Source: Clostridia bacterium
Lineage (GTDB): Bacteria; Bacillota; Clostridia; Oscillospirales; CAG-272
DNA: 54,202 nt
Direction of reading: 5' to 3'
NCBI GenBank assembly: GCA_017395715.1
Contig: JAFQNZ010000211.1
Location: 1-54,202 of the forward strand
The position numbers were made by a program, and so were the translations under genes. Below the pieces are notes generated by a model. It had not been told where the DNA came from and did not search any database. It worked only from the letters and a program-made list of their open reading frames with translations. This document shows, piece by piece, positions 1 to 54,202 of this stretch (positions are counted from its first letter, which is position 1; each line of letters starts with the position of its first letter).

Positions 1-141
1 CTTTATGGAAAGCAGAGAGCTTCATCAGGCAGAGGTTTGGGAAATGATGACCGTCCACATCAATCAAGCCGATGCGCCGATTCATTACGACCTCCATTTC
101 ATTCAGCCGCAAAGGTAATCGACTACCTCATCGTACCGCTC
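1..141. repeat. Terminal overlap, identical to 54062-54202 (circular closure, probably an assembly overlap)
   Basis: Both ends compared base by base (ctttatggaaagcagagagc...catcgtaccgctc) with no mismatch. Confidence 0.95.
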
Positions 142-999
142 GCAAATGGACTGAATGTTTGCCTTGTCCCTCTCCTCACGGGCTTCGATCTCCACGAACA
201 ACTCCTCATCCACGAGGGCTGTCACTTCGTTTTGAATGAGTTCCGTGATGACCTTGGGTTCAAGGGCATCGAGCTCCCAACATTCATGACCATACTTGCG
301 AATGTACTCGCTGGAACGAGCGTCCGAGAGCTTTGTGGGATTCGGAGGAGGATTGAATTTCTCGATCTGCTCCATAGTCAGGGCTACACGTTTCACTTCC
401 ACATCAGCACCGAACATATCAAGCCGCTCCTGAATGTCGCGGGTCATGTCGATACCAGACGGGTCATGATCTCCCAAATGGATGATCGTTCGGGAACAGC
501 TTCCCGTTTTCTGAATGAAACGCTGTGCCGCAACCCACATTTCAGACTGAGAAGTGTACCCTCGGCAGGAGAAATGAGGTACATCCAGCTTCCTACATAC
601 CTGACTCACGATACCAATGAGAGCGTCTTTTTCCACCCAAACCTCAACGTAGTTGGGCTGATTGCTCCATCGGTCGAGCATATAGGAATATCGTGCGGAT
701 TCAATGACAGACTCAGGGGTCTTCCAATGGCTGTTGCTACGAAGGTTGCGAGTGCGATCTACAATCGCATACCAATCAATCAGGCCAGCCAAACGCCCAT
801 CATTGATGAGATTGCCGAGGTTCTTGTAGCTTCGTTCATTGTTCGGAATGAACCCTCGCGCAACCAACTGATAGTAGACCTGTCTCAGAGTAAGCTCATA
901 TCCCTGCGCTTGGTATTCGTCAATAATCGCATTGACAAACCCAATCAGTTCAAGGCTTTTCTCCTGAAAACGAATGTCTTTGTATTTGCGAAAAGGCAT
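103..999 (-). CDS. Topoisomerase VI subunit A / Spo11-like protein (5Y-CAP plus Toprim, stand-alone Mini-A-like)
   Basis: Start moved from 1083 to the ATG at 999, which is preceded by AAAGGAGCG. Motifs: LTLRQVYYQLV (R-x-x-Y-Y catalytic-Tyr context), VWVEKDA (Toprim Glu), HLGDHDPSG (DxD). Confidence 0.6.
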   Translation of the reverse strand: MPFRKYKDIRFQEKSLELIGFVNAIIDEYQAQGYELTLRQVYYQLVARGFIPNNERSYKNLGNLINDGRLAGLIDWYAIVDRTRNLRSNSHWKTPESVIESARYSYMLDRWSNQPNYVEVWVEKDALIGIVSQVCRKLDVPHFSCRGYTSQSEMWVAAQRFIQKTGSCSRTIIHLGDHDPSGIDMTRDIQERLDMFGADVEVKRVALTMEQIEKFNPPPNPTKLSDARSSEYIRKYGHECWELDALEPKVITELIQNEVTALVDEELFVEIEAREERDKANIQSICERYDEVVDYLCG

Positions 1000-1013
1000 T
1001 GAACGCTCCTTTC

Positions 1014-1826
1014 TTAGCATTCGAGCAACGCATCCAACCACGAGGAACGATTTTCCACCAATCGGTTTCGAGCGTACTCGCATTGTGCCGCGCTGATCTC
1101 AGAACCGATACAGTCAAAGCCCATCTTCATGCAAGCTACGGCGGTTGTACCCGAACCCATGAAGGGGTCGTATACCACAGAACCCGGCTTCGCATAGATC
1201 GAAAGGAGCTTTTCACACAGTTCAGAGGAGTAGGTAGCCTTGTTGAGCGGACAAGACCCATCGTTGTTCCGAGCTTCGATGAGGTTGAAGATGTTCTCGT
1301 AAGCGGCCTGTCCTGTCTTGCGATAGGACTTGACCTGCTTATTGCACGAGAAGGTCTTCATTTCCGATCTCCGGCAGAACACGAAGACGAACTCCCAAAT
1401 GCGCGTCAGGCGGTTGGATGAACAGGAATTTGGTAATGCGGTCTGCTTCTTCCACACGATCACATCGGCGATGGTGAAAGGGGTTTCGGTAATCACGGCG
1501 TTGACGGCCTTGAACATCCCTTCGGTGTTTTCTGCACCGTAGTTGATGTTGTAGAGTACACAGCCATTGGGAGAGAGCACTTTGTCAAAGGAGAGGAACA
1601 ATCGCTTGGTGAAATCAGAATACTCGTCATCGGTCATATCATCCACGAAGGAATCGTAGCGAACGTAATCATACTGCCCGTCTGCGACCTTGGTGTTTTT
1701 GAGCGTTCGAGTCTTTCCTGCTTTCTTGTTGGTGTTGTAGAAGGGAGAAGTCAGCACCACATCCACGGAATGCGGATTCATCCGCTCCATGGTGACGAAG
1801 CAATTCTCGTTGTGAATCTGCACCAT
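1014..1826 (-). CDS. DNA methyltransferase (amino-MTase, N6A/N4C, beta-class motif order)
   Basis: TSPFY (motif IV-like) lies N-terminal and DPFMGSGTT (motif I, SAM binding) C-terminal. No cognate endonuclease is adjacent. Confidence 0.8.
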   Translation of the reverse strand: MVQIHNENCFVTMERMNPHSVDVVLTSPFYNTNKKAGKTRTLKNTKVADGQYDYVRYDSFVDDMTDDEYSDFTKRLFLSFDKVLSPNGCVLYNINYGAENTEGMFKAVNAVITETPFTIADVIVWKKQTALPNSCSSNRLTRIWEFVFVFCRRSEMKTFSCNKQVKSYRKTGQAAYENIFNLIEARNNDGSCPLNKATYSSELCEKLLSIYAKPGSVVYDPFMGSGTTAVACMKMGFDCIGSEISAAQCEYARNRLVENRSSWLDALLEC

Positions 1827-1942
1827 CAGGCTTCACCCTTCGCTTCCTGCACCTGCAAATAGGTAGCGAGCACCACAAAAGCAATCACCAATACAATGAG
1901 GGGAATGATGAGGAAGATCGTTATGAGAACCTTAGCCAACAT
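1826..1942 (-). CDS. Small hydrophobic membrane peptide (38 aa, below the ORF-track cutoff)
   Basis: ATG at 1942 is preceded by GGAGGG. Translation is MLAKVLITIFLIIPLIVLVIAFVVLATYLQVQEAKGEA. Its TGA overlaps the methyltransferase ATG (TGATG). Confidence 0.45.
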   Translation of the reverse strand: MLAKVLITIFLIIPLIVLVIAFVVLATYLQVQEAKGEA

Positions 1943-2426
1943 CGTTCTTACCCTCCGTTTCTGCATCCCTCTGAGCAATCAGGGGTGCGTGGTACTTTTC
2001 CTCTGCTCTCTGTCGAGCATCCACGGCGACATCCAATTTGGCGTACCTGCCGAGAAATACTCGTTTGTTGTGTACGTTGATGTAGGCAATCCACATCTTG
2101 CGGTCAGCGTCCCAACTGATACCCTTATGACCGCTCGTGTTGTTCTTCGGCGGGGTCTGCGTTCCGATCACCTGAAAATTCGTGTGATACTGCATATTGG
2201 TCTCCACCTGCTTCGCCATGTTCTGCGGAATGGTTTTCGAGCCAATGGTGCGAACCCGTTCCCGATGAATGCAACCGCAGGAGCGTGTGGGCTGAAAAGC
2301 CTTGGTGAGACTCGTTGCCCGAATCTCCTTGCGCTTTCCGCAGTCACACAGACAGATGACATAGCCCTTACGGGAAGCATTACCTTCCACCACGAGCCGA
2401 CCGAATCTTCTGTCTTTCAGGTTCAT
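1932..2426 (-). CDS. AP2-domain DNA-binding protein
   Basis: GISWDADRKMWIAYINVHNKRVFLGRYAKLDVAVDARQRAEEKY resembles an AP2/ERF-type domain. The start at 2426 overlaps the upstream stop (TGATG). Confidence 0.6.
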   Translation of the reverse strand: MNLKDRRFGRLVVEGNASRKGYVICLCDCGKRKEIRATSLTKAFQPTRSCGCIHRERVRTIGSKTIPQNMAKQVETNMQYHTNFQVIGTQTPPKNNTSGHKGISWDADRKMWIAYINVHNKRVFLGRYAKLDVAVDARQRAEEKYHAPLIAQRDAETEGKNDVG

Positions 2427-3829
2427 CAGGCATCCTCCTCGAAGTAACAACCGTTTTTGCGGTAGGTCGAACAGCGTTTCTTGTAGCTCTTGACAAGAAA
2501 GCCAATGTCATCTACGAAGTCATAAGCAATGGGCGGCTTCTTACCCTCATGAGTACGGGCGATTCTGCCGATGGACTGCGTAATGACTGCGTAGTCTTTT
2601 TGTGGAGTGGTCAGAAAAAGCCGTTCCAAACAGGGAATATCCAAACCCTCTTTGGCGAGGGAGTAGGTAGCGAACAGATACCGCTTGCGGCCTGTGCGCA
2701 TATCCTCGATAGCCTGTTCCCGCTCTGCTTTTCCCTTCTTGGTGGTCATCTTTCCGCTTATCATGACCGACATTTCCCGCATGGAGCGAGGAAGCGTATT
2801 CATGAGAGCTTCGAGGTGATTGAGCCTGTCGGAGAGAATCAGGCAGGGGTGGTCGGCTTCTGCGACAATCCACGAGCCGATGTAGTGGGTGCGTTCCTCG
2901 TTCTCGCACAAGTAGCTGATGAGCTTGGTGTAGTTGATCGTTCCGTCTGTATTCAGGCATTCACGACTCAGCTTCACGCCTGTACCAAGGGGCTTGATAC
3001 CCACCTGCATGATCTTGTCCTTGACCGCTTCATCAGGTACGGTGTGAACCACATGACCGAGAAGGGCGTAAGTGGCAGGAATCATGCCGTCTGCACGGTG
3101 AACTGTTGCGGATAGACCGTATTTATGCCTTGCGGATAGGCTGTTGAGCACCTTGAAGAACTGCGTCATGGCGGTGGGCGTTCCCGCTACACGGTGACAC
3201 TCATCCACGATGATTACATCCCACAGGTCTTTGTACTGAGCCAAATCCAATCGGCACATGGTCTGAATGGTGGCAAAGGTGATACCCTGACCGATATTCA
3301 CCTTACCTTCGGTGATCGTACCAATGAGCCGTTTGTCCATGTACCGCTCGGCTCGTGCTTTGCTCTGATTGAGCAGGTCTGCCGTATGGGTCAGCCACAG
3401 AGCACGTCTACCGTAGCGCATCACAAGGGCAATGCCCATTTGGGTTTTTCCGCTTCCTGCGGGGCTTTGGAGTATGCCGTAGCGACATTCCTTCACCACG
3501 TTCACCGCATCGTCCTGATAGGAGTAGAGCGGTACTTCACCGCCATAGGCGATCTCAACGGGTTCAGGGAACTCGCTCGTACAAGGATGACCCCATAGGA
3601 AGTGCTGAACGTCTCGGAGAATGCCGAAAGGGAGAATCAGCGCATTTCCTCGGCGTTCGTAGAGGGAAAGGGTCTTGGGAGTGTTGCCCACCCAGAAGTG
3701 CATCCGCACCTTCTTGGCGTATTCGGGGTTGGGAATGACGAGGTGTTCTTCACACCAATCGTTCAAGGCTTGGGAAGGATTTTCGACCGTGATGGTCGCA
3801 CCGATGCTCACTCGCATAGCTTCACCCAT
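2426..3829 (-). CDS. Superfamily-2 DEAD/DEAH-box helicase
   Basis: Walker A SPAGSGKT and Walker B DECH, with C-terminal helicase motifs (TTPQKDYAVITQSIGRIAR). The start could also be 3817. Confidence 0.8.
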   Translation of the reverse strand: MGEAMRVSIGATITVENPSQALNDWCEEHLVIPNPEYAKKVRMHFWVGNTPKTLSLYERRGNALILPFGILRDVQHFLWGHPCTSEFPEPVEIAYGGEVPLYSYQDDAVNVVKECRYGILQSPAGSGKTQMGIALVMRYGRRALWLTHTADLLNQSKARAERYMDKRLIGTITEGKVNIGQGITFATIQTMCRLDLAQYKDLWDVIIVDECHRVAGTPTAMTQFFKVLNSLSARHKYGLSATVHRADGMIPATYALLGHVVHTVPDEAVKDKIMQVGIKPLGTGVKLSRECLNTDGTINYTKLISYLCENEERTHYIGSWIVAEADHPCLILSDRLNHLEALMNTLPRSMREMSVMISGKMTTKKGKAEREQAIEDMRTGRKRYLFATYSLAKEGLDIPCLERLFLTTPQKDYAVITQSIGRIARTHEGKKPPIAYDFVDDIGFLVKSYKKRCSTYRKNGCYFEEDA

Positions 3830-4206
3830 TCGTCCAATGTCACATAGCGGCGAATGTTTTCGGCCTTAATGAAGGAAATGGTCTTCTGAGCGATGAGAAT
3901 GTCACGATGAGGAATCATGTGAATCGCACCGTCATTGAGCTTCATTGCAAACCATCCATCACCGTTGCCGCAATTCCCCCAAAGCTCCATTGAAAGGTCT
4001 TGGTTGTCTTCCATGCGACTCAGAGCGAAGCCCTTACCTGAACAAACCTTGCAGTCAATCAGGTAGGCCACTCGGTTTCTCACGGCGAGTACATCGGCGG
4101 GTTGTCCTGCGCTGTTCTGTGCCATGTTGTGCGCCCAGAATCCGTATTCGGAAAGGCGTTCGCACAACTCAGCTTCAAAGGCGTTTCCGAGCTTTCGATT
4201 ACTCAT
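3808..4206 (-). CDS. Holliday-junction resolvase-like PD-(D/E)xK nuclease (Hjc-like)
   Basis: GNAFEAELCERLSEYGF ... ADVLAV ... AYLIDCKV matches the Hjc-type G-x-x-x-E ... D ... E/D-x-K pattern. Confidence 0.6.
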   Translation of the reverse strand: MSNRKLGNAFEAELCERLSEYGFWAHNMAQNSAGQPADVLAVRNRVAYLIDCKVCSGKGFALSRMEDNQDLSMELWGNCGNGDGWFAMKLNDGAIHMIPHRDILIAQKTISFIKAENIRRYVTLDEWVKLCE

Positions 4207-4435
4207 ACTTGACCTCGTTCAGAATGTCGAGTACCCCTTCACCGATTATCCCTCGATTCGGCTGTGAGCCGATCACTCCCTTGGCTTCATCCACCAGATC
4301 GAGAATGGATTTGATGCGATCTTCGTAGAACTCAGCCGCATCGTCTCCCATGTACTCCCTCAGCAGGTCGATGAAGTGACGGTCTCTTGAAACTACCTCC
4401 CTTTTACCGTCTTTCAATCTCAGCATTGTTGCCAT
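4199..4435 (-). CDS. Hypothetical protein
   Basis: 78-aa ORF with GAGGA RBS, translationally coupled to the downstream gene. Confidence 0.6.
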   Translation of the reverse strand: MATMLRLKDGKREVVSRDRHFIDLLREYMGDDAAEFYEDRIKSILDLVDEAKGVIGSQPNRGIIGEGVLDILNEVKYE

Positions 4436-4450
4436 GGGCTTTTCCTCACA

Positions 4451-4468
4451 CAGCCCCTAACGGGGCTG
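4451..4468 (-). promoter_or_regulatory. DGR target-site hairpin downstream of VR1 (7-bp stem, 4-nt loop)
   Basis: cagcccc-taac-ggggctg lies 2 nt past the stop codon. No U-tract follows. It has a covarying twin at 12411-12428. Confidence 0.7.
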
Positions 4469-4470
4469 AT

Positions 4471-5067
4471 TCACAGATGAAAGATGCAAGCGGGCGCGAG
4501 ACCGTGGGCACCGTAGGCACTGAGGCTGTCCACAGTACCGTCAGAATAGACAAGGCGCACAGAGTGGGCGTTCCCAGAGTAAGGAGTGCCGCAATGCCAA
4601 GGCGTACACGTCCACATCCACTCATCAAACAGCGGAACGATCTTACGGTACTTGCGGTAGAGATCGCAGGAGAGAATGCCGATCTTGTCCACGCACTTAC
4701 CATAGGCCGTATCGCCGTTATCGGCGGTGAGATCGGATTCAAAGGGAAGCAGGTCGTTCTCATCCATCAGGGAAAGGAACTCGGTGTTGAGCTTCTTGCG
4801 AGCACGGGACTTCGCCCAGTTGTTACAACCGTTGGGGTCGAACGCTTCCTCAGCGATGGGCTTGGCAGTCATGCACAGGACACCGCCCTGTTCGAGACCA
4901 AGCCGAATGAACTCGATACCGTGATACATGAAGTGCTCGCCATCCTTGATCTTGGAGAAGTCAGGACGCTTGGCATTCTGAATGGCGGTCTTGATCTTAT
5001 CGAGGGTCTTGGACGCGCTATCTTCGGATTCATTGATGAGGTTTTCGATACTCTCAATCAGATTCAT
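4471..5067 (-). CDS. DGR target protein 1 (198 aa, variable C-type-lectin-like C-terminus)
   Basis: The C-terminus ...GTPYSGNAHSVRLVYSDGTVDSLSAYGAHGLAPACIFHL is encoded by VR1. The TR translation is TPNSGNANNVRLVNSDGTVNNNNANNANGLAP. Confidence 0.85.
   Translation of the reverse strand: MNLIESIENLINESEDSASKTLDKIKTAIQNAKRPDFSKIKDGEHFMYHGIEFIRLGLEQGGVLCMTAKPIAEEAFDPNGCNNWAKSRARKKLNTEFLSLMDENDLLPFESDLTADNGDTAYGKCVDKIGILSCDLYRKYRKIVPLFDEWMWTCTPWHCGTPYSGNAHSVRLVYSDGTVDSLSAYGAHGLAPACIFHL
4486..4589 (-). repeat. DGR variable repeat VR1 (remote target), including the IMH-like 3' end at 4486-4503
   Basis: 4492-4589 aligns with TR 11814-11911. In my hand alignment all 14 mismatches fall where the TR coding strand has A. 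Confidence 0.85.
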
Positions 5068-5070
5068 GAT

Positions 5071-5232
5071 TCATACTCCTTCCGGTGCTTTGTGACCATA
5101 CCGCTTCTGATACCATTCCTGAAAGGCTTTCTCATGAGCGGGGTCTTTGTAATACTCCAATATGGTATCGACCATACCGAGCAGGGGTCTTGCGAGGTCG
5201 GCTACCTGAGACGAACTAAGTGGATTACCCAT
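5071..5232 (-). CDS. Hypothetical protein (53 aa)
   Basis: Start moved to the ATG at 5232, preceded by AAGGAG. It overlaps the cro-like stop by 8 nt. Confidence 0.5.
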   Translation of the reverse strand: MGNPLSSSQVADLARPLLGMVDTILEYYKDPAHEKAFQEWYQKRYGHKAPEGV

Positions 5233-5434
5233 CTTTCTTCTCCTTCGCTTCAAGGTCGGAGAGAATCTGCTTGACCATTTCAAGCACCCTCGTAGCTTTC
5301 GGGTAGGTGTTCACACCACTCAAAATCTGAGACATTTCGGGCGGCTGAACTACGATACCTCGCTCTCGCAGTTCAAAGATGAGCCGCACCTGTGTCATAC
5401 CGAGGGCTTTCATTCTCTCTCGAATCTGGAACAT
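5225..5434 (-). CDS. Cro-like HTH regulator (first gene of the leftward early operon)
   Basis: 69 aa. MKALGMTQVRLIFELRERGI...SQILSG is HTH-like. It is divergent from the CI-like gene. Confidence 0.6.
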   Translation of the reverse strand: MFQIRERMKALGMTQVRLIFELRERGIVVQPPEMSQILSGVNTYPKATRVLEMVKQILSDLEAKEKKDG

Positions 5435-5490
5435 GAACTTTTGTCACCTCTTTTCCGGATTTTTGTTGGATTAAGAACTCCGTTACCATC

Positions 5491-5519
5491 TTGACAAACC
5501 CGGAAAATAGAGTTATTAT
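5491..5519 (+). promoter_or_regulatory. Candidate sigma70-type promoter directed toward the repressor and integrase
   Basis: TTGACA (5491-5496), 17-bp spacer, TATTAT (5514-5519). A CCGGAAAA half-site lies in the spacer. Confidence 0.45.
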
Positions 5520-5618
5520 TCTTATTGGTAGAACCACAACTCACCAACCGCTCGGAAGTGCCACCTTCTGAGGGGTCGCTTTCCTATTGTCAATCCGTAT
5601 TTCGGACTTCTTGTTCTT

Positions 5619-5647
5619 ATTGTAAGTCTAAAATCCGGATTTGTCAA
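5619..5647 (-). promoter_or_regulatory. Candidate sigma70-type early lytic promoter directed toward the cro-like gene
   Basis: Minus strand reads TTGACA (5647-5642), 17-bp spacer, TACAAT (5624-5619). The perfect palindrome AAATCCGGATTT (5631-5642) lies in the spacer. Confidence 0.45.
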
Positions 5648-5695
5648 TAGGAAAAGTGCGTTTTTCGGAATTAAATTTTGAGAGGAGTCTGAAAA

Positions 5696-6085
5696 ATGAA
5701 CTTTGCCGACAATTTGAAGCGAATCTGTACTGAACGAGGAACTTCCCCGACCGCCCTTTTGAAGTCGATGGGCGTAGCCACATCCAAAGTTGCGATGTGG
5801 AATAGCGGCTCTCTCCCCAAGCAGGAAATGCTCATCCGTCTCGCCAAGGAGCTTGATTGCTCTGTCATGGACTTCTTTGCTGATGACGCTGATCTCGCCG
5901 CACAGAATATCAATAAGACCAACGCTGATGCTGAACCCAAGAACGAGGATGAATCTGACATTCTCCGAATCTTCCGTTCTCTTTCAAGGAGAGCCAAGCA
6001 TGAGTTCATGTCTATGGCCTACGAATTTGAGACACGCGAAGAATTGACAGGGGATAACGCAAACGATCAATCGTCTGTTATCTAA
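5696..6085 (+). CDS. CI-like XRE-family HTH repressor
   Basis: N-terminal NFADNLKRICTERGTSPTALLKSMGVATSKVAMWNSG is an XRE-type HTH. The RBS is GAGAGGAG. Confidence 0.75.
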   Translation: MNFADNLKRICTERGTSPTALLKSMGVATSKVAMWNSGSLPKQEMLIRLAKELDCSVMDFFADDADLAAQNINKTNADAEPKNEDESDILRIFRSLSRRAKHEFMSMAYEFETREELTGDNANDQSSVI

Positions 6086-6172
6086 ATGGCAAAAGAAAAC
6101 GGTCATCCCCTACAAGGTCTTCAAGACCCTTCGTGAGTTGACCGCAAGAAAACAGGCATTGGAGCGTAAGCT

Positions 6173-7723
6173 ATGACGAAAGCTGTGATCTATGCTCGTT
6201 ATTCGAGCCACAATCAGAGAGAAGAATCCATCGAAGGCCAGATTCGAGAGTGTCAAGACTTCGCCGCTCGAAATGATATGACCATCGTTGGTGAATATAT
6301 TGATCGTGCGATTTCGGGTAAAACCGACAATCGTGCTGAATTTCAGCGCATGATACGAGACTCGGAACGTGGACACTTCCAAGTCGTGCTTGTCTATGCC
6401 ATTGACCGCTTCGCTCGCAATCGCTACGATTCAGCTATCTACAAGGCCAAGCTGAAAAAGAACGGAGTCAAGGTCTTCTACGCAAAACAGTATATCCCTG
6501 ACACACCCGAAGGTATCATCCTCGAATCCGTCATGGAGGGCTATGCTGAATACTACTCTCAAAACCTCGCCATCCACATCAAACGAGGAATGAAGGAAAA
6601 CGCCCTTCAATGCAAGGTTACAGGGGGAACAACCCCTCTCGGCTACCGTATTGGAGAGAACAAGACCTATGAGATCGACCCCGCAGGTGCGAAGATCATC
6701 CAAGAGATATTCCAAATGTACGCTGATGGTTCATCGGCTACCCAGATCGTCAACTACTGTAATGAACAGGGCTACCGCACCGCTCGTGGTGGTAAGTTCA
6801 ATAAGAACAGCCTGAGAACGATACTCCTCAATGATAAGTACATCGGCATTTACCGCTACGAAGATATTGAGGTCGAAGACGGAATCCCTGCGATCATTAC
6901 CAAGGAGCTTTTCGAGAAGGTACAGGCCATGTTCCACCACAACCATGCGGCAAGGGCAAAGACCAAGGCCAACGCAGACTACCTCCTCACAACCAAACTG
7001 TTCTGCGGACATTGCGGCTCGAACATGGTTGGTGAGAGCGGTACTGCTCGTAATGGTGATACTTATTACTACTATAAGTGTTCTAATCGTAAGAAGAATC
7101 ATTCCTGCACCAAGAAGACTGAGAAAAAGGATTGGATTGAGGAGATCGTAGTTCGTCATACTGTCTCCACCGTCCTTACAGATGAGAGCATTGAACTCAT
7201 CGCTACCAAAGCAATCGAACTCATGGAGAAGGAGTTTGCCGAAAATTCGGTCTTGACCGCTTTAGAGCAATCCTTGAAGGATGTAGAGAAGCGAATCAAG
7301 AATCTCCTTGATCTCATGGAACAAGGTATCGTCACACCAAGCACGAGAGAACGTCTCCTCGAATTGGAATCTCAGAAAAGTGACCTTGACCAACGAATTG
7401 CCCGTGAGAGCATGAAAAAACCGCCCTTGTCGAAAGAGCGGATTATCCATTGGCTCATGACGTTCAGGGGCGGTAATGTAAAAGATGTAGAATATAGGCG
7501 TAGAGTGATCGACACTCTCGTCAATTCCATCTATGTTTTCGATTCAGAAGACGGCGATGGAAGGAAAATCGTCTTCACATTCAATGTTTCTGGCCAGAAC
7601 ACTTCTACTATCCATGTTTCGGATATTGCGTGTTTCGCTCCACCATACGGTGCAAATCCGAACCACTTCTTCTTTGTGAAGAACGTCTTCGGGTTTGTGA
7701 AAGAAATAGAGGTCACGGCATGA
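6173..7723 (+). CDS. int: Large serine recombinase (phage integrase)
   Basis: Resolvase-type N-terminus AVIYARYSSHNQ...IEGQ and YAIDRFARN, followed by a recombinase domain and a Cys-rich zinc-ribbon region (CGHCG...YYYKCSNRKKNHSC). 516 aa. Confidence 0.9.
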   Translation: MTKAVIYARYSSHNQREESIEGQIRECQDFAARNDMTIVGEYIDRAISGKTDNRAEFQRMIRDSERGHFQVVLVYAIDRFARNRYDSAIYKAKLKKNGVKVFYAKQYIPDTPEGIILESVMEGYAEYYSQNLAIHIKRGMKENALQCKVTGGTTPLGYRIGENKTYEIDPAGAKIIQEIFQMYADGSSATQIVNYCNEQGYRTARGGKFNKNSLRTILLNDKYIGIYRYEDIEVEDGIPAIITKELFEKVQAMFHHNHAARAKTKANADYLLTTKLFCGHCGSNMVGESGTARNGDTYYYYKCSNRKKNHSCTKKTEKKDWIEEIVVRHTVSTVLTDESIELIATKAIELMEKEFAENSVLTALEQSLKDVEKRIKNLLDLMEQGIVTPSTRERLLELESQKSDLDQRIARESMKKPPLSKERIIHWLMTFRGGNVKDVEYRRRVIDTLVNSIYVFDSEDGDGRKIVFTFNVSGQNTSTIHVSDIACFAPPYGANPNHFFFVKNVFGFVKEIEVTA

Positions 7724-7740
7724 GCCGAGACCTCTTTCTT
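7701..7740. terminator. Bidirectional intrinsic terminator between convergent int and endolysin
   Basis: Stem gaggtcacggc / gccgagacctc (one mismatch) with loop atga. It is flanked by aagaaata on the left and tttctt on the right. Confidence 0.6.
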
Positions 7741-7741
7741 G

Positions 7742-9469
7742 TTATTCGGGGATTTTCAGGACTTCGCCCGTATGAATGATCGTGTTCTCGATTTCATTCA
7801 GAGCGGCGATTTCCGTCCACCGCCTACCGTCACCGAGCAGGTTCTTGGCAATCTTCCACAGGCTATCGCCACTCTGCACCACATAGCTCGCGTAGGTGGG
7901 CTGTACGGCATTCTCAGCGTACTTCCTACCCGTGAACCAAGACAGCGGTACAGCACCCGTCAGACGGTTCAGGTCGATGCGGTGGTCGATACCCGGCGCA
8001 CCCGCAACCTTGGAGTAGCCATTGCTCGTGTACTGATGCAGATAAATCTTATCGGTGAAAGCCGCGCTCTTGATCTCCCAACCCGTGTACGTTCCCTCGT
8101 TCGCACCCCAGTTGGCAATCCACAGGGTATCGAAGATGGATTCGATCTCACGGTAGGAGGTACGCCAACGATAATCGCCCGTGTACTGACCGATCACCTT
8201 TACGCCGTGCTCACGCAGACGCTTGACATATACCTTGATGAGTTCGCGTTCGACCTCGTAGGTCATGCCATCGGCAAGCTCCTCGGTATCGAGGTAGTAT
8301 ACCTTCGGGTCATAAGGAGCACAGGCGGCGTACATGGCATCGGCCTGTTCGACTGCATCGGCTTCGGATTTGAGTTTCAGATAGTCATACACCGCAAACG
8401 GAAAGCCGCGCTTTTTCAGTTCGACCGCCCACCCCGCAAACTTGGTGTCATCCTTTCCATTCACTCGCGCACGGAGAATGGCGAAGTCATTACCCGCACA
8501 GAACTTGTCCATGTCGATAGCTTCCTGATACACGGAAATATCAGGGATGAAACCGTGAATCGGGTACACAGTCTCATCAGGAACGGTGATCTCAGGCTGT
8601 TCGGGTTCGACCTTCTCAGGCTCGTCCTGGGGCTTGGAATAAGCGGTCAGAGCCGCCATGGACTCCTTGCCGAACTTCCCGTCCACCTCGATCTTCGCGG
8701 CGGTCTGGAACGCTTTCACGCCCTTCTCTGTGTTCTTACCGAACTTACCATCGACCTCACCACAGTCAAAGCCGAGGGCATTCAGGCGGGTTTGCAGTTC
8801 CACCACATCATCGCCCGTCATCATCGGAGAGGTGCGTTTGAGCGTCCTGTCACCGAGCTTCCGAGTGGTAGGCTTGGCTTCGGGCGTGACTGCGGGAGTA
8901 TTATCGGTCACAGAGGAAGCATCACCATAATCAATGAGGGAAGCAGGGAGATAAGCCCACTCAGTCCAAGGCCGCTTCGAGACCTTAGTCTTCACAACGC
9001 CATAGGCGAAACCCTGAGCTTCAACGGCATAGCCATTGCCTACATACACACCAACGTGACCCGACTTGAAAAGCAGTATACCGGGAACATCGGGCATGGT
9101 AGCGATCTTACCGTTCTTACAGCCCTTGGATTTCAGCCAAGAAAGCATACCATTCGCTCCCTTGTCGGGGCATCCGTTCGAGCCATACTTATTCTTGTAT
9201 TCAGCACCGCCGTTCAGGTATTCGAGAACACCTTCGCCGCCGTTTGTCCAGAAGAAGCCTTTAATCAGGCCGATGCAGTCCATGCAGATATGACGGGCGG
9301 CGATATGCTTCTCGTAGGTAGAAGTACGGCTACTGCCGTAATGGGTCGGGTACTGCTTGGTCTTGCTTTTCAGCAGGGACTTGGTACAGATATAAACGCA
9401 CGTTCCGTACCAATACTTCTGTCCTACCATAGAGAGGACGAATGCGATAAACTGTGCTACTTTGAACAT
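7742..9469 (-). CDS. Multidomain endolysin (NlpC/P60, PG_binding_1, GH25 muramidase, LysM)
   Basis: GQKYWYG...CMDCIGLIKG...GHVGVYVG (NlpC/P60). GDDVVELQTRLNALGFDCGEVDGKFG (PG binding). GFIPDISVYQ...DFAILRA (GH25). YVVQSGDSLWKIA...LKIP (LysM). ATG at 9469 follows AAAGGGGTG. Confidence 0.85.
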   Translation of the reverse strand: MFKVAQFIAFVLSMVGQKYWYGTCVYICTKSLLKSKTKQYPTHYGSSRTSTYEKHIAARHICMDCIGLIKGFFWTNGGEGVLEYLNGGAEYKNKYGSNGCPDKGANGMLSWLKSKGCKNGKIATMPDVPGILLFKSGHVGVYVGNGYAVEAQGFAYGVVKTKVSKRPWTEWAYLPASLIDYGDASSVTDNTPAVTPEAKPTTRKLGDRTLKRTSPMMTGDDVVELQTRLNALGFDCGEVDGKFGKNTEKGVKAFQTAAKIEVDGKFGKESMAALTAYSKPQDEPEKVEPEQPEITVPDETVYPIHGFIPDISVYQEAIDMDKFCAGNDFAILRARVNGKDDTKFAGWAVELKKRGFPFAVYDYLKLKSEADAVEQADAMYAACAPYDPKVYYLDTEELADGMTYEVERELIKVYVKRLREHGVKVIGQYTGDYRWRTSYREIESIFDTLWIANWGANEGTYTGWEIKSAAFTDKIYLHQYTSNGYSKVAGAPGIDHRIDLNRLTGAVPLSWFTGRKYAENAVQPTYASYVVQSGDSLWKIAKNLLGDGRRWTEIAALNEIENTIIHTGEVLKIPE

Positions 9470-9492
9470 GATAATCACCCCTTTCTTCGTTC

Positions 9493-9536
9493 AATAAAAG
9501 CCGCCGACAACGCCGAGGTCAACGCTGTCGGCGGCG
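9493..9536 (-). terminator. Intrinsic terminator between holin and endolysin
   Basis: 10-bp stem gccgccgaca / tgtcggcggc. On the minus strand it is followed by TTTTATT. Confidence 0.55.
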
Positions 9537-9545
9537 AAATCATTT

Positions 9546-9791
9546 TTACTTGTTCTCAGCGTTCAGCTGGGCGAGCACTTCATCAGCCTTGATAGCGTTC
9601 TTGGTGAAGGAGTTGTTCTTCCACCAAGCCCACAGGGATGCGCCGAGGGTGAAAGCGTAGGACAGGATTTCCACGACCTGTTCATCCTCGATGGGCAGGG
9701 GATTCTTACCGCTCAGGGTAAGAGCCTGATTGATGAGTGCCACGATGAGCACGATGGTACGAATGATGGTGTCCTTCTTCACAGTATTCAT
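9546..9791 (-). CDS. Holin
   Basis: 81 aa with two hydrophobic segments and a WAWWKNNSFTK motif seen in Gram-positive phage holins. It sits directly upstream of the endolysin. Confidence 0.75.
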   Translation of the reverse strand: MNTVKKDTIIRTIVLIVALINQALTLSGKNPLPIEDEQVVEILSYAFTLGASLWAWWKNNSFTKNAIKADEVLAQLNAENK

Positions 9792-9809
9792 GGTAAGTAC
9801 CTCCTTTTC

Positions 9810-10127
9810 TTACAGTCCGAGCTTGGTCAGGGCGAGAGTCACAAGAGCGGTCACGATGACCGTGATCGCAACGGTGACTACGGTGTCCCATCGCTTACTC
9901 GGCTTTTCCTTGATTTCTTCCAGATCGGTAGCAAGACCATCGACCTTCTTACCAATGTCCTTCTGCTCATGAGCCATAAGCTGAACAGACATAGCAAGGT
10001 CTTTCACGCTCTCTGCGAGGGATTTCAGGTCATTGATCTGATTGAAAGCGGTCTTGATTTGTTCAGTATGCCGAGTGACCCGCTCATCCAGTTCGACATA
10101 CTTTTCCGTCAACTGCTCGTGCGTCAT
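9810..10127 (-). CDS. XhlA-like lysis-associated membrane protein
   Basis: N-terminal coiled coil plus a C-terminal TM segment (WDTVVTVAITVIVTALVTLALTKLGL). It sits upstream of the holin. Confidence 0.55.
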   Translation of the reverse strand: MTHEQLTEKYVELDERVTRHTEQIKTAFNQINDLKSLAESVKDLAMSVQLMAHEQKDIGKKVDGLATDLEEIKEKPSKRWDTVVTVAITVIVTALVTLALTKLGL

Positions 10128-10618
10128 TCATCTGCTACCTCCGTCCAGCCGTATACACCCGGCTCCCACACGTTGCCATCAACGTCCGAGACCCACTTCT
10201 TGTCATTGTGGGTGGTCTTCGCGCCCTTGTCGTAAGCATCGTGAGCACCCACGGGCTGACTCCAAGCGGGGTATTCCACGGAGGGGTCTCCCACTTCAAC
10301 CCACAGGGAGGGGCTTACGTCAGGAGTCCAATCAGCCTGAGTGGTGTGTGCCTGAACGCAACGATAGAGCTTTTTGGCAGAACCTTCGGTTTCACCACCG
10401 TAGGTACGAAGCTGACCCACGGTAGCATTGACACCCACAACCCACGGGGCAAAGGTGTCGATATTCTCGGTCGCGGTCACATCATCGATCATGCCGTTTT
10501 CAGCCATGGTCACGAACGCGATGGAGGAGGTGAGTTCACCCTGCGTAGCTACCTGATCGGCGTGCTGACCTGCGGCCTGAGCACGCGCTACGCGCAGTTC
10601 AATCGGTACTTTAATCAT
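10124..10618 (-). CDS. Putative carbohydrate-binding (CBM5/12-like) protein
   Basis: Two W/Y-rich segments: YRCVQAHTTQADWTPDVSPSLW and HNDKKWVSDVDGNVWEPGVYGW. ATGA overlap with the RT stop. Confidence 0.4.
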   Translation of the reverse strand: MIKVPIELRVARAQAAGQHADQVATQGELTSSIAFVTMAENGMIDDVTATENIDTFAPWVVGVNATVGQLRTYGGETEGSAKKLYRCVQAHTTQADWTPDVSPSLWVEVGDPSVEYPAWSQPVGAHDAYDKGAKTTHNDKKWVSDVDGNVWEPGVYGWTEVADE

Positions 10619-11721
10619 GGTTCTTTCCTTCCTTTCAGATCATAAAAGTAGTGTTCCATGCGTTGCCGTTGGTAGAAGGTGTCACCTCGCTTTGCATTCG
10701 CTCGCCAAGCGATGAAGCTATTGCGTGTTGTTCCTTCTGCGAGCAAACCCGCACGTTCTTTTGCCATGAGTTTCTTCATCTTGCGTCTCTGTTTGCCGAG
10801 CTTCTTACCGTTCATGTACCGCAGGATTCTTCCTGTATCGGCGGCAATGACGAACCGCCAATTCATCATGCGGACACCCTGCTTCAAGGGGTAGAGGGTC
10901 GTTTTCTTATTGAGTTCCAAACCCAACGCTTGAACCTTCTCCTCAATCCGCTTACGGCACTCCTGCAAATAAGACTTGTCAGGATGTATCAGCACAAAAT
11001 CATCCATGTAGCGCAGGTAGTGCTTGATTCTCAGCCGTTCCTTGATGTAATGGTCGAGATCGTCAAGCACCGCCAATTCCACCAACTGACTGATCTGACT
11101 TCCGAGTCCGATACCTGTATCGCCCTCGAAGGAATCAATCACATTGCAAACTGCCTGTGCCGCTCTATCATCCGAAATACGCTTACGAACCGCATTCTTT
11201 GCGACTTCGTGCGAGGTTGAAGGGAAAAACTTCCGAATGTCGCATTTGAGTACCCAACCTTCCGTACCATGCTCCAAGTAATACCTGCGCAGGTGAGCGG
11301 TCATGCGGTCGAGGGTGAAGTCTGTACCCTTTCCCGTCTGACACGCGCCGTTGTCATGTATCAAATGCTCCACCATGTCATTGTATAGACCTGCCATACA
11401 CAGAGCCTTTTGAAACTGACGGTCTCTCAGGCGGGTCGCTACGATCTCCCTTTTCTTCGGTTCATAGACTGTGAAGTGCTGATAGGGACTGATTCTGTAT
11501 TTGCCTTTGAGCAAGTCCTGCCGTAAGTGATAGGTGTTCTTTAGGCCGTTGGCTTCATACCCAACCACACTATCCTTCCACCGCACGTTGCGGCAGGACT
11601 TCTTCAAGGCTTTGTACAGATTTCCGAACTCTATGGCTTTATCAAAATATTGGTCATTCATAAAGGGGTCATGGGTGCTCGGTAGCAAGGCCACCCCGCA
11701 AGGTGCTTGCGTCACCCACAT
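10615..11721 (-). CDS. DGR reverse transcriptase
   Basis: RYMDDFVLI (YxDD box) and IGLGSQISQ ([I/L]GxxxSQ, DGR-RT hallmark). ATG at 11721 is preceded by GAAAGGAGCG. Confidence 0.9.
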   Translation of the reverse strand: MWVTQAPCGVALLPSTHDPFMNDQYFDKAIEFGNLYKALKKSCRNVRWKDSVVGYEANGLKNTYHLRQDLLKGKYRISPYQHFTVYEPKKREIVATRLRDRQFQKALCMAGLYNDMVEHLIHDNGACQTGKGTDFTLDRMTAHLRRYYLEHGTEGWVLKCDIRKFFPSTSHEVAKNAVRKRISDDRAAQAVCNVIDSFEGDTGIGLGSQISQLVELAVLDDLDHYIKERLRIKHYLRYMDDFVLIHPDKSYLQECRKRIEEKVQALGLELNKKTTLYPLKQGVRMMNWRFVIAADTGRILRYMNGKKLGKQRRKMKKLMAKERAGLLAEGTTRNSFIAWRANAKRGDTFYQRQRMEHYFYDLKGRKEP

Positions 11722-11807
11722 TTTTCGCTCCTTTCAGAGACAGGATAATCACTCCTTGTGTGAGTGTACTGCTTTCGGCTCGAAGCCTACTCGAATCGGA
11801 CTTTCTC

Positions 11808-11935
11808 ACAATCGGGCGCGAGACCGTTGGCATTGTTGGCATTGTTGTTGTTCACAGTACCGTCAGAATTGACAAGGCGCACATTGTTGGCGTTCCCAGA
11901 GTTAGGAGTGCGCAACCACCAATTCGCCGCCGAAC
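11808..11935 (-). repeat. DGR template repeat (TR, 11814-11935) with IMH*-like 3' end
   Basis: The coding-strand sense is AAC/AAT-rich (…AAC AAC AAC AAT GCC AAC AAT GCC AAC GGT CTC GCG CCC GAT TGT). It has no start codon and lies between avd and the RT. Confidence 0.9.
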
Positions 11936-11954
11936 TCTCGCTGGTAAATAGTCA

Positions 11955-12377
11955 TTACCCTAATTGGAGTTTAGCCGTGTATCGCGTTTTATCAGACTTC
12001 ATCCAATTTTTCAGTCTGTCATCGGCTTTCAGGACAAGACCCGTCCAGTATTCCACCCGATTAGACTCAATCCCGAATGAGGTATAGGCGAGATCAATCA
12101 GGGAAAGCAGAGCTTCCAAATGACTGTGCGCCTGTACCTGCTGATTTCGGCGATACTCGAAATCGCTGACCGTATCAACGAACACGGCGTTCGCTCTGCG
12201 GACGCAAGTAAGAGCGGCTATACACTCGTCTACAATCGGCTTCGCCATGACCCAACGCGAGGACTTCGGAAACACCTTTTCCGACCTGCAAATCTGAATC
12301 GTGTACGCGCCGAGATTGGCTATGTCATTCAGCACTCCGAGCGTACCGTCACTTCTATCTCCTGTTCTAACACTCAT
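11955..12377 (-). CDS. avd: Avd-like DGR accessory protein (helical bundle)
   Basis: About 140 aa, predicted helical and basic, positioned between the target gene and TR. ATG at 12377 follows AGGAAGG. An alternative TTG lies at 12410. Confidence 0.6.
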   Translation of the reverse strand: MSVRTGDRSDGTLGVLNDIANLGAYTIQICRSEKVFPKSSRWVMAKPIVDECIAALTCVRRANAVFVDTVSDFEYRRNQQVQAHSHLEALLSLIDLAYTSFGIESNRVEYWTGLVLKADDRLKNWMKSDKTRYTAKLQLG

Positions 12378-12410
12378 ATCCTTTACCTTCCTTTGAGATT
12401 GATCTATCAA

Positions 12411-12428
12411 CTGCCCCTAACGGGGCAG
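12411..12428 (-). promoter_or_regulatory. DGR target-site hairpin downstream of VR2
   Basis: ctgcccc-taac-ggggcag has the same loop as 4451-4468, with a compensatory A:T to T:A swap in the stem. Confidence 0.7.
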
Positions 12429-12437
12429 ATTACGGGA

Positions 12438-13568
12438 TTACACGATGGTGCAAGCGGGCGCGAGACCGGAGGCAGAGTAGGCATAGTAGTTGGACACAGT
12501 ACCGTCAGAACGGACAAAGCGCACAATGACGGCGTACCCAGAGCTAGGAGAGCGCAACCACCAATTCGCCGCCGAACCGTCACGATACTTGATGCGGTCA
12601 GCATTGCCAGCACCTTCATAGAAGGGGAACAGCACCGTACCATCGTTCACATCATGACTGCCGAAAATCTCAGCACGGCTCGCAATGTAGAACTCATCGT
12701 TCAGGGTATAAGCCGTACCCTTGGTGATGGTGCTGTCGGGAGCTTCATAGATGTTGTTCGCCGAGCACGGCAGAACCACCTTACCCACCACAGCGAGGAA
12801 GTCCTGATCGAGACCGTTCTTGTAACCCGCCAGAGAGGTCAGCCAAGACGGAGGACGGTCGAACTTGGTCTGCGGAGTCCACACGCTACCTGCGGCGGCA
12901 GAACTATTCAGGAACTGACGCATCGCGCTCTCCTTGTAGTTGTTACTGCCGTAAGAAACGCGCTGAATGCTGTTGATTGCACCCTCACCGAACGTACCGA
13001 GGTTCGTGCCGCCGCTACCTGCGGTAATGGCAACAGATTCAGTAGCCGTGTTCGTGGTACGATTGGCGAAGGACTGCACTTTCAGAGAAGTGATCGCCGT
13101 GCTCTCGTAGCCGTTGATGCGAAGCTGACCACCCGCAGGAACAGCCTGAGTGAGCGTGAACTGATAAGTACCCGCCGCCCAACCACCGTATGCGGAAGCG
13201 AGAATCACGTTGTAAGTACCCGCCGCCAGCTGAGTCTCGGCGTAGTAGAACGCTTCGGGTGCATCGAACTGAGTACCGGGGAGCAGGTCGTGTTGCTGAA
13301 TGGTCATGGTGTGGGCATTCTCGTCATGAACGGATTTCAAATAATCATGCGCCACAACATCAAACAGGCGAGTGCCGTATACGCTGTGATTGACTGCCAG
13401 CTGAGTACCCACAGGCAGAATGTCCTTCGCAATGCCCGAACGCACCGCTTTCTGAATACCTTCCCAAGTGGAAATGTCCACCTGACTGCCGACCGCCTTA
13501 GCGATCTTTGCAAGGTTCTCGTTCATAACGTCCATCTGTTCCTTGGTGGGGAGAAAGAGCTTACTCAT
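12438..13568 (-). CDS. DGR target protein 2 (putative receptor-binding tail fibre protein)
   Basis: 376 aa and last gene of the tail module. The C-terminus ...ANWWLRSPSSGYAVIVRFVRSDGTVSNYYAYSASGLAPACTIV is encoded by VR2. Confidence 0.85.
   Translation of the reverse strand: MSKLFLPTKEQMDVMNENLAKIAKAVGSQVDISTWEGIQKAVRSGIAKDILPVGTQLAVNHSVYGTRLFDVVAHDYLKSVHDENAHTMTIQQHDLLPGTQFDAPEAFYYAETQLAAGTYNVILASAYGGWAAGTYQFTLTQAVPAGGQLRINGYESTAITSLKVQSFANRTTNTATESVAITAGSGGTNLGTFGEGAINSIQRVSYGSNNYKESAMRQFLNSSAAAGSVWTPQTKFDRPPSWLTSLAGYKNGLDQDFLAVVGKVVLPCSANNIYEAPDSTITKGTAYTLNDEFYIASRAEIFGSHDVNDGTVLFPFYEGAGNADRIKYRDGSAANWWLRSPSSGYAVIVRFVRSDGTVSNYYAYSASGLAPACTIV
12450..12577 (-). repeat. DGR variable repeat VR2 (cis target), including the IMH-like end at 12450-12467
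   Basis: 12456-12577 aligns with TR 11814-11935. There are 17 mismatches at TR-adenine positions and one non-adenine mismatch (TR 11876 g vs VR 12518 a). Confidence 0.9.
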
Positions 13569-13571
13569 GAT

Positions 13572-14045
13572 TTAATCCTCCTCGATGTAGAGATAGCCAT
13601 TTTCAAGGCCGAAGCGATAAGCCGTGCCATCGCCATCGTCCACAATGGTCTTGTTCTGACCCATGAAAAACAGGGTGCTATTGCGAAGCAGACATTCCAC
13701 CATGGAGTTCGCCTTGAAGAAGTTGGTGTCGAGTGCTTCGCCGTTGAGGGTCTTCGCCGCAATCGCCGCACCGTTCAGCGTGAAGGTGTCTCCACGGTTG
13801 AAAGCCGCCGTTGCGTAGAATTTCAGGTTTTCGGTCGCGGTGTTCTCGGTGGTCAGCCTGTGAACCATGCCGCTCTTGGAGTAGTTACACTCCAACACAC
13901 AAGCCGCATTCACATCAGCCGCACCAAAGCCCGACCCTTCCTGCTGATAAGCGGTCGTGTCCTCAATGGTGGAGACCACGCCGTTTACCTTGTAGGTTCT
14001 GCCCCCGGAAGGGGGAATTTCATCTTTGTAATGCTTAACCGCCAA
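13572..14045 (-). CDS. Tail-fibre-associated hypothetical protein
   Basis: 157 aa. TTG start at 14045 is preceded by AGGAGGG. Function is suggested by position only. Confidence 0.5.
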   Translation of the reverse strand: MAVKHYKDEIPPSGGRTYKVNGVVSTIEDTTAYQQEGSGFGAADVNAACVLECNYSKSGMVHRLTTENTATENLKFYATAAFNRGDTFTLNGAAIAAKTLNGEALDTNFFKANSMVECLLRNSTLFFMGQNKTIVDDGDGTAYRFGLENGYLYIEED

Positions 14046-14442
14046 TGTTCTTCCCTCCTAACGTGAATTGAAGTTTCGGTATTCCGGCCTTCTGACCATG
14101 GAATGCCTTGTAGAGAAGCAGATGGTTGTTCTCGATAGCGTTCAGTTCGCTCGCCGTCCAACCCGCACCATTGCTCGCATAAAGCCGCATGGACTTCGCA
14201 CCTGAAGGAGAGTAGCAATTCTCCAACAGGGCTTTCGTGGCGTTGACCACGTTGTTGAAGAAGGAAACTCGCGGATAGCCCGACATACTCGCGCTCTCCA
14301 AGGAAGGAGCGGTGTAGTCTGCATACATCGTCTTGCTCAGGGCAAGCAGATATTCGATGTTTCCCTTGATGCGGTTGTAATCAGGGTTGATGTTGAAATA
14401 ATCGCCGTCAACCCAATTCGTTTTCGGTGTTACCCAAGCCAT
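14035..14442 (-). CDS. Tail-module hypothetical protein
   Basis: 135 aa, translationally coupled (TAATG). The N-terminus is MAWVTPKTNWVDGDYFNINPDYNRIKGNIEYL. Confidence 0.5.
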   Translation of the reverse strand: MAWVTPKTNWVDGDYFNINPDYNRIKGNIEYLLALSKTMYADYTAPSLESASMSGYPRVSFFNNVVNATKALLENCYSPSGAKSMRLYASNGAGWTASELNAIENNHLLLYKAFHGQKAGIPKLQFTLGGKNIGG

Positions 14443-16661
14443 TATGTCAACCTCCTTACGCTGATTGCACCTTCTTGTCCGGGTAGCTTGTACTGCAATT
14501 TGTTGATTCGGGCGGGAATCATTTCTTCAAACTCGGACTGAATGTAGATCATGTCATTCGCATCCAAGCGGAAGTCCTGACGGAAGTTCACCTCGTAGCT
14601 GTTGCGGTTCTTATAGTAGTTCGCAATCCATGCGCCCACAGCCTGAGCCGTGTTGGTATCGGTAATCAGCGGATTGTTCAGAGGGCAAATCTCGCCGTTC
14701 TTGTTCACACCCACGGAAACCGTCACCTGCTTCTCGCTCAGGGGGTAGCCGTCAAGCGTGATGCTCACCACGCCATCGGCTCGAATGGTCAGGAATGCGT
14801 TCTGCGCATAATACCTTGCAGATACGAGCGTACCGCCTGTCACCACCGCACTCACATCCACAGACGGGGCGTAAGTGACCTGAATCTCTTGCTCGCCGCC
14901 AACCGCTACGTTGTCGGCTTGGTAGATCGTAACCTTCTCGCTCTGCTTGGTGTACTGATGCGCAATCACATCCACGCTTTTGAGTTCTTCGGTCTTATAG
15001 ACCGTAGGCTTCGCCAAGGCAATGCTGAAATCGAGGTAGAAGTCCGTCACCCGTCCGCTGTCGATGGACTCAACGCGAACACGGTGATTCGGCTTGCTCG
15101 TAGTCAGAATTTCGATGGTGACAAGCGTGTAGTCAATCACTTCCTCATTGACCGTGTACACGATTTCGGTGTTACCACGCACCTGCACGTTCTTTACGAT
15201 CACACCATCACGGGAGAAGATTACGTTGAAATCGGGAGCATAGGTTTCTCCAATGCTGTCGAACCCGATTTGGAATTGGTAGGAACTCACGGGCAGGGAA
15301 TACTTCACATACAGCTTCGGAGTGGAAGTGAACCTCGCCTGACCATTCGAGATCGCAGAACTGATGAAGCCCGTGGGCTTGTAGTTCTCGTTCTCAGGCA
15401 TGATGTAGAGCTTGCTGTTCGTCTCCACTCGCCACTTGTTCGGCTCGAAGGTGATATAATCGTAGGCCGCAGTTCGGTCATAGGCTTGCTGAGGATTGCT
15501 CCAAGGGGTATGCCCGTTGTCGCTTACGCTCACGTCAGCGTCCAACTGCAACCGCATCCTCACCTTACCGTCTACGTCACAATACAGCACACATCGTCCT
15601 GCATTGGCGATAAGCTGTAAGCACTCCCTATGAGTGAGTGCGGGAATCGGTGCATGAGTGATGACTTCCTTCAATCCCTGCGGAATATCGTAATCGGTCA
15701 CTCCTGCATCGGCGAAAACATCTACCGCCAGATCATACAGGGAAATACCTTCGGGTCTCCACGCTCCCTTGTAGTAAGTACCCGTCATATAATAGAGCAG
15801 GTCGTTCGCTTCAAAGGTCGCGGTCTTATTCTCAACGGTCGGCGCATCGCTCAGGTACAGGTATGCGGCATCCACCCACTCGGTTTCGCCGTTCACCGTA
15901 GTACCGTAGCGAACCTTCAAAGGCTGACCGTTCTCGAAATACTCCCAAATGCCCTGCGGGTTGTCGGGGTTGTAGTCCTTGTCGAGATTCGCCACACGCA
16001 TCATCAGCTTGTTATACGGCAAGCTCGAAGATACGGGGTCTACATACATCGTGTGATCGGTGGAGAGAATATCCTTCGTGCCGAATATCTTCACCAAGCC
16101 GAATACCATACGACTTACTCGCAACCTGCGGTATGGCTCGTTCATCGAAAGGAACTCGAACCTCACCCTGTCGCACTCCTGAATGTGGTTCTTGGAATCA
16201 ATGAACTCCAAGCTGTCGGGTGTGGAAATGAACTGAACCACCTGTTCGTTGCCGAGGTATGCCGTCACGCGAATCTCCTTGGGGTAATCCTTCGCAAAGG
16301 TGTAGGTCATGCCCACAAACTCACGCGCCTTGTCGAACGCTACCTCAATGGTAGGAACGGTACTGAACACGCCGTTTGCGTCCGTCATGACCGAGCTTAC
16401 GAAACCATTTGCAAGGTAGTTCGCTTCGGGCAGAATCAAGGCATTGCCACCAACCGCGAAGAAATCCTTCTCGAAGGTGATGTAGTCACACTCGTGCTTC
16501 TTATCGAACACGCTGGTGGCAAATGCCGCTTTCTGCCGCTCGGTGATCGTGGAGTCGGTTTCGACTCCACGATCAATCATTTCGAGCCGCGCTTGAAACT
16601 GCGAGGTAGGGCGAACAACCTGATTCATGGTCTCTTTGTAGGCGTTAGATACCACTTTCAT
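14442..16661 (-). CDS. Large tail-tip / baseplate structural protein (Tal position)
   Basis: 739 aa, two genes downstream of the tape measure. RBS is GAGGTGA. Function is suggested by position only. Confidence 0.55.
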   Translation of the reverse strand: MKVVSNAYKETMNQVVRPTSQFQARLEMIDRGVETDSTITERQKAAFATSVFDKKHECDYITFEKDFFAVGGNALILPEANYLANGFVSSVMTDANGVFSTVPTIEVAFDKAREFVGMTYTFAKDYPKEIRVTAYLGNEQVVQFISTPDSLEFIDSKNHIQECDRVRFEFLSMNEPYRRLRVSRMVFGLVKIFGTKDILSTDHTMYVDPVSSSLPYNKLMMRVANLDKDYNPDNPQGIWEYFENGQPLKVRYGTTVNGETEWVDAAYLYLSDAPTVENKTATFEANDLLYYMTGTYYKGAWRPEGISLYDLAVDVFADAGVTDYDIPQGLKEVITHAPIPALTHRECLQLIANAGRCVLYCDVDGKVRMRLQLDADVSVSDNGHTPWSNPQQAYDRTAAYDYITFEPNKWRVETNSKLYIMPENENYKPTGFISSAISNGQARFTSTPKLYVKYSLPVSSYQFQIGFDSIGETYAPDFNVIFSRDGVIVKNVQVRGNTEIVYTVNEEVIDYTLVTIEILTTSKPNHRVRVESIDSGRVTDFYLDFSIALAKPTVYKTEELKSVDVIAHQYTKQSEKVTIYQADNVAVGGEQEIQVTYAPSVDVSAVVTGGTLVSARYYAQNAFLTIRADGVVSITLDGYPLSEKQVTVSVGVNKNGEICPLNNPLITDTNTAQAVGAWIANYYKNRNSYEVNFRQDFRLDANDMIYIQSEFEEMIPARINKLQYKLPGQEGAISVRRLT

Positions 16662-16672
16662 AGCCGTTCACC

Positions 16673-17053
16673 TCACTCTCCCACATCGATGATGTTCGCC
16701 TTGCAGTCCAAGTAATACTTGGGTTTGTTGGTGATGGGGTCAACCATGAACGGCTGTGCCGTTCGATCACCAACGTAGAACTTGCGCGTAACCCAATCAT
16801 TCGTAACCATGTCGATGTATCGGACAGAGAACGTGAACTTCTCAAACTCTTGGAGCATTCGAGACCACACTTCGGGAGTCAGCACACTCCAAGTCAGTTC
16901 GATCTTGCCCATGTCTCTGCCGATACGCTCGCCACGCATTACGCCGTCAGCCGTTCTCGCACTATCCACAATCGTAGAGACCTGTTGCAGTCCGCTACTC
17001 TTGCTGGGGTACGGGAACGCTATGCCGTTAATGTAAATGAATCCATTAGCCAT
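16673..17053 (-). CDS. Small tail component (Dit position)
   Basis: ATG at 17053 overlaps the tape-measure stop by 8 nt. 126 aa. Confidence 0.45.
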   Translation of the reverse strand: MANGFIYINGIAFPYPSKSSGLQQVSTIVDSARTADGVMRGERIGRDMGKIELTWSVLTPEVWSRMLQEFEKFTFSVRYIDMVTNDWVTRKFYVGDRTAQPFMVDPITNKPKYYLDCKANIIDVGE

Positions 17054-20000
17054 GACTGAACGCCCCCATTCCCAGATCATAGCCACGATTTCGGGCTATC
17101 TTCTGCTGATTTTCGTAGATTTTCTCGCCGTCAAGGTAGACATTGATGCGAGCGGGTTCACCGCCGTCATTGCCACCCATTGCCGCAGATACGGCCTGAT
17201 AGACACCGATGGAAACAGCGTCTACAATCTGATCGTTGTTCGCAACAGCGGTACGACCGCCGATGCTACCAACCAACTCAGGCCCGGCTTCTCGTGCCAC
17301 GAACATCTGACCCGTAGGAACGAAACCGCCGTCCTTCTTGAAGGTGATGCTATCGCCGCTTACCGTACCCGTGAAAGTGACCTTCGTACCCGCACTCTTG
17401 GCGAGCTTGATATAGCAGGTCTTCGTCCAACTGCTCGATACAAAAGAACTCAGGCTTGTCCAACCGTCCTTCGCAAGAGAGATACTTACCGAACCGCTCT
17501 CGCTCGTACTGTTGTCCTTACACCATTGAGAAATGCTCTTGTTCGCCCAGTTACCCTTCGCCAAGTCAACAGACTTCGTAACCTTACCACCGAAGATGGA
17601 GTCAAGCAAAAGCCATGCGGCAACCGTAGCGACACCGCTCAGGAAGCCCGTTTTTAGTCCGATAGACTTCGTAACAGAGCCGCCCATTTTGTTGTTGGTA
17701 ATCCAAGAGCCAATAGAACTCCACGCAGAGGTGTTGGTTACTCCGATACCCTTGGTTACATCGCCGCCCATCTTATCGGTAGAAATCCAGTTCGCAACCG
17801 TGCTCCACCCCTTCTTGATGAGTTCGACCATGGGTTGCAGGACAGGAAGATTGACCGAGAGCAGACCTTCCTTCAAGCCCGTAGCCGAATCCGAACCAAT
17901 GGTGGTGAAACTACCCTTGGTGAACAAAGCTACAATCTTGCTCTTTACGTTGGTACTGAACCACCCGCTGACAGGAGACCAGTTCGTCTCGGTGTCGTTC
18001 TTCGCACCGAGGAAAGCCGAGACAATCCCGCTACCGAGATTCGTGAACAGCGTTCCAATCGGAGAGGAAACGATCTTCGAGAACCAATCGCTCACAGGAC
18101 TCCATGCGCTCTTACTGTCATCCTTCGCACCCGTCATCTTACTGATGATCGTAGTACCGAGGGTAGAGAACAGAGTGCCGATGGGAGAACTGACGATCTT
18201 ACTGAACCACCCGCTGACAGGAGACCAGTTCGTCTCGGTGTCGTTCTTCGCACCGAGGAAGTAGCTGATGATATTCGCAGTAAGCGTGGAGAACTTGCTG
18301 TTGGTGGGGTCGGTCACGGTCGTGCCAAACCATCCACTCATCGGAGACCACGTTTCCTGCACATCATCCTTGGTGTCTTGGAACAACTGACTTACATCCG
18401 CATTCATTCCCGTGAACTTGCTCACGATGATGTTGATGAAGTTCTGGAACCAAGCAGGGAGATTCGTCCAAGTGTCTTTCAGCTTCGTACCGAGCGTAGC
18501 AAGACCTGCGAGCAGACCTTCTACGATGTAGATACCAAGCCGCTTGAACAACTCGGAAGGACTGTGTACTTCGTTCTCAGTAGCCGCCGTATCATACGGA
18601 ATACCGAAGATTTCGGCGAGTGCCTTGATAGTGTCATTCATTTCGGTGTCGATACCAAGAATCATGCCATCCACAAGGTCAATACCGAGAGCCTTGAACA
18701 TTGCCGTCATGGTCGAATCATTCTTAGCAAGCGAGATTTCAGTTCCATCCTTCAAAGTCAGAACAATGTCACCCGCTTCATCCTCAATGATACTGGTAGC
18801 ATTACTCATACCGTTGGCGATAACGCTTGTCAGATCATAACCAAGGTTTTCGAGCATGGCTTGTGCTCTCGAAGTCCCGAAGGTTTCAGACAGCGAATTG
18901 TAGAACTGCGTTTGAACTTCCGTACCGAGAATATCCCAATCGGTAAATCCAAATACATTCTTAGCTTCGATCAAGACCTGCTTGTCCTTCTTATCCAAGG
19001 TGCTGTAAAAGACTTCCCAGAACTTTGTATCGAAAGCATTCGCAAGGTCTTCGATAGAGCGATTCTCAATCATCCATTGGTCGCTACTCCACGACTCAAA
19101 GAATCTCTGCATAACAGAGGATTCTCCTGCTTCGATAGCCTTGGGAGAGAAAATCTCCTGTAATGCAGTCAAGAAAGACTGTCTTGCTTTCTCGGTGTCC
19201 GCAGTTACAGCCGCTTCAACGCTACCTGCAACATCAAGTGCGGCAATATCCGCTTCAAGTTGGCGAATAGTCTCATCCATCGACTCAACCATATCGTCAT
19301 TCCCCTGCTTGACATAGAAAGCGCGAAGTTCTTTGGCGGCAACCAAACGACCTTCCATTTCGCCTTGCGCGGTAGTCATGGCATCCGCATAAGACGCTTG
19401 AAGTTCTGTAACCATCGTCTGATACTCACTCAATACATCCTTGAAAGAGTCTCGCGTGAGATCGCTGAGTTTCAGGTCGAGAGTAGAATCGAACTTGCCA
19501 GAAATGCTACCTGTCGTAAGTGCGAGAGAGATATTCGTCAAGGTTTGTTGAATAGCATTCAACAGAACAGATTCACTTGCCGTTAATCCATCCGTCATAC
19601 CCTTGACCATAAGGTCACTCATCTGCTTACCGAGATCATCAATACCGGCTTCGAGGAGTTTATCGGTGCTCATGATATTACCGAGCATATCGGCAACATT
19701 CATGTCTTCACCGTTCACATTCTTCGGAGGTACGATGCTGAATGTAAGCGTCAACTGATTTTCAGATTCATCCAACAACGATTTGATCTTGGGAATCAAA
19801 CCATCTTCGCCCGTAAGCTGATTGGTCAATTCTTCCTTCAAATCAGGGTCAATCTGAGCACCAATTTCGACCTTTTTCAGATTGGCATTGAACAATTCGG
19901 TCGAAACAGACAGAGCTTCCTTTGCGGTTTCAACATTGGCTATAACGCTTCCGACAAGATTGATGCGCGGTTCAATGTCAAACTCGAACAACCCCTTGGC

Positions 20001-22892
20001 GGTTTTCTCAATATCAGCCGCAGTCAACGCAATCTTGCCCCAAGAAACAGCCATACCCAAGATATTCTGCTTCAAGGAGATACCAACCAAGGTCGCAATC
20101 GCACTCATGGTGATACCGATGGTCGCGCCAATCGCCGCACCCGTACCGATTGTTGCACCCAAGCCAATGGCAATCAGGCCACCCGCCAACGCAGAAAGTG
20201 CGGTAGAGAGTACGTTCGCCGCCATGGTCTCCCAAGAGAGACCCGTCTTCGCAGAAACAGCACCCGTTCCAACGATAGCCGCCATCGCCGCTGTTACGGA
20301 GAATCCGATACCACCGCCGAGGAGCTTGCTGAAACCAAAGAGCTTTGCAATCGTTGCACCTGCGATAGCACCCGTTCCTGCGCTCACAATCGCAGAAGCG
20401 GCGGTGTCCCACAGGGTTGCATTGGAGTTCGTCAACGTACCAACGTAGGTCACAAACGCAGTCAAGGTCGCAGTCACGGTGAAGCCAACGCTTGCACCCG
20501 TGAGCAACTTCACGCCGAATGCCTTAGCGAGCAATCCACCCGCAAGAGCACCCTTCGCCGCCGCCATGATCGAAAGCCATACGGTGTTTGCCGTAAACCC
20601 TTCGGTAGATACGCCCTTGTACACAACCGCAATGGAGGTGAGTGCGCTAATCAGCATCATCGCCGATGCGCTATACCAACCAATCTTCGTGCCAAAGGAA
20701 TGCGCCATGACACCACCTACAATAGCCGTGCCGAGACCCGTTGCAATGCCATCTGCAACCAGATAACCGAACTTGCCCGTCTCCATGAACTTGTTATCGA
20801 AGTCATAAACGAGGGCAACGGTCACTACTGCGGTAGCCAATGCTGTCACAATACTCAGAACCTTTTCCATGTGCTGACGAGCACTACCAAGGTTCGGGAG
20901 CAGACTCTTTGCCATGTTCCACAGGAGCAGTTCAGCACCAATGGCGGTTGCCACGGCAAGAATCTCGTCAAGGTGATCTTTAATCCAGTTCAGCGTAGGC
21001 TCGAACTTCTTCATCAGTTCGTCCACACGAGAGGAAACGGCATCACCGAGGAAGTCATAGACGGGCAAATCCCAATCCCAATCACTTCCACCACCGCCAC
21101 CTCCACCGCCGCCCCCGCCACCGGAAGCATCGGTCGGGTCGATGATGTTCAGTTCATCGAAGCCCATCAGGTAGCTTTTCAGCTTCTTCGCCGAGCCACC
21201 TGCGCTGTCAAGATTGTCACCCAGATCACCAACACCCGCGCTCACATCGCCGATAATGCCCGAATAATCCACTTCGGGGAGAGAGAATCCGAACAGCGAT
21301 GCGATTGCCGCCGCCAAGATGCGGATAGCCTTTGCAAGTGCGATAACCACGGGAAGTACCGCATTGAGAATCGGTATAAATACGTTACCGAGCGCACGAG
21401 CCGCCTGAGAAACCTGAGCTTGCAGAATACGAAGCTGATTCGCAGGTGCATTCAGGGTTCTTGCCATATCGCCCTGTGCGGTCGTAACCTGAGTCATGAT
21501 CGCGTAGTATCGAAGCTGTGCTTTCTCAGCCTGAGTCATGCTCGCAAAGGTTTGGTCGATACCAAGGCTCAACGCAACTGCTTCCAATCGCGCCTGACTC
21601 AGATCGTAACCAAGTCTACGAAGCGGTTCAAGCTCACCCGAAATACCAGACTGCAACTTCTGCATGGAATCTGCATAGCTGATGTTGAAGAAGGAACTCA
21701 GGTCATAGCCCAACTGAGTCAAGTTCTGACTCATGATATACGCACGGTCACTCACCACGCCGAAGCCCGTAGCCAAGGTCATGAAAATACCCTGATTACG
21801 CATCCACTCGCCGGGGTCAATACCCATGACCTCACCAACGTGTTCGGCATACTTCTGTGCTTCCGAAGCAAACTGCCCCATGGAAGCATTGAAAAGGTTC
21901 AGGTTTTCTACATATTCGTTCGACTCATTGATGAGTTTGGCAATCGTCCTACCAATCGTCTGAACAGCCGTAATCGCCATACGAAGCCGTGCATAGAGGT
22001 TCATGTAAGAACCTGCCGCCGCAGTATTCGCAGTAGCCAAGCTGTTCGTGCTCGTGATTACCTGCTGAATCCGATGAGGAAATGCCGCGAACCCGCTGGA
22101 AATCGCGTTCATCTGCGATGCGAGGGGTTGTAGGGCGGCGGTAAGCTGATTGATCTTGCTACTGAACGTATCAAGGTCAAGGCTGTTCAAGCTCGCCACT
22201 ACTTCGGGCATCTTCTTCAATGCGGAAATAGAGGAAGTCAGATTGGCCTTTCCGAGCGTGGTCAGGGGAACAAGGGCTTCTGCCAGATTGCCGAAGATCG
22301 CAAGGTCAACGCCCTGCAAGCTCTTAGCCGCATCGCCGAGCTTCACAATCTGAGTGGCAATCGAGGAAGAAATCCTGATACTCTGAATCGCGGAAAGCGT
22401 AGCCACCGCATGAGCCAATGCAGAAATCTTGCCGAGGTCGTTTATGTTCATCTTGTTCACAGCTTCGGAGATCGAACCAATCCCCTTAGCCACGGTAGAC
22501 GAAATCTTCACGTCCTTCACAGCAGACAGAGAGGACAGCGCGGGAGCGATCTCACGAAGGAGAACCACACCCTGCACATCCAACTTACTGCTCGCTTCAC
22601 CGATTTCCCCAATGGACTTTGCGATGGTCGAGGAGAGCTTCACACCTTGGAGGTTTTTCAGCCCACCCAACGCATTCGTCAGATCGCGCAAGTTGGTGAT
22701 GGAATGCGAACTCAGTTTGTTGATACCATCATTCAGCTTGCTCATCTGAGAAGCGACCGAAGTGAGACCTACACCACCCTTGGTGATACCCTTCAACTTG
22801 TCGAGAGAATTGTATAGAGCATTCAATCCTTGTTCTGCGCTTTGCGAACTGGATTGAATTTCAAGTTCCAACGATTCGATGGTCGTGGACAT
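17046..22892 (-). CDS. Tail tape measure protein
   Basis: 1948 aa with N-terminal helical repeats, a TM-rich central block, a run of about 12 Gly, and W-rich 41-aa repeats (NWSPVSGWFSKIVSSPIGTLF...). Typical C-terminal end. Confidence 0.9.
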   Translation of the reverse strand: MSTTIESLELEIQSSSQSAEQGLNALYNSLDKLKGITKGGVGLTSVASQMSKLNDGINKLSSHSITNLRDLTNALGGLKNLQGVKLSSTIAKSIGEIGEASSKLDVQGVVLLREIAPALSSLSAVKDVKISSTVAKGIGSISEAVNKMNINDLGKISALAHAVATLSAIQSIRISSSIATQIVKLGDAAKSLQGVDLAIFGNLAEALVPLTTLGKANLTSSISALKKMPEVVASLNSLDLDTFSSKINQLTAALQPLASQMNAISSGFAAFPHRIQQVITSTNSLATANTAAAGSYMNLYARLRMAITAVQTIGRTIAKLINESNEYVENLNLFNASMGQFASEAQKYAEHVGEVMGIDPGEWMRNQGIFMTLATGFGVVSDRAYIMSQNLTQLGYDLSSFFNISYADSMQKLQSGISGELEPLRRLGYDLSQARLEAVALSLGIDQTFASMTQAEKAQLRYYAIMTQVTTAQGDMARTLNAPANQLRILQAQVSQAARALGNVFIPILNAVLPVVIALAKAIRILAAAIASLFGFSLPEVDYSGIIGDVSAGVGDLGDNLDSAGGSAKKLKSYLMGFDELNIIDPTDASGGGGGGGGGGGGSDWDWDLPVYDFLGDAVSSRVDELMKKFEPTLNWIKDHLDEILAVATAIGAELLLWNMAKSLLPNLGSARQHMEKVLSIVTALATAVVTVALVYDFDNKFMETGKFGYLVADGIATGLGTAIVGGVMAHSFGTKIGWYSASAMMLISALTSIAVVYKGVSTEGFTANTVWLSIMAAAKGALAGGLLAKAFGVKLLTGASVGFTVTATLTAFVTYVGTLTNSNATLWDTAASAIVSAGTGAIAGATIAKLFGFSKLLGGGIGFSVTAAMAAIVGTGAVSAKTGLSWETMAANVLSTALSALAGGLIAIGLGATIGTGAAIGATIGITMSAIATLVGISLKQNILGMAVSWGKIALTAADIEKTAKGLFEFDIEPRINLVGSVIANVETAKEALSVSTELFNANLKKVEIGAQIDPDLKEELTNQLTGEDGLIPKIKSLLDESENQLTLTFSIVPPKNVNGEDMNVADMLGNIMSTDKLLEAGIDDLGKQMSDLMVKGMTDGLTASESVLLNAIQQTLTNISLALTTGSISGKFDSTLDLKLSDLTRDSFKDVLSEYQTMVTELQASYADAMTTAQGEMEGRLVAAKELRAFYVKQGNDDMVESMDETIRQLEADIAALDVAGSVEAAVTADTEKARQSFLTALQEIFSPKAIEAGESSVMQRFFESWSSDQWMIENRSIEDLANAFDTKFWEVFYSTLDKKDKQVLIEAKNVFGFTDWDILGTEVQTQFYNSLSETFGTSRAQAMLENLGYDLTSVIANGMSNATSIIEDEAGDIVLTLKDGTEISLAKNDSTMTAMFKALGIDLVDGMILGIDTEMNDTIKALAEIFGIPYDTAATENEVHSPSELFKRLGIYIVEGLLAGLATLGTKLKDTWTNLPAWFQNFINIIVSKFTGMNADVSQLFQDTKDDVQETWSPMSGWFGTTVTDPTNSKFSTLTANIISYFLGAKNDTETNWSPVSGWFSKIVSSPIGTLFSTLGTTIISKMTGAKDDSKSAWSPVSDWFSKIVSSPIGTLFTNLGSGIVSAFLGAKNDTETNWSPVSGWFSTNVKSKIVALFTKGSFTTIGSDSATGLKEGLLSVNLPVLQPMVELIKKGWSTVANWISTDKMGGDVTKGIGVTNTSAWSSIGSWITNNKMGGSVTKSIGLKTGFLSGVATVAAWLLLDSIFGGKVTKSVDLAKGNWANKSISQWCKDNSTSESGSVSISLAKDGWTSLSSFVSSSWTKTCYIKLAKSAGTKVTFTGTVSGDSITFKKDGGFVPTGQMFVAREAGPELVGSIGGRTAVANNDQIVDAVSIGVYQAVSAAMGGNDGGEPARINVYLDGEKIYENQQKIARNRGYDLGMGAFSHG
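17955..18260 (-). repeat. Exact 60-bp direct repeat inside the tape-measure gene (17955-18014 and 18201-18260, period 246 bp)
   Basis: actgaaccacccgctgacaggagaccagttcgtctcggtgtcgttcttcgcaccgaggaa is read at both positions. Confidence 0.85.
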
Positions 22893-22919
22893 ATCTATTC
22901 ACTCCTCTCGTCAAAACAG

Positions 22920-23698
22920 TTACGCTTCGGTCGAGGTAGTTCCAAATTTCTTGTTGGTGGAAGCCATCAGAGCTTCCATGTAACGCTTACCCTTCGAGCT
23001 TACGGCCTTTTCCTTCGCTTCCTTCTCCTTCTTCTGTTCCTTCAAGGTCAGAGCATAAGGAGCGGTGCTATACGGTCGGGGCTTTGTACCCTTCTTTGCA
23101 AAAGCATGGAAGATCGGAGAAGCGTCACACAAGGCTTCGTAGATGTACATACCTTGCAACCAAAGCTCTTGATTGCGTTTCTCGTTGCGAATCTCCTCAG
23201 CCTTGCGGTAGTATTTCACCAATTCGGGGTCTCCGTCCCAATACTGTTCGGGAGTCATACCAATCGCAAGGTAATAAGGAAACGCTTCATAGAAACGCTG
23301 TGTGTAAGTGATTAAGGGAGCGGATTGGTCTCCCAACTCGCTCCCTTCGGAATGAGACAGCGAGCCACTTACCAACTGGCCGTCCAGTTCAGGTTTCCCT
23401 CGTTCTCCTCCGGCTCATCAACCAGAGCAGAGATCGGCTCGTTGTACATCTCAGCCAGCTTGCCGATAAGCTCCTGCTTATTGGTCATCTTGCCGTAAAT
23501 CTCGTCCACCAGTTCGTTCTTCACGAAGGGGTGATGGGCGAGGAATGCGCCCTTGAACAGAGCGGGAAGCGTGGTCATCGGCTTGTCCTTCACGTCAGAA
23601 GCCACGAAGCCCTCACGCTCCATGCGCTCAACGGTGCGGCGGGTGTACTCCAGAGTGTACTCCTTGTCCTTGTAAGTGAACTTCAACTGCTTACTCAT
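22920..23698 (-). CDS. Tail assembly chaperone G-T fusion via a -1 programmed frameshift
   Basis: The slippery heptamer G GGA AAC (23399-23393) is in the zero frame. The -1 frame is open from there to the stop at 22920. Confidence 0.6.
23369..23698 (-). CDS. Tail assembly chaperone (G-like)
   Basis: 109 aa, between the major tail and tape-measure genes. ATG at 23698 is preceded by GGAGGA. Confidence 0.7.
   Translation of the reverse strand: MSKQLKFTYKDKEYTLEYTRRTVERMEREGFVASDVKDKPMTTLPALFKGAFLAHHPFVKNELVDEIYGKMTNKQELIGKLAEMYNEPISALVDEPEENEGNLNWTASW
23393..23399 (-). promoter_or_regulatory. -1 ribosomal frameshift slippery site GGGAAAC
   Basis: X XXY YYZ heptamer 22 nt upstream of the G stop codon. 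Lambda G/GT uses GGGAAAG. Confidence 0.6.
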
Positions 23699-23773
23699 TT
23701 TCTTTTCCTCCAAATTCGATTCATTGATTTATGTCAGCGGCGATGCGATCTGCACCGCCGCCGATTTCAGATT

Positions 23774-24202
23774 TTAGGCATCAGCCATAGTGATGGGGGT
23801 GGAAGGAGCGATGGTGATGGTCATGTCCACAACCTCGTTCACGCCGCCGCCAACAGGGAACACGGAAAGCTGACCCTTGAACTCGAACTTGCCGTCAGAG
23901 CCATCGGGAGTCAGGGTGTTGCCATCTTCGGAAGCACCGAACCACACGGCGAAGTCCTTCTCCTGACCTTCCAGAGCCTTGAGCTTGGTGAAGTCAGTCT
24001 TGGTGTAGTTGGAGGTGAACTCCAGAGCGTCAAGGGACTGAATGCCCGGAATGTAGGTCTGCATCTTGTCAGACAGGGTGGTGGTCTCCAGCATTTCCGG
24101 AGCACCGCCCAGATCGGGGAAATCCTTGATGTCAACGAGCTTTTCGTAGGTAGAACCTTCGCCCTTCATCATCAGGAAAATCTTATAGGTGCTAATAGCC
24201 AT
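23774..24202 (-). CDS. Major tail protein
   Basis: 142 aa, directly upstream of the G/GT chaperones. RBS is AGGAGG. Confidence 0.7.
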   Translation of the reverse strand: MAISTYKIFLMMKGEGSTYEKLVDIKDFPDLGGAPEMLETTTLSDKMQTYIPGIQSLDALEFTSNYTKTDFTKLKALEGQEKDFAVWFGASEDGNTLTPDGSDGKFEFKGQLSVFPVGGGVNEVVDMTITIAPSTPITMADA

Positions 24203-24207
24203 TGCGA

Positions 24208-24612
24208 TTACCTCCTAAAAAGTACATTATCTTTCGATACCGTCACTCGGTATCGACCGACCATGCGGTAAATGGTCGCATCGTCCATGTTGGGAATCGG
24301 ATTCAGCATCGTGCGAGTGAATCCCATCGCCGCCATTTCCTCATCAACTATCGCCGCAATCTTTTTGCACTCCGTCTTCTTACCTGCGGTCTTGTTCGAG
24401 TACACATTCAACTCGTACATCAGAACCGCATGATTCTCCACGGAATCGCTTGTCTGTGTCCTCGTGAGAGGGGTATTATCCATTTCAACCAAGGACACGG
24501 CGGGGAAGGAAGAAGGTGTCTTCACATACTCGCCTGTCACATAAATCCCATCGAAGGTCTCACGCAACCGAGTGGCGATTCTGTCGAACACCTGACTCTC
24601 AATGTCAATCAT
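24208..24612 (-). CDS. Tail terminator / tail completion protein (by position)
   Basis: Start moved to 24612 (ATGA overlap). 134 aa. Confidence 0.45.
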   Translation of the reverse strand: MIDIESQVFDRIATRLRETFDGIYVTGEYVKTPSSFPAVSLVEMDNTPLTRTQTSDSVENHAVLMYELNVYSNKTAGKKTECKKIAAIVDEEMAAMGFTRTMLNPIPNMDDATIYRMVGRYRVTVSKDNVLFRR

Positions 24613-25136
24613 TTGAACACCTCCCTCGCTATATCGACTACCTCTGCGCATACCGTCTTCATGGCGTTATACATAGGCATTGCGGCGGGAGTACCGTGTG
24701 TAAGCACCAACTCACCGTCCTCGTAGAAGCCCCACACATTTCTCTTGCCATGCCCTTTTCCGTAGCCGCCGATGGTCATGCCAAGCTCGCCGCCCTTCGG
24801 ATGAGGACTCGAACCCGCAGACCCGTTATGGTACACACCTGCACCAAATTCTACCCAAACGGCATCTTCGCCCTTGGCGATGACTACCGATACATTCCCG
24901 CGAGTGTCGATGCTTACATCCACGCTCGCGCTTCTCGCTCCACCACGCAGAAGATCGTCTACTACGGCAGAGCCAAAGCCCTGACTCGCGGTTTCCGATA
25001 TTCGTTCTGCTACGCGCTGTCTCAGGAGTTCCGTTTTCCTGATGATCTCCTGCTTGTATTCCTCGATTTCCCGCATCGCCTTTTCAATGCTTTTCGGGTT
25101 CAAGGAGAATCGAATCACTTTCTTACCCACGGACAT
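24609..25136 (-). CDS. Head-tail joining protein (HK97 gp10-like position)
   Basis: 175 aa in the neck-gene block. Confidence 0.4.
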   Translation of the reverse strand: MSVGKKVIRFSLNPKSIEKAMREIEEYKQEIIRKTELLRQRVAERISETASQGFGSAVVDDLLRGGARSASVDVSIDTRGNVSVVIAKGEDAVWVEFGAGVYHNGSAGSSPHPKGGELGMTIGGYGKGHGKRNVWGFYEDGELVLTHGTPAAMPMYNAMKTVCAEVVDIAREVFK

Positions 25137-25530
25137 TCACCTTGCTCACGGCGTAGGAAACGCTATTGAGACTACGGGCTACTTTCTTCACCACATAATC
25201 CCAAGGCGTAATCACTTCGCCTTTCTCGTTGCGAGCAAGCTCACCATCCTCGGTAAGCTCAGGAAGGGTATCAATCCACAGCACGGAATACTCATCAATC
25301 GGAGTATCGGGTTTCTCGATGACGATAACCTTATCGTAGGCTTCGTCCTCGCCGAACTGACGGGTGTTCGTCTCGCCCATGGCGGCAGAGATATTGGCCT
25401 TGGAACGCTCAGGCTTGTGATACCTGACCTCATACTCGCCCGACTCATTGCCGTACTCGTCTAAGATCGGTTCTTTGGCATCGTAGAGCGCGTAGAAGAA
25501 GGGAGTCATATTTCGAGTCATACACCGCAT
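25123..25530 (-). CDS. Head closure / neck protein (by position)
   Basis: 135 aa, coupled to its neighbours. Confidence 0.4.
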   Translation of the reverse strand: MRCMTRNMTPFFYALYDAKEPILDEYGNESGEYEVRYHKPERSKANISAAMGETNTRQFGEDEAYDKVIVIEKPDTPIDEYSVLWIDTLPELTEDGELARNEKGEVITPWDYVVKKVARSLNSVSYAVSKVNVRG

Positions 25531-25853
25531 CAGATCACCCCCACGAAGGGAGTTACATGACTGCGGATATATGCGATCATGTCCTCGTACTTGAAAGTGC
25601 GGGAAATGCCGTTCTCGTTGTGGCTCACCTGATTCTCTGCGCCGCTCTGCGAATACCCTGCGATAACCGCAAACACCTGAGTCATCTCGTATTCAGCGGG
25701 AATTTCGGTGGGAATCTCCTCGCAATACGAATACCTCCAACCCAAAATCTCCTTCTGAGAAGCGGTAAGGTAGACCGTCAACTTCTCATCTTCCGAGGTG
25801 TCCTCGAAACCCAACAGGGATTTCACCATGGACAGCTTTTCGGCTTCGGTCAT
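25530..25853 (-). CDS. Head-tail connector (gp6-like) protein
   Basis: 107 aa, second gene after the capsid gene (a 57-aa ORF lies between). Has the acidic N-terminal helix pattern typical of gp6-like adaptors. Confidence 0.5.
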   Translation of the reverse strand: MTEAEKLSMVKSLLGFEDTSEDEKLTVYLTASQKEILGWRYSYCEEIPTEIPAEYEMTQVFAVIAGYSQSGAENQVSHNENGISRTFKYEDMIAYIRSHVTPFVGVI

Positions 25854-25871
25854 TGCGGTCTACCTCCCTTC

Positions 25872-26045
25872 TTACTCCTCAGTCTTTTCAGCCTGTTCGG
25901 AGGAGTCATTCTGTTCAGAAGACTCGTTGGTGGGCTTGGTTTCCTCACCCTTGGGCTTGGAGGGCTTACCCTTACCCTTCTTGGTCTCCTTCTGATCGAC
26001 AATCAGACCGATCACAAGACCCTTGGAAGTCATCTTCTCAGCCAT
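25872..26045 (-). CDS. Small Lys/Glu-rich protein (57 aa, below the ORF-track cutoff)
   Basis: ATG at 26045 is preceded by GCAGGAGGTAACG. Translation is MAEKMTSKGLVIGLIVDQKETKKGKGKPSKPKGEETKPTNESSEQNDSSEQAEKTEE. Confidence 0.55.
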   Translation of the reverse strand: MAEKMTSKGLVIGLIVDQKETKKGKGKPSKPKGEETKPTNESSEQNDSSEQAEKTEE

Positions 26046-26062
26046 AGCTCGTTACCTCCTGC

Positions 26063-26968
26063 TTAGGCCAGCGCGGTAGAACCACGGTGCATATAGATAC
26101 CCTTGGTCTTGTTCTCGTAGACGAAGGTATCATGGTAGATGCGGTAGTCGAACTTCCACGCATCGGCCTTCTGGTTCTCGTTGGGAGTGAAGATACGGGG
26201 CAGGACGTGCTTCACAACCTTGGTCACGGCAGAGGGATGGACGATCATGAAGTTGATCTTGTAACCATCGCCAACCGCGCCGGTGTAACCGCCAGCGGTC
26301 TGACCTTCGGTAGTACCGTCCAGCAGGGTGATCGCGGTGTAGAAGCGGCTCTGAGGAACACGGACAATCTGCATATTGTCGTAGGTCTCAACTTCGCGGT
26401 TCACACCACGCACATCGTTCATAACGGTGCGCACGATCTTGGCACGGAGACCCGCATAGGCGGTCTCGGAAATGAACAGGATACGACCCTCGGTGGGGAC
26501 TTCGGCTTCGTTCATATCCTTCTCGGCGGTGTCGATGAGGGCGGGAACATCGGTAGTACCGATCTCAACGTCACCAGTAGCGGTCTGAATGCCCTCAGCA
26601 CCCGCGATCTTGGCGAAGGTGTAGGCATCAATTTCGGGAGCGACCTTGGTACGGATGAACTCACCCGCCAGAGTACCAAAGGCCATGCCGATGGTCTCCT
26701 CGTTGTCCATGCGGTCAACCATGAACGCACGACCACGGTCGCGGGTCAGGGTCAGGGTTTCCCAAGAGCCAGCGACTTCACCATCGGTGTAGCCCTTGTT
26801 GCGGTCGTAGTTACCCAGACCATCCATAGAGGTCTTGAAAACCTTGATGGTATTGCCATTCACAATGTCAACCTTGGTCGCATCGAGAATAGCGGTACGG
26901 GAGCTTGCCTTGTACACTTCATCCAGCAGAGGAAGGTACTTCTGAGCAAGTTCAAAAGTATTAGCCAT
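26063..26968 (-). CDS. Major capsid protein
   Basis: 301 aa, immediately after the scaffold gene. RBS is GGAGGT. Confidence 0.8.
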   Translation of the reverse strand: MANTFELAQKYLPLLDEVYKASSRTAILDATKVDIVNGNTIKVFKTSMDGLGNYDRNKGYTDGEVAGSWETLTLTRDRGRAFMVDRMDNEETIGMAFGTLAGEFIRTKVAPEIDAYTFAKIAGAEGIQTATGDVEIGTTDVPALIDTAEKDMNEAEVPTEGRILFISETAYAGLRAKIVRTVMNDVRGVNREVETYDNMQIVRVPQSRFYTAITLLDGTTEGQTAGGYTGAVGDGYKINFMIVHPSAVTKVVKHVLPRIFTPNENQKADAWKFDYRIYHDTFVYENKTKGIYMHRGSTALA

Positions 26969-26995
26969 AACTTGTTACCTCCAATTCATTGAAAT

Positions 26996-27571
26996 TTAGA
27001 TAGGCGGCAGACCGAAACTGGCTCTCAGGTCAGCCATTTCCTTCTTCGCCTTGGCTTCGTTGGGGTCATCCCCAGCAGGAGGCACGGGCGTTTCTTTCAG
27101 AATCTTCGCTCGCAACGCCTTTTCAGCGTTCACGGAATGCTTGCGCATCACGGCGAACACGGTTTCCATGTCACCGTCAGCCATGGCGTTCGCGGCTTCA
27201 TCAGCCAGCGCTTCATCATAGCCCTGGGACAGGAAGGAAGCCTTGTGATTGCTCACAGTCTTTTCCTTGCGGAGCGTTTCAAGCTCCAGCTTCATGTCCT
27301 CCTGTTCCTGCTTGCGCCGTTCCTCCTCGATCTCATCGGCACTCATCTTCGCACGAAGCTGACGCTTGGTGGCGGCAAGTTCCTTGGAAACCTTGTCGAA
27401 ATGAGCCTTGGAGATCATGCCATCCTTGGAAGGGGCAGGAGCGGGAGCGGGTTCAGGGTCGTTATCGGGTTGCGGGTTCGGGTCGGTGTCCATGTTTTCG
27501 AGCAGACTCAGCTTTTCCTCAGCCGTCATGTCCTCCCGATAACCTTCCACCTTCGTCCAGTCAAAAGCCAT
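26996..27571 (-). CDS. Scaffolding protein
   Basis: 191 aa, highly charged and helical (EIEEERRKQEQEDMKLELETLRKEK), between portal and capsid. Confidence 0.75.
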   Translation of the reverse strand: MAFDWTKVEGYREDMTAEEKLSLLENMDTDPNPQPDNDPEPAPAPAPSKDGMISKAHFDKVSKELAATKRQLRAKMSADEIEEERRKQEQEDMKLELETLRKEKTVSNHKASFLSQGYDEALADEAANAMADGDMETVFAVMRKHSVNAEKALRAKILKETPVPPAGDDPNEAKAKKEMADLRASFGLPPI

Positions 27572-27595
27572 CGTATACCTCCTTGCGTTTGTTCA

Positions 27596-27686
27596 AAGCG
27601 GTTCTCTCCGCTTAACAATGAATGCGAATTTTATATACCGTCTTCTCTTACGGTTTGCGAATTGTTTTACCTCGCTTCTCTGCGAG
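27596..27686 (-). promoter_or_regulatory. Three tandem stem-loops with a conserved AGAGAA loop (mRNA sense) in the portal-scaffold intergenic region
   Basis: 27596-27613 aagcgg/ttctct/ccgctt. 27637-27654 accgt/cttctctt/acggt. 27671-27686 ctcgc/ttctct/gcgag. Confidence 0.6.
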
Positions 27687-27703
27687 TATCAAAACAGGGG
27701 AGC

Positions 27704-29152
27704 TTACTCCTCTGTCTCAACCTTCTTAGGCGGTTCTCCCTTGGAAGGAGGTACAGAACCCGCCGGGACAGGTTCTTTGTAATCCCACTTCCGCAGGAAG
27801 GACTTGCTCTGCTCGGTCACATCCATCGGGTCATTGAACAGACCACTCGTGGCAATAGCCACTTCGGGGGCAAGACCAGCTTCAAGCATCTGCATCAAGC
27901 TCTGCGTCTTGGTCAACAGGTTATCATGCTGTCTGCGAGTGAACTTGTAATCCACCTCGCGCAGACTCAGGTTGAACTCCTTCACCACGGTACGGATGAT
28001 GCTCAGGGCAAGCCGCAGGAAACTCCGTTCAGACTCCTCGAAAAGAAGCTCGGTGTCCTTGGCTCGCGCTTCGCATTGACTCCAACCGTCTCTCAGGAAT
28101 ACCGCCGCACCCGTATCAGAGGTGGATGCACCACCCTTGGTCGTGGTCGGCATACCACAGATCACAAGCACCTGCTCGTAGATGTAATCCACAAGGGTCT
28201 GCGTCTGCGCCTGATTAAGCTCCTGAGACACAATATCCACATCGGAATCCACGCCCTGCGTAGACTTCACGATGATCGCACCGAGTTCTTGGAGCTTTTT
28301 GATACCCGCATCGTCAATCTCACAGTTCTTGAACTTCAAGAAGCTCTGAATGAACTGCTCAATACCATCCACTCGGTTGCTCATGATGGTGTTGATCGCA
28401 TCCAACAGCGGAACGGCGGGTTCAAAAGAACCCATCCTTGCCATATTCAGCCGATACTCGAAAATCGGAATATCGCCCAAACTGTGCGCTTCCCACTTTT
28501 TCAGCACACCATCTTCGACCTCGAAGTAATGGTCACGAGTGTAGCCGCAATAGGTAGCTTTCAGGCTCTTATCGGCCTGTTCTTTGTAGACCTCACGAAC
28601 ACCCATCATCCTGCGCTTACCGAAACCTGCGTTGTACACCACGAAGGTGTAGCGCGGGTCAGGGGTATCAAGCATGAAGGGAGCGTCATCCTCGGTCGCG
28701 TTCTTACGGGGGAGAACCATGCGATAGCCAACACCGCCAATCGCCATCCATGTAGCGATTTCCTTGTCACGGCTCGCCTTGTTCTCGAAGAACATGAAGT
28801 CATTCAGCGTGGTAATCTCGTTGGAAGACTGTCCACGCTCACCGCGCCGCACATAGGTCAGCGGTTCACCGAGGAAATATCCGCTCGTGAACTGCGTAAT
28901 CTCAGCGGCATGGTTTTCAACGATCTTGTTGCAAATCTCAGGCCGCACCTTTTTCGTGCGGGTGAGAATCGGCTGATTGCCCTTCATGTAGCGATAGAGG
29001 TAGTCAATCTGAAAGGAGTTGGTCTGATGAACGAGCAACGCCTTACCCAGCACATCGCACACATTATTGCGTGTGATTTCTTCAACGGGGGTGATGATCT
29101 CCGTCCTGCCAAAAAGCGGATTCTCGATCTGAACCCCTACGTTCTCACTCAT
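27704..29152 (-). CDS. Portal protein (SPP1 gp6-like)
   Basis: 482 aa from the ATG at 29152, preceded by GGGAGGGAG. Lies two genes downstream of terL, with nrdG between. Confidence 0.85.
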   Translation of the reverse strand: MSENVGVQIENPLFGRTEIITPVEEITRNNVCDVLGKALLVHQTNSFQIDYLYRYMKGNQPILTRTKKVRPEICNKIVENHAAEITQFTSGYFLGEPLTYVRRGERGQSSNEITTLNDFMFFENKASRDKEIATWMAIGGVGYRMVLPRKNATEDDAPFMLDTPDPRYTFVVYNAGFGKRRMMGVREVYKEQADKSLKATYCGYTRDHYFEVEDGVLKKWEAHSLGDIPIFEYRLNMARMGSFEPAVPLLDAINTIMSNRVDGIEQFIQSFLKFKNCEIDDAGIKKLQELGAIIVKSTQGVDSDVDIVSQELNQAQTQTLVDYIYEQVLVICGMPTTTKGGASTSDTGAAVFLRDGWSQCEARAKDTELLFEESERSFLRLALSIIRTVVKEFNLSLREVDYKFTRRQHDNLLTKTQSLMQMLEAGLAPEVAIATSGLFNDPMDVTEQSKSFLRKWDYKEPVPAGSVPPSKGEPPKKVETEE

Positions 29153-29171
29153 CTGAACTCCCTCCCTTCTC

Positions 29172-29223
29172 GAAAATAAAAAGCGCATGATGTTCGAGGA
29201 CGTGTCCTCTCGCATTCATGCGC
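29172..29223 (-). terminator. Intrinsic terminator in the portal leader
   Basis: Outer stem gcgcatga / tcatgcgc encloses an inner hairpin. On the minus strand it is followed by TTTTTATTTT. Confidence 0.6.
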
Positions 29224-29255
29224 CTTGAATCCATATTGCGGATTTCTACTATTCA

Positions 29256-29284
29256 ATTATACTCTATATTTCGGAGCTTGTCAA
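29256..29284 (-). promoter_or_regulatory. Consensus sigma70-type promoter upstream of the portal gene
   Basis: Minus strand reads TTGACA (29284-29279), 17 bp, TATAAT (29261-29256). Confidence 0.65.
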
Positions 29285-29309
29285 TAAAAATTCTTCTGAT
29301 TATTGGATT

Positions 29310-29804
29310 TTATTTGTAAAGGAGCGTGATTTCTCCTGTCTCACGGTAAGCGTTCATATCAATCACACGCTGATTCGTACTCCCTCGATAATCAAGTTCG
29401 AGCGACCGCAGTTCTTGAACATACCGACCATCCACAAGCACATCCACTTCTCGTAGTAATACATCAGCGTTCGGAACGTGCTTTTCCAACTGTTGCAGAG
29501 TATACCCTGTATAACACCATACGTTCATACCTCTCGCTTTTGCGGCTTTGGCTATTTCCGCACAAGCAAATTGCTGAAAGAACGGTTCGCCGCCCGAAAG
29601 GGTCAGGCCATCGCAAAGCGGGTTTGCATCCATCTGAGCTATGACCTCCTCAACCTCCATCATCTTTCCACCATAGAGCGTATGAGTTTCGGGGTTATGA
29701 CACCCTTTACAACGGTGTGGGCAACCCTGCGTGAATACTACGAACCGAAGCCCCTTACCGTCCACAATAGAATCCTGCGTGATACCCGCTACTCTGATCT
29801 TCAT
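29310..29804 (-). CDS. nrdG: Anaerobic ribonucleotide reductase activating protein (radical SAM)
   Basis: MKIRVAGITQDSIVDGKGLRFVVFTQGCPHRCKGCHNPETH contains CxxxCxxC, and GLTLSGGEP is present. ATG at 29804 follows GAGGAGG. Confidence 0.85.
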   Translation of the reverse strand: MKIRVAGITQDSIVDGKGLRFVVFTQGCPHRCKGCHNPETHTLYGGKMMEVEEVIAQMDANPLCDGLTLSGGEPFFQQFACAEIAKAAKARGMNVWCYTGYTLQQLEKHVPNADVLLREVDVLVDGRYVQELRSLELDYRGSTNQRVIDMNAYRETGEITLLYK

Positions 29805-29814
29805 GACAACCTCC

Positions 29815-31461
29815 TCAATACGGTCTCTGAATGATTCGTACCTCAGCCCCCGCAAGCCCCTGAATGAACTCGGCGAACATCGCCATGGCATCAGGTACGT
29901 CATCGTGCTTATTCTTACCCGCCATGGTGTAGGTGCAAAGCATATCCATGAACCTGCCGTAATCACTCGATCTCTTATACAGGCTCTTGTCCCTGAACAG
30001 GCAATGTTCCTTCACCCATGCGCTGTTGACGATGATCTTGGTCTCCTTATTGGCGGTGGTGAACTTGGTGGTGATGTGGGTGATACCACCCTGCTTCTTG
30101 ACTTCCTTCTGAACCTTCTCGGCAACACGACCACCTGCGCTGTTGCTCTCAAAACGGCATTGATGCACCTTGTTTTTCAGCAGAATCCCAATGAGACGAG
30201 CGTCCACCGTATCAGGCAAACCGTTGTCACAGATCACATCTTCGATATAGTAGTCATTACCATAGCAGTAGCCAACGGGAAGCACAGCGAAGTCCGTACC
30301 CTTATCCTTGGTATCGCAGACAGCCAAAATGCCGTCAGGAGCGGTGCTCGGCAGATCGAAATATCTGCGAAGCTCGTCTTCATCGTATACAAGACCCTCG
30401 CGCTCAATGGGTTCGTTCATATACAAGGCTCGCCAGCTGGCATCATCCATAATATCACGCTGTTCATGGTAGACCTTGGTGGAGAAACCCACGCCGTAAG
30501 CGTAATCGAAATTGCTCTCATCATTCGCATCCAAAGCGGGAATGACAATGAATTTCGCCCTCGGATTGTTGCTATACTCACTTTCAAGCCGTCCGATAAC
30601 GTCATGGACGCTCCAACGGGTAGCAATGTGAAGCTCCTTGCACTTATCACCGATCTTACGCTGACGAAGGTCGGTGGTGTAGGTCTGCCACAGCTTGTCC
30701 AAGCGTTCCTTACTCAGAGCAACCTCGATACCACTCACAAGGTCATCGCAGTAAAGCAGGGTAGCCGCACGGTACAAACCCGCATTACCCGTACCGATGG
30801 AGGTAAATTCAAGGGTCTCGAATCGTTTGGGGTCTCCCAGATCAATGCGGCAATCCTTCGCATTGGTACTGCATACATCCACATACGGGAAAACATCATG
30901 CCACAGGTATTCACCGTTCTTATCGAAGATGCGCAGACATTCGTCATATACACCGCGAACGAAGGAATTACTATGGCTACCCGTCAGCATAGGTTTATCG
31001 GGAATCTTACCCGCGAGCCACGTCAGGAAGAAAATCGCCAATGTAGTCTTGCCTACGCCCGGAGGAAGACTGATCGCCAAAAGGTCGAGCGCATCATCCG
31101 CAAGAGCTTGAAGCTCATCAACCACCGCTTTCAGAATCTTACGGCGGGGAGCATAGAATTTCTTACTCGGTTCCCTGTTCCATTCGATATATAATAGGTA
31201 AGAATCGAAATCGTCCTTTGCGGCGGCATGGAGCACCTGCTTGTGAAGGGAGAAGAAATTCCTCGCAAGAGGTAAATCTGTCTTCGCAAGAGAGGGAATG
31301 AGATCATTCAACCTCTCGGAAATCCATTTCAGCCATTTGAGACCCAGTTCCTTATCAGTTTTCAGAGCTTCCTTCGCAACTGAATACAAATCCTTATAAA
31401 TTCGGTAATTGAGAGGGTCTTTTTGCAGATTTTCCGCAATTTTCTCAATCAAATCAAGCAT
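29815..31461 (-). CDS. terL: Terminase large subunit
   Basis: Walker A LPPGVGKTT plus a C-terminal nuclease-type region. ATG at 31461 is preceded by GGAGG. Confidence 0.85.
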   Translation of the reverse strand: MLDLIEKIAENLQKDPLNYRIYKDLYSVAKEALKTDKELGLKWLKWISERLNDLIPSLAKTDLPLARNFFSLHKQVLHAAAKDDFDSYLLYIEWNREPSKKFYAPRRKILKAVVDELQALADDALDLLAISLPPGVGKTTLAIFFLTWLAGKIPDKPMLTGSHSNSFVRGVYDECLRIFDKNGEYLWHDVFPYVDVCSTNAKDCRIDLGDPKRFETLEFTSIGTGNAGLYRAATLLYCDDLVSGIEVALSKERLDKLWQTYTTDLRQRKIGDKCKELHIATRWSVHDVIGRLESEYSNNPRAKFIVIPALDANDESNFDYAYGVGFSTKVYHEQRDIMDDASWRALYMNEPIEREGLVYDEDELRRYFDLPSTAPDGILAVCDTKDKGTDFAVLPVGYCYGNDYYIEDVICDNGLPDTVDARLIGILLKNKVHQCRFESNSAGGRVAEKVQKEVKKQGGITHITTKFTTANKETKIIVNSAWVKEHCLFRDKSLYKRSSDYGRFMDMLCTYTMAGKNKHDDVPDAMAMFAEFIQGLAGAEVRIIQRPY

Positions 31462-31470
31462 TTTCGACCT

Positions 31471-31514
31471 CCAAAACAAAAATAGTGCATGATCGCGTCT
31501 TTGCAATCATGCAC
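31471..31514 (-). terminator. Intrinsic terminator immediately upstream of the terL RBS
   Basis: 9-bp stem gtgcatgat / atcatgcac. On the minus strand it is followed by TATTTTTGTTTT. Confidence 0.6.
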
Positions 31515-31519
31515 CATCT

Positions 31520-31870
31520 TCAAACTTCGAGTTTCTTCATGTACTCCTTGTATTCCAAGGTTTGATTTCCTACCTTGACGTGCTTTCGTGAGCCGTCAGC
31601 ATAGTATACCATAAAGATTGTCTCATTCACAGCCCTATTTCGTAATCCTACGCTCATATGGACTGTATCTATGATCTTGGTCTTCACAACTGTTCGAGCA
31701 AGAGCGGCTTTTTCTCGTTCAGCTTGCCATTCTTGACGTTGCTCGAAGGTTTTCTGTCTTCTCTGCTCATATTTACCTGACTTCTTCTCATGTCGGTCGT
31801 ATAAAATGATGACCGCGAAGATAATCACGGCGAATATCACAGCAAATATGAAAAACATCTTCCCGTCCAT
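31520..31870 (-). CDS. Membrane-anchored hypothetical protein
   Basis: N-terminal TM segment MFFIFAVIFAVIIFAVIILY followed by a charged region. Confidence 0.6.
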   Translation of the reverse strand: MDGKMFFIFAVIFAVIIFAVIILYDRHEKKSGKYEQRRQKTFEQRQEWQAEREKAALARTVVKTKIIDTVHMSVGLRNRAVNETIFMVYYADGSRKHVKVGNQTLEYKEYMKKLEV

Positions 31871-31871
31871 A

Positions 31872-32516
31872 TTACCCTGCCTTTCTCACTCGTTCATACC
31901 AAGTGCTTCGGCTGATACCCAACTCCTCACAACACTCCGAGACGGTCATTTGACCGTCTTTTTGCATTTTCAGGAATTTTTCAAACTCAGGAATCTCCTT
32001 GGCCTTACGACCTTCCTTCCAATCGGGATCATGTTCACGGCAGATTGCCTTACCCTCGCTCGTGCGAGCAACAATCATATCGCGCTCGAACTCCGCAAAG
32101 GCGAGGAAGATTGTCCGCATCAGCTTCCCAGAAGGGCTGTCATCGAATTTTCCCATGTTCAGGATGTTGATTTCAACGCCCTTCGCCAAAAACTCATCAA
32201 TAATGTCAAGGCCATCGCGGGTGCTTCGAGCCATACGGTCGAGCTTTGTCATCACCACCGTGTCTCCTGCACACACCAACCCCATGAGTTCGTCCAGCTG
32301 AGGGCGGCTTTTCTTCGTGCCTGTGAAACTCTCACACAGAATCTTCTCTGCACCTGCTTCTCGCAGGAGCTTTTCTTGGGCTTCAAGGCTGTTTCCGTAC
32401 CTGTCCTGCCCTTTGGTGCTGACTCGTGCATAGCCGTAGATCAACCCAACCACACCTCCTTTGGGAAATTCGGGAGGATTTTTCATCCTCAGCTTCTTCA
32501 TGAAGAAGACAGTCAA
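31872..32516 (-). CDS. Small serine recombinase (resolvase/invertase family)
   Basis: GYARVSTKGQD (catalytic Ser), VVMTKLDRMARS, and a C-terminal HTH (VSECCEELGISRSTWYERV). The start is uncertain: TTG at 32516 or ATG at 32486. Confidence 0.8.
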   Translation of the reverse strand: MTVFFMKKLRMKNPPEFPKGGVVGLIYGYARVSTKGQDRYGNSLEAQEKLLREAGAEKILCESFTGTKKSRPQLDELMGLVCAGDTVVMTKLDRMARSTRDGLDIIDEFLAKGVEINILNMGKFDDSPSGKLMRTIFLAFAEFERDMIVARTSEGKAICREHDPDWKEGRKAKEIPEFEKFLKMQKDGQMTVSECCEELGISRSTWYERVRKAG

Positions 32517-32562
32517 AATACTTCCTTACACAATACCGTTCAGAAATATTCCCATTCTTCCC

Positions 32563-32787
32563 TTATTCTACTTCAAACCCACCTTCGGGGACTCGCGTCT
32601 CTCTCGGAACGACCACAACCTTGTAATCCATCAGCCGAAGCATTTCATTCAGCTTGGAGACAGACACGTTCTTCTGCTTGAATCGTTCACTCAGGACGTT
32701 GCTCTTGATACCAAGACGGTCACACAGCATCGCGGGACGAACCTCTTTCAGCTTCATAACCTCTTTTACAGCTTCCATGGCAATCAT
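32563..32787 (-). CDS. Small HTH DNA-binding protein
   Basis: ATG at 32787 (ATGA overlap, AGGAAGG RBS). MLCDRLGIKSNVLSERFKQKNVSVSKLNEML is HTH-like. Confidence 0.5.
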   Translation of the reverse strand: MIAMEAVKEVMKLKEVRPAMLCDRLGIKSNVLSERFKQKNVSVSKLNEMLRLMDYKVVVVPRETRVPEGGFEVE

Positions 32788-33035
32788 TGCTGACACCTTC
32801 CTTCATTGTACTCCTTGATGGCCTTGGTGAGTGCATTGACCACAAAGGTCTTATCGAGCAAGTAGAGATCGGAGATACCTTCTTCTCGTGCTACATCAAC
32901 CACCGCCTGAACGATAGCATCATCCACCATATCAACACATTGAGCAAGAACCTTCTGCTGAACGGAATACACACCATCGTCTACATTGATCTTGGGAGTT
33001 ACCTCAAACTGATAGTGCTCAAATGGATAAGCCAT
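32784..33035 (-). CDS. Hypothetical protein
   Basis: ATG at 33035 is preceded by AAAGGAGGTG and lies downstream of the leftward promoter at 33059-33087. Confidence 0.55.
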   Translation of the reverse strand: MAYPFEHYQFEVTPKINVDDGVYSVQQKVLAQCVDMVDDAIVQAVVDVAREEGISDLYLLDKTFVVNALTKAIKEYNEGRCQQ

Positions 33036-33058
33036 AAGAACACCTCCTTTCGTGAAAG

Positions 33059-33087
33059 AGTATAGCACAGGTATTTCTGAGTGTCAA
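33059..33087 (-). promoter_or_regulatory. Leftward promoter of the island
   Basis: Minus strand reads TTGACA (33087-33082), 17 bp, TATACT (33064-33059). It is flanked by TCTGAG repeats at 33076-33081 and 33094-33099. Confidence 0.55.
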
Positions 33088-33263
33088 GATATATCTGAGC
33101 AAAATGACTTTTTAATTTTTCCGGGTACTCAGAGCACTCCCTGCGGCGGGTGGCGGGTGGCGTATTCCCCCAGGGGTACACCCTGCCCACGTTGGCGGGA
33201 TATGATCGCATTCAGGCCGCGCCCATGTGCGAAAACTGTTGATTTTCCGCACGTCTCGAAGAC

Positions 33264-33350
33264 CTCAGAAAAATCTGAGAAAATTTCTTGTAAACGCTTG
33301 ACAAGCTCAGATATATCTGATATACTCGTGTCGTACTCAGAAATAACTGA
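33264..33350 (+). promoter_or_regulatory. Rightward promoter-operator cassette
   Basis: Palindrome CTCAGAAAAATCTGAG at 33264-33279. TTGACA (33298-33303), 17 bp, TATACT (33321-33326). TCAGATATATCTGA lies in the spacer, and CTCAGAAATAACTGA at 33336-33350. Confidence 0.6.
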
Positions 33351-33376
33351 CCGACCGAACGAGAGGAGACACCGCC

Positions 33377-34459
33377 ATGAAGACCATCGAAACCATCCGC
33401 GCCATGATCGCCGAGAGCCGCGAAACCTACCGCGACACCGCCAACGCCACCCGCGAAGCCGTGAAGACCCTCGAAAGCATCTACCGCGAAACCATCGAAA
33501 AGACTCCCGCCGAGACCATCGCCGCATACGTTGCCGCCGTTGGTCATGATATGGCGGTGTGTGTCCTCGCTTCCCTCGTAAACCGTAGCGCGTGGGACGG
33601 GCGCATTTCTCGCCGTTGTGCTGAGTGGGCAAAGGCTCAGGAAAACGCATGGGATGAGGAAGCCGCCGAAAAGCTCTGGATTGGCTCTGACCGCATCCAC
33701 CGCGCCCACCTCGATCAACTCGCCGCCGCTATGATGGAATATCAGCCCGAAGAACCCGAAGAAGAAACCACCGAAGAACCGAAGGAGGAAACGCCCATGT
33801 TCCCGAACCTGACCGCCGCCGTCAATGCTCACTTTGATGAGAACGCCGCGAAATTCGCCGCCAACCTCGAAACCATTACCACAGGCGAAGCTCTCGCGGG
33901 TTGGTACTACCGTAACCGCATGACTCCCGCCGCGCTCCGTATGGCGCAGGAAATTGACCCCGCCGAACCTCTCCCCGCAAAGGTACGGGAAAAGATGGTT
34001 TCCCGCTTTCAGCGTGAGAACGAGAGCGACCGCCAGAAATACCTGCACAAGCTCGAAAGAGCCGCCAACGCTCCCGAACTCCGAGACCTGACCGTCTGCG
34101 TGGAATGGGCAAAAAGCCGCACCTGGGGCGCAAATCCCACCGCCACCGTTACCGCGAACGACTCGCACCACTACGAAACCACCGGCCACGCCAGCGGATG
34201 CGGCTATGATAAAGAAAGCGCCGCCATCGCCAGCGCCATGAACGCGAACGCCGCCGTTCTCCGCATCCTGTACACCCACGCCGAAAAGGGCGGGGAATTC
34301 GCTTATTCGGTGTACACGTTCGCAGGTCTGCCGTACTTTGACGGCGGGTGCGGTGTTTCCTGCTTCCGGAACGTCTTCGAGGGATGCGGCTATGAATGGC
34401 GCGACCTCGTGCACCGGAAAACCTTCGATTCCTACATGATGACCCCCGCGAACGCCTGA
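33377..34459 (+). CDS. Hypothetical protein (360 aa, GC-rich)
   Basis: RBS is GAGAGGAG. The C-terminal region carries GHASGCGYDKESAAIA and DGGCGVSCF motifs. I recognise no family. Confidence 0.7.
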   Translation: MKTIETIRAMIAESRETYRDTANATREAVKTLESIYRETIEKTPAETIAAYVAAVGHDMAVCVLASLVNRSAWDGRISRRCAEWAKAQENAWDEEAAEKLWIGSDRIHRAHLDQLAAAMMEYQPEEPEEETTEEPKEETPMFPNLTAAVNAHFDENAAKFAANLETITTGEALAGWYYRNRMTPAALRMAQEIDPAEPLPAKVREKMVSRFQRENESDRQKYLHKLERAANAPELRDLTVCVEWAKSRTWGANPTATVTANDSHHYETTGHASGCGYDKESAAIASAMNANAAVLRILYTHAEKGGEFAYSVYTFAGLPYFDGGCGVSCFRNVFEGCGYEWRDLVHRKTFDSYMMTPANA

Positions 34460-34473
34460 AAGGAGATCGACCC

Positions 34474-34725
34474 ATGAAAACCACTCTTTCCAAGCAATAC
34501 GAGAGCCGCCGCCCGTTGGTGGTTCTCCCTCTCTCCAATTTCGGAGGGCTTGCCATTCTCGACATACTCAGCGAGTGCGGCGATTCGATCATAATAGCCG
34601 CTTGGGATTTCGGCAGGGGCTACGAAAACACCCGCCGCTACACCGTCAAAGAAACCACCTCCGGCCGCTCTTTCATCCGAAAGGGAAACCGCCGTTTCTA
34701 CCTCGACCAAATGCAGAGAATTTGA
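34474..34725 (+). CDS. Hypothetical protein (83 aa)
   Basis: ATG at 34474 is preceded by gaaaggagatcgaccc. Confidence 0.6.
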   Translation: MKTTLSKQYESRRPLVVLPLSNFGGLAILDILSECGDSIIIAAWDFGRGYENTRRYTVKETTSGRSFIRKGNRRFYLDQMQRI

Positions 34726-34739
34726 AAGGAGATCGAACC

Positions 34740-35003
34740 ATGAACGAATTGACCACCCTTTGTAGAGAATACCGCGAACTCCAGCGCATGGGCGAAGAAA
34801 TCGCCGCCGAAATGGACGCTTTGAAAGATCGCATTCGCGCCGCCATGGGCGAAAATGACACCGTGACGGCGGGAGAATACAAGATCACAAACAAGGCCGT
34901 TTCAAGCTCCCGCCTTGACTCCGTAGCTCTGAAAAAGGCTCTGCCTGAGATCGCCGCACAATTTACGAAAACCACCGTTTCCCGGCGTTTCGTGATTTCG
35001 TGA
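34740..35003 (+). CDS. Hypothetical protein (87 aa)
   Basis: ATG at 34740 is preceded by the near-identical gaaaggagatcgaacc. Confidence 0.6.
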   Translation: MNELTTLCREYRELQRMGEEIAAEMDALKDRIRAAMGENDTVTAGEYKITNKAVSSSRLDSVALKKALPEIAAQFTKTTVSRRFVIS

Positions 35004-35016
35004 GGAGGTGCGCACC

Positions 35017-35301
35017 GTGTCGAAAATCTGTTACCAGCTTGTCACCGACCCCCGCGAGCATACCGCCGAATTTACCGACACCCGCCGAAAAATTCCCCTC
35101 GTCAAAGTGTGGGGAGATCGCCCCGAAGACCTCGCCACCGTATACCGCGCCGCCGCTTCCCATTTTCTCGAACTCGCCCACCTGAGCGAACACGCCGCCG
35201 AATTTGCCCCGCCTGAATACAGCGAGAGCGAACGCCGCGCCCAGTTCGACCGCCTGACCGAAGAAAACCCCGTTTCGATCTTCGAGGGGGTGAGCCTGTG
35301 A
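35017..35301 (+). CDS. Hypothetical protein (94 aa)
   Basis: GTG at 35017 lies 8 nt after GAGGAGG. Confidence 0.5.
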   Translation: MSKICYQLVTDPREHTAEFTDTRRKIPLVKVWGDRPEDLATVYRAAASHFLELAHLSEHAAEFAPPEYSESERRAQFDRLTEENPVSIFEGVSL

Positions 35302-35369
35302 CCGTTCTTCTCTGCGTGATCGTTCTTCCTCTCGTCATTCTCGCCGAACTGCTGAAAATCACCCATTGA
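35298..35369 (+). CDS. Possible 23-aa hydrophobic peptide
   Basis: GTGA overlap with the previous stop. Translation is VTVLLCVIVLPLVILAELLKITH. It is directly followed by terminators. Confidence 0.25.
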   Translation: MTVLLCVIVLPLVILAELLKITH

Positions 35370-35375
35370 CACCAA

Positions 35376-35404
35376 CCCCGCCCACCGTGGCGGGGCTTTT
35401 CTTT
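35376..35404 (+). terminator. Intrinsic terminator 1 of the plus-strand cluster
   Basis: Stem ccccgcc / ggcgggg followed by cttttcttt. Confidence 0.75.
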
Positions 35405-35440
35405 GCCCGTTCCCGCTCGCCGTGGGAATGGGCTTTTTCT
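35405..35440 (+). terminator. Intrinsic terminator 2 (tandem)
   Basis: Stem gcccgttccc / gggaatgggc (one G.U pair) followed by tttttct. Confidence 0.65.
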
Positions 35441-35930
35441 GCGCTGATGGAGGGGCTTCCGGGGCGTTCCCGCTCGGCCTGTGACCAAATACCCGCCGCC
35501 ACTCTCAGAGCCGCCCCAGATCGCCACCGGGAGCGCGAAAAGACGCACCTACGACACCCGCCACGGCTCCCTGAATCTCTCCCGAAATGCGGCCTTTCAT
35601 TTTAAGGCATCTGGCGGCCTTTCTGGGGCGTTTCTCTGTATACCCTTATAAAGGTATCGACCGACACCGCCGGGACGCTCTGGGACGGCTCCGGGCGCGT
35701 CTGTGAATGCGTGGCGGCTCTACATTTCAGAGCGGCGAAAACCTGCATTCCGGGCGCATTTGAGCACCCACCTCGAAAGCCGCCCATTTTTCAGGTCATT
35801 TTCTGCCGATTTTCCGATCATTTCCCGAAAGTATTACGGAAATATTAAGAGACCCGCTCCCTGTGCATTTCTGCGCCAGAGTGCGGGTCTGCGTGTCATA
35901 GTCGGAGAGTCGTAGTCGCTCGAAAGTCGT

Positions 35931-36512
35931 TTAAGAGTCGATAGTCGTAGAGTCGGTAAGATACCGCTTCCGCAGATCATCCTCGTTAAAGTCGCTCTCG
36001 TTCTGCGTGTTGGGGGTGAGCACCATTTCCTGCTTATCCTGATAGCCGAAGTTGTTCTTACCAAGGAAGATACCCGAAACAGGGTTGATTTTTCCGCTGT
36101 TCATGTAACTTTCCCACATATTTTCCATCAAAGAGTACGCCTTTTTTATGGAGTCCTTTACCTCGCTGGGCAAGTCCTCTATCCATCTGTTCGAGGTCTG
36201 CGCACCAACCTTGATTTCCCACAGTCTTCTCCTGTCCAAGCCAAGAGCCATGCCCATACCTGCCACGGTAGGTTTCATATCGTTCTCAGCATACAGCATG
36301 AAGAACTCGGTGAGTCGTTCAGCCACAGCTTCGGGGTCATGAAGATCGACCTTCGACATATTAAACAGTTTGATGTTCACACCAAGGATTTTCGCGTTAT
36401 CCCCTTCCTGCAACATCAGGCCGTTGTCTCCGATCATAGGAGAGTTGCCACCACGGGGCTTGCCCTTCGTCTTCACGACCTGCTCGCCCATATCCTGAAT
36501 TTCCTTGCTCAT
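35931..36512 (-). CDS. terS: Terminase small subunit (putative)
   Basis: 193 aa. The segment AERLTEFFMLYAENDMKPTVAGMGMALGLDRRRLWE is an HTH typical of small terminases. RBS is GAAAGGAGCG. Confidence 0.55.
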   Translation of the reverse strand: MSKEIQDMGEQVVKTKGKPRGGNSPMIGDNGLMLQEGDNAKILGVNIKLFNMSKVDLHDPEAVAERLTEFFMLYAENDMKPTVAGMGMALGLDRRRLWEIKVGAQTSNRWIEDLPSEVKDSIKKAYSLMENMWESYMNSGKINPVSGIFLGKNNFGYQDKQEMVLTPNTQNESDFNEDDLRKRYLTDSTTIDS

Positions 36513-36530
36513 TTGCGCTCCTTTCCGCTT

Positions 36531-36738
36531 AGGGAAGAAAGGGAATATTTTTTACGCAGAGCTTTTATATAGCGTATATAGCTTTATATATTCTCTTACA
36601 CGTTATCTTCTTAAAATATTCCCTAATTTCCCTATCTATAAAATCTCTTACACGATACCTTTTTAAAAGTTCCCATTCTTCCCTGAGAGTCGAAAGTCCT
36701 TATGCGTTAGATGAACGAAAAAGTTCCCTTTCTTCCCA
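36531..36738. repeat. Phased, iteron-like repeats upstream of terS
   Basis: A 21-bp element AAAA(T/G)(A)TTCCC(T/A)(T/A)T(T/C)TTCCC occurs at 36613-36633, 36665-36684 and 36718-36738, and inverted at 36531-36553. Larger units of about 42 bp lie at 36592-36633 and 36644-36684 (period 52 bp). Confidence 0.75.
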
Positions 36739-36740
36739 AG

Positions 36741-36962
36741 TTATAAATTGACGCATGACAACCACTCTGCAAAATCTTCGAGTGTTTGCTTATCAGGAGT
36801 CAACCAACTTGCACTCGCCCTGTCATCTGAGAACTCATAATACAGCCTTTCGACCGTACCTGCGTGTACATTGAGCTTACCATGTTCATTGAGATACCTC
36901 ATGATCTTCTCCATATCCGCAGGATGATCGAGCGTATAGTCGTATTTTTCATAGACTTTCAT
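36741..36962 (-). CDS. Hypothetical protein (73 aa)
   Basis: ATG at 36962 is preceded by GGAGGG. ATGA overlap with the upstream small ORF. Confidence 0.55.
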   Translation of the reverse strand: MKVYEKYDYTLDHPADMEKIMRYLNEHGKLNVHAGTVERLYYEFSDDRASASWLTPDKQTLEDFAEWLSCVNL

Positions 36963-37138
36963 GACTTTTTCCCTCCAAATAAGGCGATGATATAGCTGTC
37001 CGCAAGCTCCATCGCTTGCTTCGGTGTGAAGCCCTCTTTCAAGCCGCATTCGTAGAACCAACGGCACATACGCACGGTGACGTGAATGCTATCGAATACA
37101 GCCTGAGCTTCGGGATTCAATTTAGGCTGTTCAGGCAT
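36959..37138 (-). CDS. Hypothetical protein (59 aa, below the ORF-track cutoff)
   Basis: ATG at 37138 is preceded by AAGGAGGTG. Translation begins MPEQPKLNPEAQAVFDSIHVTVRMCRWFYECGLKEGF... Confidence 0.55.
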   Translation of the reverse strand: MPEQPKLNPEAQAVFDSIHVTVRMCRWFYECGLKEGFTPKQAMELADSYIIALFGGKKS

Positions 37139-37150
37139 AAGTACACCTCC

Positions 37151-37513
37151 TTAGTTATCACCATACACGGCAATGACTTTACGCCAATACGGTTCATACT
37201 TGGCTACCTCAGCTTTCACCATGGCATCGAACTCGCTGTCAGAAAGTTCGGAGGTCTCCTTGTTATTCAGAGCATCGCTCACGGCTTCCTCGAACTCATC
37301 CTTATCGGTGAAAACCGTCTCTCCATCGTAAGGCGTGTGAGTATCAAGAATGAAGTCGATTGTACAATGCACCGAGGAGCAGTACATCCAACCATATTCA
37401 CCGCCGGGGTTTGCTTCGTCACCCGCCAAGACCACGATAGGCAGGTCGGGATTTTCCGCAATGAGCTTGCGAAGCTCCGATGCGTCATGAATCAATCCAA
37501 GATTATCAGTCAT
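37151..37513 (-). CDS. Hypothetical protein (120 aa)
   Basis: ATG at 37513 is preceded by AGGAGG. Confidence 0.6.
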   Translation of the reverse strand: MTDNLGLIHDASELRKLIAENPDLPIVVLAGDEANPGGEYGWMYCSSVHCTIDFILDTHTPYDGETVFTDKDEFEEAVSDALNNKETSELSDSEFDAMVKAEVAKYEPYWRKVIAVYGDN

Positions 37514-37760
37514 GAGATACCTCCTGCGATGCTCTCGTGTTCCAAAGTTCTTTCGCTTCTTCGTATCCATTGCGGATGAAGGAGACCTCACCGCAGTTCA
37601 AGACGAAGGTGCTTTCACGGGTAAAACCGATCTTACAGGAGTCACAGCCAATGAAGAAAGAAGCCGTATACTCTCCGCTTCCCTTATGACCGCTACTCTT
37701 TTTCTGCATAGTTGCTTCCTTGCCGCAGAAAGGACAGGTTTTCAATTCATTTTGCTTCAT
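37506..37760 (-). CDS. Lar-like restriction alleviation protein (zinc ribbon)
   Basis: LKTCPFCGKEA...GCDSCKIG...AKELWNTRA matches the Lar-family pattern. Confidence 0.55.
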   Translation of the reverse strand: MKQNELKTCPFCGKEATMQKKSSGHKGSGEYTASFFIGCDSCKIGFTRESTFVLNCGEVSFIRNGYEEAKELWNTRASQEVSHD

Positions 37761-37941
37761 GGTCTTTCACATACTCCTTTACATAGTAGATGAGGGTAGA
37801 AAGCATATCCGCTCGCTTGAAGTAGATAGCTCGAATCCCTGCATTATTGGAACACTCACTGAGATAGTTCGCGGTGAGAAGTTCTTTCTGCGCTTGTTCC
37901 AAGGCTTTCGGGATTTCCTTCTTCTCATAATCACTCAGCAT
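37747..37941 (-). CDS. Hypothetical protein (64 aa)
   Basis: ATG at 37941, preceded by an AGGTGGA RBS. Confidence 0.5.
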   Translation of the reverse strand: MLSDYEKKEIPKALEQAQKELLTANYLSECSNNAGIRAIYFKRADMLSTLIYYVKEYVKDHEAK

Positions 37942-38308
37942 GAGGAATCCACCTGTCATTGTTCGGAGTTGCCCACTTCGACTCCCGCTTCTCCTCATCC
38001 TTGTAGTCGATGATCTCCACAGCCACCATCATGTCGCAGAGGTCATCGAAGTCGATGTTGTCTACGGGCAGGATGTTCTCACCATTCCTCAGAGTGAAGG
38101 AGTAGCGGTCATCCTCGTAGTAGGTGAAGCCGCAGTCGCTTTCGAGCTTGCAGGGGTCATAGAGGTAGTCGATAGCCGCATTGAGAATCGAAGTGCCACG
38201 GGCGTTGCCGCCGATCTCGAAGGTAACGTGACCAACGAACTCGCGCTTCATCAGGGTAATACGGCAGGTGTGGACACCAAGGCCGTATCCGATCTTGTAC
38301 TTATCCAT
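37931..38308 (-). CDS. Hypothetical protein (125 aa)
   Basis: ORF in the co-directional array. Confidence 0.6.
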   Translation of the reverse strand: MDKYKIGYGLGVHTCRITLMKREFVGHVTFEIGGNARGTSILNAAIDYLYDPCKLESDCGFTYYEDDRYSFTLRNGENILPVDNIDFDDLCDMMVAVEIIDYKDEEKRESKWATPNNDRWIPHAE

Positions 38309-38320
38309 TAGGAAACCTCC

Positions 38321-38596
38321 TTACATTTCGTGGCTCGTGAGCACTTCGATTTCGGTGACGTTCTCGAAGCGAATCTGATTGGTGATCTTCACCTTGGACT
38401 GCGGCATCACATCGAAGGTAGTCACGATCACGTCTCCACCCTCGGTCTCAGCGATGTGGAACTCAGAACAGGGATAACCACGGTATACGAACTGGTGTCT
38501 GTTCGCCGCCACATAGCGATTCGTGAAAATCATGTGGCATCCGACAACGGAATCCTTACGGGTACGGATAATGGCTACGCTGTTCTGATAGCTCAT
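38321..38596 (-). CDS. Hypothetical protein (91 aa)
   Basis: ORF with an ATGA overlap to the upstream small ORF. Confidence 0.6.
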   Translation of the reverse strand: MSYQNSVAIIRTRKDSVVGCHMIFTNRYVAANRHQFVYRGYPCSEFHIAETEGGDVIVTTFDVMPQSKVKITNQIRFENVTEIEVLTSHEM

Positions 38597-38727
38597 GTGT
38601 TCTTACCTCCGCACTTGAAGCATCGCCAACCGAACAGGCCGTGCGGGTAGAGGTTCACGTTCTTGCGCTTGCACTTCGGGCAGACGGCGAGACGCTTGAT
38701 ACCAGTACGCTTCTTAATCAGCTTCAT
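38593..38727 (-). CDS. Zinc-ribbon mini-protein (44 aa, below the ORF-track cutoff)
   Basis: ATG at 38727 is preceded by AAAGGAGTGAGGAAG. Translation is MKLIKKRTGIKRLAVCPKCKRKNVNLYPHGLFGWRCFKCGGKNT. Confidence 0.5.
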   Translation of the reverse strand: MKLIKKRTGIKRLAVCPKCKRKNVNLYPHGLFGWRCFKCGGKNT

Positions 38728-39592
38728 CTTCCTCACTCCTTTCAAGGCTCTGACGAAGGGTTGCACCAACGGTGTTGTAGATCAAGGCGGCAACGGTCAT
38801 CGCACCTACACCGCCGGGAACAGGGGTAATGTGCTCCGCGACCTCTTTGACTGCATCAAAGTCCACGTCTCCGCAGAGCTTGCCGTCTACACGGTTGATA
38901 CCAACATCCACCACAGCGGCACCCGGCTTCACCATGTCGGCGGTGATGAACTTCGGCTTACCCACAGCTACGATGAGCATATCGGCTTGACGGGTGAAGC
39001 TCGCAAGGTCAGCGGTCTTCGAGTGGCAGACGGTCACGGTCGCGTCCTTCTGGAGCAGGAGTTGCATCAGGGGCTTACCCACGAGTTTGCTTCTGCCCAC
39101 GATGACAACGTGCTTTCCTGCAAGGTCGCGCAGACCGTATTCGGTAAGCAGGACACCGATACCGAGGGGCGTACAGGGCGGGTAGAACTGCTCCACTTCC
39201 ATCTGAGCAAGATAGCCCTGATTGAAAGCTGTCAGGCCGTCCACATCCTTGATGGGGTCGATGTGATTGATGAAGTAGTTCTCGTCCAGATGGGGCGGGA
39301 GAGGAAGCTGGAGGATGATACCGTTGACGCTTTTATCCTCATTGAGAGAAGTGATCGCGTCCACGAGTTCTTCGGGGGAACAGTCAGCCGCAAGGTGCTT
39401 CTCGATGAACTTGATGTTCATTCCCTCACAGGCTTTCTTCTTATTGCGCACATAGACCTGACTCGCGGTATCATCGCCAACGGAGACAACCGCCAAGCAG
39501 GGCTGATAGTTGAAATCGGTGAGCATTTCCACGGTGCTCTGCATTTCTTCTTTCCAAGAGCGAGCAACCGCTTTTCCATCCATGATCGTCAT
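38714..39592 (-). CDS. folD: Bifunctional methylene-THF dehydrogenase / methenyl-THF cyclohydrolase
   Basis: Full-length match to the FolD pattern: VGDDTASQVYVRNKKKA, ILQLPLP, DVDG, VVIVGRSKLVGKPL, ITPVPGGVGAMT. Confidence 0.85.
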   Translation of the reverse strand: MTIMDGKAVARSWKEEMQSTVEMLTDFNYQPCLAVVSVGDDTASQVYVRNKKKACEGMNIKFIEKHLAADCSPEELVDAITSLNEDKSVNGIILQLPLPPHLDENYFINHIDPIKDVDGLTAFNQGYLAQMEVEQFYPPCTPLGIGVLLTEYGLRDLAGKHVVIVGRSKLVGKPLMQLLLQKDATVTVCHSKTADLASFTRQADMLIVAVGKPKFITADMVKPGAAVVDVGINRVDGKLCGDVDFDAVKEVAEHITPVPGGVGAMTVAALIYNTVGATLRQSLERSEEDEAD

Positions 39593-39798
39593 TTGGATTT
39601 CTCCCTTTCTTTTCGTTTTTCAATGGCTTTCTGTACGCAGGGGTCTTTGTCGGTAACGATTCGACCGCTTGCACACTTCACACATTGGATTCGCCATTTG
39701 TTGCCGCTCTGTCCCCACCGACGTTCAAAGTGACCGTATCCGGCGGGGACATAAGCTCCGCATTTGTAGCAATGGCCGGGGTACATATTTCTGGCCAC
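39589..39798 (-). CDS. Zinc-finger small protein
   Basis: CYKCG...CVKCASG in 69 aa. Confidence 0.55.
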   Translation of the reverse strand: MARNMYPGHCYKCGAYVPAGYGHFERRWGQSGNKWRIQCVKCASGRIVTDKDPCVQKAIEKRKEREKSK

Positions 39799-39810
39799 GA
39801 ACCTTCCTCC

Positions 39811-41316
39811 TTACGTCAGATGGACGCATCCATCATTCTGTTTGTTCGGTTCAATGTCCAAGCCCCACACGAACCACTCGTTCGCCTTGCGAATCGGGAA
39901 ACCACGCATTGCGATCTCGTTGTAGAACGTAGTAGAACCAATAGGGTGATACTTGTTCTCTGCCTTACAGCACCACGCACGGTAGGCCGCATAGAGAGAA
40001 CCGCGAACGACCTTCTTGTCTTCACCAAGGACACAGCACTCATCAAGGAAGTTGCCGATACGGTCGTGCATCTTGCGATAGTTCGCAGTAGCAGAGCGAA
40101 CGCATTCGGGAGGATTCAGGCCGTTCTTCATGTAATCCTCACAGCCATCGAACAGCCACTTCAAGATCGTGGGGCGGTTCTCAGGACGAGCGAAGATCTC
40201 TTTCAGGTCTTTATCCTGCGTCTTCTCATCGAAGTGCTGATTGAACTCGATGACCCAAATACGATTCGAGGAGAACACGGTATCATCGGTCACGGCGGGA
40301 AGATGGTTGGTATTGAGCCAAAGGGTGAATTGCGGTACGAAGGAGAACGAGCTTTCAAACAGGTCACGGGTGACGAGGGTGTCACGACCCGTCATGGTCT
40401 TCATGCTCGCCGCATCCAAGCGTACATCCTTCGAGGACTCAGCCATAGTCACAAGGCGTGTACCCACGAGCTTTGCAAGGGTGGGCTGAGGGGCGTTGAA
40501 GTCGGTAGACCTGCCCGTTTTGCTCTCACAGATGAGATCGGTGGGAGCGGAATCAGCATAGTCTTCGCCGAGCACCGTACAGATGGTGGAGAACAGCGTA
40601 CCCTTGCCGTTTCGGGTCTTCGAGCCGTAGGCGATGAACATACACTCCTCACGGTTGACACCGAGGATGGAGTAGCCCAAAGCCCTTTGCAGGAATGCGG
40701 CCTTTTCCTTATCACCGCTCATGATCTGGTCGATGTAGGTGTACCACCGCTCACAGGTCGGCGTGAGGAAATCAGGCAGGGCGCAGGTGGTCTTCTTGGT
40801 GACATTGAAAGGGATAATGTCTTCTACGATCTCGCCCGTTTTCAGGTCGTAGGCATGGCGGGTGGTGTTGAGCAGGTAGGGATTGGAGTTCATATCCTTC
40901 AAGGGCATACGCACCATGGTTTTCAGAACTTCCATGATATTGCGCATAGAGGTGAACTTTCGGATGGACTTGATGTACTTGTGGTAGTCATCAATGAACT
41001 CGTCTTCTTCCTTCTCATCCTTGGCCTTGATCTCTTTGCAGTAGAGCACGAGCAGGTTCAGCAGGGTTTGCAGACGGTCGGAGATTGCACCGTTCTCACC
41101 CTGTTTCCTCCAACAGCCATCCCAAATGTACCAGTAGCCGTTCTGAGGACAGAAGCGAATGGAATCCTTATACACATCGCTCATCAGGGTAGCCATACCA
41201 ATGTCATCCCAAGTGTAGACATTGCTCTGATGGGGATGGACGCTCATCAGCGTTTCCATGATCTCGGACATACCCTCATCTTCGATGATCTGTCCGTTCG
41301 CCATTTCGTAGTTCAT
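39811..41316 (-). CDS. D5/P4-type primase-associated SF3 helicase (NTPase)
   Basis: Walker A GSKTRNGKGT, plus a D5_N-like region and a C-terminal winged-helix-like end. 501 aa. Confidence 0.75.
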   Translation of the reverse strand: MNYEMANGQIIEDEGMSEIMETLMSVHPHQSNVYTWDDIGMATLMSDVYKDSIRFCPQNGYWYIWDGCWRKQGENGAISDRLQTLLNLLVLYCKEIKAKDEKEEDEFIDDYHKYIKSIRKFTSMRNIMEVLKTMVRMPLKDMNSNPYLLNTTRHAYDLKTGEIVEDIIPFNVTKKTTCALPDFLTPTCERWYTYIDQIMSGDKEKAAFLQRALGYSILGVNREECMFIAYGSKTRNGKGTLFSTICTVLGEDYADSAPTDLICESKTGRSTDFNAPQPTLAKLVGTRLVTMAESSKDVRLDAASMKTMTGRDTLVTRDLFESSFSFVPQFTLWLNTNHLPAVTDDTVFSSNRIWVIEFNQHFDEKTQDKDLKEIFARPENRPTILKWLFDGCEDYMKNGLNPPECVRSATANYRKMHDRIGNFLDECCVLGEDKKVVRGSLYAAYRAWCCKAENKYHPIGSTTFYNEIAMRGFPIRKANEWFVWGLDIEPNKQNDGCVHLT

Positions 41317-41753
41317 GAGCGTTCCTCCTTAAATTTGTGAGACTCCGCGATGAACCAAGTCGGGGTGAGACCGTACTTCGCCATGAACAAGGCTTTTGCA
41401 AGGGTCTCAATCAACTGATGTTGTGCGATCTCGAAGACCGCTTCTTCGCGGGATTTTTCATTAAAGGTGATGAATTTGAAGTGGAGCAGTTCGTGAATCA
41501 GCACTTGCTCCATGGGCTGTTTGAGAATCATATCAGGCGGCAGGTCTTCGGCTCGGCGAATACTGATGAGACCGCACATATTGACAAACTGCACTTCGGA
41601 TTCACCTGCACACTCAGGAAGGTTCATGTCTTCCTTCGGGCAGATACGAGCGGCAATTTGCCAATCGGAAAGACCGAGAAGACGTTTCCATTCTTCAAGG
41701 CATTCCAACAGCTCTTTTTCGCTGTCGAAGACAAGTTTGGGAGCATGGCTCAT
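41313..41753 (-). CDS. HExxH zinc-metallopeptidase-like protein
   Basis: HELLH motif. ATG at 41753 is preceded by AGGTGAAGAA. Confidence 0.4.
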   Translation of the reverse strand: MSHAPKLVFDSEKELLECLEEWKRLLGLSDWQIAARICPKEDMNLPECAGESEVQFVNMCGLISIRRAEDLPPDMILKQPMEQVLIHELLHFKFITFNEKSREEAVFEIAQHQLIETLAKALFMAKYGLTPTWFIAESHKFKEERS

Positions 41754-41923
41754 TTCTTCACCTGCTTCCTTACGCTGTCGGCGAGAACCGCCATAGCGCA
41801 CTTCTGAGCTTCTTCGTTCCACCATCCACACCGTTCCTGAATACAGTCAAAGGTGCCGGGGCATTCTTTATCGGGAGGGATGTTGAAGCTCATCGGGCAG
41901 AGAATCTTTTCCTGATCGGACAT
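41750..41923 (-). CDS. Cys-rich mini-protein (57 aa, below the ORF-track cutoff)
   Basis: ATG at 41923 is preceded by AAAGGAGG. Translation is MSDQEKILCPMSFNIPPDKECPGTFDCIQERCGWWNEEAQKC... It overlaps the upstream ORF by 56 nt and the downstream one by ATGA. Confidence 0.45.
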   Translation of the reverse strand: MSDQEKILCPMSFNIPPDKECPGTFDCIQERCGWWNEEAQKCAMAVLADSVRKQVKK

Positions 41924-42119
41924 GGTTCTTTTCCTCCTTTAAGGCGTTGATTGCTTTTCTCAGAGAGCGGATGCACCCGCTTCTCCAATTCGTTGAGTAA
42001 GGCATGATCTGAGTAATCATGTACTCCAAGTTCCAAATATCGTGGTCGTACTCATCCTTGTGCATGAGCAGTTCGATTGCTCGCTCATTCATGCGGATTC
42101 GGTACTTTTGTTCGTCCAT
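41868..42119 (-). CDS. Hypothetical protein (83 aa), first gene after promoter cassette B
   Basis: ATG at 42119 is preceded by GGAGGTG. Confidence 0.6.
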   Translation of the reverse strand: MDEQKYRIRMNERAIELLMHKDEYDHDIWNLEYMITQIMPYSTNWRSGCIRSLRKAINALKEEKNHVRSGKDSLPDELQHPSR

Positions 42120-42144
42120 GAGTCACCTCCGATTTCGCTTGGAG

Positions 42145-42232
42145 CTCAGATATTCCTGAGTTCTCTTAAAGAATATCAGAAATATCTGAGCTTGTCAAGC
42201 CTTTCGGGAAACTTTTCTCAGAAAAATCTGAG
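42145..42232 (-). promoter_or_regulatory. Promoter-operator cassette B (an inverted copy of 33264-33350)
   Basis: Minus strand reads TTGACA (42198-42193), 17 bp, TATTCT (42175-42170). Palindromes: CTCAGAAAAATCTGAG at 42217-42232, tcagaaatatctgag at 42176-42190, ctcagatattcctgag at 42145-42160. Confidence 0.6.
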
Positions 42233-42233
42233 A

Positions 42234-42422
42234 TTACCAATCAACGCCCATGTCATCAAGGCAGGTGAGAATCACGTTCCAATGGGGTGCGTTGCCCGGA
42301 CGGGTAGCACCACCCGCTTTCATGATCTCGGAGCGGTTGATGTTGCATCCCTTGCTTCTCATCCTGTGCCACAGGTCATCCATGGTGTACCCGTTAGCCC
42401 TCAGAGCAGTTCTCAGGTTCAT
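42234..42422 (-). CDS. Small putative DNA-binding protein (62 aa)
   Basis: ATG at 42422 is preceded by AAGGAGGTG. Confidence 0.5.
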   Translation of the reverse strand: MNLRTALRANGYTMDDLWHRMRSKGCNINRSEIMKAGGATRPGNAPHWNVILTCLDDMGVDW

Positions 42423-42663
42423 TTTTCTCACCTCCTTGCATGGCGTAGCGGATGAAGTAGTAAAGCTCACGGCGGCACTTATCGCACAGATGGAACTTGC
42501 TCGTGGGAGAGTAGAACCGCTTATCGGTGTAACCCGATTTGCTGTGCTCGTTCTTTTCACGAACTTCCTTCCATTCCATAACGTCAAGCCGACACGGGTG
42601 AGGTTCTTCGATCTTCACACCGCAACGGTCACAAACGATGGTCTTAACAATCACGGTTATCAC
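42394..42663 (-). CDS. Zinc-ribbon protein (89 aa)
   Basis: CDRCG ... CDKC. Confidence 0.55.
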   Translation of the reverse strand: MITVIVKTIVCDRCGVKIEEPHPCRLDVMEWKEVREKNEHSKSGYTDKRFYSPTSKFHLCDKCRRELYYFIRYAMQGGEKNEPENCSEG

Positions 42664-42878
42664 TCCTTCTTGATTTGTTCCCCAAGCACGAGGAGTTGTT
42701 CACGGATGCAGGTAATGCGGCGAAGCATAGATTCGCGGGAATCTTCACGGCAGAGCATATATCCCGCCCACGGGTGCTTATCTCCCGTTTTCTTTTGGCA
42801 GTCCTCGTATCGAGCCAAGCTCTCACCGAGGGATTTCACCATGGTTTCGACCATGCGTAAGCGTTCGGACTTTTCCAT
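42660..42878 (-). CDS. Hypothetical protein (72 aa)
   Basis: ORF in the coupled array. Confidence 0.55.
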   Translation of the reverse strand: MEKSERLRMVETMVKSLGESLARYEDCQKKTGDKHPWAGYMLCREDSRESMLRRITCIREQLLVLGEQIKKE

Positions 42879-42882
42879 ACGC

Positions 42883-43074
42883 TCACCTCACGATCACGTT
42901 GTCGAGCAGGTTCTTCATGGTCAGAACCGTCCAGTAAGTGATAATCCATCCCCACATATTCGCGCCATTGAGAAGACCGTTGAGTACGACTCCCGCAATG
43001 ACGGCGAGGGCAAGGACAAGCAACCGCTTTGTGGCATCGAGGTAGAATTTCCAATCAGGATTCACGCTGTTCAC
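42883..43074 (-). CDS. Small membrane protein
   Basis: Contains two hydrophobic segments. The start is GTG at 43074 or GTG at 43065. Confidence 0.5.
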   Translation of the reverse strand: MNSVNPDWKFYLDATKRLLVLALAVIAGVVLNGLLNGANMWGWIITYWTVLTMKNLLDNVIVR

Positions 43075-43214
43075 CTCCGATTCTGATAGTTCGGAGGGAA
43101 ACCCTGACCCTCACGCTTGCCCTGATGGTAGCGAGACCATGCGCGAATCTCGAAAAGCTCTACGATTGCGCCACCCAGGAACATGAAACCAAGTGCTTGA
43201 AAAACAGTCATCAT
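43071..43214 (-). CDS. Small membrane peptide (47 aa, below the ORF-track cutoff)
   Basis: ATG at 43214 is preceded by AAGGAGGAG. Translation begins MMTVFQALGFMFLGGAIVELFEIRAW... Confidence 0.45.
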   Translation of the reverse strand: MMTVFQALGFMFLGGAIVELFEIRAWSRYHQGKREGQGFPPNYQNRR

Positions 43215-43223
43215 AACTCCTCC

Positions 43224-43640
43224 TTAGAGAGTATCGTCTTCGCAAGAGATCACTCTGCGAATGCCCGAATTGGTAATCATTCGACTACACATTTCACAGG
43301 GCGTGGGATTCTTCATGCGTTCGCCGTTCTCGAATCCCGCGAGGAACAGGATTGCTCCGCACATTTCTTCACGGCTTGCATTGATAATGGCGTTGGCTTC
43401 CGCATGGACGGCTTTACACTTTTCGTACTGCTGACCATGGGGAATGTTGTGGGCTTCACGGTAGCACTCGTTCAGGTCACAGCAGTTCACCAAACCTCGT
43501 GCCGTACCGTTGTAGCCCGTGGAGACGATGGTGTCGTTCTTCACGATCACCGCACCGTATTGTCTGCGAATACAGGTGCTTCGGGCGGCTACTGCCGCCG
43601 CAATGTCAAGGTAATACTTGACTTTGGAAGGTCTTTCCAT
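43224..43640 (-). CDS. dCMP deaminase (cytidine/deoxycytidylate deaminase family)
   Basis: Zinc-binding motifs CKAVHAEANAI (HAE) and PCEMC (PCxxC). Confidence 0.8.
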   Translation of the reverse strand: MERPSKVKYYLDIAAAVAARSTCIRRQYGAVIVKNDTIVSTGYNGTARGLVNCCDLNECYREAHNIPHGQQYEKCKAVHAEANAIINASREEMCGAILFLAGFENGERMKNPTPCEMCSRMITNSGIRRVISCEDDTL

Positions 43641-43644
43641 ATCG

Positions 43645-44433
43645 TCACCTCTTGTAGCGGGTTACGCTGTTGACGATGGTCTGCAATTCGTTACGAGGAA
43701 GCTCCGGATCACAGGCCACGGTGTTGCAGTAGATCAACTCATCGTATATCTGCGCTTTGGAATACCCCTGATTGTGGAGCATACCTGCGAGAGAAGTCAG
43801 GCAGATATTGCGGCATCCGTTGGGAATGCGAGGATATACGGGTCTGAGCTTGATGCGACTTCCTACGGGCTTTTCCCAAATGGGGGTGTACACTCGATTA
43901 CCCATGGGCTTCGAGTTCTCATCACGCTTCACTTCGGGGAAATACTTCTCTACCACATAATCAATCGCTTCCTGATTCTCACGCAGGGTGTGGTATACGA
44001 TTGCATCGCCCGTCATAATGAAGTAGCGGGATGAGCGGTATATCTCCACGCCGTTCAGGTTGTTCCTACCCTTGAAGGGGAGCGTACCTCGGAGCAGGAT
44101 ATGGAAACCTCTACCGCTTCGGCTTCGCTCGGTGTAGCTCTGACACTTGCCGAGAATGTCGGCGGCAACTGCGGTGATGAAGCCATCATCGTCATAGCCT
44201 GTATCAATGTCGATACCCACCAAATCGTTATCGTTGAATACGAAGCCGATGTTGTCATAGTGTCCATCCGCTACCGCCTGAACAGCGGTAGCGAACGGAG
44301 ACCATGTATCGGGGTCGGTCGAGGAAGCCGCTTCTCGCTCAAAGGACTTCATCGGAACTTTGCTGTCTGCATGGACACATACCCATTGGTCAAGCTCTTT
44401 CAGGGCTTGGGGAATGTGTTCATACTGACTCAT
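43645..44433 (-). CDS. Primase-polymerase (AEP / bifunctional prim-pol) with a PriCT-like C-terminus
   Basis: VGIDIDTGYDDDG (DxD) and SRSGRGFHILL (sGxGxH). ATG at 44433 forms a TGATG overlap. Confidence 0.7.
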   Translation of the reverse strand: MSQYEHIPQALKELDQWVCVHADSKVPMKSFEREAASSTDPDTWSPFATAVQAVADGHYDNIGFVFNDNDLVGIDIDTGYDDDGFITAVAADILGKCQSYTERSRSGRGFHILLRGTLPFKGRNNLNGVEIYRSSRYFIMTGDAIVYHTLRENQEAIDYVVEKYFPEVKRDENSKPMGNRVYTPIWEKPVGSRIKLRPVYPRIPNGCRNICLTSLAGMLHNQGYSKAQIYDELIYCNTVACDPELPRNELQTIVNSVTRYKR

Positions 44434-44744
44434 CAGATGAGACCCCTCCGCTTTGCGACCTTCTTTTCGAGGTCGTTCACCATGTTCCAAACATGGTTCT
44501 GCTCCATGCGATGTTCCTTGGCGATCTTGGTAATCGCTTCGGGCAGGGGCGCGGTATCAGAGTAGAGAGCCACGAACACTTCACGCTCCTCATCGGAGTA
44601 GGTGTTCAGAGCGGTGTGACAGGCATTCCAGTTCTTCTTATCAGCTTCGGTCTTGAAGCGGGGCTGTTCGGAAGAAGCATTGATACGGCTCTTGGCGTAG
44701 AAACGCATGGCGTGTTTCACATACTCGGCGTAATGAGGTCTCAT
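44433..44744 (-). CDS. Putative late transcription regulator (sigma-70 region-4-like HTH)
   Basis: EEREVFVALYSD...ITKIAKEHRMEQNHVWNMVNDLEKKVAKRRGLI resembles region 4 of small phage sigma or RinA/ArpU-type activators. Confidence 0.4.
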   Translation of the reverse strand: MRPHYAEYVKHAMRFYAKSRINASSEQPRFKTEADKKNWNACHTALNTYSDEEREVFVALYSDTAPLPEAITKIAKEHRMEQNHVWNMVNDLEKKVAKRRGLI

Positions 44745-44989
44745 TCGGCATCCTCCTTCTTGACCTTGGTCTTCTTGGCGGGTACTTCCTCCAGCGGGAA
44801 GAAGTATTTGTCATCGACACAGCGGAACATGGCGTTGCACAGGGCGGCAACCTGCTCATCCTTCACGACCTTACCGCTCTTGATGATCTGTTCCGCGCTG
44901 GACAGGGGCATGGTGTTCTGAACGAAATGCTTGCCCGTCCGCATGACGAAAGTGACCTTGTTATCCTTAGCTTTGATCTTCATATCCAT
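44741..44989 (-). CDS. Hypothetical protein (82 aa)
   Basis: ORF in the coupled array. Confidence 0.55.
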   Translation of the reverse strand: MDMKIKAKDNKVTFVMRTGKHFVQNTMPLSSAEQIIKSGKVVKDEQVAALCNAMFRCVDDKYFFPLEEVPAKKTKVKKEDAE

Positions 44990-45002
44990 GGTGGTTTCCT
45001 CC

Positions 45003-46901
45003 TTATTTCTTGCAATCGTGCTTCACACGATCACGCTCCTCGGCGCGTTTGGCGTTATTGAAGCGGTCGAGAGTACCTACGAGATAGCCCGTGATACGGC
45101 GAATGCGCTCGAACTTACCTTCTTCCTCGGTGCGTCCGCAACGGGGGCAGGTATCACCGATGATACCGTTATAGCCGCACACAGGGTCACGGTCTACGGG
45201 ATGGTTGATCGAACCATAGCCAATACCGCATTCCTTCATGTAGCGGATGACGGATTCAAAGGCTTCGAGGTTCTTGCTCGCATCGCCGTCCATTTCCACA
45301 TAGCTGATGTGACCTGCGTTGGTGAACGCATGATACGGGGCTTCGAGCCTGATCTTGTCGTAGATGCTGATGGGATAGTAGACGGGGATGTGGAAGCTGT
45401 TGGTGTAATAATCACGGTCGGTAACGCCCTCGATCTCACCGTAACGCTTCTTATCCATCCGCACGAATCGACCCGAAAGGCTTTCAGCAGGGGTCGCAAG
45501 GCAGGTGACGTTCATAGAAAGCTCCTTGGACTTGCGATCACAGAAGGTGCGGATATAGGAGACGATGAACTGACCAAGCTCCTGCGCTTCCTCGCTCTCG
45601 CCGTGATGCTTACCCGTAAGGGATTTCAGCGTTTCGGCAAGGCCGATGAAGCCGATGGACAGCGTACCGTGTTTCAGCACTTCGCCGATCTCATCTTCCG
45701 AACCAAGGGTGTCAGAATCAATCCACACACCCTCGCCCATCAGGAAAGGGAAGTTACGAACCACCCTGCGGCTCTGCACCTCGAAGCGGTCAAGCAACTG
45801 CTTCATGACCTTGTTCAGCATATCGGTGAGCAGGTCGAAGAACTTGTCCACATCACCCTTGGCTACGATAGCAAGGCGGGGCAGGTTGATGGAAGTGAAG
45901 CTCAGATTGCCACGACCATTGCTGATCTCACGGGAGGGGTCGTAAACATTGCCCAAAACCCTCGTGCGACAACCCATGTAGGCCACCTGAGTTTCAGGAC
46001 GGTCGGGGTCGTAGTATTGCAGGTTGAACGGTGCATCCACGAAGGAGAAGTTCGGGAACAGCCGCTTGGAACTCACGCGCATGGCCAGACGGAACAGGTC
46101 GTAACTGGGGTCTTCGGGGTTGTAGTTCACACCTTCCTTGACTCGGAAAATTTGAATCGGGAAGATGGGCGTTTCACCATTGCCGAGACCCGCTTCCGTT
46201 GCGAGAAGCAACTGCTCAATCACGAGCCGTCCTTCCCAGCTGGTGTCCATGCCGTAATTGATGGAGGAGAACGGCACTTGCGCACCTGCGCGGGAGTGCA
46301 TGGTGTTCAGGTTGTGAATGAAGCCCTCCATGGCCTGATAGGTGTCACGCTTGGTGGCTTTCATCGCCATCTTCTCAGCCCAACCATCCACCCACTCACA
46401 GTCAAGATCAACGATGATCTCTCGGTAGTGTTTCAGATGCTTTTCGTAGGTCAGGCGCACACCCTTCGCCATGGCGTAGTCAAAGTTCACGATGCTCTGA
46501 CCGCCGTGCTGATCGTTCTGATTGCTCTGCACCGCAATCGCCGCGAGAGCCGCATACGAGCCGATGGACTTGGGTTCACGAAGATGACCATGACCCGTAT
46601 TGAAGCCATCCGCAAACAGCGTCAGCAGGTCGATCTGGGTACAGGTGGTAGTCCAACCGTAGAAGTCAAGATCGTGAATGTGAATCCATCCTTCACGGTG
46701 AAGGGCGGCGATTTCAGGGTCGATCATCGTATCAAGGTAGTATTCCTTGGCGGTGTTCGCGCCCTGCTGGAGCATCGCGCCCATGGGGGTATCGCCGTTG
46801 ATATTGGCGTTGTCCCGCTTCAAATCGCTGTCGCGGGATGAGAGGGCGGTAATGTTGTCGAAGATCGTTTTCACCTTACCGCCGAACTCTGCAAGGTTCA
46901 T
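45003..46901 (-). CDS. nrdD: Anaerobic ribonucleoside-triphosphate reductase
   Basis: C-terminal CPRCG zinc site and glycyl-radical motif RIRRITGYLVG. ATG at 46901 is preceded by AAAGGAGG. Confidence 0.9.
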   Translation of the reverse strand: MNLAEFGGKVKTIFDNITALSSRDSDLKRDNANINGDTPMGAMLQQGANTAKEYYLDTMIDPEIAALHREGWIHIHDLDFYGWTTTCTQIDLLTLFADGFNTGHGHLREPKSIGSYAALAAIAVQSNQNDQHGGQSIVNFDYAMAKGVRLTYEKHLKHYREIIVDLDCEWVDGWAEKMAMKATKRDTYQAMEGFIHNLNTMHSRAGAQVPFSSINYGMDTSWEGRLVIEQLLLATEAGLGNGETPIFPIQIFRVKEGVNYNPEDPSYDLFRLAMRVSSKRLFPNFSFVDAPFNLQYYDPDRPETQVAYMGCRTRVLGNVYDPSREISNGRGNLSFTSINLPRLAIVAKGDVDKFFDLLTDMLNKVMKQLLDRFEVQSRRVVRNFPFLMGEGVWIDSDTLGSEDEIGEVLKHGTLSIGFIGLAETLKSLTGKHHGESEEAQELGQFIVSYIRTFCDRKSKELSMNVTCLATPAESLSGRFVRMDKKRYGEIEGVTDRDYYTNSFHIPVYYPISIYDKIRLEAPYHAFTNAGHISYVEMDGDASKNLEAFESVIRYMKECGIGYGSINHPVDRDPVCGYNGIIGDTCPRCGRTEEEGKFERIRRITGYLVGTLDRFNNAKRAEERDRVKHDCKK

Positions 46902-47521
46902 GCCTTTTCCTCCTTTCTCATGAGTTTGAACCACTCATTAAAGAAATCATATCGGGTCTGAATCGAAGCACCCTGAATCGGAATGTTCTGTTCAGCACAC
47001 CACTTGTTGAACTTCTCCCACTTGCCGCACCGATAGATTTCAGGGCAACCGCCGCGATACACACAATTCGGCACGAGCACATCTGCGATCTCAGGTTCGA
47101 TCTCGTGAAGTGCTTCTTTGAAATCCTCAGCGTAACCACGGGTTTCGGGGGAAGCCTGTTCACACAGGCGTTTGCGCCATGTGTCGATCAAATGCTGTAC
47201 GTTGGCATCGCCGACAAAGGTCTGAGGTTCATCCTGGGGGAGCTTTTCGCGGGGAATACCCGTTCTGTCGCTACGCTGAGTACGAACGAATTTCTCCCAC
47301 TTGTGACGAACCCAATGAACAGTAATCCAATGCGGCATATCGCGCCAACGCCACTTGATCTGAATATCCCTGATGGGACTATGCTCCGCGATAAGGATGG
47401 AGCGTTTGAACTTTCGGGAGGGTTCTTTGCCAAGCTCGTCCTTACCTACGGTGGAACGGCAATCGTTGGCTACTTCCTCCCAATCACCCTTGCGTTTCAG
47501 AATTTCGGTCAGAAAGCCCAT
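46898..47521 (-). CDS. Divergent ThyX-like (flavin-dependent thymidylate synthase fold) protein
   Basis: EHSP, then 21 residues, then VRHKWEKFVRTQRSDR. Canonical ThyX reads H-x-SP, then 21 residues, then VRHR-x7-SQR. The spacing is preserved, but the signature reads RHK and TQR. Confidence 0.45.
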   Translation of the reverse strand: MGFLTEILKRKGDWEEVANDCRSTVGKDELGKEPSRKFKRSILIAEHSPIRDIQIKWRWRDMPHWITVHWVRHKWEKFVRTQRSDRTGIPREKLPQDEPQTFVGDANVQHLIDTWRKRLCEQASPETRGYAEDFKEALHEIEPEIADVLVPNCVYRGGCPEIYRCGKWEKFNKWCAEQNIPIQGASIQTRYDFFNEWFKLMRKEEKA

Positions 47522-47524
47522 GGC

Positions 47525-48115
47525 TCATACTCCTTTCACATGGGAAGCGATCATATCGGCATGATGCGTCCACAGGACATTCGGATAGGTATGAACGGCA
47601 CGAGTGTAATCGCTCCATTCCTCACGGTCGGTGAAAGCACCCATGTGGTAACGGATGCAAGCGACTTCCTCCTCGGTCAACTTCATCAGGGAAGCGAGCT
47701 TCATGACGGATTTATCACCATGACCTTTGAGAAGGGTGTTCTTGTTGTACTCGTAATGAGTACCCGTATCGAGGAACAGTTCAGCATCGCCATTGCGAAT
47801 CGTCTGACCCGGCTCTACGGTGTAGGCATCCATCTTGCACAGATCGTGGAACATACCAACAATGAGGGGGCTTTCGGGGCGTTCCCACACCAAGCCGTTC
47901 GCCTTGGTCAGTTCCCAAAGGGTCTGCGCCACCTCGAAGGAGTGGTCGAAAAGGCCACCCTCATAAGAGCCGTGATACTTGGTGGAAGCAGGAGCGGTGA
48001 AGAAACCGTGCTCCGAAAGGTAATTGGTGATCTCGTTCGGGATGAACGGAGACATACGCTTGGTGAACTGGAATACGCGACTCGCGTAGTTCACCTGACA
48101 GGTCGTTTCTCCCAT
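47525..48115 (-). CDS. HD-domain phosphohydrolase
   Basis: KYHG...GGLFDHS and VGMFHDLCK (H...HD...D pattern). Confidence 0.7.
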   Translation of the reverse strand: MGETTCQVNYASRVFQFTKRMSPFIPNEITNYLSEHGFFTAPASTKYHGSYEGGLFDHSFEVAQTLWELTKANGLVWERPESPLIVGMFHDLCKMDAYTVEPGQTIRNGDAELFLDTGTHYEYNKNTLLKGHGDKSVMKLASLMKLTEEEVACIRYHMGAFTDREEWSDYTRAVHTYPNVLWTHHADMIASHVKGV

Positions 48116-48468
48116 TATGATTGTCTCCTTTCGTATTCAGGACGATGGATACTCTGCTCGGCGGTGAACTTCTGCGGGTATCGCTTTTCGAGCTTCTTGA
48201 TGTTGCCCTGAGCCACATCTTCCAAAGTGATACCCAAGCCCGTAGCGGTCTGAGCAACGTACCACAGCACGTCTCCAAGCTCATCAATGAGCCTGTTGGG
48301 GTCGAACTCGTGCTCCTGAAACTCCACCTTTTTCAGAATGTCAATGCACTCTCCGGCTTCACCACACATACCGTAGCAACCGTTCTGCATCTTCTGCCAA
48401 GGGGTGAGTTTCGGATTGCTCGTCCGTTCAGCGAGCTTTTGATACTCATTTAACTGCACTACCCGCAT
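48115..48468 (-). CDS. MazG-like nucleotide pyrophosphohydrolase
   Basis: LNEYQKLAERT...GMCGEAGE...ELGDVLWYV is the EXXE...EXXD MazG signature. Confidence 0.75.
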   Translation of the reverse strand: MRVVQLNEYQKLAERTSNPKLTPWQKMQNGCYGMCGEAGECIDILKKVEFQEHEFDPNRLIDELGDVLWYVAQTATGLGITLEDVAQGNIKKLEKRYPQKFTAEQSIHRPEYERRQS

Positions 48469-48742
48469 CCTCCATTTCGAGAACCGTCATGATAGCGTAG
48501 TTGGCAAGGTCGAGCAGGGTATCTTTCAGGGATTCATCCGACACCTTCTGCGTATCGAGCTTGCGGGAAAGGGTCTTGAAGCGATTGAACTTATCACCAA
48601 GGCGAATGCGGGGCATCGCCATACCCTCCTCCACGAAGGTCTGATGGAAACTATCACCGTAATCGTGATTCTTCTTCGCGTAGAGGTTGTTCAGAGCCAA
48701 GCAAATCTGCTTATGGCGTTCAACCTTGTTGTTACAGATCAT
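48446..48742 (-). CDS. DUF1599-like (MazG-related all-alpha) protein
   Basis: YAKKNHDYGDSF ... IRLGDKFNRFKTL. ATG at 48742 is preceded by AAAGGAG. Confidence 0.5.
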   Translation of the reverse strand: MICNNKVERHKQICLALNNLYAKKNHDYGDSFHQTFVEEGMAMPRIRLGDKFNRFKTLSRKLDTQKVSDESLKDTLLDLANYAIMTVLEMEDAGSAVK

Positions 48743-48808
48743 GAAATTCACTCCTTTTTGCAAGCCGGGGGAACATCTTGCGATGCTCCCCCAGTCGGTA
48801 GGTGTTGC

Positions 48809-49279
48809 TTATTTCAGCAGGGAATCAAGGTCGAGACCACCAGCGGGAGCAGATGCGCTCGGCGCGGGAGTGGGCTTCGCGGCCGGGGCAGGGATTTCAT
48901 CGAAGCCATCGGCCGGGGACTTATCGCCGAGGTTGGCGAAGGTGACGGTCTTGGTGGGGTCTTTGCGGGAGGGCATCTTGGTATGCACCACCTCAGCACG
49001 GATGTAGTGGTCGATGATGTCGGTGTGGTCAATGTCCTCCACGGTGAAGTCATTGAGCGCGGTCTTGGCGAAGTAACTGAAAGCGTTCAGAGCCTTTTCG
49101 TTCGGTTCGCTGTTGTTATCCATCAGGGAGAAGTTCTCGGTGTGCTTCATGCCCTGAGCGTTCACCAGCATGACGGAGAGCTTACCGAAGGTCTCGTCAT
49201 ACTTCACATCGTAGATACGGAACACATACGTTCCTTCGGGAATCAGCGTAAAACCGCTGGTCATGGGAATCCTTGCCAT
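48809..49279 (-). CDS. Putative ssDNA-binding protein (DUF669-like)
   Basis: 156 aa, located beside the exonuclease/annealase genes. It has a Pro/Ala-rich linker and an acidic tail (GGLDLDSLLK). Confidence 0.4.
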   Translation of the reverse strand: MARIPMTSGFTLIPEGTYVFRIYDVKYDETFGKLSVMLVNAQGMKHTENFSLMDNNSEPNEKALNAFSYFAKTALNDFTVEDIDHTDIIDHYIRAEVVHTKMPSRKDPTKTVTFANLGDKSPADGFDEIPAPAAKPTPAPSASAPAGGLDLDSLLK

Positions 49280-49293
49280 TGTCGTTTTCCTCC

Positions 49294-49617
49294 TTATTCT
49301 TCGTAAATGATGGTCAGTCCGTAAGCCTTCGCCGCTTCATGCTCGATGCGGCAACCACGGGCATTTTCCCAACCCTTGCAGAAGTAAGCCGCATGACACA
49401 GGCTCATGTTTTCGAGAGACTTGGCGAGGAAACAGAGCGGAATCTGCACCACACCGCGCTTCTCCATGGCTTCCTTGCTGTACCACTCATCAGTAAACAG
49501 CGTGTTCACGATCTCATAGCCCTGAGCTTCGAGAGCGTGAATCGCACGTTCACGGGTAGCGATGATCTCCTGTTCGGACTTACCAGCCATCGGCTGAGAG
49601 AGCATAGCTTTCATCAT
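49294..49617 (-). CDS. DUF4406-like protein (nucleoside 2-deoxyribosyltransferase-like fold)
   Basis: MLSQPMAGKSEQEI ... CKGWENARGCRIEHEAAKAYGL. Confidence 0.4.
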   Translation of the reverse strand: MMKAMLSQPMAGKSEQEIIATRERAIHALEAQGYEIVNTLFTDEWYSKEAMEKRGVVQIPLCFLAKSLENMSLCHAAYFCKGWENARGCRIEHEAAKAYGLTIIYEE

Positions 49618-49629
49618 GGGGAATCCTCC

Positions 49630-50652
49630 TTACTTCACAGTCATACGGAACTGCGTAGACTTTTTCTGGTACTTGTCGAGCACACCATCGGCTTTCATGG
49701 CATCTTTGTCGATGGTCGTGGTCTCGGAACGAGCAATCGTCCAAGTGTAGGTCTTGCCCTTGACCTCCACCTTCTTGTCACCATCACGGAACTGCGAAAC
49801 AGCGTGTTCCTTGATGATTTCGCCGATCTCCTTCAACCGCTTTTCCTTATCGGCAAGAGCGGCGGTAGCCTTGTCCACCTCGGCTTTGAGGGTTTCAGCT
49901 TCGGCAATCAGCGCGTCCATGTCGGTATCGGGGGTCAGGTTGTTGGTGCGCAGAGCTTTCAGGATTTCAGCATCCTTCTTCTCATCGAACTCAGGGCTGA
50001 CACCCGTGGCAACGTGCGCATCCCACCATGCCTGAGCCTGAGCGACCATTTCGGCGAAGTTCGGGTAACGCTGAGAAACCTTGAACTCCCTCGTGATCGT
50101 GTTCTTGGCGTTGGGGACGAACGCATCGGGATTCTCGTAATCCTTCGCACTCAGGAAGGAAGCGACCATGATTACGTCATCCACACCGAGCAGGTAGGCA
50201 TAGAGCGCGGCTTGCAGGGCATAATATTCAGGAATGTCATCTGCCCAATCCTCAGACCTCTTGGTGGTCTTGAACTCGATAACTGTATCGGGCTTACCCT
50301 CACCATCCACGAGCAGGGAGTCCCACATACCGCCGAAGACGGGGATATTGTGGAAGAAATCGCCGAAGGTCTTGTTGAAGTAACCCTCGCCGTACACATC
50401 GGTCGGGGTACGCAGGTTGGTCATGACGTAAGCCTTGCGCATATAGGCAATCTGCTTCGGTTCGATGGTCTTACCTGCGATGGTGTAGATGGTGTCCTCG
50501 AAAGGCTTCTGATAGGTCTTGGTGATCTCACACCACATTTCAAAGGGCGTAGACCACGGATTCAGACCGAGGATGGTAGCGAAGCGGGTTGCCGTGATCT
50601 TCTTCGGACGCTTGGGAGGGTCTACGATGATCGACTTATCCTGCCAGATCAT
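49630..50652 (-). CDS. YqaJ-like recombination exonuclease (PD-(D/E)xK) with a coiled-coil C-terminal extension
   Basis: ITATRFATILGLNPWSTPFEMW ... DTVIEFKTTK ... YYALQAALYAYL. Confidence 0.75.
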   Translation of the reverse strand: MIWQDKSIIVDPPKRPKKITATRFATILGLNPWSTPFEMWCEITKTYQKPFEDTIYTIAGKTIEPKQIAYMRKAYVMTNLRTPTDVYGEGYFNKTFGDFFHNIPVFGGMWDSLLVDGEGKPDTVIEFKTTKRSEDWADDIPEYYALQAALYAYLLGVDDVIMVASFLSAKDYENPDAFVPNAKNTITREFKVSQRYPNFAEMVAQAQAWWDAHVATGVSPEFDEKKDAEILKALRTNNLTPDTDMDALIAEAETLKAEVDKATAALADKEKRLKEIGEIIKEHAVSQFRDGDKKVEVKGKTYTWTIARSETTTIDKDAMKADGVLDKYQKKSTQFRMTVK

Positions 50653-53600
50653 GCGTTGTCACCTCCGAGCATTTCAGACACCTTGGTCAGAATCGCTTCA
50701 CAATCGGTCTTGCTGACTACGGTGAAGCCCTGCGTCTGAATGGCGATCTGAGCAATCCATTCCTCCTTAGAGGAATCCTTGGCGCGAAGCTGAACCAGCG
50801 CGTTCTTCAACTGCTTGATCTGGAGTTCGCTCGCGTTCCCTTCGGGCTTGGTAAGCTCCTGCTTCACCACTTCACGCTGTTCAGGAGTGGGCGGGGCTTT
50901 GGGAGCCGGGGCAGGTGCGGTGGTCGGGCGGTTTTCCATTTCATCAGCTTCCACAATGTCAAGGGCTTGCTGATACAGGTAACGGCGCATATAGGTCTCG
51001 GTCGCACCCAACGCCTGAACAGGGGTCACAGCGGAATTGCCGAGCCATTCACGCATCGGCGCAGTAAACACGATGGTGGTCTGCGGGTCGGTCATGTCCA
51101 GAATGGTCATGGTCGCATCGTCCTTGGTGAAGTTCACCATGGGGATAAGGTTCTGTTCGTGGAACAGCGGCATTGCGATGGGAACAATGTCATCCAACTC
51201 GAAATACTTGGATTTGAGCTGAATATTCTTACCCGACTTGGTGATACCAGCGGATGCGAACTTTTCGCGGACAAGCGCAAGACGCTGATAGATGTTCAAG
51301 CCCTTGTCGGCACTCTTGGTAGTAGCCATCTTCTTTTTCCTTTCCTTCTTCTCAGGCTTGATACCCAAGAAGTCATTGATTCGCTTCTTTGCCATTTCGA
51401 TGTAGAAGGTCTTATCCACATCATCAATGGTGAGGTGATTGTCGTTATCAATGATGCAATGCTCAGGAAGCATTTCGATCTTCGCCGTAGAATCATCTTC
51501 GGCTTTGACCTTAAACAATTTACCGTATCGAGTATCAGCCGTTGCATAAACGCGATTAACCTTCTGAACGGGATGTTGTTCACCATTGACAAGATGATAG
51601 GCTTCACGATATTTCTGACCAGCCTTTGCGATCAACTGGAAATCGAATATATCGTTGCAACCATTGATTGTTTCTTCCACAGGTGTACCGTTCACGAAAT
51701 ACTCGATTAGAGCTTTCTTAACGATAACCATGTTGTTGTTGATCGCCCATGCACCCTTTACAGAGATACCATAGTTCAAGTAGCTACCCACCGTTTTGAC
51801 TTCACCATCGGTTTTAATCATAAGGAGGTTGTTCACGTCCTTAATCCAAACCTTATGCACATCATCGGTTTCAAGCTCGAACTTTGTCTCAGCTTCCCAT
51901 TCGCTTGCGATTCGATCAACAATCGGGAGTTCTTCTTTGGATATGGAGTACATCAGACCATCGGTATTCAGATTGAGTAAGCGAATGGTCTTACAAGCCC
52001 CCAACAGTCTCATCGCAAGAACTGTGAGGAATAGCTGACCCGATATTCGTAAAGAACGTGTAGGGAGAGGGTCATAGAGATCGTTATACTGATTTTCCTG
52101 CGCTCCTGAGACCGTGTTCAATGGTAGTTTCAAATCCTTGGCGGTCTGCTTATCACCAACGTGCTTCGCCTGAATACGATCTCGCTTGATAGCGTAAAAC
52201 AATTCGGGGTCAGGTACGTTGCGCGAGAGATAGTTATATATCTCAATCAGCGAAGGATACAGACTTGATACGTCACGATTTTGAATAACACGATCATCAG
52301 TAGATTCTTCAAAGTAAGTCACGAGACTTCCATGAACACCACCCCATGCGTATTTGCAGGGCATACCACCAATGTCGATAGTGAAGAAGGTCTTGAACAG
52401 TTTTTCGTCAGGTATCGACTTATCGTGAATAGTGTCGAAGAAATCTAAGATGGGTTGAGGGATTACTGAAATATCGAGCGCAGGAGGATATACATAATCC
52501 CTACCGTCCGTCCATTCCTTCCTTTCTGCACGAAGCATCATAGCGGTCAGTTTCGCGTTCGTAGCCGCCAATGCTTTTACATCCGGAATACCCGCTCGTC
52601 TACCAAGATTGATCTTTGTTTTCAGATAGTCCATGCGAACTTCGACCAATCGTTCGGTAGCATCAACATCGTGCTTACAGTAATGAATGGTTTCCGCGAG
52701 TTCACCCGGCGTGAGAGGTCTATCAAGATCGAAAGAAACTGTACTTTCCTCAACCGACATACCAAGATGACCTTCTATGGCTTTCAGAGACAAAGCCTTG
52801 TATACGTCATCCTTTATGTCAATGTTGTTGAAGGAGAAGTAATTTCCGCGAATCAGAGGATGTTCCCATCCTTGACCTCCACCGATGATGTAATCATTGA
52901 GTTCTTTGACCTCCTCAATGCTCGCGTCATTACATATCGCTTTTACGATATACTGGTCATAATGTTTGGAGTTGAAACCGCAGTATACACCCTCGCTGTC
53001 GATGAACTCTTTGAGAAGTTCCGAGTCATTATGAATAACGGTGAACTGCTTGGTTTCTATATCCTTGAAGATGACCAACCAATCGTAAGCGAAGACTTCG
53101 CAGTCATAGACAAAGAGTTTGATTGTTTCACCTTCCTTTCGGGGAACAGGGTCTTTCAGCGGTCTTTTATACGCCCACGATTGGTAGTCATCGAAATCCA
53201 TGGACTTCGAGTAGGCAATCGCGTTGTTCGTCCACCGCTGTAAACGCTTGGTGATCTGGGGTGCGGAGGGTTTGTTGTAGATCATTACATAAGGCCAACA
53301 CTCGCAATTCTGAATAGCCTTGATTCTCTGCATATCCTGCTCATGAGTGGTATCGAAATTGGTGAGACAGAACACTTTTGCGTTCCTCCAATTCCATTTA
53401 CCTTTGATACGCTTACAGGCTTCTACATAAAGCCGCAGACCGCGCTCTACGGGAACGAGAGCTTCCATGCTATCCATGGCAAAATGCGGTGTTTTCAGCT
53501 TCATTCGGGCGAGCAATTCGGCTTTCTCAGGAGTGATGAGCCTTGCGTCAAACCCCTGATTGAAGTCGATTGTTGCACCTGAGTCTGCAAGCTGTTTCAG

Positions 53601-54146
53601 CAGAGAAAGTGCGTCCTTACAGGCGAGAATGTTCGGGTCGGAAAGACAGATATGCCCTTGTCCGTTCCAGAATTGAGATAAATCGGCTACCTTATGCGCA
53701 CATCGACCTTCTTTGGGAGCAACGTGGCAAAATCCACATCCCCTCGGACACCCTCTCGTGAGAAAACCATAAGCGGTTTGCTTTTTGAGTGGTAAGCCGT
53801 AACCTGTGTATTCAGGGTACAGACTGTAATCAGGGTAGATACTCTCCACTTCGGGAGGAAGTGGCGGGTCAACATCCTTGTGATAAACCTCCTTTTCACC
53901 TTCGAGCCATATCGCATATCCCGTACCACCCTTTATAACCTTCCGCGCATTTGTAGGTTCAGGTACATCGGGTGAATACACATCGCTGAACACCTTTGAC
54001 ATATACACAATGTCATACTCAGGGGCATTTTCATCGTGCCACTCAACGGTGTCACCTTGGGCTTTATGGAAAGCAGAGAGCTTCATCAGGCAGAGGTTTG
54101 GGAAATGATGACCGTCCACATCAATCAAGCCGATGCGCCGATTCAT
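50649..54146 (-). CDS. Single ORF fusing a radical-SAM-like domain, a family-B DNA polymerase and an ERF-type single-strand annealing protein
   Basis: rSAM-like part: GCPRGCGFCHV (CxxxCxxC, 53727-53750) after a flavodoxin-like N-terminus. PolB part: exo motifs YDCEVF, GFNSKHYD, YCKHDVDAT and pol motifs DVSSLYPS, KLPLNTVSG, LNTDG. ERF part: from MATTKS (ATG 51329) with ALGATETYMRRYLY. No stop codon separates the parts. ATG at 54146 is preceded by GGAGGT. Confidence 0.7.
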   Translation of the reverse strand: MNRRIGLIDVDGHHFPNLCLMKLSAFHKAQGDTVEWHDENAPEYDIVYMSKVFSDVYSPDVPEPTNARKVIKGGTGYAIWLEGEKEVYHKDVDPPLPPEVESIYPDYSLYPEYTGYGLPLKKQTAYGFLTRGCPRGCGFCHVAPKEGRCAHKVADLSQFWNGQGHICLSDPNILACKDALSLLKQLADSGATIDFNQGFDARLITPEKAELLARMKLKTPHFAMDSMEALVPVERGLRLYVEACKRIKGKWNWRNAKVFCLTNFDTTHEQDMQRIKAIQNCECWPYVMIYNKPSAPQITKRLQRWTNNAIAYSKSMDFDDYQSWAYKRPLKDPVPRKEGETIKLFVYDCEVFAYDWLVIFKDIETKQFTVIHNDSELLKEFIDSEGVYCGFNSKHYDQYIVKAICNDASIEEVKELNDYIIGGGQGWEHPLIRGNYFSFNNIDIKDDVYKALSLKAIEGHLGMSVEESTVSFDLDRPLTPGELAETIHYCKHDVDATERLVEVRMDYLKTKINLGRRAGIPDVKALAATNAKLTAMMLRAERKEWTDGRDYVYPPALDISVIPQPILDFFDTIHDKSIPDEKLFKTFFTIDIGGMPCKYAWGGVHGSLVTYFEESTDDRVIQNRDVSSLYPSLIEIYNYLSRNVPDPELFYAIKRDRIQAKHVGDKQTAKDLKLPLNTVSGAQENQYNDLYDPLPTRSLRISGQLFLTVLAMRLLGACKTIRLLNLNTDGLMYSISKEELPIVDRIASEWEAETKFELETDDVHKVWIKDVNNLLMIKTDGEVKTVGSYLNYGISVKGAWAINNNMVIVKKALIEYFVNGTPVEETINGCNDIFDFQLIAKAGQKYREAYHLVNGEQHPVQKVNRVYATADTRYGKLFKVKAEDDSTAKIEMLPEHCIIDNDNHLTIDDVDKTFYIEMAKKRINDFLGIKPEKKERKKKMATTKSADKGLNIYQRLALVREKFASAGITKSGKNIQLKSKYFELDDIVPIAMPLFHEQNLIPMVNFTKDDATMTILDMTDPQTTIVFTAPMREWLGNSAVTPVQALGATETYMRRYLYQQALDIVEADEMENRPTTAPAPAPKAPPTPEQREVVKQELTKPEGNASELQIKQLKNALVQLRAKDSSKEEWIAQIAIQTQGFTVVSKTDCEAILTKVSEMLGGDNA

Positions 54147-54202
54147 TACGACCTCCATTTCATTCAGCCGCAAAGGTAATCGACTACCTCATCGTACCGC
54201 TC
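54062..54202. repeat. Terminal overlap, identical to 1-141
   Basis: Base-by-base identity with the first 141 nt. Confidence 0.95.

Follow-up and report, generated by a model that had tools for sequence, protein, structure and literature searches.

A small protein of the early operon as a remote second target of a phage DGR

The phage genome analysed here is a complete circular genome, read as one stretch of 54,202 nt (the window), and it holds a single DGR. We conclude with near certainty that VR1, a variable repeat in a gene of the early lytic operon, is a bona fide and currently active second target of this DGR. VR1 combines TR/VR differences confined to adenines, a reverse transcriptase (RT) and an Avd protein, a predicted IMH and a downstream hairpin, and in public assemblies it displays ongoing, adenine-specific diversification. 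The gene that carries it (target gene 1; 4471..5067, minus strand; from the ORF list) encodes a protein of 198 aa, in which two N-terminal helices precede a single DUF6273 (C-type-lectin-like) domain.

One template repeat and two variable repeats

An ungapped scan of both strands found three copies of the repeat in the whole window: the template repeat TR (11809..11935, minus strand), VR1 (4487..4589, minus strand), which occupies the last ~35 codons of target gene 1, and VR2 (12451..12577, minus strand) in target gene 2. All 127 nt of TR are used by VR2 and the 3' 103 nt by VR1, which lies ~7.2 kb away from TR on the circular genome.

The sequence-only reading had counted 14 mismatches between VR1 and TR, all at TR adenines. 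This count is exact: 4492-4589 aligns with 11814-11911 free of gaps, and the 14 mismatch sites are T on the plus strand of TR and thus A on the coding (minus) strand. The homology reaches 5 nt beyond this span (4487-4589 against 11809-11911), and the added nucleotides contain a fifteenth mismatch, also at a TR adenine. As the 103-nt TR segment has 28 A, the hypergeometric chance that 15/15 mismatches fall on A is 9e-11; for the narrower span, with 14 mismatches in 98 nt, it is 6e-10. VR2 differs from TR by 18 A-site changes and one C>T. Both variable repeats are altered at 10 of the 28 A sites and carry the same base at only two of these ten, which agrees with the earlier claim that they have diversified independently.

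DGR machinery and recognition elements

The gene order at the DGR is Avd-TR-RT. The RT (368 aa; 10615..11721, minus strand) matches Pfam RVT_1 (E=6e-11) and phrog_1423 (E=8e-91) and contains the motifs LGSQISQ and YMDD, the former fitting [LIV]GxxxSQ, which we take to be the DGR RT motif. The Avd accessory protein (11955..12410, minus strand) was assigned by phrog_3206, 'Avd protein of DGR' (E=7e-18); its match to NCBIfam DivGenRetAVD is weak and far under the cut-off. The Avd ORF has 151 aa from a TTG start, and gene callers on relatives report 140 aa, which would put the start at ~12377.

In a three-way alignment, VR1 ends at its 3' side in an IMH-like element, GGTCTCGCGCCCGCTTGCA (4485..4503, minus strand), identical to the end of VR2 at 12449-12467; TR carries GGTCTCGCGCCCGATTGTG at the corresponding site (11807-11825). 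Past the stop codon of target gene 1, 16 nt 3' of the IMH-like element, DNA folding predicted a hairpin, CAGCCCC-GTTA-GGGGCTG (4451..4468, minus strand), and VR2 is followed by a near-identical one, CTGCCCC-GTTA-GGGGCAG (12411-12428). Both have a 7-bp GC stem and a GTTA loop, with modest fold z-scores (-1.6 and -1.9), and no hairpin was found by DNA folding after TR. In three other clades this site is occupied by a stem of 6 bp closed by a 4-nt GNNA loop, and the stem sequences differ. The IMH-like end and hairpin common to VR1 and VR2 indicate that the TR of VR2 also serves VR1, in trans.

By analogy with the established BPP-1 model, TR would be transcribed, and RT and Avd would make cDNA with unfaithful copying at TR adenines. 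This cDNA would then replace the VR at sites marked by the GC-rich IMH and the downstream hairpin.

VR1 varies at adenine-templated codons among relatives

Population variation at VR1, proposed earlier as a check on its activity, was assessed in public assemblies, and the result was strongly positive for adenine-site variation. Relatives at 96% identity have 14-15 nt differences in the gene; 11 fall inside VR1, and 11/11 of these are at TR adenines. Among 120 near-identical 198-aa homologues, each of the 12 AAY-templated codons (163, 166, 168, 169, 174, 180-183, 185, 186 and 188) encodes 11-15 different residues, with an entropy of ~3 bits. The highest value at the remaining positions is 1.4 bits, at residue 179 within the VR, and no position outside the VR exceeds 0.74 bits. 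One pair of genomes (L028 and L033) has 0 differences in 9525 backbone positions, 17 nt differences in VR1 and 18 in VR2. Another pair, L018 and L020, suggests that VR2 may change with VR1 left as it is.

TR is almost constant in ten genomes (0-4 differences), and VR1 and VR2 are saturated with differences. Three changes within TR, T>G at 11856, G>T at 11831 and A>T at 11836, recur in VR1 and VR2 of the same genomes. The invariance of TR, together with the copying of non-adenine TR changes into both VRs, suggests that sequence is transferred one way, from TR to VR.

Could VR1 nevertheless be a hitch-hiking or relic repeat, diversified merely because it carries recognition elements and of no adaptive benefit? 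In its favour, an identical gene persists in a mosaic relative (L017) beside a different DGR, with no cognate TR within 10 kb. This relative, a natural recombinant, appears to carry a frozen VR1. Toutatis-like phages likewise retain the gene even without a DGR (bioRxiv 10.1101/2024.10.15.618418). However, the target, the IMH-like end and the hairpin are kept in four clades that differ in their TR sequence, and purifying selection on the scaffold of target 1 is strong (pN/pS ~0.07), the gene being intact in 10/10 genomes. The AAY design of the TR codons avoids stop codons, and the variable positions are rich in Tyr, Gly, Ser and His instead of being evenly spread. We therefore regard a repeat without benefit as very improbable.

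A single ligand common to VR1 and VR2 was considered and set aside: at the 12 variable codons the two repeats have 2.0 residues alike within a genome and 2.1 between genomes, in a comparison of 10 genomes only, so there is no excess of within-genome likeness.

Target 1 is a divergent, stand-alone DUF6273 protein

Target 1 matches phrog_9958 over residues 36-196 (E=9e-50) and Pfam DUF6273 (PF19789) over residues 79-195 (E=3e-4), the latter scoring 21.0 bits, below the gathering threshold of 23.5. Many of its homologues at 91-96% identity have a precomputed PF19789 match. From the phrog_9958 match, the PF19789 matches in homologues and structural matches to DUF6273 proteins, we regard target 1 as a divergent member of DUF6273. 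An AF2 model (pLDDT 94.1, pTM 0.87) contains one compact domain, residues 45-196, preceded only by two short N-terminal helices. The 12 variable codons map to a loop and strands past residue 160, including a beta-hairpin at residues 179-190.

The AAY codons are rewritten within this small stand-alone domain, and purifying selection keeps the rest of the protein constant. Rewritten loop and hairpin codons on a constant scaffold predict a hypervariable ligand-binding protein.

In a Foldseek search of the PDB, the sole significant match was 9qa6 (E=2e-7, TM 0.61 query-normalised), and neither Mtd nor TvpA was among the top 50 matches. The structure 9qa6 is the N-terminal DUF6273 domain of the Thomasclavelia ramosa IgA peptidase (PMC12402451), which, unlike target 1, is a secreted, cell-wall-anchored multidomain protease and not a DGR target. 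Because mapping placed the recognition of IgA in the catalytic region of the peptidase and not in the DUF6273 domain (PMC12402451), the match says little about the function of target 1; we dropped it as a functional lead, the domain's own role in the peptidase being undefined. Foldseek also revealed a resemblance to DUF6273 phage proteins (structural-match E down to 7e-9), and several of these neighbours are annotated as receptor-binding or tail-fibre proteins.

The family of target 1 has 953 representatives at 50% clustering, mostly of 170-300 aa. The N-terminal helices are not conserved across it and are absent in some clades, the first ~40 residues being lineage-specific. Domain fusions gave no clue to function, as Pfam found only DUF6273 and one DUF6353 in ten longer members. 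Nor were disulfides decisive as a clue to location: the only common cysteines are C194 (82%) and C134 (60%).

Target gene 2 (12438..13568, minus strand), at the end of the tail module, encodes the 376-aa DUF6273 protein that carries VR2 (DUF6273 E=7e-17; phrog_19280 E=1e-71). The earlier claim that target 1 shares a C-terminal scaffold with this tail-module protein is supported, both being DUF6273 proteins whose last ~40 residues align. The accompanying claim, that the N-terminal 150 aa of target 1 are unrelated to target 2, holds for pairwise comparison only; residues ~45-196 form the same type of domain. With BLASTP and HHalign, alignment of the two proteins is confined to their last ~40 residues, and HHalign of the small-target family profile against target 2 covers only the C-terminal 40. 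The same region of the Pfam profile is matched by both (target 1 residues 79-195 to profile positions 28-169; target 2 residues 203-375 to 26-170). As direct alignment covers just the C-terminal 40 residues, the common domain rests on the Pfam profile and on structure.

DUF6273 is typical of phage tail, adhesin and Hoc-like proteins, and the TR that serves target 1 also serves a tail-module protein; both observations run against a role off the virion. They fit instead with target 1 being a virion-associated accessory receptor-binding protein or adhesin, similar in function to Mtd and encoded outside the structural module, which would attach to the tail or capsid and, beside the large target, extend the range of host or mucus binding. 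The display of variable Tyr, Ser, Gly, His and Asn residues on a hairpin surface is also in keeping with an adhesin. On the other side stand the simple architecture, with only two short helices ahead of DUF6273 and even these missing in some clades, the position of Mtd and TvpA outside the top 50 PDB matches, and the lack of resemblance between VR1 and VR2 within genomes. No virion-attachment domain was found in target 1 either by Pfam, which reports DUF6273 alone, or in the AF2 model.

Target 1 is the third gene of a cro-led operon

The early lytic operon begins with a cro-like gene (69 aa; 5225..5434, minus strand), which matches phrog_1468, 'transcriptional repressor', weakly (E=1e-3). A promoter-like site, TTGACA-17-TACAAT, lies upstream of it (5647-5619, minus strand). 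The cro-like gene is divergent from a gene for a cI-like HTH repressor (5696..6085, plus strand; phrog_4, phrog_8; Pfam HTH_3 weak), which is followed by a serine integrase gene (6173-7723, plus strand; phrog_95 E=7e-129); the interval between cI and cro contains divergent promoter-like sites. A 53-aa ORF (5071..5232, minus strand; from the ORF list and gene calls on relatives, no family match) shares 8 nt with cro and stops 3 nt short of the ATG of target 1, which has a Shine-Dalgarno-like GGAAGGAG 9 nt before it. Directly downstream of target 1, a 78-aa ORF (4199..4435, minus strand) overlaps the gene for an Hjc-like resolvase (3808-4206; Pfam and phrog profiles).

The genes around target 1 overlap or pack tightly, and between cro and Hjc no terminator-like site was found on the minus strand. 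Relatives, with genes called independently, have the identical 69/53/198 order. The neighbours of target 1 are Hjc-resolvase, helicase, HNH, methylase, polymerase/Erf and RecE-like genes, and along the direction of transcription it lies >25 kb before the terminase and structural genes. The sequence-only reading had placed the 198-aa ORF third in the operon, after the cro-like gene and the 53-aa ORF, among replication and recombination genes and outside the structural module, and our analysis agrees in each respect. The synteny integrase-cI-cro-target-Hjc-helicase-pol/Erf-RecE is kept in four clades at 42-67% protein identity. This placement, as third cistron of the cro operon and far ahead of the structural genes, counts against an adhesin.

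Target 1 has no signal peptide, lipobox or transmembrane segment, and no signal-peptide-like N-terminus was found in it or in 104 family representatives, so that Sec secretion seems unlikely. A borderline TM-like hydrophobic stretch occurs in two of the 104 representatives. A missing signal peptide is equally compatible with a virion and with a cytoplasmic location. Searches with PADLOC and NCBIfam returned no match for target 1, the 53-aa ORF or the 78-aa ORF, and target 1 matched no known defence or counter-defence family.

Early receptor-blocking proteins have a precedent in Llp of phage T5. Target 1 might by analogy mask receptors or exclude superinfection, at the envelope or after lysis, by binding the kind of surface ligand that the tail protein binds and so sparing lysing cells or progeny wasteful adsorption. 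Early expression, as judged from gene position, beside the immunity region would be consistent with this, and the modelled lectin-like fold might suit surface glycans or proteins. However, a protein with no signal peptide, lipobox or transmembrane segment would have no surface access before lysis; the gene is on the lytic strand downstream of cro, so expression in the lysogen is not expected; and VR1 does not track VR2. We consider such a masking function improbable.

Small second targets in other phages

A megablast search of INPHARED with 25 kb of the window revealed no close relatives among GenBank phages. At the protein level, tblastn revealed homology of target 1 to nd4_tgt2, FP_Toutatis gp24 and the Lelie locus (E=2e-22, 2e-13 and 2e-13; 83-85% of the query). 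A two-target DGR is also reportedly described in the paper on Roseburia phage Shimadzu.

The proteins nd4_tgt2 and nd12_tgt2 are the second DGR targets of the gut myophages nd4 and nd12 (Baykov et al. 2023, PMC10743442), and target 1 has 36% identity to the 234-aa nd4 CDS (30965-31669). They resemble target 1 in having a single DUF6273 C-lec-like domain with short helices and the VR in the C-terminal part of the domain, in sharing one TR with a larger DUF6273 target, and in displaying the VR-coded residues on a surface beta-hairpin. One TR with a larger DUF6273 partner, and a VR in the C-terminal part of DUF6273, are also seen in L016 and nd4, and the nd4 VR matches repeats ~10 kb off, near the RT. 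The nd4/nd12 phages differ from the window phage in being myoviruses with a tail sheath, and in their large partner, 'tentaclin', the VR is close to the N-terminus; where target 1 has N-terminal helices, nd4_tgt2 instead has a helical extension at its C-terminus. Their authors regard tgt2 as part of the DGR cassette and likely a receptor binder, and the accessible sections of the paper contain no discussion of its early-module position (PMC10743442).

FP_Toutatis gp24 (Egorov & Atkinson, bioRxiv 10.1101/2024.10.15.618418) and the Lelie locus, probably its small target (PMC11792537), each show 29% identity to target 1. Lelie, a phage of Faecalibacterium L2-61, can be induced. The small target of CP11 is 33% identical to that of Lelie (HHalign probability 97%), and both CP11 VRs are active across cognate genomes (PMC11792537). 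As with target 1, these are small DUF6273 proteins with a second VR distant from TR and early or replication surroundings; the second VR of FP_Toutatis lies 17,480 nt from TR (bioRxiv 10.1101/2024.10.15.618418). These Faecalibacterium phages belong to other genera, CP11 being ~36 kb as against the 54-kb circular genome of the window, and in the window phage the gene sits directly in the cro operon beside the immunity switch. In the unrelated phages nd4 and FP_Toutatis, too, the homologues are surrounded by early or replication genes, at distances of ~10 and 17.5 kb from their TRs, and this recurrence of early placement argues against an adhesin. All three papers on homologues favour a receptor-binding or adhesion role (PMC10743442, PMC11792537, bioRxiv 10.1101/2024.10.15.618418). 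A search of Cornuault 2018 (PMC5883640) for virion proteomics terms gave no match.

In Quimbyvirus, one DGR serves two C-type-lectin targets; the first follows the tail genes, and the second is distal and was argued to be non-structural and tied to phage-host conflict (Benler et al. 2021, PMC8008677). The sequence-only reading had put forward the same concept for target 1, the two being likened by description only. It is a Bacteroides phage of ~75 kb, unlike the window phage, and its remote target is on the opposite strand among methylases, a nuclease and a tRNA ligase.

The sequence-only reading had called it unusual for a phage DGR to diversify a non-structural, early-expressed protein in trans. 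This is overstated: small single-domain DUF6273 second targets homologous to target 1 have been published for nd4/nd12 (PMC10743442) and FP_Toutatis (bioRxiv 10.1101/2024.10.15.618418), small DUF6273 second targets for Lelie and CP11 as well (PMC11792537), and the concept of a remote non-structural target for Quimbyvirus (PMC8008677). In view of these second targets (2023-24; Quimbyvirus 2021), target 1 is not new as a kind and reveals no new kind of system.

Discussion

The archetype of a DGR-diversified receptor binder is not what target 1 resembles in layout. The gene for Mtd of Bordetella phage BPP-1 adjoins its DGR. Mtd and target 1 have in common a C-terminal VR, which in target 1 lies on a putative C-type-lectin-type fold, with mutagenesis at A, an IMH and a hairpin. 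Mtd has 381 aa, and its N-terminal beta-prism and beta-sandwich domains are thought to fix the trimer on the tail fibre (PMC10743442). Target 1, in contrast, has 198 aa, lacks an N-terminal prism and sandwich and is encoded 7 kb from the DGR in the early operon, not with tail genes by the DGR.

Where, then, does target 1 act? Its place as third cistron of a cro-led operon, the lack of a signal peptide and the lack of a detectable virion-docking domain suggest early synthesis in the cytoplasm and an action away from the virion, not as a tail-tip receptor-binding protein. We hold this to be plausible, if a little short of probable. One example would be a variable binder engaged in conflict between phage and host or between phages, another a soluble protein freed at lysis. 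A virion adhesin, the role preferred by the authors who described homologues (PMC10743442; bioRxiv 10.1101/2024.10.15.618418), is a serious but less probable alternative, and we slightly favour a non-virion binder over it. Of the earlier proposal of an intracellular or secreted binder, the early, non-structural position is upheld, Sec secretion is disfavoured, and the binding role is deduced from gene position.

More speculatively, and with rather low probability, target 1 may be an intracellular, DGR-diversified, antibody-like binder that is made in the first minutes of lytic growth and neutralises variable host defence proteins or competing mobile elements. If so, the DGR would serve counter-defence besides host recognition.

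Phage DGRs are usually explained as tropism switches on tail fibres, and a conserved, actively diversified second target in a cro operon fits this picture poorly. The system described here has several assets as a test case: a complete circular genome, a simple switch region, at least 120 natural VR1 protein variants in public assemblies, genome pairs that differ only in their VRs, and a natural recombinant with an apparently frozen VR1.

A template repeat with two variable repeats

The template repeat (TR, 11809–11935) of the diversity-generating retroelement (DGR) has two variable repeats in the window, VR1 (4487–4589) and VR2 (12451–12577); a scan of both strands found only these three copies. 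On the minus strand, the DGR reads target 2 (a 376-aa DUF6273 tail-module protein, 12438–13568), Avd (phrog_3206), TR and reverse transcriptase (RT), the last matching RVT_1 and phrog_1423 and containing LGSQISQ and YMDD motifs. VR1 lies in target 1, a 198-aa protein encoded by 4471–5067(-). The sequence-only reading had counted 14 mismatches between 4492–4589 and 11814–11911, all at TR adenines, and an ungapped alignment on the minus strand agrees. The homology extends by another 5 nt (4487–4589 against 11809–11911), which adds a 15th mismatch, also at an adenine. Given 28 adenines in 103 positions, the probability that all 15 mismatches fall on adenines is about 9e-11, and VR1 showed no non-adenine difference from TR. 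VR2 uses the full TR span (127 of 127 nt), VR1 the 3' 103 nt only. A single VR2 difference is non-adenine, with C at TR 11876 and T at VR2 12518 (coding strand). Ten adenine sites are altered in both repeats, and only two of the ten carry the same new base; VR1 and VR2 have therefore been rewritten independently, as had been proposed.

Both variable repeats end 3' in GGTCTCGCGCCCGCTTGCA, the TR counterpart of which is GGTCTCGCGCCCGATTGTG. Nearly identical hairpins follow 16–20 nt 3' of each VR (CAGCCCC-GTTA-GGGGCTG, 4451–4468, for VR1; CTGCCCC-GTTA-GGGGCAG, 12411–12428, for VR2), and no hairpin was found after TR. We take these VR ends and hairpins to be putative counterparts of the IMH and hairpin/cruciform target marks of the BPP-1 system. 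Three other clades of related phages have a 6-bp stem with a GNNA loop at equal distance, with differing stem sequences, and in some of these clades the hairpin lies inside coding sequence. Two such loci (L016, 10486–10546; L010, 6522–6591) contain TGTGCC-GNCA-GGCACA within coding sequence, where it encodes CRQAH; in these clades, whose small target is extended at its C-terminus, DNA element and protein sequence overlap.

Variation of VR1 among related phages

The window gene differs from two IMG/VR relatives (96% protein identity) at 14–15 nt, 11 of them in VR1 and all 11 at TR adenines. A large protein search with target 1 returned 481 matches, and each of the top 120 has a length of 198 aa and 91–96% identity. 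Among these 120, codons 163, 166, 168, 169, 174, 180–183, 185, 186 and 188 have an entropy of about 3 bits (11–15 residues), and these are exactly the 12 AAY codons of TR. The next-highest value, 1.4 bits at residue 179, is still within VR1, and the maximum outside is 0.74 bits.

About 9.5 kb was aligned from each of ten genomes in which both VRs were assembled. Two of these (L028 and L033) are identical across 9525 nt of backbone, yet show 17 nt differences in VR1, every one at a TR adenine, and 18 in VR2, 17 of them at TR adenines; both VRs have changed. Another pair, L018 (JGI 3300024268) and L020 (Logan SRR7031456), shows no difference in 8744 nt of backbone or in VR1 and 19 nt in VR2; evidently the adjacent target can turn over while the remote target holds. 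Across the ten genomes, VR differences are saturated at any backbone divergence (0–6.5%), at 11–23 nt for VR1 and 14–27 nt for VR2, and TR differs by 0–4 nt. Three non-adenine TR substitutions (T>G at 11856, G>T at 11831, A>T at 11836) are mirrored in VR1 and VR2 of the same genomes, the signature that one TR templating both repeats would leave. A newly gained TR adenine (G>A at 11855) corresponds to a variable position in the VRs. The second, remote VR is thus confirmed by repeat alignment and population variation, and these comparisons give good support to the view that VR1 is being diversified now, and to the mechanism.

In L029 (ENA ERZ28594295, scaffold_284, 1520–2646) the large target is called as two ORFs of 240 and 149 aa, a split that points to a frameshift or to faulty assembly; the VR2 of this genome is still unlike the others at adenine sites. 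The mosaic relative L017 (ENA ERZ27248370, contig k141_1843796, 1–11000) has an early region and VR1 protein identical to P0003, the variant found on more contigs than any other (24 read). Its DGR is unrelated, with a 391-aa RT and its own TR (1704–1822) paired with a VR (1491–1609) in a 484-aa protein, with all 11 mismatches falling on adenines. Within 10 kb, VR1 has no cognate TR, and the L017 VR1 therefore looks orphaned or frozen.

Target 1 as a DUF6273 protein

Target 1 matches phrog_9958 (E=9e-50; PHROGs, function not assigned), and Pfam DUF6273 covers residues 79–195 at slightly below the gathering score. An exhaustive search among 50%-identity representatives yielded 953 relatives, mostly of 170–300 aa, 104 of which formed the AlphaFold2 alignment input. 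The resulting model (pLDDT 94.1, pTM 0.87) has helices at 3–13 and 18–32 and a single compact alpha/beta domain at 45–196, with strands 169–173, 179–183 and 187–190 among those in the VR-coded part. Its sole significant match among solved structures is the IgA peptidase of Thomasclavelia ramosa (9qa6, E=2e-7), the N-terminal domain of which is annotated DUF6273 (PMC12402451); classical C-type lectins match weakly. Matching predicted viral structures are DUF6273 proteins, some annotated as receptor-binding or tail-fibre. The suggested lack of relationship between the first 150 residues and the tail target therefore stands for pairwise and profile-to-sequence comparison and fails at the domain level, given the DUF6273 match and the model.

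The N-terminal helices are lineage-specific, and some clades have a C-terminal extension in their place. No signal-peptide-like N-terminus was found in target 1 or the 104 representatives; a borderline TM-like hydrophobic stretch occurs in two of the 104 and is absent from the window protein. The ORF has a Shine-Dalgarno-like GGAAGGAG 9 nt upstream of its ATG and is intact in all ten genomes, where scaffold codons 1–159 have a pN/pS of about 0.07. That VR1 and target 1 are a non-adaptive relic appears very improbable.

Genomic setting of target 1

The window carries an exact terminal direct repeat of 141 nt (1–141 and 54062–54202); the contig closes into a circle and makes up a complete genome of about 54,061 bp. 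Almost all genes lie on the minus strand, the exceptions being the serine integrase and the cI-like repressor. The cI–cro gap holds divergent promoter-like sites, each with 11/12 consensus positions, and the minus strand between cro and the resolvase gene showed no terminator-like site. The early operon runs from cro (69 aa) through an overlapping 53-aa ORF, target 1, a 78-aa ORF, an Hjc-like resolvase and a helicase to HNH, methylase and topoisomerase-like genes. Past the circle junction follow polymerase/Erf, RecE-like exonuclease, NrdD and primase, and only later terminase and structural genes. Target 1 is thus third in the operon and outside the structural module, as originally described.

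The order integrase–cI–cro–target–Hjc–helicase–pol/Erf–RecE is conserved in four clades, with proteins 42–67% identical, and TR is clade-specific in each clade where it was captured. In nd4 and FP_Toutatis, which are unrelated phages, homologues likewise lie among early/replication genes; the nd4 VR has matching repeats about 10 kb off, adjoining RT. Clostridia and Acutalibacteraceae MAGs contain related prophages, and one homologue takes its name from an Oscillospiraceae MAG.

Several other loci vary or repeat. The cI-like repressor (5696–6085) is 76% identical to those of two relatives (L003, 1145–1516; L004, 1742–2113), in which the flanking integrase, cro, 53-aa, 78-aa and Hjc products are 98–100% identical; it looks like an exchanged immunity allele, and repressors of relatives have 124, 125 or 129 aa. 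A 1174-aa ORF (50649–54173(-)) joins matches to a radical-SAM protein (residues 13–332), a DNA polymerase (345–944) and an Erf-like annealing protein (942–1165). Relatives have versions of 1165, 840 or 824 aa with other genes ahead, and the region is therefore modular and variable. A 164-aa CBM_5_12 carbohydrate-binding-module protein (10124–10618(-)) lies between RT and the holin/lysin genes, a place kept in relatives. An AT-rich 47-nt motif (TATA..TCTCTTACAC..AAAATATTCCC) occurs at 32515–32561, 36585–36631 and 36637–36683, the last two in tandem 52 nt apart, and may represent repeated regulatory sites. Three 68-nt repeats spaced at 123 nt (17947–18260(-); outer two 96% identical) lie inside a 1948-aa ORF (17046–22892), assumed from size and position to be the tape-measure gene.

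Possible roles and known two-target systems

We tentatively lean, at somewhat under even chances, towards a non-virion role, in which target 1 would be made early in the cytoplasm and act off the virion. This reading is favoured because the gene lies in the cro operon at a conserved position, because target 1 showed no docking domain and conservation of its short N-terminal helices does not extend across the family, because no export signal was found, and because VR1 is unlike VR2 within one genome, no within-genome likeness having been seen. A role as virion adhesin is a serious possibility: the DUF6273 family is typical of phage adhesins, the partner target is a tail-module protein, and target 1 matches no known defence or counter-defence families. 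A receptor masking or exclusion factor is unlikely, and a role outside all of these readings is highly unlikely.

The original interpretation is partly supported: active VR1 diversification and the conserved early place find support, the presentation of the case as unusual does not. Baykov et al. (2023; PMC10743442) described two-target DGRs in nd4 and nd12, where target 2 consists of one DUF6273 C-lec domain with helices at its flanks and a 3' VR; these target 2 genes are the tblastn matches of target 1. In FP_Toutatis, 17,480 nt separate TR from a second VR gene, which is core in 98.8% of Toutatis-like phages, some without a DGR (Egorov and Atkinson, bioRxiv 10.1101/2024.10.15.618418). Lelie and CP11, from a Faecalibacterium prophage study, have large and small DUF6273 targets, and CP11 cognates show activity at both VRs (PMC11792537). 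All three studies prefer a receptor-binding or environment-binding role. Quimbyvirus has a remote, probably non-structural target tied to phage–host conflict (Benler et al., 2021; PMC8008677). The authors of a metagenome DGR survey noted that remote targets would escape it (Roux et al., 2021; PMC8144416). No close relatives of this lineage were found among GenBank phage records. Novelty as a kind is low; given the earlier descriptions, the window therefore adds a phage lineage to a described kind, in a system that is clean and testable.

Follow-up and report, generated by a model that had tools for sequence, protein, structure and literature searches.

The window analysed here, a 54,202-nt stretch of DNA that is a complete gut-phage genome, raises the question of whether the genes and repeats closing its tail module form a working diversity-generating retroelement (DGR), and which proteins such an element would diversify. 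The host of the phage is a Gram-positive gut anaerobe, and an SPP1-type holin and a GH25/LysM endolysin are encoded. From the letters alone, the first-pass annotation had proposed a complete DGR in the order target/VR, avd, template repeat (TR) and reverse transcriptase (RT); a Brt-like RT, matches to Avd profiles and adenine-specific mismatches sustain that call, and every element described was found in its place. The annotation overlooked, however, a second, remote target at 4471–5067; because the same TR serves this gene, the system reaches beyond the interval first described (10615–13568). We put at about 95% the probability that the element is a complete, functional DGR carried by a temperate siphovirus-like phage of gut Clostridia (Oscillospiraceae-type host).

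Target gene 1 (12438–13568, minus strand; 376 aa) closes the tail module, as had been proposed: it follows the tape-measure gene (17046–22892) and further tail-region ORFs and precedes the lysis genes. VR1 (12451–12577, minus strand) spans codons 332–372 at the 3' end of this ORF. The TR (11809–11935, minus strand; 127 nt), delimited by repeat family D1 together with the alignment, is non-coding; in the target frame no long ORF covers it, and it reads as 13 AAY codons. An independent repeat finder returned the same pair (11809–11935 against 12451–12577; 127 nt, 85% identity), and the 122-nt repeat reported earlier is this repeat minus 5 bases at its 3' end, with the TR and VR translations then given being correct. 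On pairwise alignment the mismatches are not scattered over the four bases: 18 of 19 fall on TR adenines of the coding (minus) strand, where A accounts for 30 of the 127 TR bases (Fisher p = 4.5e-13). The earlier count of 17 of 18 had the pattern and the lone exception right, a C-to-T change at TR 11876/VR 12518, but left out an A-to-C difference at TR 11812. All variable adenines occupy codon positions 1 and 2 of AAY codons. Pooling 12 distinct TR/VR pairs gave 185 of 195 mismatches at TR adenines, with 54% of A sites changed versus 1% of non-A sites (p ~ 1e-118). Six of the ten non-adenine mismatches are one recurrent change, T to G at a single TR thymine, and are not expected from the standard mechanism.

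Towards its 3' end the TR holds a GC-rich element, GGTCTCGCGCCCG (11813–11825), followed by a TR-specific ATTGTG; the base directly after the element, position 11812, is a fixed difference, being A in 10 of 10 TRs and C in 15 of 15 VRs. The element occurs three times, in the TR, in VR1 and in VR2, both VRs ending in the same IMH-like GGTCTCGCGCCCG plus CTTGC, and its third copy is what led us to VR2 (4487–4589, minus strand; ~103 nt). VR2 covers codons ~160–193, at the C-terminus of target gene 2 (4471–5067, minus strand; 198 aa), 7.3 kb from the TR. This gene lies in the early/replication region among genes for a Holliday-junction resolvase, a helicase, a repressor and a serine recombinase, and the lysis and lysogeny modules separate it from the DGR cassette. 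VR2 agrees with the non-coding TR at every non-adenine position (100%), a better fit than that of VR1, and its mismatches are at TR adenines in 15 of 15 cases; blastn aligned TR positions 25–123 to 4589–4491 at 86%. An adenine-tolerant scan of the window found exactly three copies (TR, VR1 and VR2), the next-best site having 53% of TR non-adenine positions in common. As context only, a promoter-like site (5619–5647, minus strand; TTGACA-17-TACAAT, 11 of 12 consensus matches) lies upstream of the leftward operon containing target gene 2, and the regional count of such sites equals the shuffle expectation.

Each VR is followed by a hairpin with a 7-bp stem and a 4-nt loop. The one past VR1 (12411–12428, minus strand; CTGCCCC-GTTA-GGGGCAG) lies 22 nt beyond the end of TR/VR homology, and the one past VR2 (4451–4468, minus strand; CAGCCCC-GTTA-GGGGCTG) lies 18 nt beyond it. 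Their common core, GCCCCGTTAGGGGC (GCCCC-GTTA-GGGGC), has two sites in 54 kb, one after each VR, and two matches were reached in 0 of 100 shuffles.

The TR is constant among relatives, while the VRs vary. It is 127/127 identical in 7 of 10 sampled cassettes, with VR1 and VR2 differing; two variant alleles account for the remaining three cassettes, making three TR alleles in total. L001, a relative ~96–97% identical to the window genome, has an identical TR and a VR1 with 22 differences from ours, 20 of them at TR adenines, and our VR2 differs from those of relatives at 11 positions, all TR adenines. In L257, L259 and L269 the TR and VR2 are identical and the VR1 sequences different; the two VRs are rewritten independently. 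The variant alleles show marker transfer from TR to VR at both sites: the non-adenine TR markers T79G/G80A/A99T/G104T of L265 and L270 recur in both VRs of the respective genome, as do T79G/G80A of L267 in VR1 and VR2 of its own, and L265 has zero non-adenine TR/VR mismatches. Across 120 homologues per target, the AAY-templated residues (12 in target 2 and 13 in target 1) reach 2.4–3.6 bits with 11–15 residue types and rank highest in entropy within each protein. The 13 highest-entropy residues of target 1 are the 13 AAY-templated ones, and in target 2 the 12 templated residues show 2.4–3.5 bits versus a mean of 0.06 elsewhere. Natural loss points the same way: relatives without avd, TR and RT still have VR-like sequence in target 1, carrying many non-adenine changes in L271, and L268 is missing target 2 too.

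We infer activity of the DGR from these differences among related assemblies, which may be chimeric in part. The same data could in principle be left by a relic that no longer retrohomes, its VR differences being traces of earlier activity or of recombination among phage strains. Against this, every part is intact here (a full-length RT with YMDD, the Avd ORF, the TR, the IMH-like ends and both hairpins), genomes ~96–97% identical and sharing the same TR differ in VR1 at 20 or more adenine positions, distinct variants number in the hundreds at 91–96% identity, and both VRs hold copies of TR-allele markers. Some observations do lean towards it: the two-target phages Lelie, Lagaffe_CP and CP11 were without read-level VR variation in culture (Gulyaeva et al. 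2024, PMC11792537), and at least 24 contigs from many samples carry the VR2 allele P0003 unchanged, so VR2 turnover can be slow. Relatives lacking the DGR also exist. On balance we consider a defunct element very unlikely.

The similarity between target 2 and the TR might instead reflect paralogy or gene conversion between DUF6273 genes, leaving one true target. Common membership of that domain family, and an hhalign match between the two targets limited to the VR segment, would fit; however, gene conversion among paralogues sits poorly with a VR2 that agrees with the TR at all non-adenine positions and departs from it only at adenines, that has an IMH-like end and hairpin of its own, that bears the TR-allele markers in L265 and L267, and whose hypervariable residues are exactly the AAY-templated ones. 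The data already contradict this account, to which we give hardly any credence, and we retain a DGR with two targets.

The RT gene (10615–11721, minus strand; 368 aa) was assigned from Pfam, PHROG and alignment with Brt, and has a ribosome-binding site, AAAGGAG, 7 nt upstream of its ATG. Its product matches Pfam RVT_1 (6e-11) and phrog_1423 ‘Reverse transcriptase’ (8e-91), and its best PDB sequence match is 8ub7_A (1e-24), 8ub7 being Brt of Bordetella phage BPP-1. Direct alignment with Brt covers residues 26–348 at 28% identity (E 4e-29), bringing YMDD and LGSQISQ ([I/L/V]GxxxSQ) into register and pairing Brt R74 with R91 and Brt I181 with L206; RYMDDFVLI and IGLGSQISQ, the motifs picked out in the first reading, are both present, the latter within GIGLGSQISQ. 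Judged by sequence comparison the enzyme is Brt-like and homologous over its full length, and its phage relatives are known DGR phages. The two refutations put forward in the first-pass annotation, evenly spread mismatches and an RT of the group II intron or retron kind, both fail. That the enzyme comes from a group II intron, a retron or a defence system of the Drt3a type, beside an unrelated repeat, draws on NCBIfam matches scoring 71 bits for group_II_RT_mat, 56 bits for Drt3a and 40 bits for the retron St85 RT, all far under the curated cut-offs of 300, 200 and 235 bits in a collection with no DGR RT model, and is next to impossible given a best solved-structure match to the DGR RT Brt over the full length, an adenine-mutagenised template 87 nt upstream, an adjacent Avd-like gene and 0 Rfam families at gathering score in the whole window, group II intron and retron RNA families included.

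The avd-like accessory gene (11955–12377, minus strand; 140 aa from ATG) lies between target and TR, as in BPP-1. Its earlier designation as Avd agrees with our HMM searches, in which it matched phrog_3206 ‘Avd protein of DGR’ (1.1e-17) and, under the curated cut-off, NCBIfam DivGenRetAVD (E 0.0029). Weak matches to Pfam bAvd were seen in 20 of 33 members of its family; the ORF itself gave no match in the Pfam search, and direct sequence comparison with the solved bAvd detected no similarity. The profile matches point to a putative Avd. Between TR and RT, the non-coding spacer (11722–11808, minus strand) is presumed, by analogy, to be the 3' part of the DGR RNA; in the BPP-1 system cDNA synthesis is primed by spacer RNA. 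L001 and L002 share the spacer at 100% identity along the compared part, and folding gave no significant structure (z = -0.75).

Target 1 has a C-terminal DUF6273 domain (Pfam, 7e-17, residues 203–375), matches phrog_19280 (1e-71) and has an exact counterpart (100% identity) in an NCBI MAG protein annotated ‘Clostridia bacterium’; the Pfam search detected no Ig domains. Because its AlphaFold model was unusable (pLDDT 46), we infer its role from gene position and domain family, which suggest that it is probably a receptor-binding protein or tip. Target 2 matches phrog_9958 (9e-50) and, slightly short of the cut-off, Pfam DUF6273 (E 3e-4). It was modelled confidently (pLDDT 94.7, pTM 0.87) as two N-terminal helices and a C-type-lectin-like (DUF6273) globule, and the predicted fold is C-type-lectin-like. 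Foldseek matched the model to the IgA peptidase of T. ramosa (E 1e-6), an enzyme with a C-type-lectin-like core in its N-terminal domain (PMC12237041), and further to Legionella Lcl, many C-type lectins and viral DUF6273/DUF1566/receptor-binding proteins.

By analogy with BPP-1, we propose that RNA over the TR (11809–11935) and downstream spacer would be reverse-transcribed by the Brt-like RT with the Avd-like protein, that the RT would misincorporate opposite template adenines, and that the adenine-mutagenised cDNA would replace the homologous VR. The GC-rich IMH-like element, together with the GC hairpin next to it, would fix the 3' boundary of replacement, and the 5' boundary would be the point where homology ends. 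One TR supplies two acceptor sites, VR1 at the C-terminus of 12438–13568 and VR2 at that of 4471–5067. Each AAY codon (13 in VR1, 12 in VR2) could become a codon for any of 15 amino acids and never a stop, giving ~2e15 possible sequences for VR1 and ~1e14 for VR2. The RNA intermediate, its priming, the roles of Avd and the hairpins, and ligand binding by both targets all belong to this proposal.

Compared with the prototype, the BPP-1 DGR (mtd-avd-TR-brt), the order is the same (tail genes, target with 3' VR, avd, TR, RT, lysis genes), the RTs are homologous over their full length and share YMDD and xGxxxSQ, with identity of only 28%, and TR/VR mismatches are adenine-specific in both. In both, a GC-rich 3' element gives way to TR/VR divergence, and a GC stem closed by a 4-nt loop comes just past the VR, the BPP-1 hairpin (GCGGGGCC-GAAA-GGCCCCGC) being analogous to ours. 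In contrast to BPP-1, the Avd here shows no similarity to bAvd in pairwise comparison, DUF6273-type C-lectin-like targets take the place of Mtd, a single TR serves two VRs, the farther being 7.3 kb away, and the host is a Gram-positive gut anaerobe. The TR has 127 nt here versus 134 nt in BPP-1, and the spacer ~87 versus ~144 nt.

Closer parallels come from gut phages. The Faecalibacterium (pro)phages Lelie/Toutatis and CP11 likewise combine one RT and TR with two VRs, at the C-termini of a large and a small DUF6273 target, and in CP11 both VRs vary in cognate-genome comparisons (Gulyaeva et al. 2024, PMC11792537). The small target of Toutatis (gp24) lies, as here, far from the cassette among non-structural genes, and Lelie has a serine (phiC31-type) integrase, as a serine recombinase is found near target 2. 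Identity to Lelie/Toutatis is 35% for the RT and 29% for the small target. The two VRs lie 0.64 and 7.3 kb from the TR in our phage; the corresponding distances are 2.0 and 15.9 kb for Lelie and 1.9 and 22.8 kb for CP11. Neither the cassette nor 24 kb of structural genes had a megablast match in a phage collection, and at the sequence level the phage is of a lineage distinct from Lelie/Toutatis/CP11. [quoted passage not shown] 2023, PMC10743442). Target 2 is 36% identical to the nd4 protein and 32% to that of nd12, with the same modelled architecture, and the RTs of nd12 and our phage share 41% identity. Target 1, unlike tentaclin, carries its VR at the C-terminus and gave no Ig-domain match in Pfam, and in our phage, unlike nd4/nd12, the lysis and lysogeny modules lie between the cassette and the small target. 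DGRs in which one TR serves a large and a small DUF6273 target have been described before, in the Faecalibacterium phages Lelie and CP11 and in phages nd4 and nd12, and the DGR described here is of this well-known kind.

The three open reading frames proposed in the first-pass annotation are all present on the minus strand: a reverse transcriptase (RT; 10615-11721, 368 aa), an Avd-like ORF (11955-12377, 140 aa from its ATG) and a variable target gene (target 1; 12438-13568, 376 aa). An independent repeat search recovered 11809-11935 and 12451-12577 as the single long direct repeat in the region (127 nt, 85% identity), and re-translation of this template repeat (TR) and variable region (VR1) returned the peptides originally reported. 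Read on the minus (coding) strand, TR and VR1 differ at 19 positions, 18 of which are TR adenines (Fisher p = 4.5e-13; 30 A in the 127-nt TR), and the lone non-adenine exception noticed earlier is real (C to T, TR 11876 / VR1 12518). The repeat ends 3' in a 13-nt GC-rich sequence, GGTCTCGCGCCCG, which occurs three times in the window and nowhere else there: in TR, in VR1, and at the close of a 103-nt stretch (VR2; 4487-4589, minus strand) that encodes the C-terminus of a 198-aa ORF (target 2; 4471-5067, minus strand). VR2 equals TR at all non-adenine positions, and 15 of its 15 mismatches fall at TR adenines. An adenine-tolerant scan of the window returned no fourth TR copy, the next best site sharing 53% of the non-adenine positions. 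The three copies of GGTCTCGCGCCCG, the match of VR2 and the lack of further copies together indicate one template with two variable regions, lying 0.64 kb and 7.3 kb from TR. The earlier reading as a diversity-generating retroelement (DGR), real and complete, was correct, although it overlooked the second target.

Pooling 12 distinct TR/VR pairs from the window and its relatives, 185 of 195 mismatches are at TR adenines (Fisher p ~ 1e-118), with 54% of adenine sites and 1% of non-adenine sites mutated. The variable adenines all occupy the first and second positions of AAY codons. Long plus-strand ORFs (295-648 aa) run antisense to the endolysin gene (7739-9592), target 1 (12120-14066) and target 2 (4387-5274); these are most likely mechanical ORFs, since almost all of the genuine genes lie on the minus strand.

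The RT matches Pfam RVT_1 and phrog_1423 (8e-91). Of the solved structures, 8ub7_A matches it best; this entry was identified by sequence as Brt, the RT of Bordetella phage BPP-1. Direct alignment with Brt spans residues 26-348 (28% identity, E 4e-29) and includes the YMDD motif. The LGSQISQ segment lines up with IGSLTSQ of Brt, fitting [I/L/V]GxxxSQ in place of QGxxxSP, and R91 and L206 line up with Brt R74 and I181, two residues with an influence on adenine mutagenesis. Being Brt-like over its full length and carrying LGSQISQ and YMDD, the enzyme is predicted to be a DGR-type RT. The phages with related RTs are established carriers of DGRs (Bordetella; Faecalibacterium Toutatis, Lelie and Brigit; Roseburia Shimadzu; Vibrio VP585; ANMV-1). 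Kinship with group II intron or retron RTs, named at the outset as what would speak against a DGR, finds no favour in NCBIfam, a collection that holds no DGR RT model: the scores for group II intron (71 bits, curated cut-off 300), retron (40 bits, cut-off 235) and Drt3a defence RTs (56 bits, cut-off 200) are all far too low. A 164-aa CBM_5_12 (carbohydrate-binding) gene at 10124-10618 (minus strand) overlaps the RT stop codon (ATGA). It is no part of the DGR, since another gene stands after the same avd-TR-RT in the related locus L270. Its place is held by a Phage_tail_APC-domain gene in L270 and in two further relatives (L268, L271), so that the gene is an interchangeable module, located between the lysis genes and the DGR/tail end and outside the DGR.

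The Avd-like ORF, which sits between target 1 and TR as avd does in BPP-1, was taken for Avd in the first-pass annotation, and the profile search it proposed bears this out: phrog_3206 ('Avd protein of DGR') matches at 1.1e-17 over residues 1-135. The match to NCBIfam DivGenRetAVD is weak (17.9 bits, curated cut-off 80). Pfam bAvd gives weak matches with 20 of 33 members of the family and none with the window protein itself. Neither single-sequence nor profile searches of the PDB returned a match, and hhalign against the solved bAvd of BPP-1 gave a probability of 0.1%, hence no direct link. The protein is well conserved over the same assemblies, its closest cluster (91% identity) alone comprising 102 sequences.

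The two acceptor sites share further elements. The base immediately after GGTCTCGCGCCCG is A in 10 of 10 TRs and C in 15 of 15 VRs, with divergence beyond. By its sequence, GGTCTCGCGCCCG with this A/C switch is a putative IMH/IMH* pair, which sets the direction of transfer in DGRs. VR1 and VR2 are followed, after 22 and 18 nt respectively, by a 7-bp GC stem with a GTTA loop, and TR by none; the hairpin core, GCCCCGTTAGGGGC, occurs exactly twice in the 54 kb, both times at these post-VR sites. In BPP-1 an analogous GCGGGGCC-GAAA-GGCCCCGC lies directly after the VR, and by this analogy the IMH-like element and the hairpins may have a role in retrohoming. The region downstream of TR gave no significant fold and is identical in close relatives. 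No Rfam family reaches its gathering score anywhere in the window, and TR and the spacer are covered by no described RNA family.

Evidence that the system is in use comes from relatives, collected from IMG/VR viral contigs and by exact-protein look-up. Scans of genome and metagenome contigs with GGTCTCGCGCCCGNTTG yielded chance matches in high-GC genomes, and no screenable fetched locus matched the window. TR is non-coding and identical at 127 of 127 positions in seven of the ten cassettes sampled, with three TR alleles in all, and the 12 distinct TR/VR pairs all differ from one another. For example, VR1 of L001, a relative ~96-97% identical overall, differs from the window VR1 at 22 positions, 20 of them TR adenines, and VR2 of L013 differs from the window VR2 at 11 positions, all TR adenines. 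The variant TR alleles are informative as to direction. Those of L265 (11634-11760) and L270 (11637-11763) carry T79G, G80A, A99T and G104T, and that of L267 (8780-8906) carries T79G and G80A; the corresponding codon changes are ACT GTG to ACG ATG, AAC to ATC and GCC to TCC. Within each of these three genomes the non-adenine markers recur in both VR1 and VR2, which is direct evidence that each VR was copied from the resident TR. The TR alleles account for the V-to-M (positions 79/80) and A-to-S (position 104) replacements, polymorphic in both targets, and for the changes at position 99. One relative, L259, is discordant, with GTG in TR and ATG in VR1, which may reflect strain recombination or a chimeric assembly.

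Three relatives (L257, L259 and L269) have TR and VR2 in common and differ in VR1, which indicates that the two sites are rewritten independently. At least 24 contigs from many samples share one VR2 allele, that of the relative protein P0003, with VR1 varying, and VR2 turnover may be slower than that of VR1. Diversity is confined to the AAY-templated residues. In target 2, the 12 such residues reach 2.4-3.5 bits of entropy across 120 distinct homologues (91-96% identical), against a mean of 0.06 elsewhere. When all positions of target 1 are ranked by variability over 120 homologues, its 13 AAY-templated residues take the first 13 places. Since each AAY codon can yield 15 amino acids, ~2e15 sequences are possible in theory for 13 codons and ~1e14 for 12.

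One codon departs from this pattern. TR 11874-11876 is CTT (Leu), which is free of adenine and has its counterparts at VR1 12516-12518 and VR2 4552-4554, and CGT (Arg) replaces it in 31 of 120 homologues of target 1 and 30 of 120 of target 2 (~25% each). Variant TR alleles as the source of this Leu-to-Arg change (position 60) are ruled out, as TR reads CTT in all five sampled genomes whose VRs (six in number) carry Arg, with all three TR alleles represented. Nor does a single inherited tract lie behind Arg, because the flanking adenine positions differ among the Arg-bearing VRs. Selection that favours Arg among rare non-adenine RT errors, site-specific misincorporation or patchy repair are possible explanations. 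The window's own VR1 exception (C to T at 11876) falls in the same codon, giving TTT in place of CTT.

Target 1 carries a DUF6273 domain (Pfam) and is the last gene behind the tape-measure and tail genes, ahead of the holin and endolysin genes. It is probably the receptor-binding tip of the tail, where it would bind a ligand, and the DUF6273 family assignment suggests a C-type-lectin-like scaffold. Its AlphaFold model was unusable (pLDDT 46), the sequences in the alignment being all 80-100% identical, and was left out of all readings. The model of target 2, in contrast, is confident (pLDDT 94.7) and shows two N-terminal helices and a globule. The best match among solved structures is the IgA peptidase of Thomasclavelia ramosa, whose N-terminal domain has a C-type-lectin-like core according to its authors (PMC12237041), with Legionella Lcl and numerous C-type lectins next in rank. 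Its matches among models of viral proteins are to DUF6273, DUF1566, 'receptor binding' and tail-collar fibre proteins. The variable residues of target 2 are thereby placed, in the predicted structure, on a C-terminal C-type-lectin-like scaffold, and the protein may likewise bind a ligand.

Where target 2 would act is a separate matter. Its gene belongs to a leftward operon, flanked by the lysogeny switch on one side and replication/recombination genes on the other, the homologue in phage Toutatis also lies among non-structural genes, inspection of the protein shows neither a signal peptide nor a membrane segment, and the gene is missing from a relative without a DGR. Target 2 could be an early-expressed non-structural hypervariable binder instead of a receptor-binding protein of the virion. 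It would then work inside an infected or lysogenic cell or on it, for instance against a host factor that varies or a rival element. Separately, the recurrent T to G at TR 11875 may reflect a site-specific non-adenine mutagenic step. We regard these readings as speculative and unlikely. A 69-aa ORF upstream of target 2 was considered as a Cro protein and found no profile support.

The first and last 141 nt of the window (1-141 and 54062-54202) are identical, indicating a circularly closed genome of ~54,061 bp, and the junction is confirmed in the related locus L015. The window is therefore a complete temperate phage genome, in which a serine recombinase (6173-7723) and a repressor (5696-6085) are encoded. 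Two relatives, L268 (9695-20828) and L271 (10001-17106), are without avd, TR and RT and keep target 1, the hairpin and a VR-like sequence, which in L271 has many non-adenine changes. Target proteins P0236 and P0239, the latter being target 1 of L268, have identical VR segments. L268 also lacks target 2 at an otherwise syntenic site, where a 53-aa ORF is directly followed by a 78-aa ORF; as both are missing from this genome, the presence or absence of the remote target appears to go with that of the DGR. The mosaic locus L256 has a target 2 with the P0003 sequence, and here the nearby RT (391 aa) and the other neighbours are different ones (4441-5616, 10001-10597). With no matching TR within 20.6 kb, this may be an orphaned VR.

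Several other features of these genomes deserve record. A 1174-aa ORF (50649-54173, minus strand) joins a radical-SAM-like N-terminal region (phrog_9298), a DNA polymerase (phrog_1252) and a C-terminal Erf-like single-strand annealing domain (phrog_155) in an unusual fusion. The helicase of L268 (19011-20828, 775 aa) contains intein/Hint domains (PT-HINT, Intein_splicing) that are missing from its 467-aa orthologue in the window (2426-3829). The tape-measure gene (17046-22892, minus strand) has internal repeats, especially at 17833-18404 (overlapping self-matches), and the protein ranges from 1664 to 1949 aa among relatives.

On the strength of its sequences, the element is evidently a real, complete and active DGR. 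Standard mutagenic retrohoming of the BPP-1 type, acting on two acceptor sites, best explains the observed anatomy, adenine specificity and direction of transfer, as well as the independent behaviour of the two sites and the restriction of diversity to AAY-templated residues. An RNA intermediate would be primed and copied into adenine-mutagenised cDNA, presumably with the participation of Avd. The gene order is also that of BPP-1 (tail genes-mtd-avd-TR-brt-lysis). The Faecalibacterium (pro)phages Lelie and CP11 each have one DGR with two VRs, in a large and a small DUF6273 target (Gulyaeva et al. 2024, PMC11792537), and phages nd4 and nd12 encode a small single-domain C-lec protein, 'tgt2' (Baykov et al. 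2023, PMC10743442), which is among the best phage matches to target 2. Identity to this group is 35-41% for the RT and 29-36% for the small targets. Coordinates and spacings differ from those of CP11 and Lelie, and no nucleotide match was found in the phage collection, so that the phage is neither of these two. Given also these identities, it is a lineage separate from Lelie, CP11, nd4 and nd12. Public assemblies include a 100% identical target 1, deposited with a MAG under the label 'Clostridia bacterium'; relatives carry the label Oscillospiraceae.

No natural system of targeted protein hypermutation other than DGRs is known in prokaryotes or their viruses, and DGRs are under development as directed-evolution tools. 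The present phage adds a new lineage and leaves general knowledge of DGRs unchanged, phage DGRs of exactly this design having already been described. It is a clean natural example of one template feeding two unlinked acceptor sites, and the acceptor module common to both, a 13-nt GC-rich element with a 7-bp GC tetraloop hairpin, helps to define minimal cis requirements. Public gut assemblies contain the phage in abundance and supply hundreds of VR variants, TR-allele markers that trace the flow of information and natural relatives without a DGR. The lineage offers a tractable comparative system for the role of a small target encoded in the non-structural region.

Follow-up and report, generated by a model that had tools for sequence, protein, structure and literature searches.

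In the 54,202-nt stretch of Clostridia bacterium DNA analyzed here (the window), the two terminase genes of a phage, terS (small subunit; 35931-36512, minus strand; GP3_package 6e-8 and phrog_606) and terL (29815-31461, minus strand; phrog_38, 2e-66), are separated by a 4.4-kb block, of which terS forms the right flank. The question raised by this locus is whether the block was inserted between two formerly adjacent packaging genes or is a regular part of the genome. A first-pass annotation regarded terS and terL as normally adjacent and the block as an acquired island, but a gap of 3133-5922 nt separates the two genes in all 56 relatives carrying both, Clostridium phage Maintenon has a gap there too, and neither a relative lacking the block (among the 56) nor a target duplication was found. 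Since no relative with both genes departs from this arrangement, the gap is ancestral.

The same layout is seen in the genomes of several Clostridia, and a search seeded with orf360, the first gene of the rightward arm, located the gene between terS and terL in 33 of 80 loci and adjoining one of them in 25 more. The residents that recur across hundreds of Clostridia phages are the orf360 family, the 87-aa family (the commonest orf360 partner in the gap, found in 28/56 gaps), the small helix-turn-helix (HTH) protein and the serine recombinase, which occupies at least 41 of the 56 gaps and has the orientation of terL every time. These comparisons show the block to be the form taken in this phage by a variable accessory locus, kept between terS and terL family-wide; it is a hot spot for accessory-gene swapping common to this family of gut Clostridia phages, and not a single insertion. 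We have high confidence in the account of the anatomy and evolution of the locus given below.

Anatomy of the locus

The block comprises two arms on either side of a 210-bp control region. The leftward arm lies on the structural-gene strand and encodes, in order, an 83-94-aa protein, the HTH protein, the serine recombinase and a membrane protein, followed by a hairpin and terL. The rightward arm, antisense to the packaging genes, carries orf360 and the 83-, 87- and 94-aa genes and then tandem terminators, beyond which conserved non-coding DNA runs for about 490 nt up to the terS stop codon.

The first gene of the leftward unit (32784-33068, minus strand) is an ORF called as 83 aa in relatives L202 and L208, and its product had no match in family searches. 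The Xre/HipB-like HTH protein (32563-32796, minus strand; 74 aa from the ATG at 32787, 74-77 aa overall), our proposed repressor of the locus, is assigned at profile level only (HipB 4e-5; HTH_37/HTH_3 in family members). The small serine recombinase, of resolvase/invertase type (31872-32516, minus strand; Pfam Resolvase 2e-35, phrog_125 7e-47), aligns with γδ resolvase 1zr2 (3e-21) over residues 9-194, C-terminal HTH included, and its translation probably begins downstream of the TTG at 32516. It is not the integrase of the phage, since a separate large serine integrase is encoded at 6173-7723. The variable gene adjoining terL (31520-31870, minus strand) encodes a 116-aa single-pass membrane protein whose one hydrophobic helix, the N-terminal FFIFAVIFAVIIFAVIILY, was identified by direct reading of the sequence; a Pfam search returned no match. 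Relative L001 lacks this gene, and other relatives have different membrane proteins or lipoproteins at the same position, proteins that may act in the exclusion of other phages. A terminator-like hairpin (31479-31520, minus strand) separates the membrane-protein gene from the ribosome-binding site of terL and has a 19-bp stem (dG -27.3 kcal/mol, z -6.1) and a U-rich run after it; it is absent from a simple terminator scan and was scored by dG and z. The serine recombinase with C-terminal HTH, the small HTH protein, the membrane protein and the terminator before terL had all been proposed on first inspection and are upheld here.

In the rightward operon, orf360 (33377-34459, plus strand) combines a DUF3849-like N-terminal domain, matched at 2.9e-5, just under the Pfam cut-off, with a conserved domain of about 215 aa at the C terminus. 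The family numbers 574 homologues, with invariant WGxNP, ASGCGYDK and G..G.G motifs. Its AF2 model (pLDDT 92.4) had no PDB match by fold, nor had the protein by sequence, leaving a conserved domain without a solved-structure counterpart, and only uncharacterised phage proteins were matched in BFVD. The gene for the 83-aa protein (34474-34725, plus strand) is present or absent among variants of one phage, with L203 and L210 missing exactly this gene, and it is bordered by near-identical linkers, TGAAAGGAGATCGA(C/A)CCATGAA. The 87-aa protein (34740-35003, plus strand) matches phrog_1956 (9.5e-11) and the C-terminal part of phrog_434; Pfam gave only sub-threshold Gp157/Gam-like matches, and a PDB fold search with its AF2 model (pLDDT 79.6) gave none. 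The last gene of the operon (35017-35301, plus strand), an ORF that is also called in relatives, encodes a 94-aa protein with no match in family searches. Transcription would end at tandem intrinsic terminators (35376-35440, plus strand), again as first described, with stems of 7 bp (7 GC) at 35376-35395 and 12 bp (8 GC) at 35405-35433, each with a T run.

The segment from orf360 to terS (33377-35930; GC 0.584) exceeds every other 2.55-kb stretch of the window in GC content, ranking 1/1033 among same-size segments (mean 0.515, sd 0.021), and the reported preference of the plus-strand ORFs for C/G-ending codons is borne out for orf360, with a GC3 of 0.717 versus 0.629 +/- 0.053 in 21 backbone genes. 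GC richness is limited to this right-hand part of the block, however, and the foreign composition ascribed to the whole does not extend to the left half (31520-33376), with a GC of 0.474, under the genome mean. The first-pass annotation held that uniform composition, together with conserved presence of the same genes across the phage family, would speak against an acquired island; the gap gene families are conserved, and composition is not uniform. With its own promoter, its own terminators and atypical composition, the plus-strand operon is supported as a self-contained unit.

Promoters, operators and the role of the cargo

The divergent promoters noted in the first-pass annotation are borne out. 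Both the leftward (33087-33059, minus strand) and the rightward one (33298-33326, plus strand) are of sigma-70 type, TTGACA-17-TATACT, with 11/12 consensus positions and a TG extension. Putative operators, CTCAGA-N4-TCTGAG, accompany the leftward promoter at 33068-33081 and 33087-33100, and the rightward at 33264-33279, 33306-33321 and 33336-33349. The exact palindrome has five matches in the window against 0.31 expected, and a relaxed form nine against 0.04, with the copies confined to two sites, the control region of the block and a replication-gene promoter. This second site (42145-42232, minus strand) holds three operator copies and a twin promoter (42170-42198) that shares 27/29 bases with the promoter at 33298-33326 and lies upstream of the replication genes, among them a D5_N primase gene identified through relatives.

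Among relatives, five alleles of the HTH protein pair with five different palindromic operators in one and the same promoter layout, which argues for the HTH protein as the local repressor. From this co-variation we consider the HTH-operator circuit likely. The small HTH protein would bind operators upstream of, inside and downstream of the sigma-70-type promoters and, with operators around both promoters, would therefore repress both arms. In relative L118 the operators at the replication-region site are of CTCAGA type although the local HTH protein is of ACACG type, and the HTH protein may therefore not be the binder at the distal site.

Because a near-identical promoter-operator arrangement precedes the replication genes, the cargo operon is probably expressed as part of the early lytic program rather than as a lysogenic-conversion set. 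The alternative of a classical lysogenic-conversion or superinfection-exclusion set, with the prophage expressing the cargo to the benefit of the host, would account for the consensus host-type promoters and terminators that make the operon self-contained, for the recurrence of membrane proteins and lipoproteins next to terL and for the antisense placement of the block within the late region. It is nevertheless unlikely: both promoters carry putative repressor operators, a like arrangement controls replication genes that should be silent in a lysogen, and no signal peptide or membrane segment was noted on reading the sequences of the four plus-strand proteins by eye.

Taken as a whole, the statement toward which we lean is that of a variable accessory operon, expressed early under a repressor and possibly engaged in counter-defence. 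The cargo proteins would serve host takeover or counter-defence, the latter being a tentative assignment. Aca-type HTH proteins are autoregulators of anti-CRISPR and anti-defence loci, as at the acr-aca1 locus inside the head-gene region of phage JBD30. Like such loci, the block combines a strong promoter and an adjacent gene for a small HTH protein with variable small genes at a fixed position among structural or packaging genes and with palindromic operators overlapping the promoter. Unlike them, it has no cargo match to a known anti-defence protein, its HTH gene lies in the divergent arm instead of closing the cargo operon, and it includes two widely conserved cargo families and a serine recombinase.

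The terS-terL gap of many relatives holds orf360 and 87-aa genes that run co-directionally and show no sign of a divergent promoter, an arrangement that fits a late or packaging-linked role as readily as early expression. The two families keep their position across very distant phages, a conservation unusual for fast-turnover counter-defence genes. Profile and structure searches, to which the first-pass annotation had looked for a function of orf360 and the 83-, 87- and 94-aa ORFs, matched the cargo to no known anti-defence, defence or other characterised family, and neither predicted structure (orf360, 87-aa) to a solved fold.

Conserved non-coding DNA

Between the divergent promoters lies a core DNA element of about 85 nt (33107-33195), present as one copy per locus in 72/211 loci and made up of a T-rich run, GGGRTAYTY, (C/T)ACTCCCT, a GC-rich spacer of about 24 nt and a CCCCC-GGGGG palindrome. 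The element is always just upstream of the HTH/recombinase/terL unit, in fixed orientation relative to terL. A consensus RNA structure was looked for and not found, an Rfam search gave no match, and the window contains no second copy.

The stretch downstream of terS (35441-35930), described at first as lacking a convincing ORF, indeed has no credible one, and its conservation (94% with L083, 87% with L001 and L008) crosses reading frames. It contains a conserved hairpin (35850-35890, minus strand) with one compensatory change among relatives, in a region with RNA fold z-scores of only -1.5 and -1.7, and part of a CGACT array (35900-35955, minus strand) that spans the terS stop codon, with seven copies in 56 nt out of 24 on the minus strand of the window (P ~4e-13). 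A composite motif, GGGAA-N4-GGGAA...GTGTAAG, lies upstream of the recombinase gene (32525-32562, minus strand), in L001 too, and is shared with an array upstream of terS (36532-36737, minus strand; three direct copies and one inverted) that is conserved in L001 and L083. The five exact copies of GGGAA-N4-GGGAA in the window occur only at these two places, and the composite is observed three times against zero expected.

Such sequences raise the possibility of a role in genome-end biology. In phage P1, Cre and its lox site lie beside the packaging start (pac), within the terminal redundancy, and help to circularise or resolve the genome. Here too a site-specific recombinase other than the integrase lies near packaging genes, and terS is P22-gp3-like, although the enzyme is a serine and not a tyrosine recombinase and its site is only a candidate, either the 85-nt element or the CGACT array, which could also be a packaging site. 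Most relatives keep a serine recombinase at a fixed place between the terminase genes despite the separate integrase, the palindrome-bearing element occurs once per genome in fixed orientation upstream of the recombinase/terL unit, the CGACT array is highly non-random, and metagenomic contigs end within ~500 nt of orf360-family genes eight times against about two expected. On the other hand, the excess of contig ends is found on either side of the gene, a pattern also expected from assembly breaks at a variable locus, the single element in the window has no partner, and nothing links the cargo proteins to such a role. The element is moreover conserved across loci whose recombinases differ in subfamily and DNA-binding domain, when a recombination site should change along with its enzyme, and we regard this explanation as rather improbable. 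The recombinase also aligns full length to γδ and Tn3 resolvases, and a conserved non-coding element in a divergent intergenic region recalls their res sites; unlike res, the element is not beside the recombinase gene and has no three-subsite layout, and, unlike Tn3 and γδ, the block has no transposase or terminal repeats.

Exchange of genes in both arms

Comparison with relatives indicates how the block varies. The segment 33378-35940 is 94.5% identical to L083, while terL and terS are only 69% and 73% identical, and horizontal movement of the plus-strand operon is supported by these sequence identities. In L083 the cargo adjoins a different recombinase; in L001 the recombinase is 97.8% identical in nucleotide sequence and the cargo entirely different. 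The recombinase stays with the backbone, and so does not carry the cargo. Homology breaks at 31518 against L001, coinciding with the hairpin before terL, and at 35940 against L083, in agreement with the originally drawn borders of the block. At least five gene-content variants of both arms exist within one phage species, showing that gene replacement proceeds module by module in the one arm as in the other. Exchange most likely proceeds by ordinary homologous recombination at short conserved sequences, the candidate sites being the control region, the linkers of 20 nt between genes and the array of repeats at the terS end.

Profile searches of the block found no transposase, and no terminal or flanking repeats or target duplication were found. 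The proposed acquired cassette thus holds for a self-contained, horizontally moved operon and not for the resolvase, which is outside the moving unit. The same searches found no integrase, replication or capsid-redirecting genes, and the idea of a satellite-like hitchhiker, at odds also with promoters of the phage's own operator design, is not supported.

Could the recombinase instead be a DNA invertase, and the cargo an invertible switch coupled alternately to the late operon and to its own promoter? The top PHROG match is annotated 'DNA invertase', of the 33 loci whose orf360-family gene sits in the terS-terL gap 21 have the orf360/87-aa segment co-directional and 12 antisense, and in the pair L009/L010 collinear flanks enclose a segment that is inverted in one relative to the other. 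As with Gin, Cin and Hin (Mu, P1, Salmonella), a small serine recombinase lies beside a segment found both ways among relatives. Unlike those systems, the segment encodes no tail-fibre or flagellin alternatives, no significant inverted repeats surround the cargo here or mark the L009/L010 junctions, and a single orientation is seen in 10/10 distinct contexts listed for the phage species (24 contigs read). Identity between the inverted parts in L009 and L010 is only 81-84%, and their content is not the same; that inversion is therefore old, and a switch of this kind is very unlikely.

A mobile island, transposon-like cassette or satellite of foreign origin that its own resolvase had brought in to split a formerly adjacent terS-terL pair would explain the block's own promoters and terminators, its GC-rich stretch and its transferred cargo, but is largely refuted and extremely improbable given the gap in all 56 relatives, the independence of resolvase and cargo in L001 and L083, the missing mobility, replication and capsid genes, the lack of flanking direct or inverted repeats and the phage-type operators.

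The accessory locus can be compared with the morons and accessory-gene hot spots known in tailed phages from the work of Hendrix and colleagues. Like morons, the operon has its own promoter and terminator, runs antisense inside the late region, is atypical in composition and varies in content between close relatives. Unlike at moron insertions, the flanking genes are adjacent in no relative, the locus is permanent, with conserved residents (recombinase, HTH protein, orf360 and 87-aa families, DNA element), and its putative repressor operators are shared with an early promoter.

Genes between terS and terL across the phage family

The interval 31520-35930 lies between the two genes that the first-pass annotation had named correctly, a P22-gp3-like terS (35931-36512) and terL (29815-31461), both on the minus strand, and consists of two arms diverging from a control region at 33059-33349. 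The leftward arm comprises four minus-strand ORFs, encoding a protein of 83-94 aa, an HTH protein of 74-77 aa, a small serine recombinase (31872-32516) and, next to terL, a 116-aa protein with one N-terminal hydrophobic helix. The four plus-strand ORFs of the rightward arm, here termed the cargo, encode proteins of 360 (orf360, 33377-34459), 83 (orf83, 34474-34725), 87 (34740-35003) and 94 aa (35017-35301). The transcription signals read from the sequence were also borne out: each divergent promoter matches 11 of 12 consensus positions and carries a TG extension, the tandem terminators (35376-35433) are the two best-scoring terminator-like sites of the region, and the hairpin before terL, which a simple terminator scan did not pick up and folding revealed, has a 19-bp stem (dG -27.3 kcal/mol, z -6.1) with a U-rich run downstream. 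No tRNA or tmRNA was detected in the window, and megablast of 29000-37500 against GenBank phages returned no match. Rfam yielded nothing at the gathering threshold for the window and seven relatives, and only chance-level matches on terminators for 33000-36100 at an E-value threshold.

The same annotation assumed that terS and terL are normally adjacent. An IMG/VR scan seeded with terL recovered 246 relatives, and among the best 80 of these terS and terL were separated by 3133-5922 nt (median 4.4 kb) in all 56 loci containing both genes, with adjacency observed in none. The gap measures 2.65 kb in Clostridium phage Maintenon, the nearest annotated cultured relative (terL 47% identical). The split is a trait of the family, an ancestral gap and not an insertion. 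ORF clustering identified the recurring residents of this gap as a serine recombinase (41 loci or more, oriented as terL in every case), small HTH proteins, membrane proteins or lipoproteins immediately upstream of terL, and the 87-aa family (28 gap loci).

A second scan, seeded on the orf360 family alone and covering 80 loci, placed the orf360-family gene demonstrably between terS and terL in 33 loci (21 co-directional, 12 antisense) and beside one or the other in 25 more; a single locus contained both terminase genes with the orf360-family gene not between them. The same synteny recurs in genome records from Acutalibacteraceae, Ruminococcus, Lachnospiraceae, Criibacterium and further Clostridia. 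The genes usually run from terS through the orf360 family, the 87-aa family, (HTH), the serine recombinase and (variable gene) to terL; the window presents a variant of this order, with the orf360 and 87-aa genes antisense and under their own promoter. Split terminase genes are the rule in a large group of gut Clostridia phages, and annotating them as an insertion or a misassembly would be wrong. Loci with variable accessory genes, morons and anti-defence loci under HTH control are already known; a limited literature search returned no description of this terS-terL arrangement, of a permanent terS/terL split, of a resident second serine recombinase, of a diversifying repressor-operator pair, or of the two conserved cargo families without known fold and the conserved 85-nt element discussed below.

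Two further observations concern gene placement. In three loci (L085, L086 and L087) a long series of small co-directional genes beside a tyrosine integrase starts with an orf360 homologue (83% nt identity), and no terS or terL is nearby. Between terL and the portal gene of the window lies a radical-SAM/4Fe-4S gene (29310-29966, minus strand; Fer4_12, 2e-38), the listed ORF of which overlaps the end of terL. Its product is taken to be NrdG-like; the closest relatives share the gene at 99% identity, most others lack it or have a divergent form, and its position suggests a second accessory slot among the packaging genes.

Recombinase-independent exchange of the cargo

Comparison with the closest relatives (L001, L002, L003 and L008; terL 98% at the protein level) reveals which parts of the locus move. 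These lack the 116-aa gene, and identity breaks at 31518; the recombinase gene matches at 97.8%, and the HTH gene (74%) lies on the opposite side of it. The entire plus-strand cargo is swapped for unrelated low-GC genes, with the control region (33107-33324, 81%) and the segment 35567-36513 (87%) retained. The opposite pattern is found in L083, a prophage on a 227-kb contig, where terL and terS share 69% and 73% nt identity with the window and yet 33378-35940 is 94.5% identical, adjoining a different recombinase of 248 aa. Taken together, these comparisons establish the cargo operon and the non-coding stretch that follows it as a recently exchanged module that does not include the recombinase.

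Exchange is also evident within the phage species, for which 24 contigs were read and 10 distinct contexts compared. At least five gene-content variants of both arms were observed, involving an orf360 of 345 aa that differs at its N-terminus, replacement of orf360 by genes of 76, 235 and 78 aa, an additional 107-aa gene, presence or absence of the 83-aa gene, two recombinase arrangements and differing lipoproteins. The operon ended with the 87-aa and 94-aa genes in all 10 contexts, the exact arrangement of the window recurred in four independent samples, and the collection indexes the 87-aa protein at 99% identity or higher in over 100 blocks (110 counting the P0127 variant only). The junctions on either side of orf83 (34455-34476 and 34721-34742) are near-identical, reading TGAAAGGAGATCGA(C/A)CCATGAA, and two loci of the same phage (L203 and L210) lack exactly orf83, as expected from recombination between conserved linkers. 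We infer that the cargo is exchanged by homologous recombination at such conserved junctions. An integron-like cassette array was rejected, since the spacers between genes (13-14 nt) hold a ribosome-binding linker only and leave no room for attC-like sites.

Base composition sets off only part of the block. The segment 33377-35930 (GC 0.584, as compared to 0.515) ranks first among 1033 windows of the same size (+3.3 sd), and the GC3 of orf360 is 0.717, against 0.629 +/- 0.053 in backbone genes. The left half of the block lies below the genome mean (GC 0.474), so the anomaly is confined to the right 2.55 kb, and the foreign composition attributed to the whole block holds for that portion alone. 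The cassette is GC-rich (0.57-0.59) in each backbone sampled (0.48-0.51), which led us to reject a donor-backbone signature, and GC1 and GC2 are raised as well (GC2 0.479); the signal thus derives in part from the proteins, through their amino-acid content, and indicates no known donor. In nearly all relatives the terS-terL gap is less GC-rich than the backbone, the window being the exception. The proposal of a moron cassette stands insofar as the block has its own promoter and terminators and a composition distinct from that of its host phage, and falls on the adjacency of terS and terL expected in relatives lacking the cassette.

Operators and conserved elements

The palindrome CTCAGA-N4-TCTGAG occurs five times in the window (0.31 expected), and a relaxed form nine times (0.04 expected), in two places only. 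Copies in the divergent control region lie upstream of, within the spacer of and downstream of the rightward promoter, and also at the leftward promoter. The second place, 42145-42232, holds three copies and a minus-strand promoter (42170-42198) with 27 of 29 bases identical to the cargo promoter, located upstream of a D5_N primase gene and the remaining replication module, the genes of which were identified via annotated relatives. A conserved 62-aa gene (about 42234-42422) ends right beside this site.

Among relatives with the same promoter layout the operator co-varies with the HTH allele, yielding five matched pairs. The window allele is paired with CTCAGA-N4-TCTGAG, that of L001 (72% identical over 74 aa) with GTGAGA-N4-TCTCAC, that of L119 (45% identical) with TACGGA-N4-TCCGTA, that of L203 (43% identical) with ATCAATAAAACACTTGAT and that of L205 and L118 with ACACG-N4-CGTGT. 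The profile of these small proteins matches HipB (4e-5) and other Xre/Cro-type HTH proteins, which together with the co-variation provides good sequence-based evidence that the small HTH protein acts as the repressor of the locus, where it would repress both arms. The promoter-operator common to the cargo and the replication genes suggests that the cargo is expressed early. The distal site at 42145-42232 may be bound by a protein other than the local HTH: L118 carries CTCAGA-type operators at its replication-region site (11257-11329) and ACACG-type operators with the matching HTH in its terS-terL locus (2783-3122), which argues against a single regulator for both sites. With its fixed position, swappable cargo and a simple repressor-operator switch diversified into at least five matched pairs, the locus offers ready-made orthogonal regulators.

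Between the divergent promoters lies a conserved element of about 85 nt (33107-33195), present as one copy in each of 72 of the 211 loci. Its parts, in order, are a T-rich run, GGGRTAYTY, (C/T)ACTCCCT, about 24 nt of variable GC-rich spacer and a CCCCC-GGGGG palindrome. In co-directional loci as in the others, it always directly precedes the HTH/recombinase/terL unit with a constant orientation with respect to terL, and it is kept while the flanking promoters and operators change. An RNA was rejected as its identity (the 11 pairs that RNAalifold predicts from 12 sequences vanish with 49, and there is no Rfam match), as was, on inspection by eye, a sigma-54 promoter (wrong spacing, GG not conserved). 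The element looks like a protein-binding DNA site.

A second motif, GGGAA-N4-GGGAA followed by GTGTAAG, is found three to four times upstream of terS (36532-36737) and once upstream of the recombinase gene (32525-32562), a position it also occupies in L001 despite a different gene order; as a guess, it may be a late-type promoter or activator site restarting transcription towards terL. Across the terS stop codon, seven CGACT pentamers fall within 56 nt (35900-35955, minus strand), of 24 on that strand window-wide (P ~4e-13). The right breakpoint of the exchanged module falls at this array, which could serve to bind a protein, perhaps for packaging recognition. Three AGCGACTATGACTC units stand in tandem at the equivalent position of L083.

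In each of the relatives inspected (L083, L088, L092, L118, L119 and L128), terS is followed by 0.5-0.8 kb in which no gene is called, whatever the orientation of the cargo; the counterpart in the window is 35302-35930. Such a length is unusual for a phage intergenic region. Neither a structured RNA (fold z only -1.5 and -1.7 for 35441-35930, with a four-sequence consensus fold weak except for one hairpin) nor a pseudogene (the 166-aa ORF of L001 has low complexity and resembles the window across different reading frames) accounts for this sequence.

Cargo function and alternative readings of the locus

The 360-aa product has two domains. The N-terminal one is DUF3849-like, scoring just under the Pfam cut-off, a domain type that we take to be typical of conjugative-element proteins; a limited literature search found no paper mentioning DUF3849. 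The C-terminal domain, of about 215 aa, is often a separate protein (215-230 aa). Among its invariant residues are W250, G251, N253, P254, A272-K279 (ASGCGYDK), G324 and G326, with C325 and C329 conserved to at least 90%. AlphaFold models orf360 with confidence (pLDDT 92.4); neither a sequence profile nor Foldseek yielded a PDB match (best Foldseek E-value 0.12), in BFVD only uncharacterised phage proteins were matched, and longer homologues carry no informative fused domains. The 87-aa protein corresponds to phrog_1956 and the C-terminal part of phrog_434. Its assignment to Mu Gam or Sipho_Gp157 was rejected, resting on sub-threshold Pfam matches (Gp157 0.0024-0.008; PF22709 0.008 in 2 of 27 members), and PDB searches by sequence and by fold (model pLDDT 79.6) returned no match. 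The locus contributes new objects for study, including a confidently modelled domain that has invariant Cys/Asp/Lys motifs but no relative of solved structure, and a once-per-genome 85-nt element.

As in Aca-type loci, a small HTH gene adjoins palindromic operators overlapping a strong promoter. This resemblance to Aca-regulated anti-defence loci and the DUF3849-like domain make a role of the cargo in counter-defence or host takeover possible, if doubtful. PADLOC, which covers defence and not anti-defence proteins, matched none of the eight block proteins, and the anti-defence homology that marks the cargo of Aca loci was found by none of the Pfam, PHROGs, PADLOC and fold searches. Against counter-defence, the orf360 and 87-aa families hold their position in very distant phages, many of which have both genes co-directional with the packaging genes, and a packaging-linked or virion-linked role would fit as well. 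The locus represents an entry point for counter-defence and host-takeover searches in phages of hard-to-culture anaerobes. Lysogenic conversion or exclusion is an unlikely function for the locus, and one that for the membrane protein is not exclusive of the others.

That the interval serves as a genome-end or circularisation module is quite unlikely. Contig ends are enriched within about 500 nt of orf360-family genes in the IMG/VR loci L122-L201 (8 upstream and 7 downstream, against ~2 expected on each side), but the enrichment on both sides of orf360 could also arise from assembly breaks at a variable locus and was not accepted as proof of physical termini. In its complete form, which we consider improbable, this reading would have the 85-nt element, the CGACT array or both mark the packaging start or a recombinase circularisation site, with the repressor-controlled operon entering and being transcribed first; the operon would then parallel, in a phage, the anti-defence 'leading region' known from conjugative plasmids.

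The small serine recombinase could in principle operate an invertible switch. Its identification was confirmed by a Pfam Resolvase match (2e-35, residues 26-157) and by alignment to γδ resolvase residues 3-180 of 183, and to Tn3 resolvase, including the C-terminal HTH; residues 176-212 give weak HTH_7, HTH_8 and HTH_5 matches, and the nucleophilic-serine motif reads YGYARVSTKGQD. Yet all 10 same-species contexts were divergent, both orientations being found only between distant relatives, and the best alignment of 33090-33300 with 35301-35935 scores 25, against a shuffled maximum of 27. No convincing paired recombination sites were detected and no repeats flank the cargo. A 19/20 inverted repeat (32544-32563 and 36531-36550) proved to be one copy of the multi-copy GGGAA motif; inversion between its arms would place terS antisense, an arrangement seen in no relative. 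Nor do the inversion junctions of L009 and L010 hold paired sites, their 130-bp palindromes lying outside the inverted segment, and we regard a switch as very unlikely. The palindromic element of about 130 bp occurs twice in each of these loci (L009 5365-5502 and 8497-8619; L010 2052-2156 and 5248-5353), one copy lying upstream of terS and the other upstream of the HTH/recombinase unit, so that they bracket terS and the cargo, and the cargo segment between the copies is inverted in one locus relative to the other.

The mobile-element and satellite readings of the first-pass annotation are not borne out by the gene content and borders of the block. Tn3-type mobility is contradicted by the lack of a transposase domain in 31520-35930 and of direct or inverted terminal repeats and target duplication at its borders (31520 and 35930), and a PICI-like satellite by the lack of integrase, replication and packaging-redirection genes and att sites, as well as by the block staying inside the prophage in the 227-kb contig. 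Given the family-wide gap, a resolvase-borne foreign island between formerly adjacent terS and terL is scarcely credible. The window also encodes a separate large serine integrase (6173-7723, plus strand; 516 aa) with Resolvase, Recombinase and Zn-ribbon domains, beside a CI-like HTH gene (5696-6085, plus strand; 129 aa), which makes the small enzyme an additional recombinase, distinct from the integrase; many phages with an integrase keep such a second small serine recombinase beside the terminase genes.

Follow-up and report, generated by a model that had tools for sequence, protein, structure and literature searches.

A phage reading frame that joins a radical-SAM domain, a family-B DNA polymerase and an ERF-type annealing domain

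The gene 4A and 4B proteins of phage T7 are nested in-frame products of a replication gene. Compact family-B DNA polymerases (PolBs), annotated as 'DNA polymerase B-like', are present in Firmicutes siphoviruses such as Paenibacillus, Staphylococcus and Enterococcus phages. Phage M6 encodes gp53, a radical-SAM (rSAM) isomerase of thymidine hypermodification that resembles spore photoproduct lyase (SPL) and was called the first rSAM with a demonstrated part in the installation of a modification of DNA (Lee et al. 2021, PMC8989533). Several unrelated enzymatic domains within one mobile-element polypeptide have been described as polyvalent proteins, in phages and in conjugative elements; radical SAM goes unmentioned in the text of that paper (Iyer et al. 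2017, PMC5512222). Our literature searches found no described radical-SAM/polymerase fusion, consistent with the preliminary description of this DNA for replicative polymerases, and no paper describing an ERF fused C-terminally to a polymerase.

Here we analysed a stretch of 54,202 nucleotides (the window), a contig of a circularly assembled phage of roughly 54 kb that is related to phages and prophages of gut Clostridia. It contains an ORF that we read, with a probability of roughly 0.6, as three neighbouring early genes (rSAM, polB and erf) that were once separate and now run on in tandem without a stop, with PolB-ERF as the core and the rSAM join as a secondary event. The features are the following.

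54152-54156, minus strand: GGAGG ribosome-binding site, 5 nt 5' of ATG 54146, within the 141-bp terminal repeat
50649-54146, minus strand: whole ORF, 1165 aa, translated without internal stop, in the order rSAM, linker, PolB, linker, ERF
53163-54146, minus strand: radical-SAM domain, aa 1-328 (phrog_9298 at 2e-82, AF2, Foldseek, end of homologue P0140)
53727-53750, minus strand: CxxxCxxC (CPRGCGFC), C133/C137/C140, presumed [4Fe-4S] ligands
53121-53162, minus strand: linker 1, aa 329-342 (PLKDPVPRKEGETI), former intergenic and polB start region
53128-53139, minus strand: Shine-Dalgarno-like (SD-like) AAAGGAAGGTGA, retained before the former polB start, -17.9 kcal/mol against the 16S tail
53121-53123, minus strand: ATC (Ile342), where relatives start polB (with ATG, TTG or GTG)
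51372-53120, minus strand: family-B DNA polymerase, aa 343-925 (phrog_1252 at 1.6e-139, motifs, AF2 and Foldseek); Exo I YDCEVF (aa 347-352), Exo II GFNSKHYD (aa 390-397), Exo III YCKHDVDAT (aa 489-497); motif A DVSSLYPS (aa 625-632), motif B KLPLNTVSG (aa 673-681), motif C LNTDG (aa 726-730)
51330-51371, minus strand: linker 2, aa 926-939, K/E/R-rich, with a weak SD-like AAGGAAAGGA at 51338-51347
51327-51329, minus strand: internal in-frame ATG (Met940), candidate start of a free ERF
50652-51329, minus strand: ERF-type single-strand annealing protein, aa 940-1165 (PF04404, phrog_155)
49630-50652, minus strand: YqaJ-type exonuclease gene (PF09588 at 2.2e-9), its start overlapping the ORF stop by 4 nt

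Translation of the 3498 nt, which end in the stop codon at 50649-50651, upheld the single 1165-aa frame that had been reported, and the motifs quoted for all three domains were each present at their given places. A longer listing of the ORF (1174 aa) begins at TTG 54173. ATG 54146 is favoured as the likely start, since MNRRIGLIDVDG is where the relatives begin and a GGAGG precedes this ATG by 5 nt. The ends of the contig indeed form an exact direct repeat of 141 bp; the ORF does not cross the contig junction as had been claimed, since only its first 85 nt and the ribosome-binding site lie inside the repeat.

The assignment of the N-terminal domain to the radical-SAM enzymes was confirmed by the phrog_9298 profile match, by the three cysteines, which were invariant in an alignment of 60 sequences, and by an AF2 model (pLDDT 91.8) matching rSAMs that have a Rossmann/B12-like N-domain. 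Approximately aa 1-125 form a Rossmann/B12-binding-like subdomain that is followed by the rSAM core, and the stand-alone homologue P0140 ends with ...AYKR aligned to aa 328 of the window protein. The Pfam Radical_SAM score was 17.9 bits and thus below the cut-off of 29.5; neither Pfam nor NCBIfam gave a family match above cut-off for this domain, PDB sequence searches with it gave no match, and no profile match assigns it a substrate. The best Foldseek matches were MgmA (9ccb), AprD4 (6fd2) and MtaB (9a6d), with E-values of 2e-6 to 3e-5 and a TM of about 0.5, sharing the CxxxCxxC about 130 residues in, behind an alpha/beta domain of roughly 125 aa. In contrast to these enzymes the window domain is only about 330 aa long, the sequence identity is about 14%, and the genomic setting is one of mobile elements and DNA methylases instead of antibiotic, tRNA or MCR pathways. 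The Fe-S motif begins at residue 133, compared to 125 in the likewise phage-encoded gp53, but gp53 models on SPL, which was outside the top 50 structural matches of the window domain.

The PolB call held as well. In addition to the phrog_1252 match, the AF2 model matched archaeal PolB and Pol alpha in Foldseek with E-values of about 1e-12, its C-terminal 150 aa being poorly modelled. The replacement of the usual DTD by NTDG in motif C had been noticed correctly and is invariant across the family. The siphovirus PolBs fall in the same PHROG and align with 29-36% identity over aa 304-928 of the window protein (about 590-625 aligned residues). They differ from it in that no ERF or rSAM fusion was seen among the INPHARED matches listed, where query coverage was at most about 54% and none reached 80%.

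The C-terminal domain was recognised as ERF-like by PF04404 (6.8e-8, 33.1 bits against a cut-off of 25) and phrog_155 (1.9e-27), as had been proposed. The Pfam core lies at aa 952-1072 (50931-51293) and includes the motif ALGATETYMRRYLYQQALDI at aa 1045-1064; after it come a Pro/Ala-rich spacer and, at the C-terminus, a tail domain. The YqaJ gene is syntenic in all relatives and is likely the partner nuclease of the ERF. An ERF-family annealing domain with a translationally coupled exonuclease gene behind it resembles the Red-like modules (P22 Erf, lambda Exo-Beta, YqaJ-type); unlike in those, the ERF in this family is the C-terminal domain of a replicative polymerase in most members. PolB-ERF without rSAM was found in 117 of the best 120 protein clusters, mostly as two-domain proteins of 823-850 aa and with 4707 members in one cluster, and the two domains were fused at 54 of 80 IMG/VR loci. 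We concluded that PolB and ERF are commonly joined in this phage family.

An internal ERF start had also been suggested, at ATG 51329, codon 949 when counted from the TTG of the longer listing and codon 940 when counted from ATG 54146. The purine-rich AAGGAAAGGAAAAAG reported ahead of it is present, followed by AAG and the ATG. Among 120 relatives the length and sequence of the linker vary, and Met-Ala at the ERF start is invariant in all unique linker variants. Upstream of this Met, AAGGAGGA was found in 13 of 18 unique sequences. Some of them read it as Lys-Gly-Gly and others, in a second codon phase, as Arg-Arg; where it reads Arg-Arg, no more than 0.6% of the synonymous recodings reach its pairing strength with the 16S tail. 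Because the internal Met is invariant and a selected SD motif precedes it in most relatives, this family probably produces the ERF on its own as well. The suggestion thus holds for the family, and the window's own motif is weak (-6.8 kcal/mol, with 35% of synonymous recodings as good), so that free ERF may be a minor product there. As in T7 gene 4A/4B, one frame with an internal SD and start codon would give long and short co-functional products. Differently from T7, the nested units in the window are three enzymes unrelated to one another, each with its own gene in relatives, and internal initiation is predicted from sequence conservation.

In the reading of a tandem around a PolB-ERF core, a putative proofreading polymerase would be tethered to a single-strand annealing domain. 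The YqaJ exonuclease would expose 3' single strands, the ERF would pair these with complementary ssDNA, and extension of the annealed end by the tethered polymerase would amount to recombination-dependent replication. Free ERF initiated at the internal Met, behind an SD embedded in coding sequence, would make these nested products of one frame.

The join between rSAM and PolB differs in age from that between PolB and ERF. In one relative (L008) the rSAM is a separate gene, its stop codon followed by 3 nt and the PolB ATG, and in another (L009), with a PolB 96% identical, the rSAM is missing and AAAGGAAGGTGA is identical to that in the window. Mosaic breakpoints coincide with the old gene boundaries, one of them in linker 1. 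In one lineage the intervening stop codon and spacer would have been lost in frame. From Met316 to Leu357 of the window protein no in-frame ATG, GTG or TTG was found. As the polB start reads ATC, the polymerase of the window's sub-lineage is probably made mainly, perhaps only, as a 131-kDa tri-domain protein. Most fused frames retain the SD and a usable TTG or ATG, and therefore PolB can still be made alone. Judged by comparison with relatives, the rSAM-PolB join is rare and secondary to PolB-ERF, and it seems to be one case among several in which this gene boundary lost its stop codon.

A search of relatives for the same fusion found the identical 3498-nt frame in four more contigs from four different samples (L171, 99% amino acid identity; L007, 80%; L005 and L006, 76%). 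Between the window and L005 synonymous sites were saturated (pS 0.73-0.77), and pN was 0.06 for rSAM, 0.24 for PolB and 0.06 for ERF, compared to 0.32 for linker 1. Purifying selection thus acts on all three domains even at this divergence. The three-domain fusion is real and old, and the earlier claim of a three-way fusion stands; one join is common and the other rare. The long retention of the rSAM-PolB join and the loss of a canonical polB start in the window lineage agree equally with a selected and with a tolerated fusion.

The rSAM family comprises more than 8000 clusters, mostly of 300-350 aa (2700 representatives at 50% identity). It is abundant, uncharacterised and usually stand-alone, on phages and conjugative elements of anaerobes; many of 80 genome loci lay in conjugative elements. 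A 93%-identical homologue (P0121) resides in an unrelated small phage. The preliminary description had proposed that radical chemistry is mechanistically coupled to DNA synthesis. Against this stand the thousands of stand-alone members, the 80 genome loci, where PolB was adjacent in 1 and not adjacent in 79, the 5-kb flanks of 80 IMG/VR PolB loci, in none of which rSAM was found, and the separate or missing rSAM of L008 and L009. This distribution shows what appears to be a mobile accessory gene, whose chemistry would have no need for the polymerase. An N6/N4 methylase lies directly upstream in L005, L006, L007, L008 and L171, methylases neighbour rSAM in 19 of 72 genome loci, and the gene order in Oscillospiraceae phage NatCom_21982 is ParB-methylase, rSAM, methylase, amidoligase. 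The rSAM is often found among DNA methylases. A role in modifying the element's DNA is plausible, possibly tethered to the replisome. The rSAM would most likely modify the element's own DNA, or serve another establishment or anti-restriction function.

Alternatively the fusion itself could be adaptive, in that an N-terminal DNA-modifying rSAM, and likewise the C5 methylase and PAPS-reductase-like domains of sister phages, gains from attachment to the replicative polymerase by modifying nascent phage DNA. We regard this as possible, albeit considerably less probable than the tandem reading above. The same PolB N-terminus carries no fewer than three different upstream partners as in-frame fusions: the rSAM in the window, L005-7 and L171, and independently, with a different linker, in L010; an entire C5 DNA methylase (PF00145 at 5.8e-68) in L125, L126 and L138; and a PAPS-reductase-like domain in P0018 (phrog_424 at 8.9e-30), probably also in L156 and L150, whose tails are similar by eye, L156 being without a Pfam match. 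An rSAM-ERF fusion (P0250) exists as well, the canonical polB start is gone in the window lineage, and the join has outlasted the saturation of synonymous sites, with every domain under constraint. However, the great majority of rSAM homologues and PolB-ERF genes are neither fused nor adjacent, and the internal starts in most fused frames leave PolB alone possible. Among the fused clusters, several have a single member or a truncated methylase (L119-124). Moreover, where genes are tightly packed, chance alone should remove the stop in frame in a sizeable share of lineages, estimated as about 1/3 (frame) times about 0.5 (no stop in 14 codons).

An indel or chimeric join producing a false long ORF is very improbable. 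The ORF start does fall in the terminal overlap of the circularised contig, and the independent join in L010 comes from a MAG with PolB frameshifted farther along. Still, the same frame was recovered from separate runs and centres (L171, L007, L005 and L006), the junction nucleotides have diverged extensively among the fused contigs without an indel, and the terminal repeat is exact and reaches only into the beginning of the ORF. Just as remote is the idea that the N-terminal rSAM is an NrdG-like activating enzyme of the phage anaerobic ribonucleotide reductase NrdD, coupling dNTP supply to synthesis by its attachment to the polymerase, because, although NrdD lies a few genes downstream in the window, L005 and L007, it is contradicted by a canonical NrdG encoded separately at 29310-29804 (Fer4_12 at 1e-38), by L009, which carries NrdD without rSAM, and by a fold like that of rSAMs with a Rossmann N-domain and not of small activases, and no NrdD was seen in the examined stretches around rSAM homologues (conjugative elements, the P0121 phage).

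The ORF resembles the polyvalent proteins in its several unrelated enzymatic domains and differs from them in its place in a replication module, with no sign of packaging or injection. YodL and LPD26 domains from that class (PMC5512222) occur in chimeras with some of the rSAM homologues.

Translation of the minus strand, which holds nearly all genes of the window (non-overlapping minus-strand ORFs cover 50.6 of its 54.2 kb), gave a frame of 1165 codons without interruption, and each motif that the preliminary description had quoted from it was found in the fusion protein where it had been placed. In a mechanical ORF listing the fusion begins further out, at TTG 54173. All full-length and stand-alone relatives begin with MNRRIGLIDVDG or close variants and GGAGG sits 5 nt upstream of ATG 54146, so that this ATG is the likely start. 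The ORF had been thought to cross the contig junction, which it does not; only its first 85 nt and the ribosome-binding site fall in an exact 141-bp terminal direct repeat, from which it follows that the window is a circularly closed assembly.

Features of the window at and beside the fusion
50649-54146 (-), fusion ORF
51957-51971 (-), polymerase motif C within the fusion ORF
49630-50652 (-), YqaJ-type exonuclease gene, overlapping the stop of the fusion ORF by 4 nt
38714-49617 (-), dense nucleotide-metabolism and modification module with DUF4406, DUF1599 ('nucleotide modification associated domain 1'), MazG, an HD-type phosphohydrolase (phrog_28876), a short ThyX-like protein, NrdD, dCMP deaminase and FolD

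The PHROGs profiles divided the fusion protein into three clean parts, a radical SAM (rSAM) domain, a family B DNA polymerase (PolB) and an ERF domain.

PHROGs profiles matching the fusion protein
aa 4-323, phrog_9298, 'radical SAM domain protein', 2e-82
aa 336-935, phrog_1252, 'DNA polymerase', 1.6e-139
aa 933-1156, phrog_155, 'Erf-like ssDNA annealing protein', 1.9e-27

Pfam was far weaker on the same protein and only ERF passed its cut-off (PF04404 over aa 952-1072, above the gathering score with 33.1 bits against a cut-off of 25). The Radical_SAM model PF04055 stayed below its gathering score (17.9 against 29.5 bits), and a precomputed match to it was found in a minority of the close rSAM homologues. 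The polymerase models PF00136 and PF03175 had no match in the window protein; PF03175 was seen in PolB relatives, 'faint' where graded. Searches of rSAM and PolB against the PDB sequences with phmmer and hmmsearch gave nothing significant, NCBIfam gave only an insignificant QueE match (E = 0.048), and no PADLOC model was matched by the fusion protein or by four neighbouring ones. Because of the weak Pfam result the rSAM and PolB domains were examined by structure. All three domain assignments of the preliminary description were borne out, by PHROGs throughout, by AF2 models and Foldseek for rSAM and PolB, and by Pfam for ERF.

The AF2 model of the rSAM domain, made from 60 homologues, reached a pLDDT of 91.8. 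Its top PDB matches in Foldseek were all rSAM enzymes (MgmA, MtaB, AprD4, SuiB, LIAS and BlsE). The best of them (E 2e-6 to 3e-5) were MgmA, MtaB and AprD4, which carry an N-terminal Rossmann-type domain, and other rSAM cores ranked after these. The domain is thus modelled with a partial TIM-barrel core like that of solved rSAM enzymes, and the cysteines C133, C137 and C140 of the CxxxCxxC cluster at 53727-53750, invariant in 60 homologues, would be the three cysteines for the predicted [4Fe-4S] cluster of the superfamily. The N-terminal fold of the model is of the Rossmann type, as in cobalamin-binding domains, and the closest match, MgmA, is cobalamin-dependent; AprD4 and MtaB have similar N-terminal domains without cobalamin. 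Against BFVD, Foldseek returned only generic rSAM or uncharacterised viral proteins.

The PolB model had a pLDDT of 75, being good to approximately residue 445 and poor over the final 150 aa. It matched archaeal PolB, Pol alpha and the ASFV polymerase with E of about 1e-12 (2e-12) and a probability of 1.0, among 180 Foldseek matches at or below 1e-3, and the overall fold is accordingly predicted to be that of family B. Judged by the family B exonuclease signatures (Exo I DxE, Exo II Nx2-3[FY]D, Exo III Yx3D), the motifs YDCEVF, GFNSKHYD and YCKHDVDAT are canonical, and their key residues are invariant or nearly so in 40 relatives. Polymerase motif A, DVSSLYPS, is likewise canonical (DxxSLYPS), and motif B, KLPLNTVSG, is approximate compared with Kx3NSxYG. 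Motif C had been described as departing from the usual DTD, which was correct: it reads NTDG against DTDS, the first Asp being replaced by Asn, and since this is invariant in the 40 relatives it is a family trait and not a lesion. A second DNA polymerase was not found in the annotated parts of the window, where the replication genes comprise a PriCT-type primase, a D5-type primase-helicase and a DEAD helicase. A megablast search of the fusion ORF against the INPHARED phages gave no match, and tblastn gave PolB-only matches at 29-36% identity.

The observation of one ORF spanning all three domains was confirmed outside the window. Clusters of exactly 1165 aa were found at 99%, 80% and 76% identity to the window protein, and their contigs (L171, L007, L005 and L006) come from four other samples and carry the same 3498-nt frame, with a single terminal stop in the window, L005, L007 and L171. 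An exact copy of the window protein was absent from the contig index. Between the window and L005, synonymous divergence has reached saturation in rSAM and PolB (pS 0.73-0.77), and the non-synonymous divergence is 0.06 in rSAM, 0.24 in PolB, 0.06 in the ERF core and 0.32 in the linker of 14 codons between rSAM and PolB. Such low non-synonymous divergence at saturated synonymous sites means that the join has lasted through a long divergence during which purifying selection acted on all the domains, which excludes an assembly artefact. We concluded from these sequence comparisons that the fusion is genuine and old.

The sequences are also mosaic. Nucleotide identity between the window and L007 is 98-100% at aa 1-340 and 901-1165 and only 45-70% at aa 345-900. 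Compared with L009, a contig without rSAM, the stretch between the starts of PolB and ERF shows about 72-100% identity per 60-nt window (at least 85% in most of them), and the identity drops thereafter. Two of the three exchange points thus lie at former gene boundaries (PolB start and ERF start) and the third in the C-terminal region of PolB, at about aa 900; exchange at the old boundaries is what would be expected if the modules still act as separate genes in the population. The segment 51372-53120 behaves as an exchangeable cassette, and the PolB of the window resembles that of the rSAM-less L009 and not that of L007.

The join between PolB and ERF is by far the more common one. PolB-ERF without rSAM made up 117 of the best 120 clusters, most of them two-domain proteins of 823-850 aa, with 4707 members in one cluster. 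Among 80 IMG/VR PolB loci, ERF was fused in 54 and separate in 23, and the remaining 3 show no ERF within the recorded stretch. The linker between the two domains varies in length and sequence over 120 relatives, and the Met-Ala at the ERF start is invariant. Upstream of this Met, AAGGAGGA was found in 13 of 18 unique sequences, coding for Lys-Gly-Gly in some relatives and, in a shifted codon phase, for Arg-Arg in others; at most 0.6% of the synonymous recodings of the Arg-Arg versions pair equally well with the 16S tail. Retention of the motif in two codon phases, rarely matched by recodings, argues for selection on the nucleotide motif as an internal ribosome-binding site, and free ERF is therefore probably made within the PolB-ERF family. 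In the sub-clade of the window only a decayed form of the motif, AAGGAAAGGA, is left (-6.8 kcal/mol, with 35% of the recodings as good), and the case for internal initiation there is weaker. The internal ERF start proposed in the preliminary description is plausible.

From its sequence, the ERF domain is a predicted ssDNA-annealing protein, for which the adjacent YqaJ exonuclease provides context support. The sequence shows a PolB of the proofreading type, an ERF domain and, with translational coupling, a YqaJ exonuclease, together with evidence for nested initiation. In a possible mechanism the exonuclease would resect DNA ends, ERF, both free and tethered to the polymerase, would anneal the 3' tails, and the attached PolB would extend the annealed tails in a recombination-dependent replication; rSAM would use SAM and its Fe-S cluster on the DNA of the element or on a nucleotide-related substrate. 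With thousands of metagenomic sequences, PolB-ERF looks like a widespread yet undescribed 'anneal-and-extend' enzyme of gut Clostridia phages, and it offers a handle on the coupling of recombination and replication in small phages without a clamp. Our literature search gave no description of PolB-ERF, of the present rSAM family or of rSAM-PolB fusions, in agreement with the earlier statement on the latter.

The rSAM-PolB join was found in only 3 of the best 120 clusters. Of the 80 IMG/VR PolB loci, 79 had no rSAM match within 5 kb on either side, and in the remaining one rSAM lies at another place in the locus. In the related contig L008, rSAM is a separate gene of 348 aa followed by a TGA stop, 3 nt and the PolB ATG, and L009 has a PolB 96% identical to that of the window, with a methylase and a Mom-like gene upstream in the absence of rSAM. 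The stand-alone rSAM protein P0140 ends with ...AYKR exactly where the window runs on as PLKDPVPRKEGET-I-KLFVYDCEVF, and PolB begins with M(R/K)L(I/F)VYD in most relatives. The window DNA reads CGAAAGGAAGGTGAAACA-ATC-AAA at this point, and a Shine-Dalgarno-like element that pairs strongly with the 16S tail (-17.9 kcal/mol) is retained 4 nt upstream of the position of the relatives' PolB start codon. This codon is ATG, TTG or GTG in relatives, unfused and fused alike, as in L005 with AAAGGAGG + TTG, and it is ATC in the window and in L007, L171 and L009, the last of which has no rSAM. Between Met316 and Leu357, the latter past Exo I, the window has no in-frame ATG, GTG or TTG, so the polymerase of this sub-lineage would be made as a tri-domain protein unless AUC initiates. 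In L009 (2381-2560) a PolB-ERF gene with the same Shine-Dalgarno element and ATC has no canonical start nearby, the gene-caller start being a GTG 17 codons upstream of ATC within the end of the methylase gene; this arrangement hints at AUC initiation or at termination-reinitiation coupling.

Other domains were found at the same place. A complete C5 cytosine methylase is in frame with PolB-ERF, giving about 1180 aa in total, in three IMG/VR contigs from different samples (L125 3960-5001, L126 200-1244 and L138 2777-3815); the copy tested, that of L125, matched PF00145 (5.8e-68) and covers positions 2-324 of the 324 in that profile. L119-L124 and P0031 have the C-terminal half of a methylase of this kind in frame with PolB. 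In P0018 (1079 aa) a PAPS-reductase-like domain (phrog_424, 8.9e-30) is in frame at the PolB-ERF N-terminus, and by this match it is a third kind of upstream fusion partner; the tails at L156 2-362, without a Pfam match, and L150 1-115 resemble that of P0018 by eye. In L010 rSAM and PolB were joined independently, through another linker and with the Met kept, and the PolB is frameshifted further on; P0250 (569 aa), from the representative library, has rSAM joined straight to ERF with no polymerase between. P0168 (497 aa) has an rSAM domain (76% identical) and, of PolB, only the palm and motif C region, which aligns with residues 615-775 of the window protein; P0168 probably arose by deletion. 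In L135-140 and L154, open frames of 96-103 aa that lie upstream of PolB had the look of non-coding read-through, not of fused domains, and were left out of the fusion count.

Such joins may be adaptive, if DNA-modifying enzymes gain from being tethered to the replisome, or they may be neutral, if tightly packed and translationally coupled genes lose a stop codon, the frames agreeing in one case out of three, and PolB is still initiated internally. In most of these fusions the Shine-Dalgarno element and a TTG or ATG are kept at the PolB start. In the window lineage the canonical PolB start is lost and the join has persisted for long, which makes us lean slightly towards a protein that is functional as a fusion. 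The overwhelming majority of the homologues are unfused, so coupling of rSAM to the polymerase is not required, and the radical chemistry mechanistically coupled to DNA synthesis that was proposed earlier is unsupported as a necessity and kept as a minority hypothesis only. Repeated in-frame fusion of modification enzymes to the polymerase makes replisome-tethered DNA modification directly testable, and if the joins were merely neutral stop-losses the locus would still serve as a clear case of nested genes with mosaic exchange at old boundaries.

Outside the fusion, the rSAM family counts over 8000 clusters at 90% identity, with lengths of 300-350 aa in nearly all of them, and 2700 representatives at 50% identity; neither Pfam nor NCBIfam has a model for it, and it is restricted to mobile elements of anaerobes. 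A genome scan with a single rSAM sequence gave no confirmed relatives, and an alignment-based scan found the family in at least 579 genome stretches, mostly of gut Clostridia (Oscillospiraceae, Lachnospiraceae, Ruminococcus and others). PolB or ERF was absent beside rSAM in 79 of the 80 loci kept from these. The neighbours, read by eye, were conjugation genes (VirB4-like ATPase, NlpC/P60 peptidase and topoisomerase III), and chimeric representatives in which Pfam showed rSAM fragments joined to a T4SS coupling protein, a topoisomerase or YodL/LPD26 domains support the conjugative context. By sequence motifs, DNA methylases of an N6/N4-type cluster were near rSAM in 13 of 72 loci and those of a C5-type cluster in 6 of 72. 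Homologues of 50-57% identity (L016-L089) are common in apparent conjugative elements of Lachnospiraceae and Oscillospiraceae, and some are broken by group II intron reverse transcriptases. The closest stand-alone rSAM, P0121 (93% identity), belongs to an unrelated small phage with a rolling-circle Rep. Only 17 INPHARED records contain rSAM, annotated throughout as 'radical SAM domain protein' or 'hypothetical', and those with a named host all infect anaerobes.

INPHARED carriers of rSAM
Clostridium phage phiCT453B, gp19 (48% identity), a cultured handle on the family
Bacteroides and Phocaeicola phages
Oscillospiraceae phage
Methanomassiliicoccales viruses
Marinitoga virus

In the Oscillospiraceae phage NatCom_21982 (L173 3776-8698) the gene order is a ParB-fused DNA methylase, rSAM, a 605-aa DNA methylase and an amidoligase, and the locus looks like a DNA-modification island; the 605-aa gene had been considered as a PolB and was rejected as such, being a DNA methyltransferase. 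An N6/N4 DNA methylase lies directly upstream of rSAM in L005, L006, L007, L008 and L171. The gene slot upstream of the fusion is variable among relatives, and in the window it holds a phrog_6247 protein (annotated 'DNA topoisomerase') and an HNH endonuclease at 103-1083 (-) and 1932-2450 (-). The SPL-like gp53 of phage M6 has been described as the first rSAM enzyme shown to install a DNA modification (PMC8989533). Being confined to mobile elements and embedded among DNA methylases, the present family is a strong candidate for carrying out a new chemistry of DNA modification or anti-restriction, and at best-supported guess its members are mobile-element enzymes that serve DNA modification or establishment. 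A more far-reaching reading, to which we give a probability of roughly one in five, would be that rSAM is a new DNA-modifying radical enzyme of phages and conjugative elements of anaerobes, and that rSAM, C5 methylases and PAPS-reductase-like domains were repeatedly welded onto the N-terminus of the polymerase-annealase so that new DNA is modified at the fork before host nucleases see it. Under this reading rSAM might be a cobalamin-type C-methylase or another base-modifying enzyme acting on the element's own DNA. The more valuable leads are the widespread PolB-ERF enzyme, the methylase-linked rSAM family and the recurrent fusions of modification enzymes to the polymerase.

The module at 38714-49617 suggests that the pyrimidine pool is manipulated or that a base is modified, independently of rSAM. 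A role of rSAM as the activase (NrdG) of the NrdD in this module was rejected, as the window has a canonical NrdG at 29310-29804 (-), with Fer4_12 at 1e-38, and the N-terminal rSAM domain had no match to the Fer4_12 profile in Pfam. This NrdG is flanked by ORFs that read by eye as a large terminase (29815-31506) and a portal (27704-29215), and it lies about 15 kb away from its partner NrdD (45003-46934).
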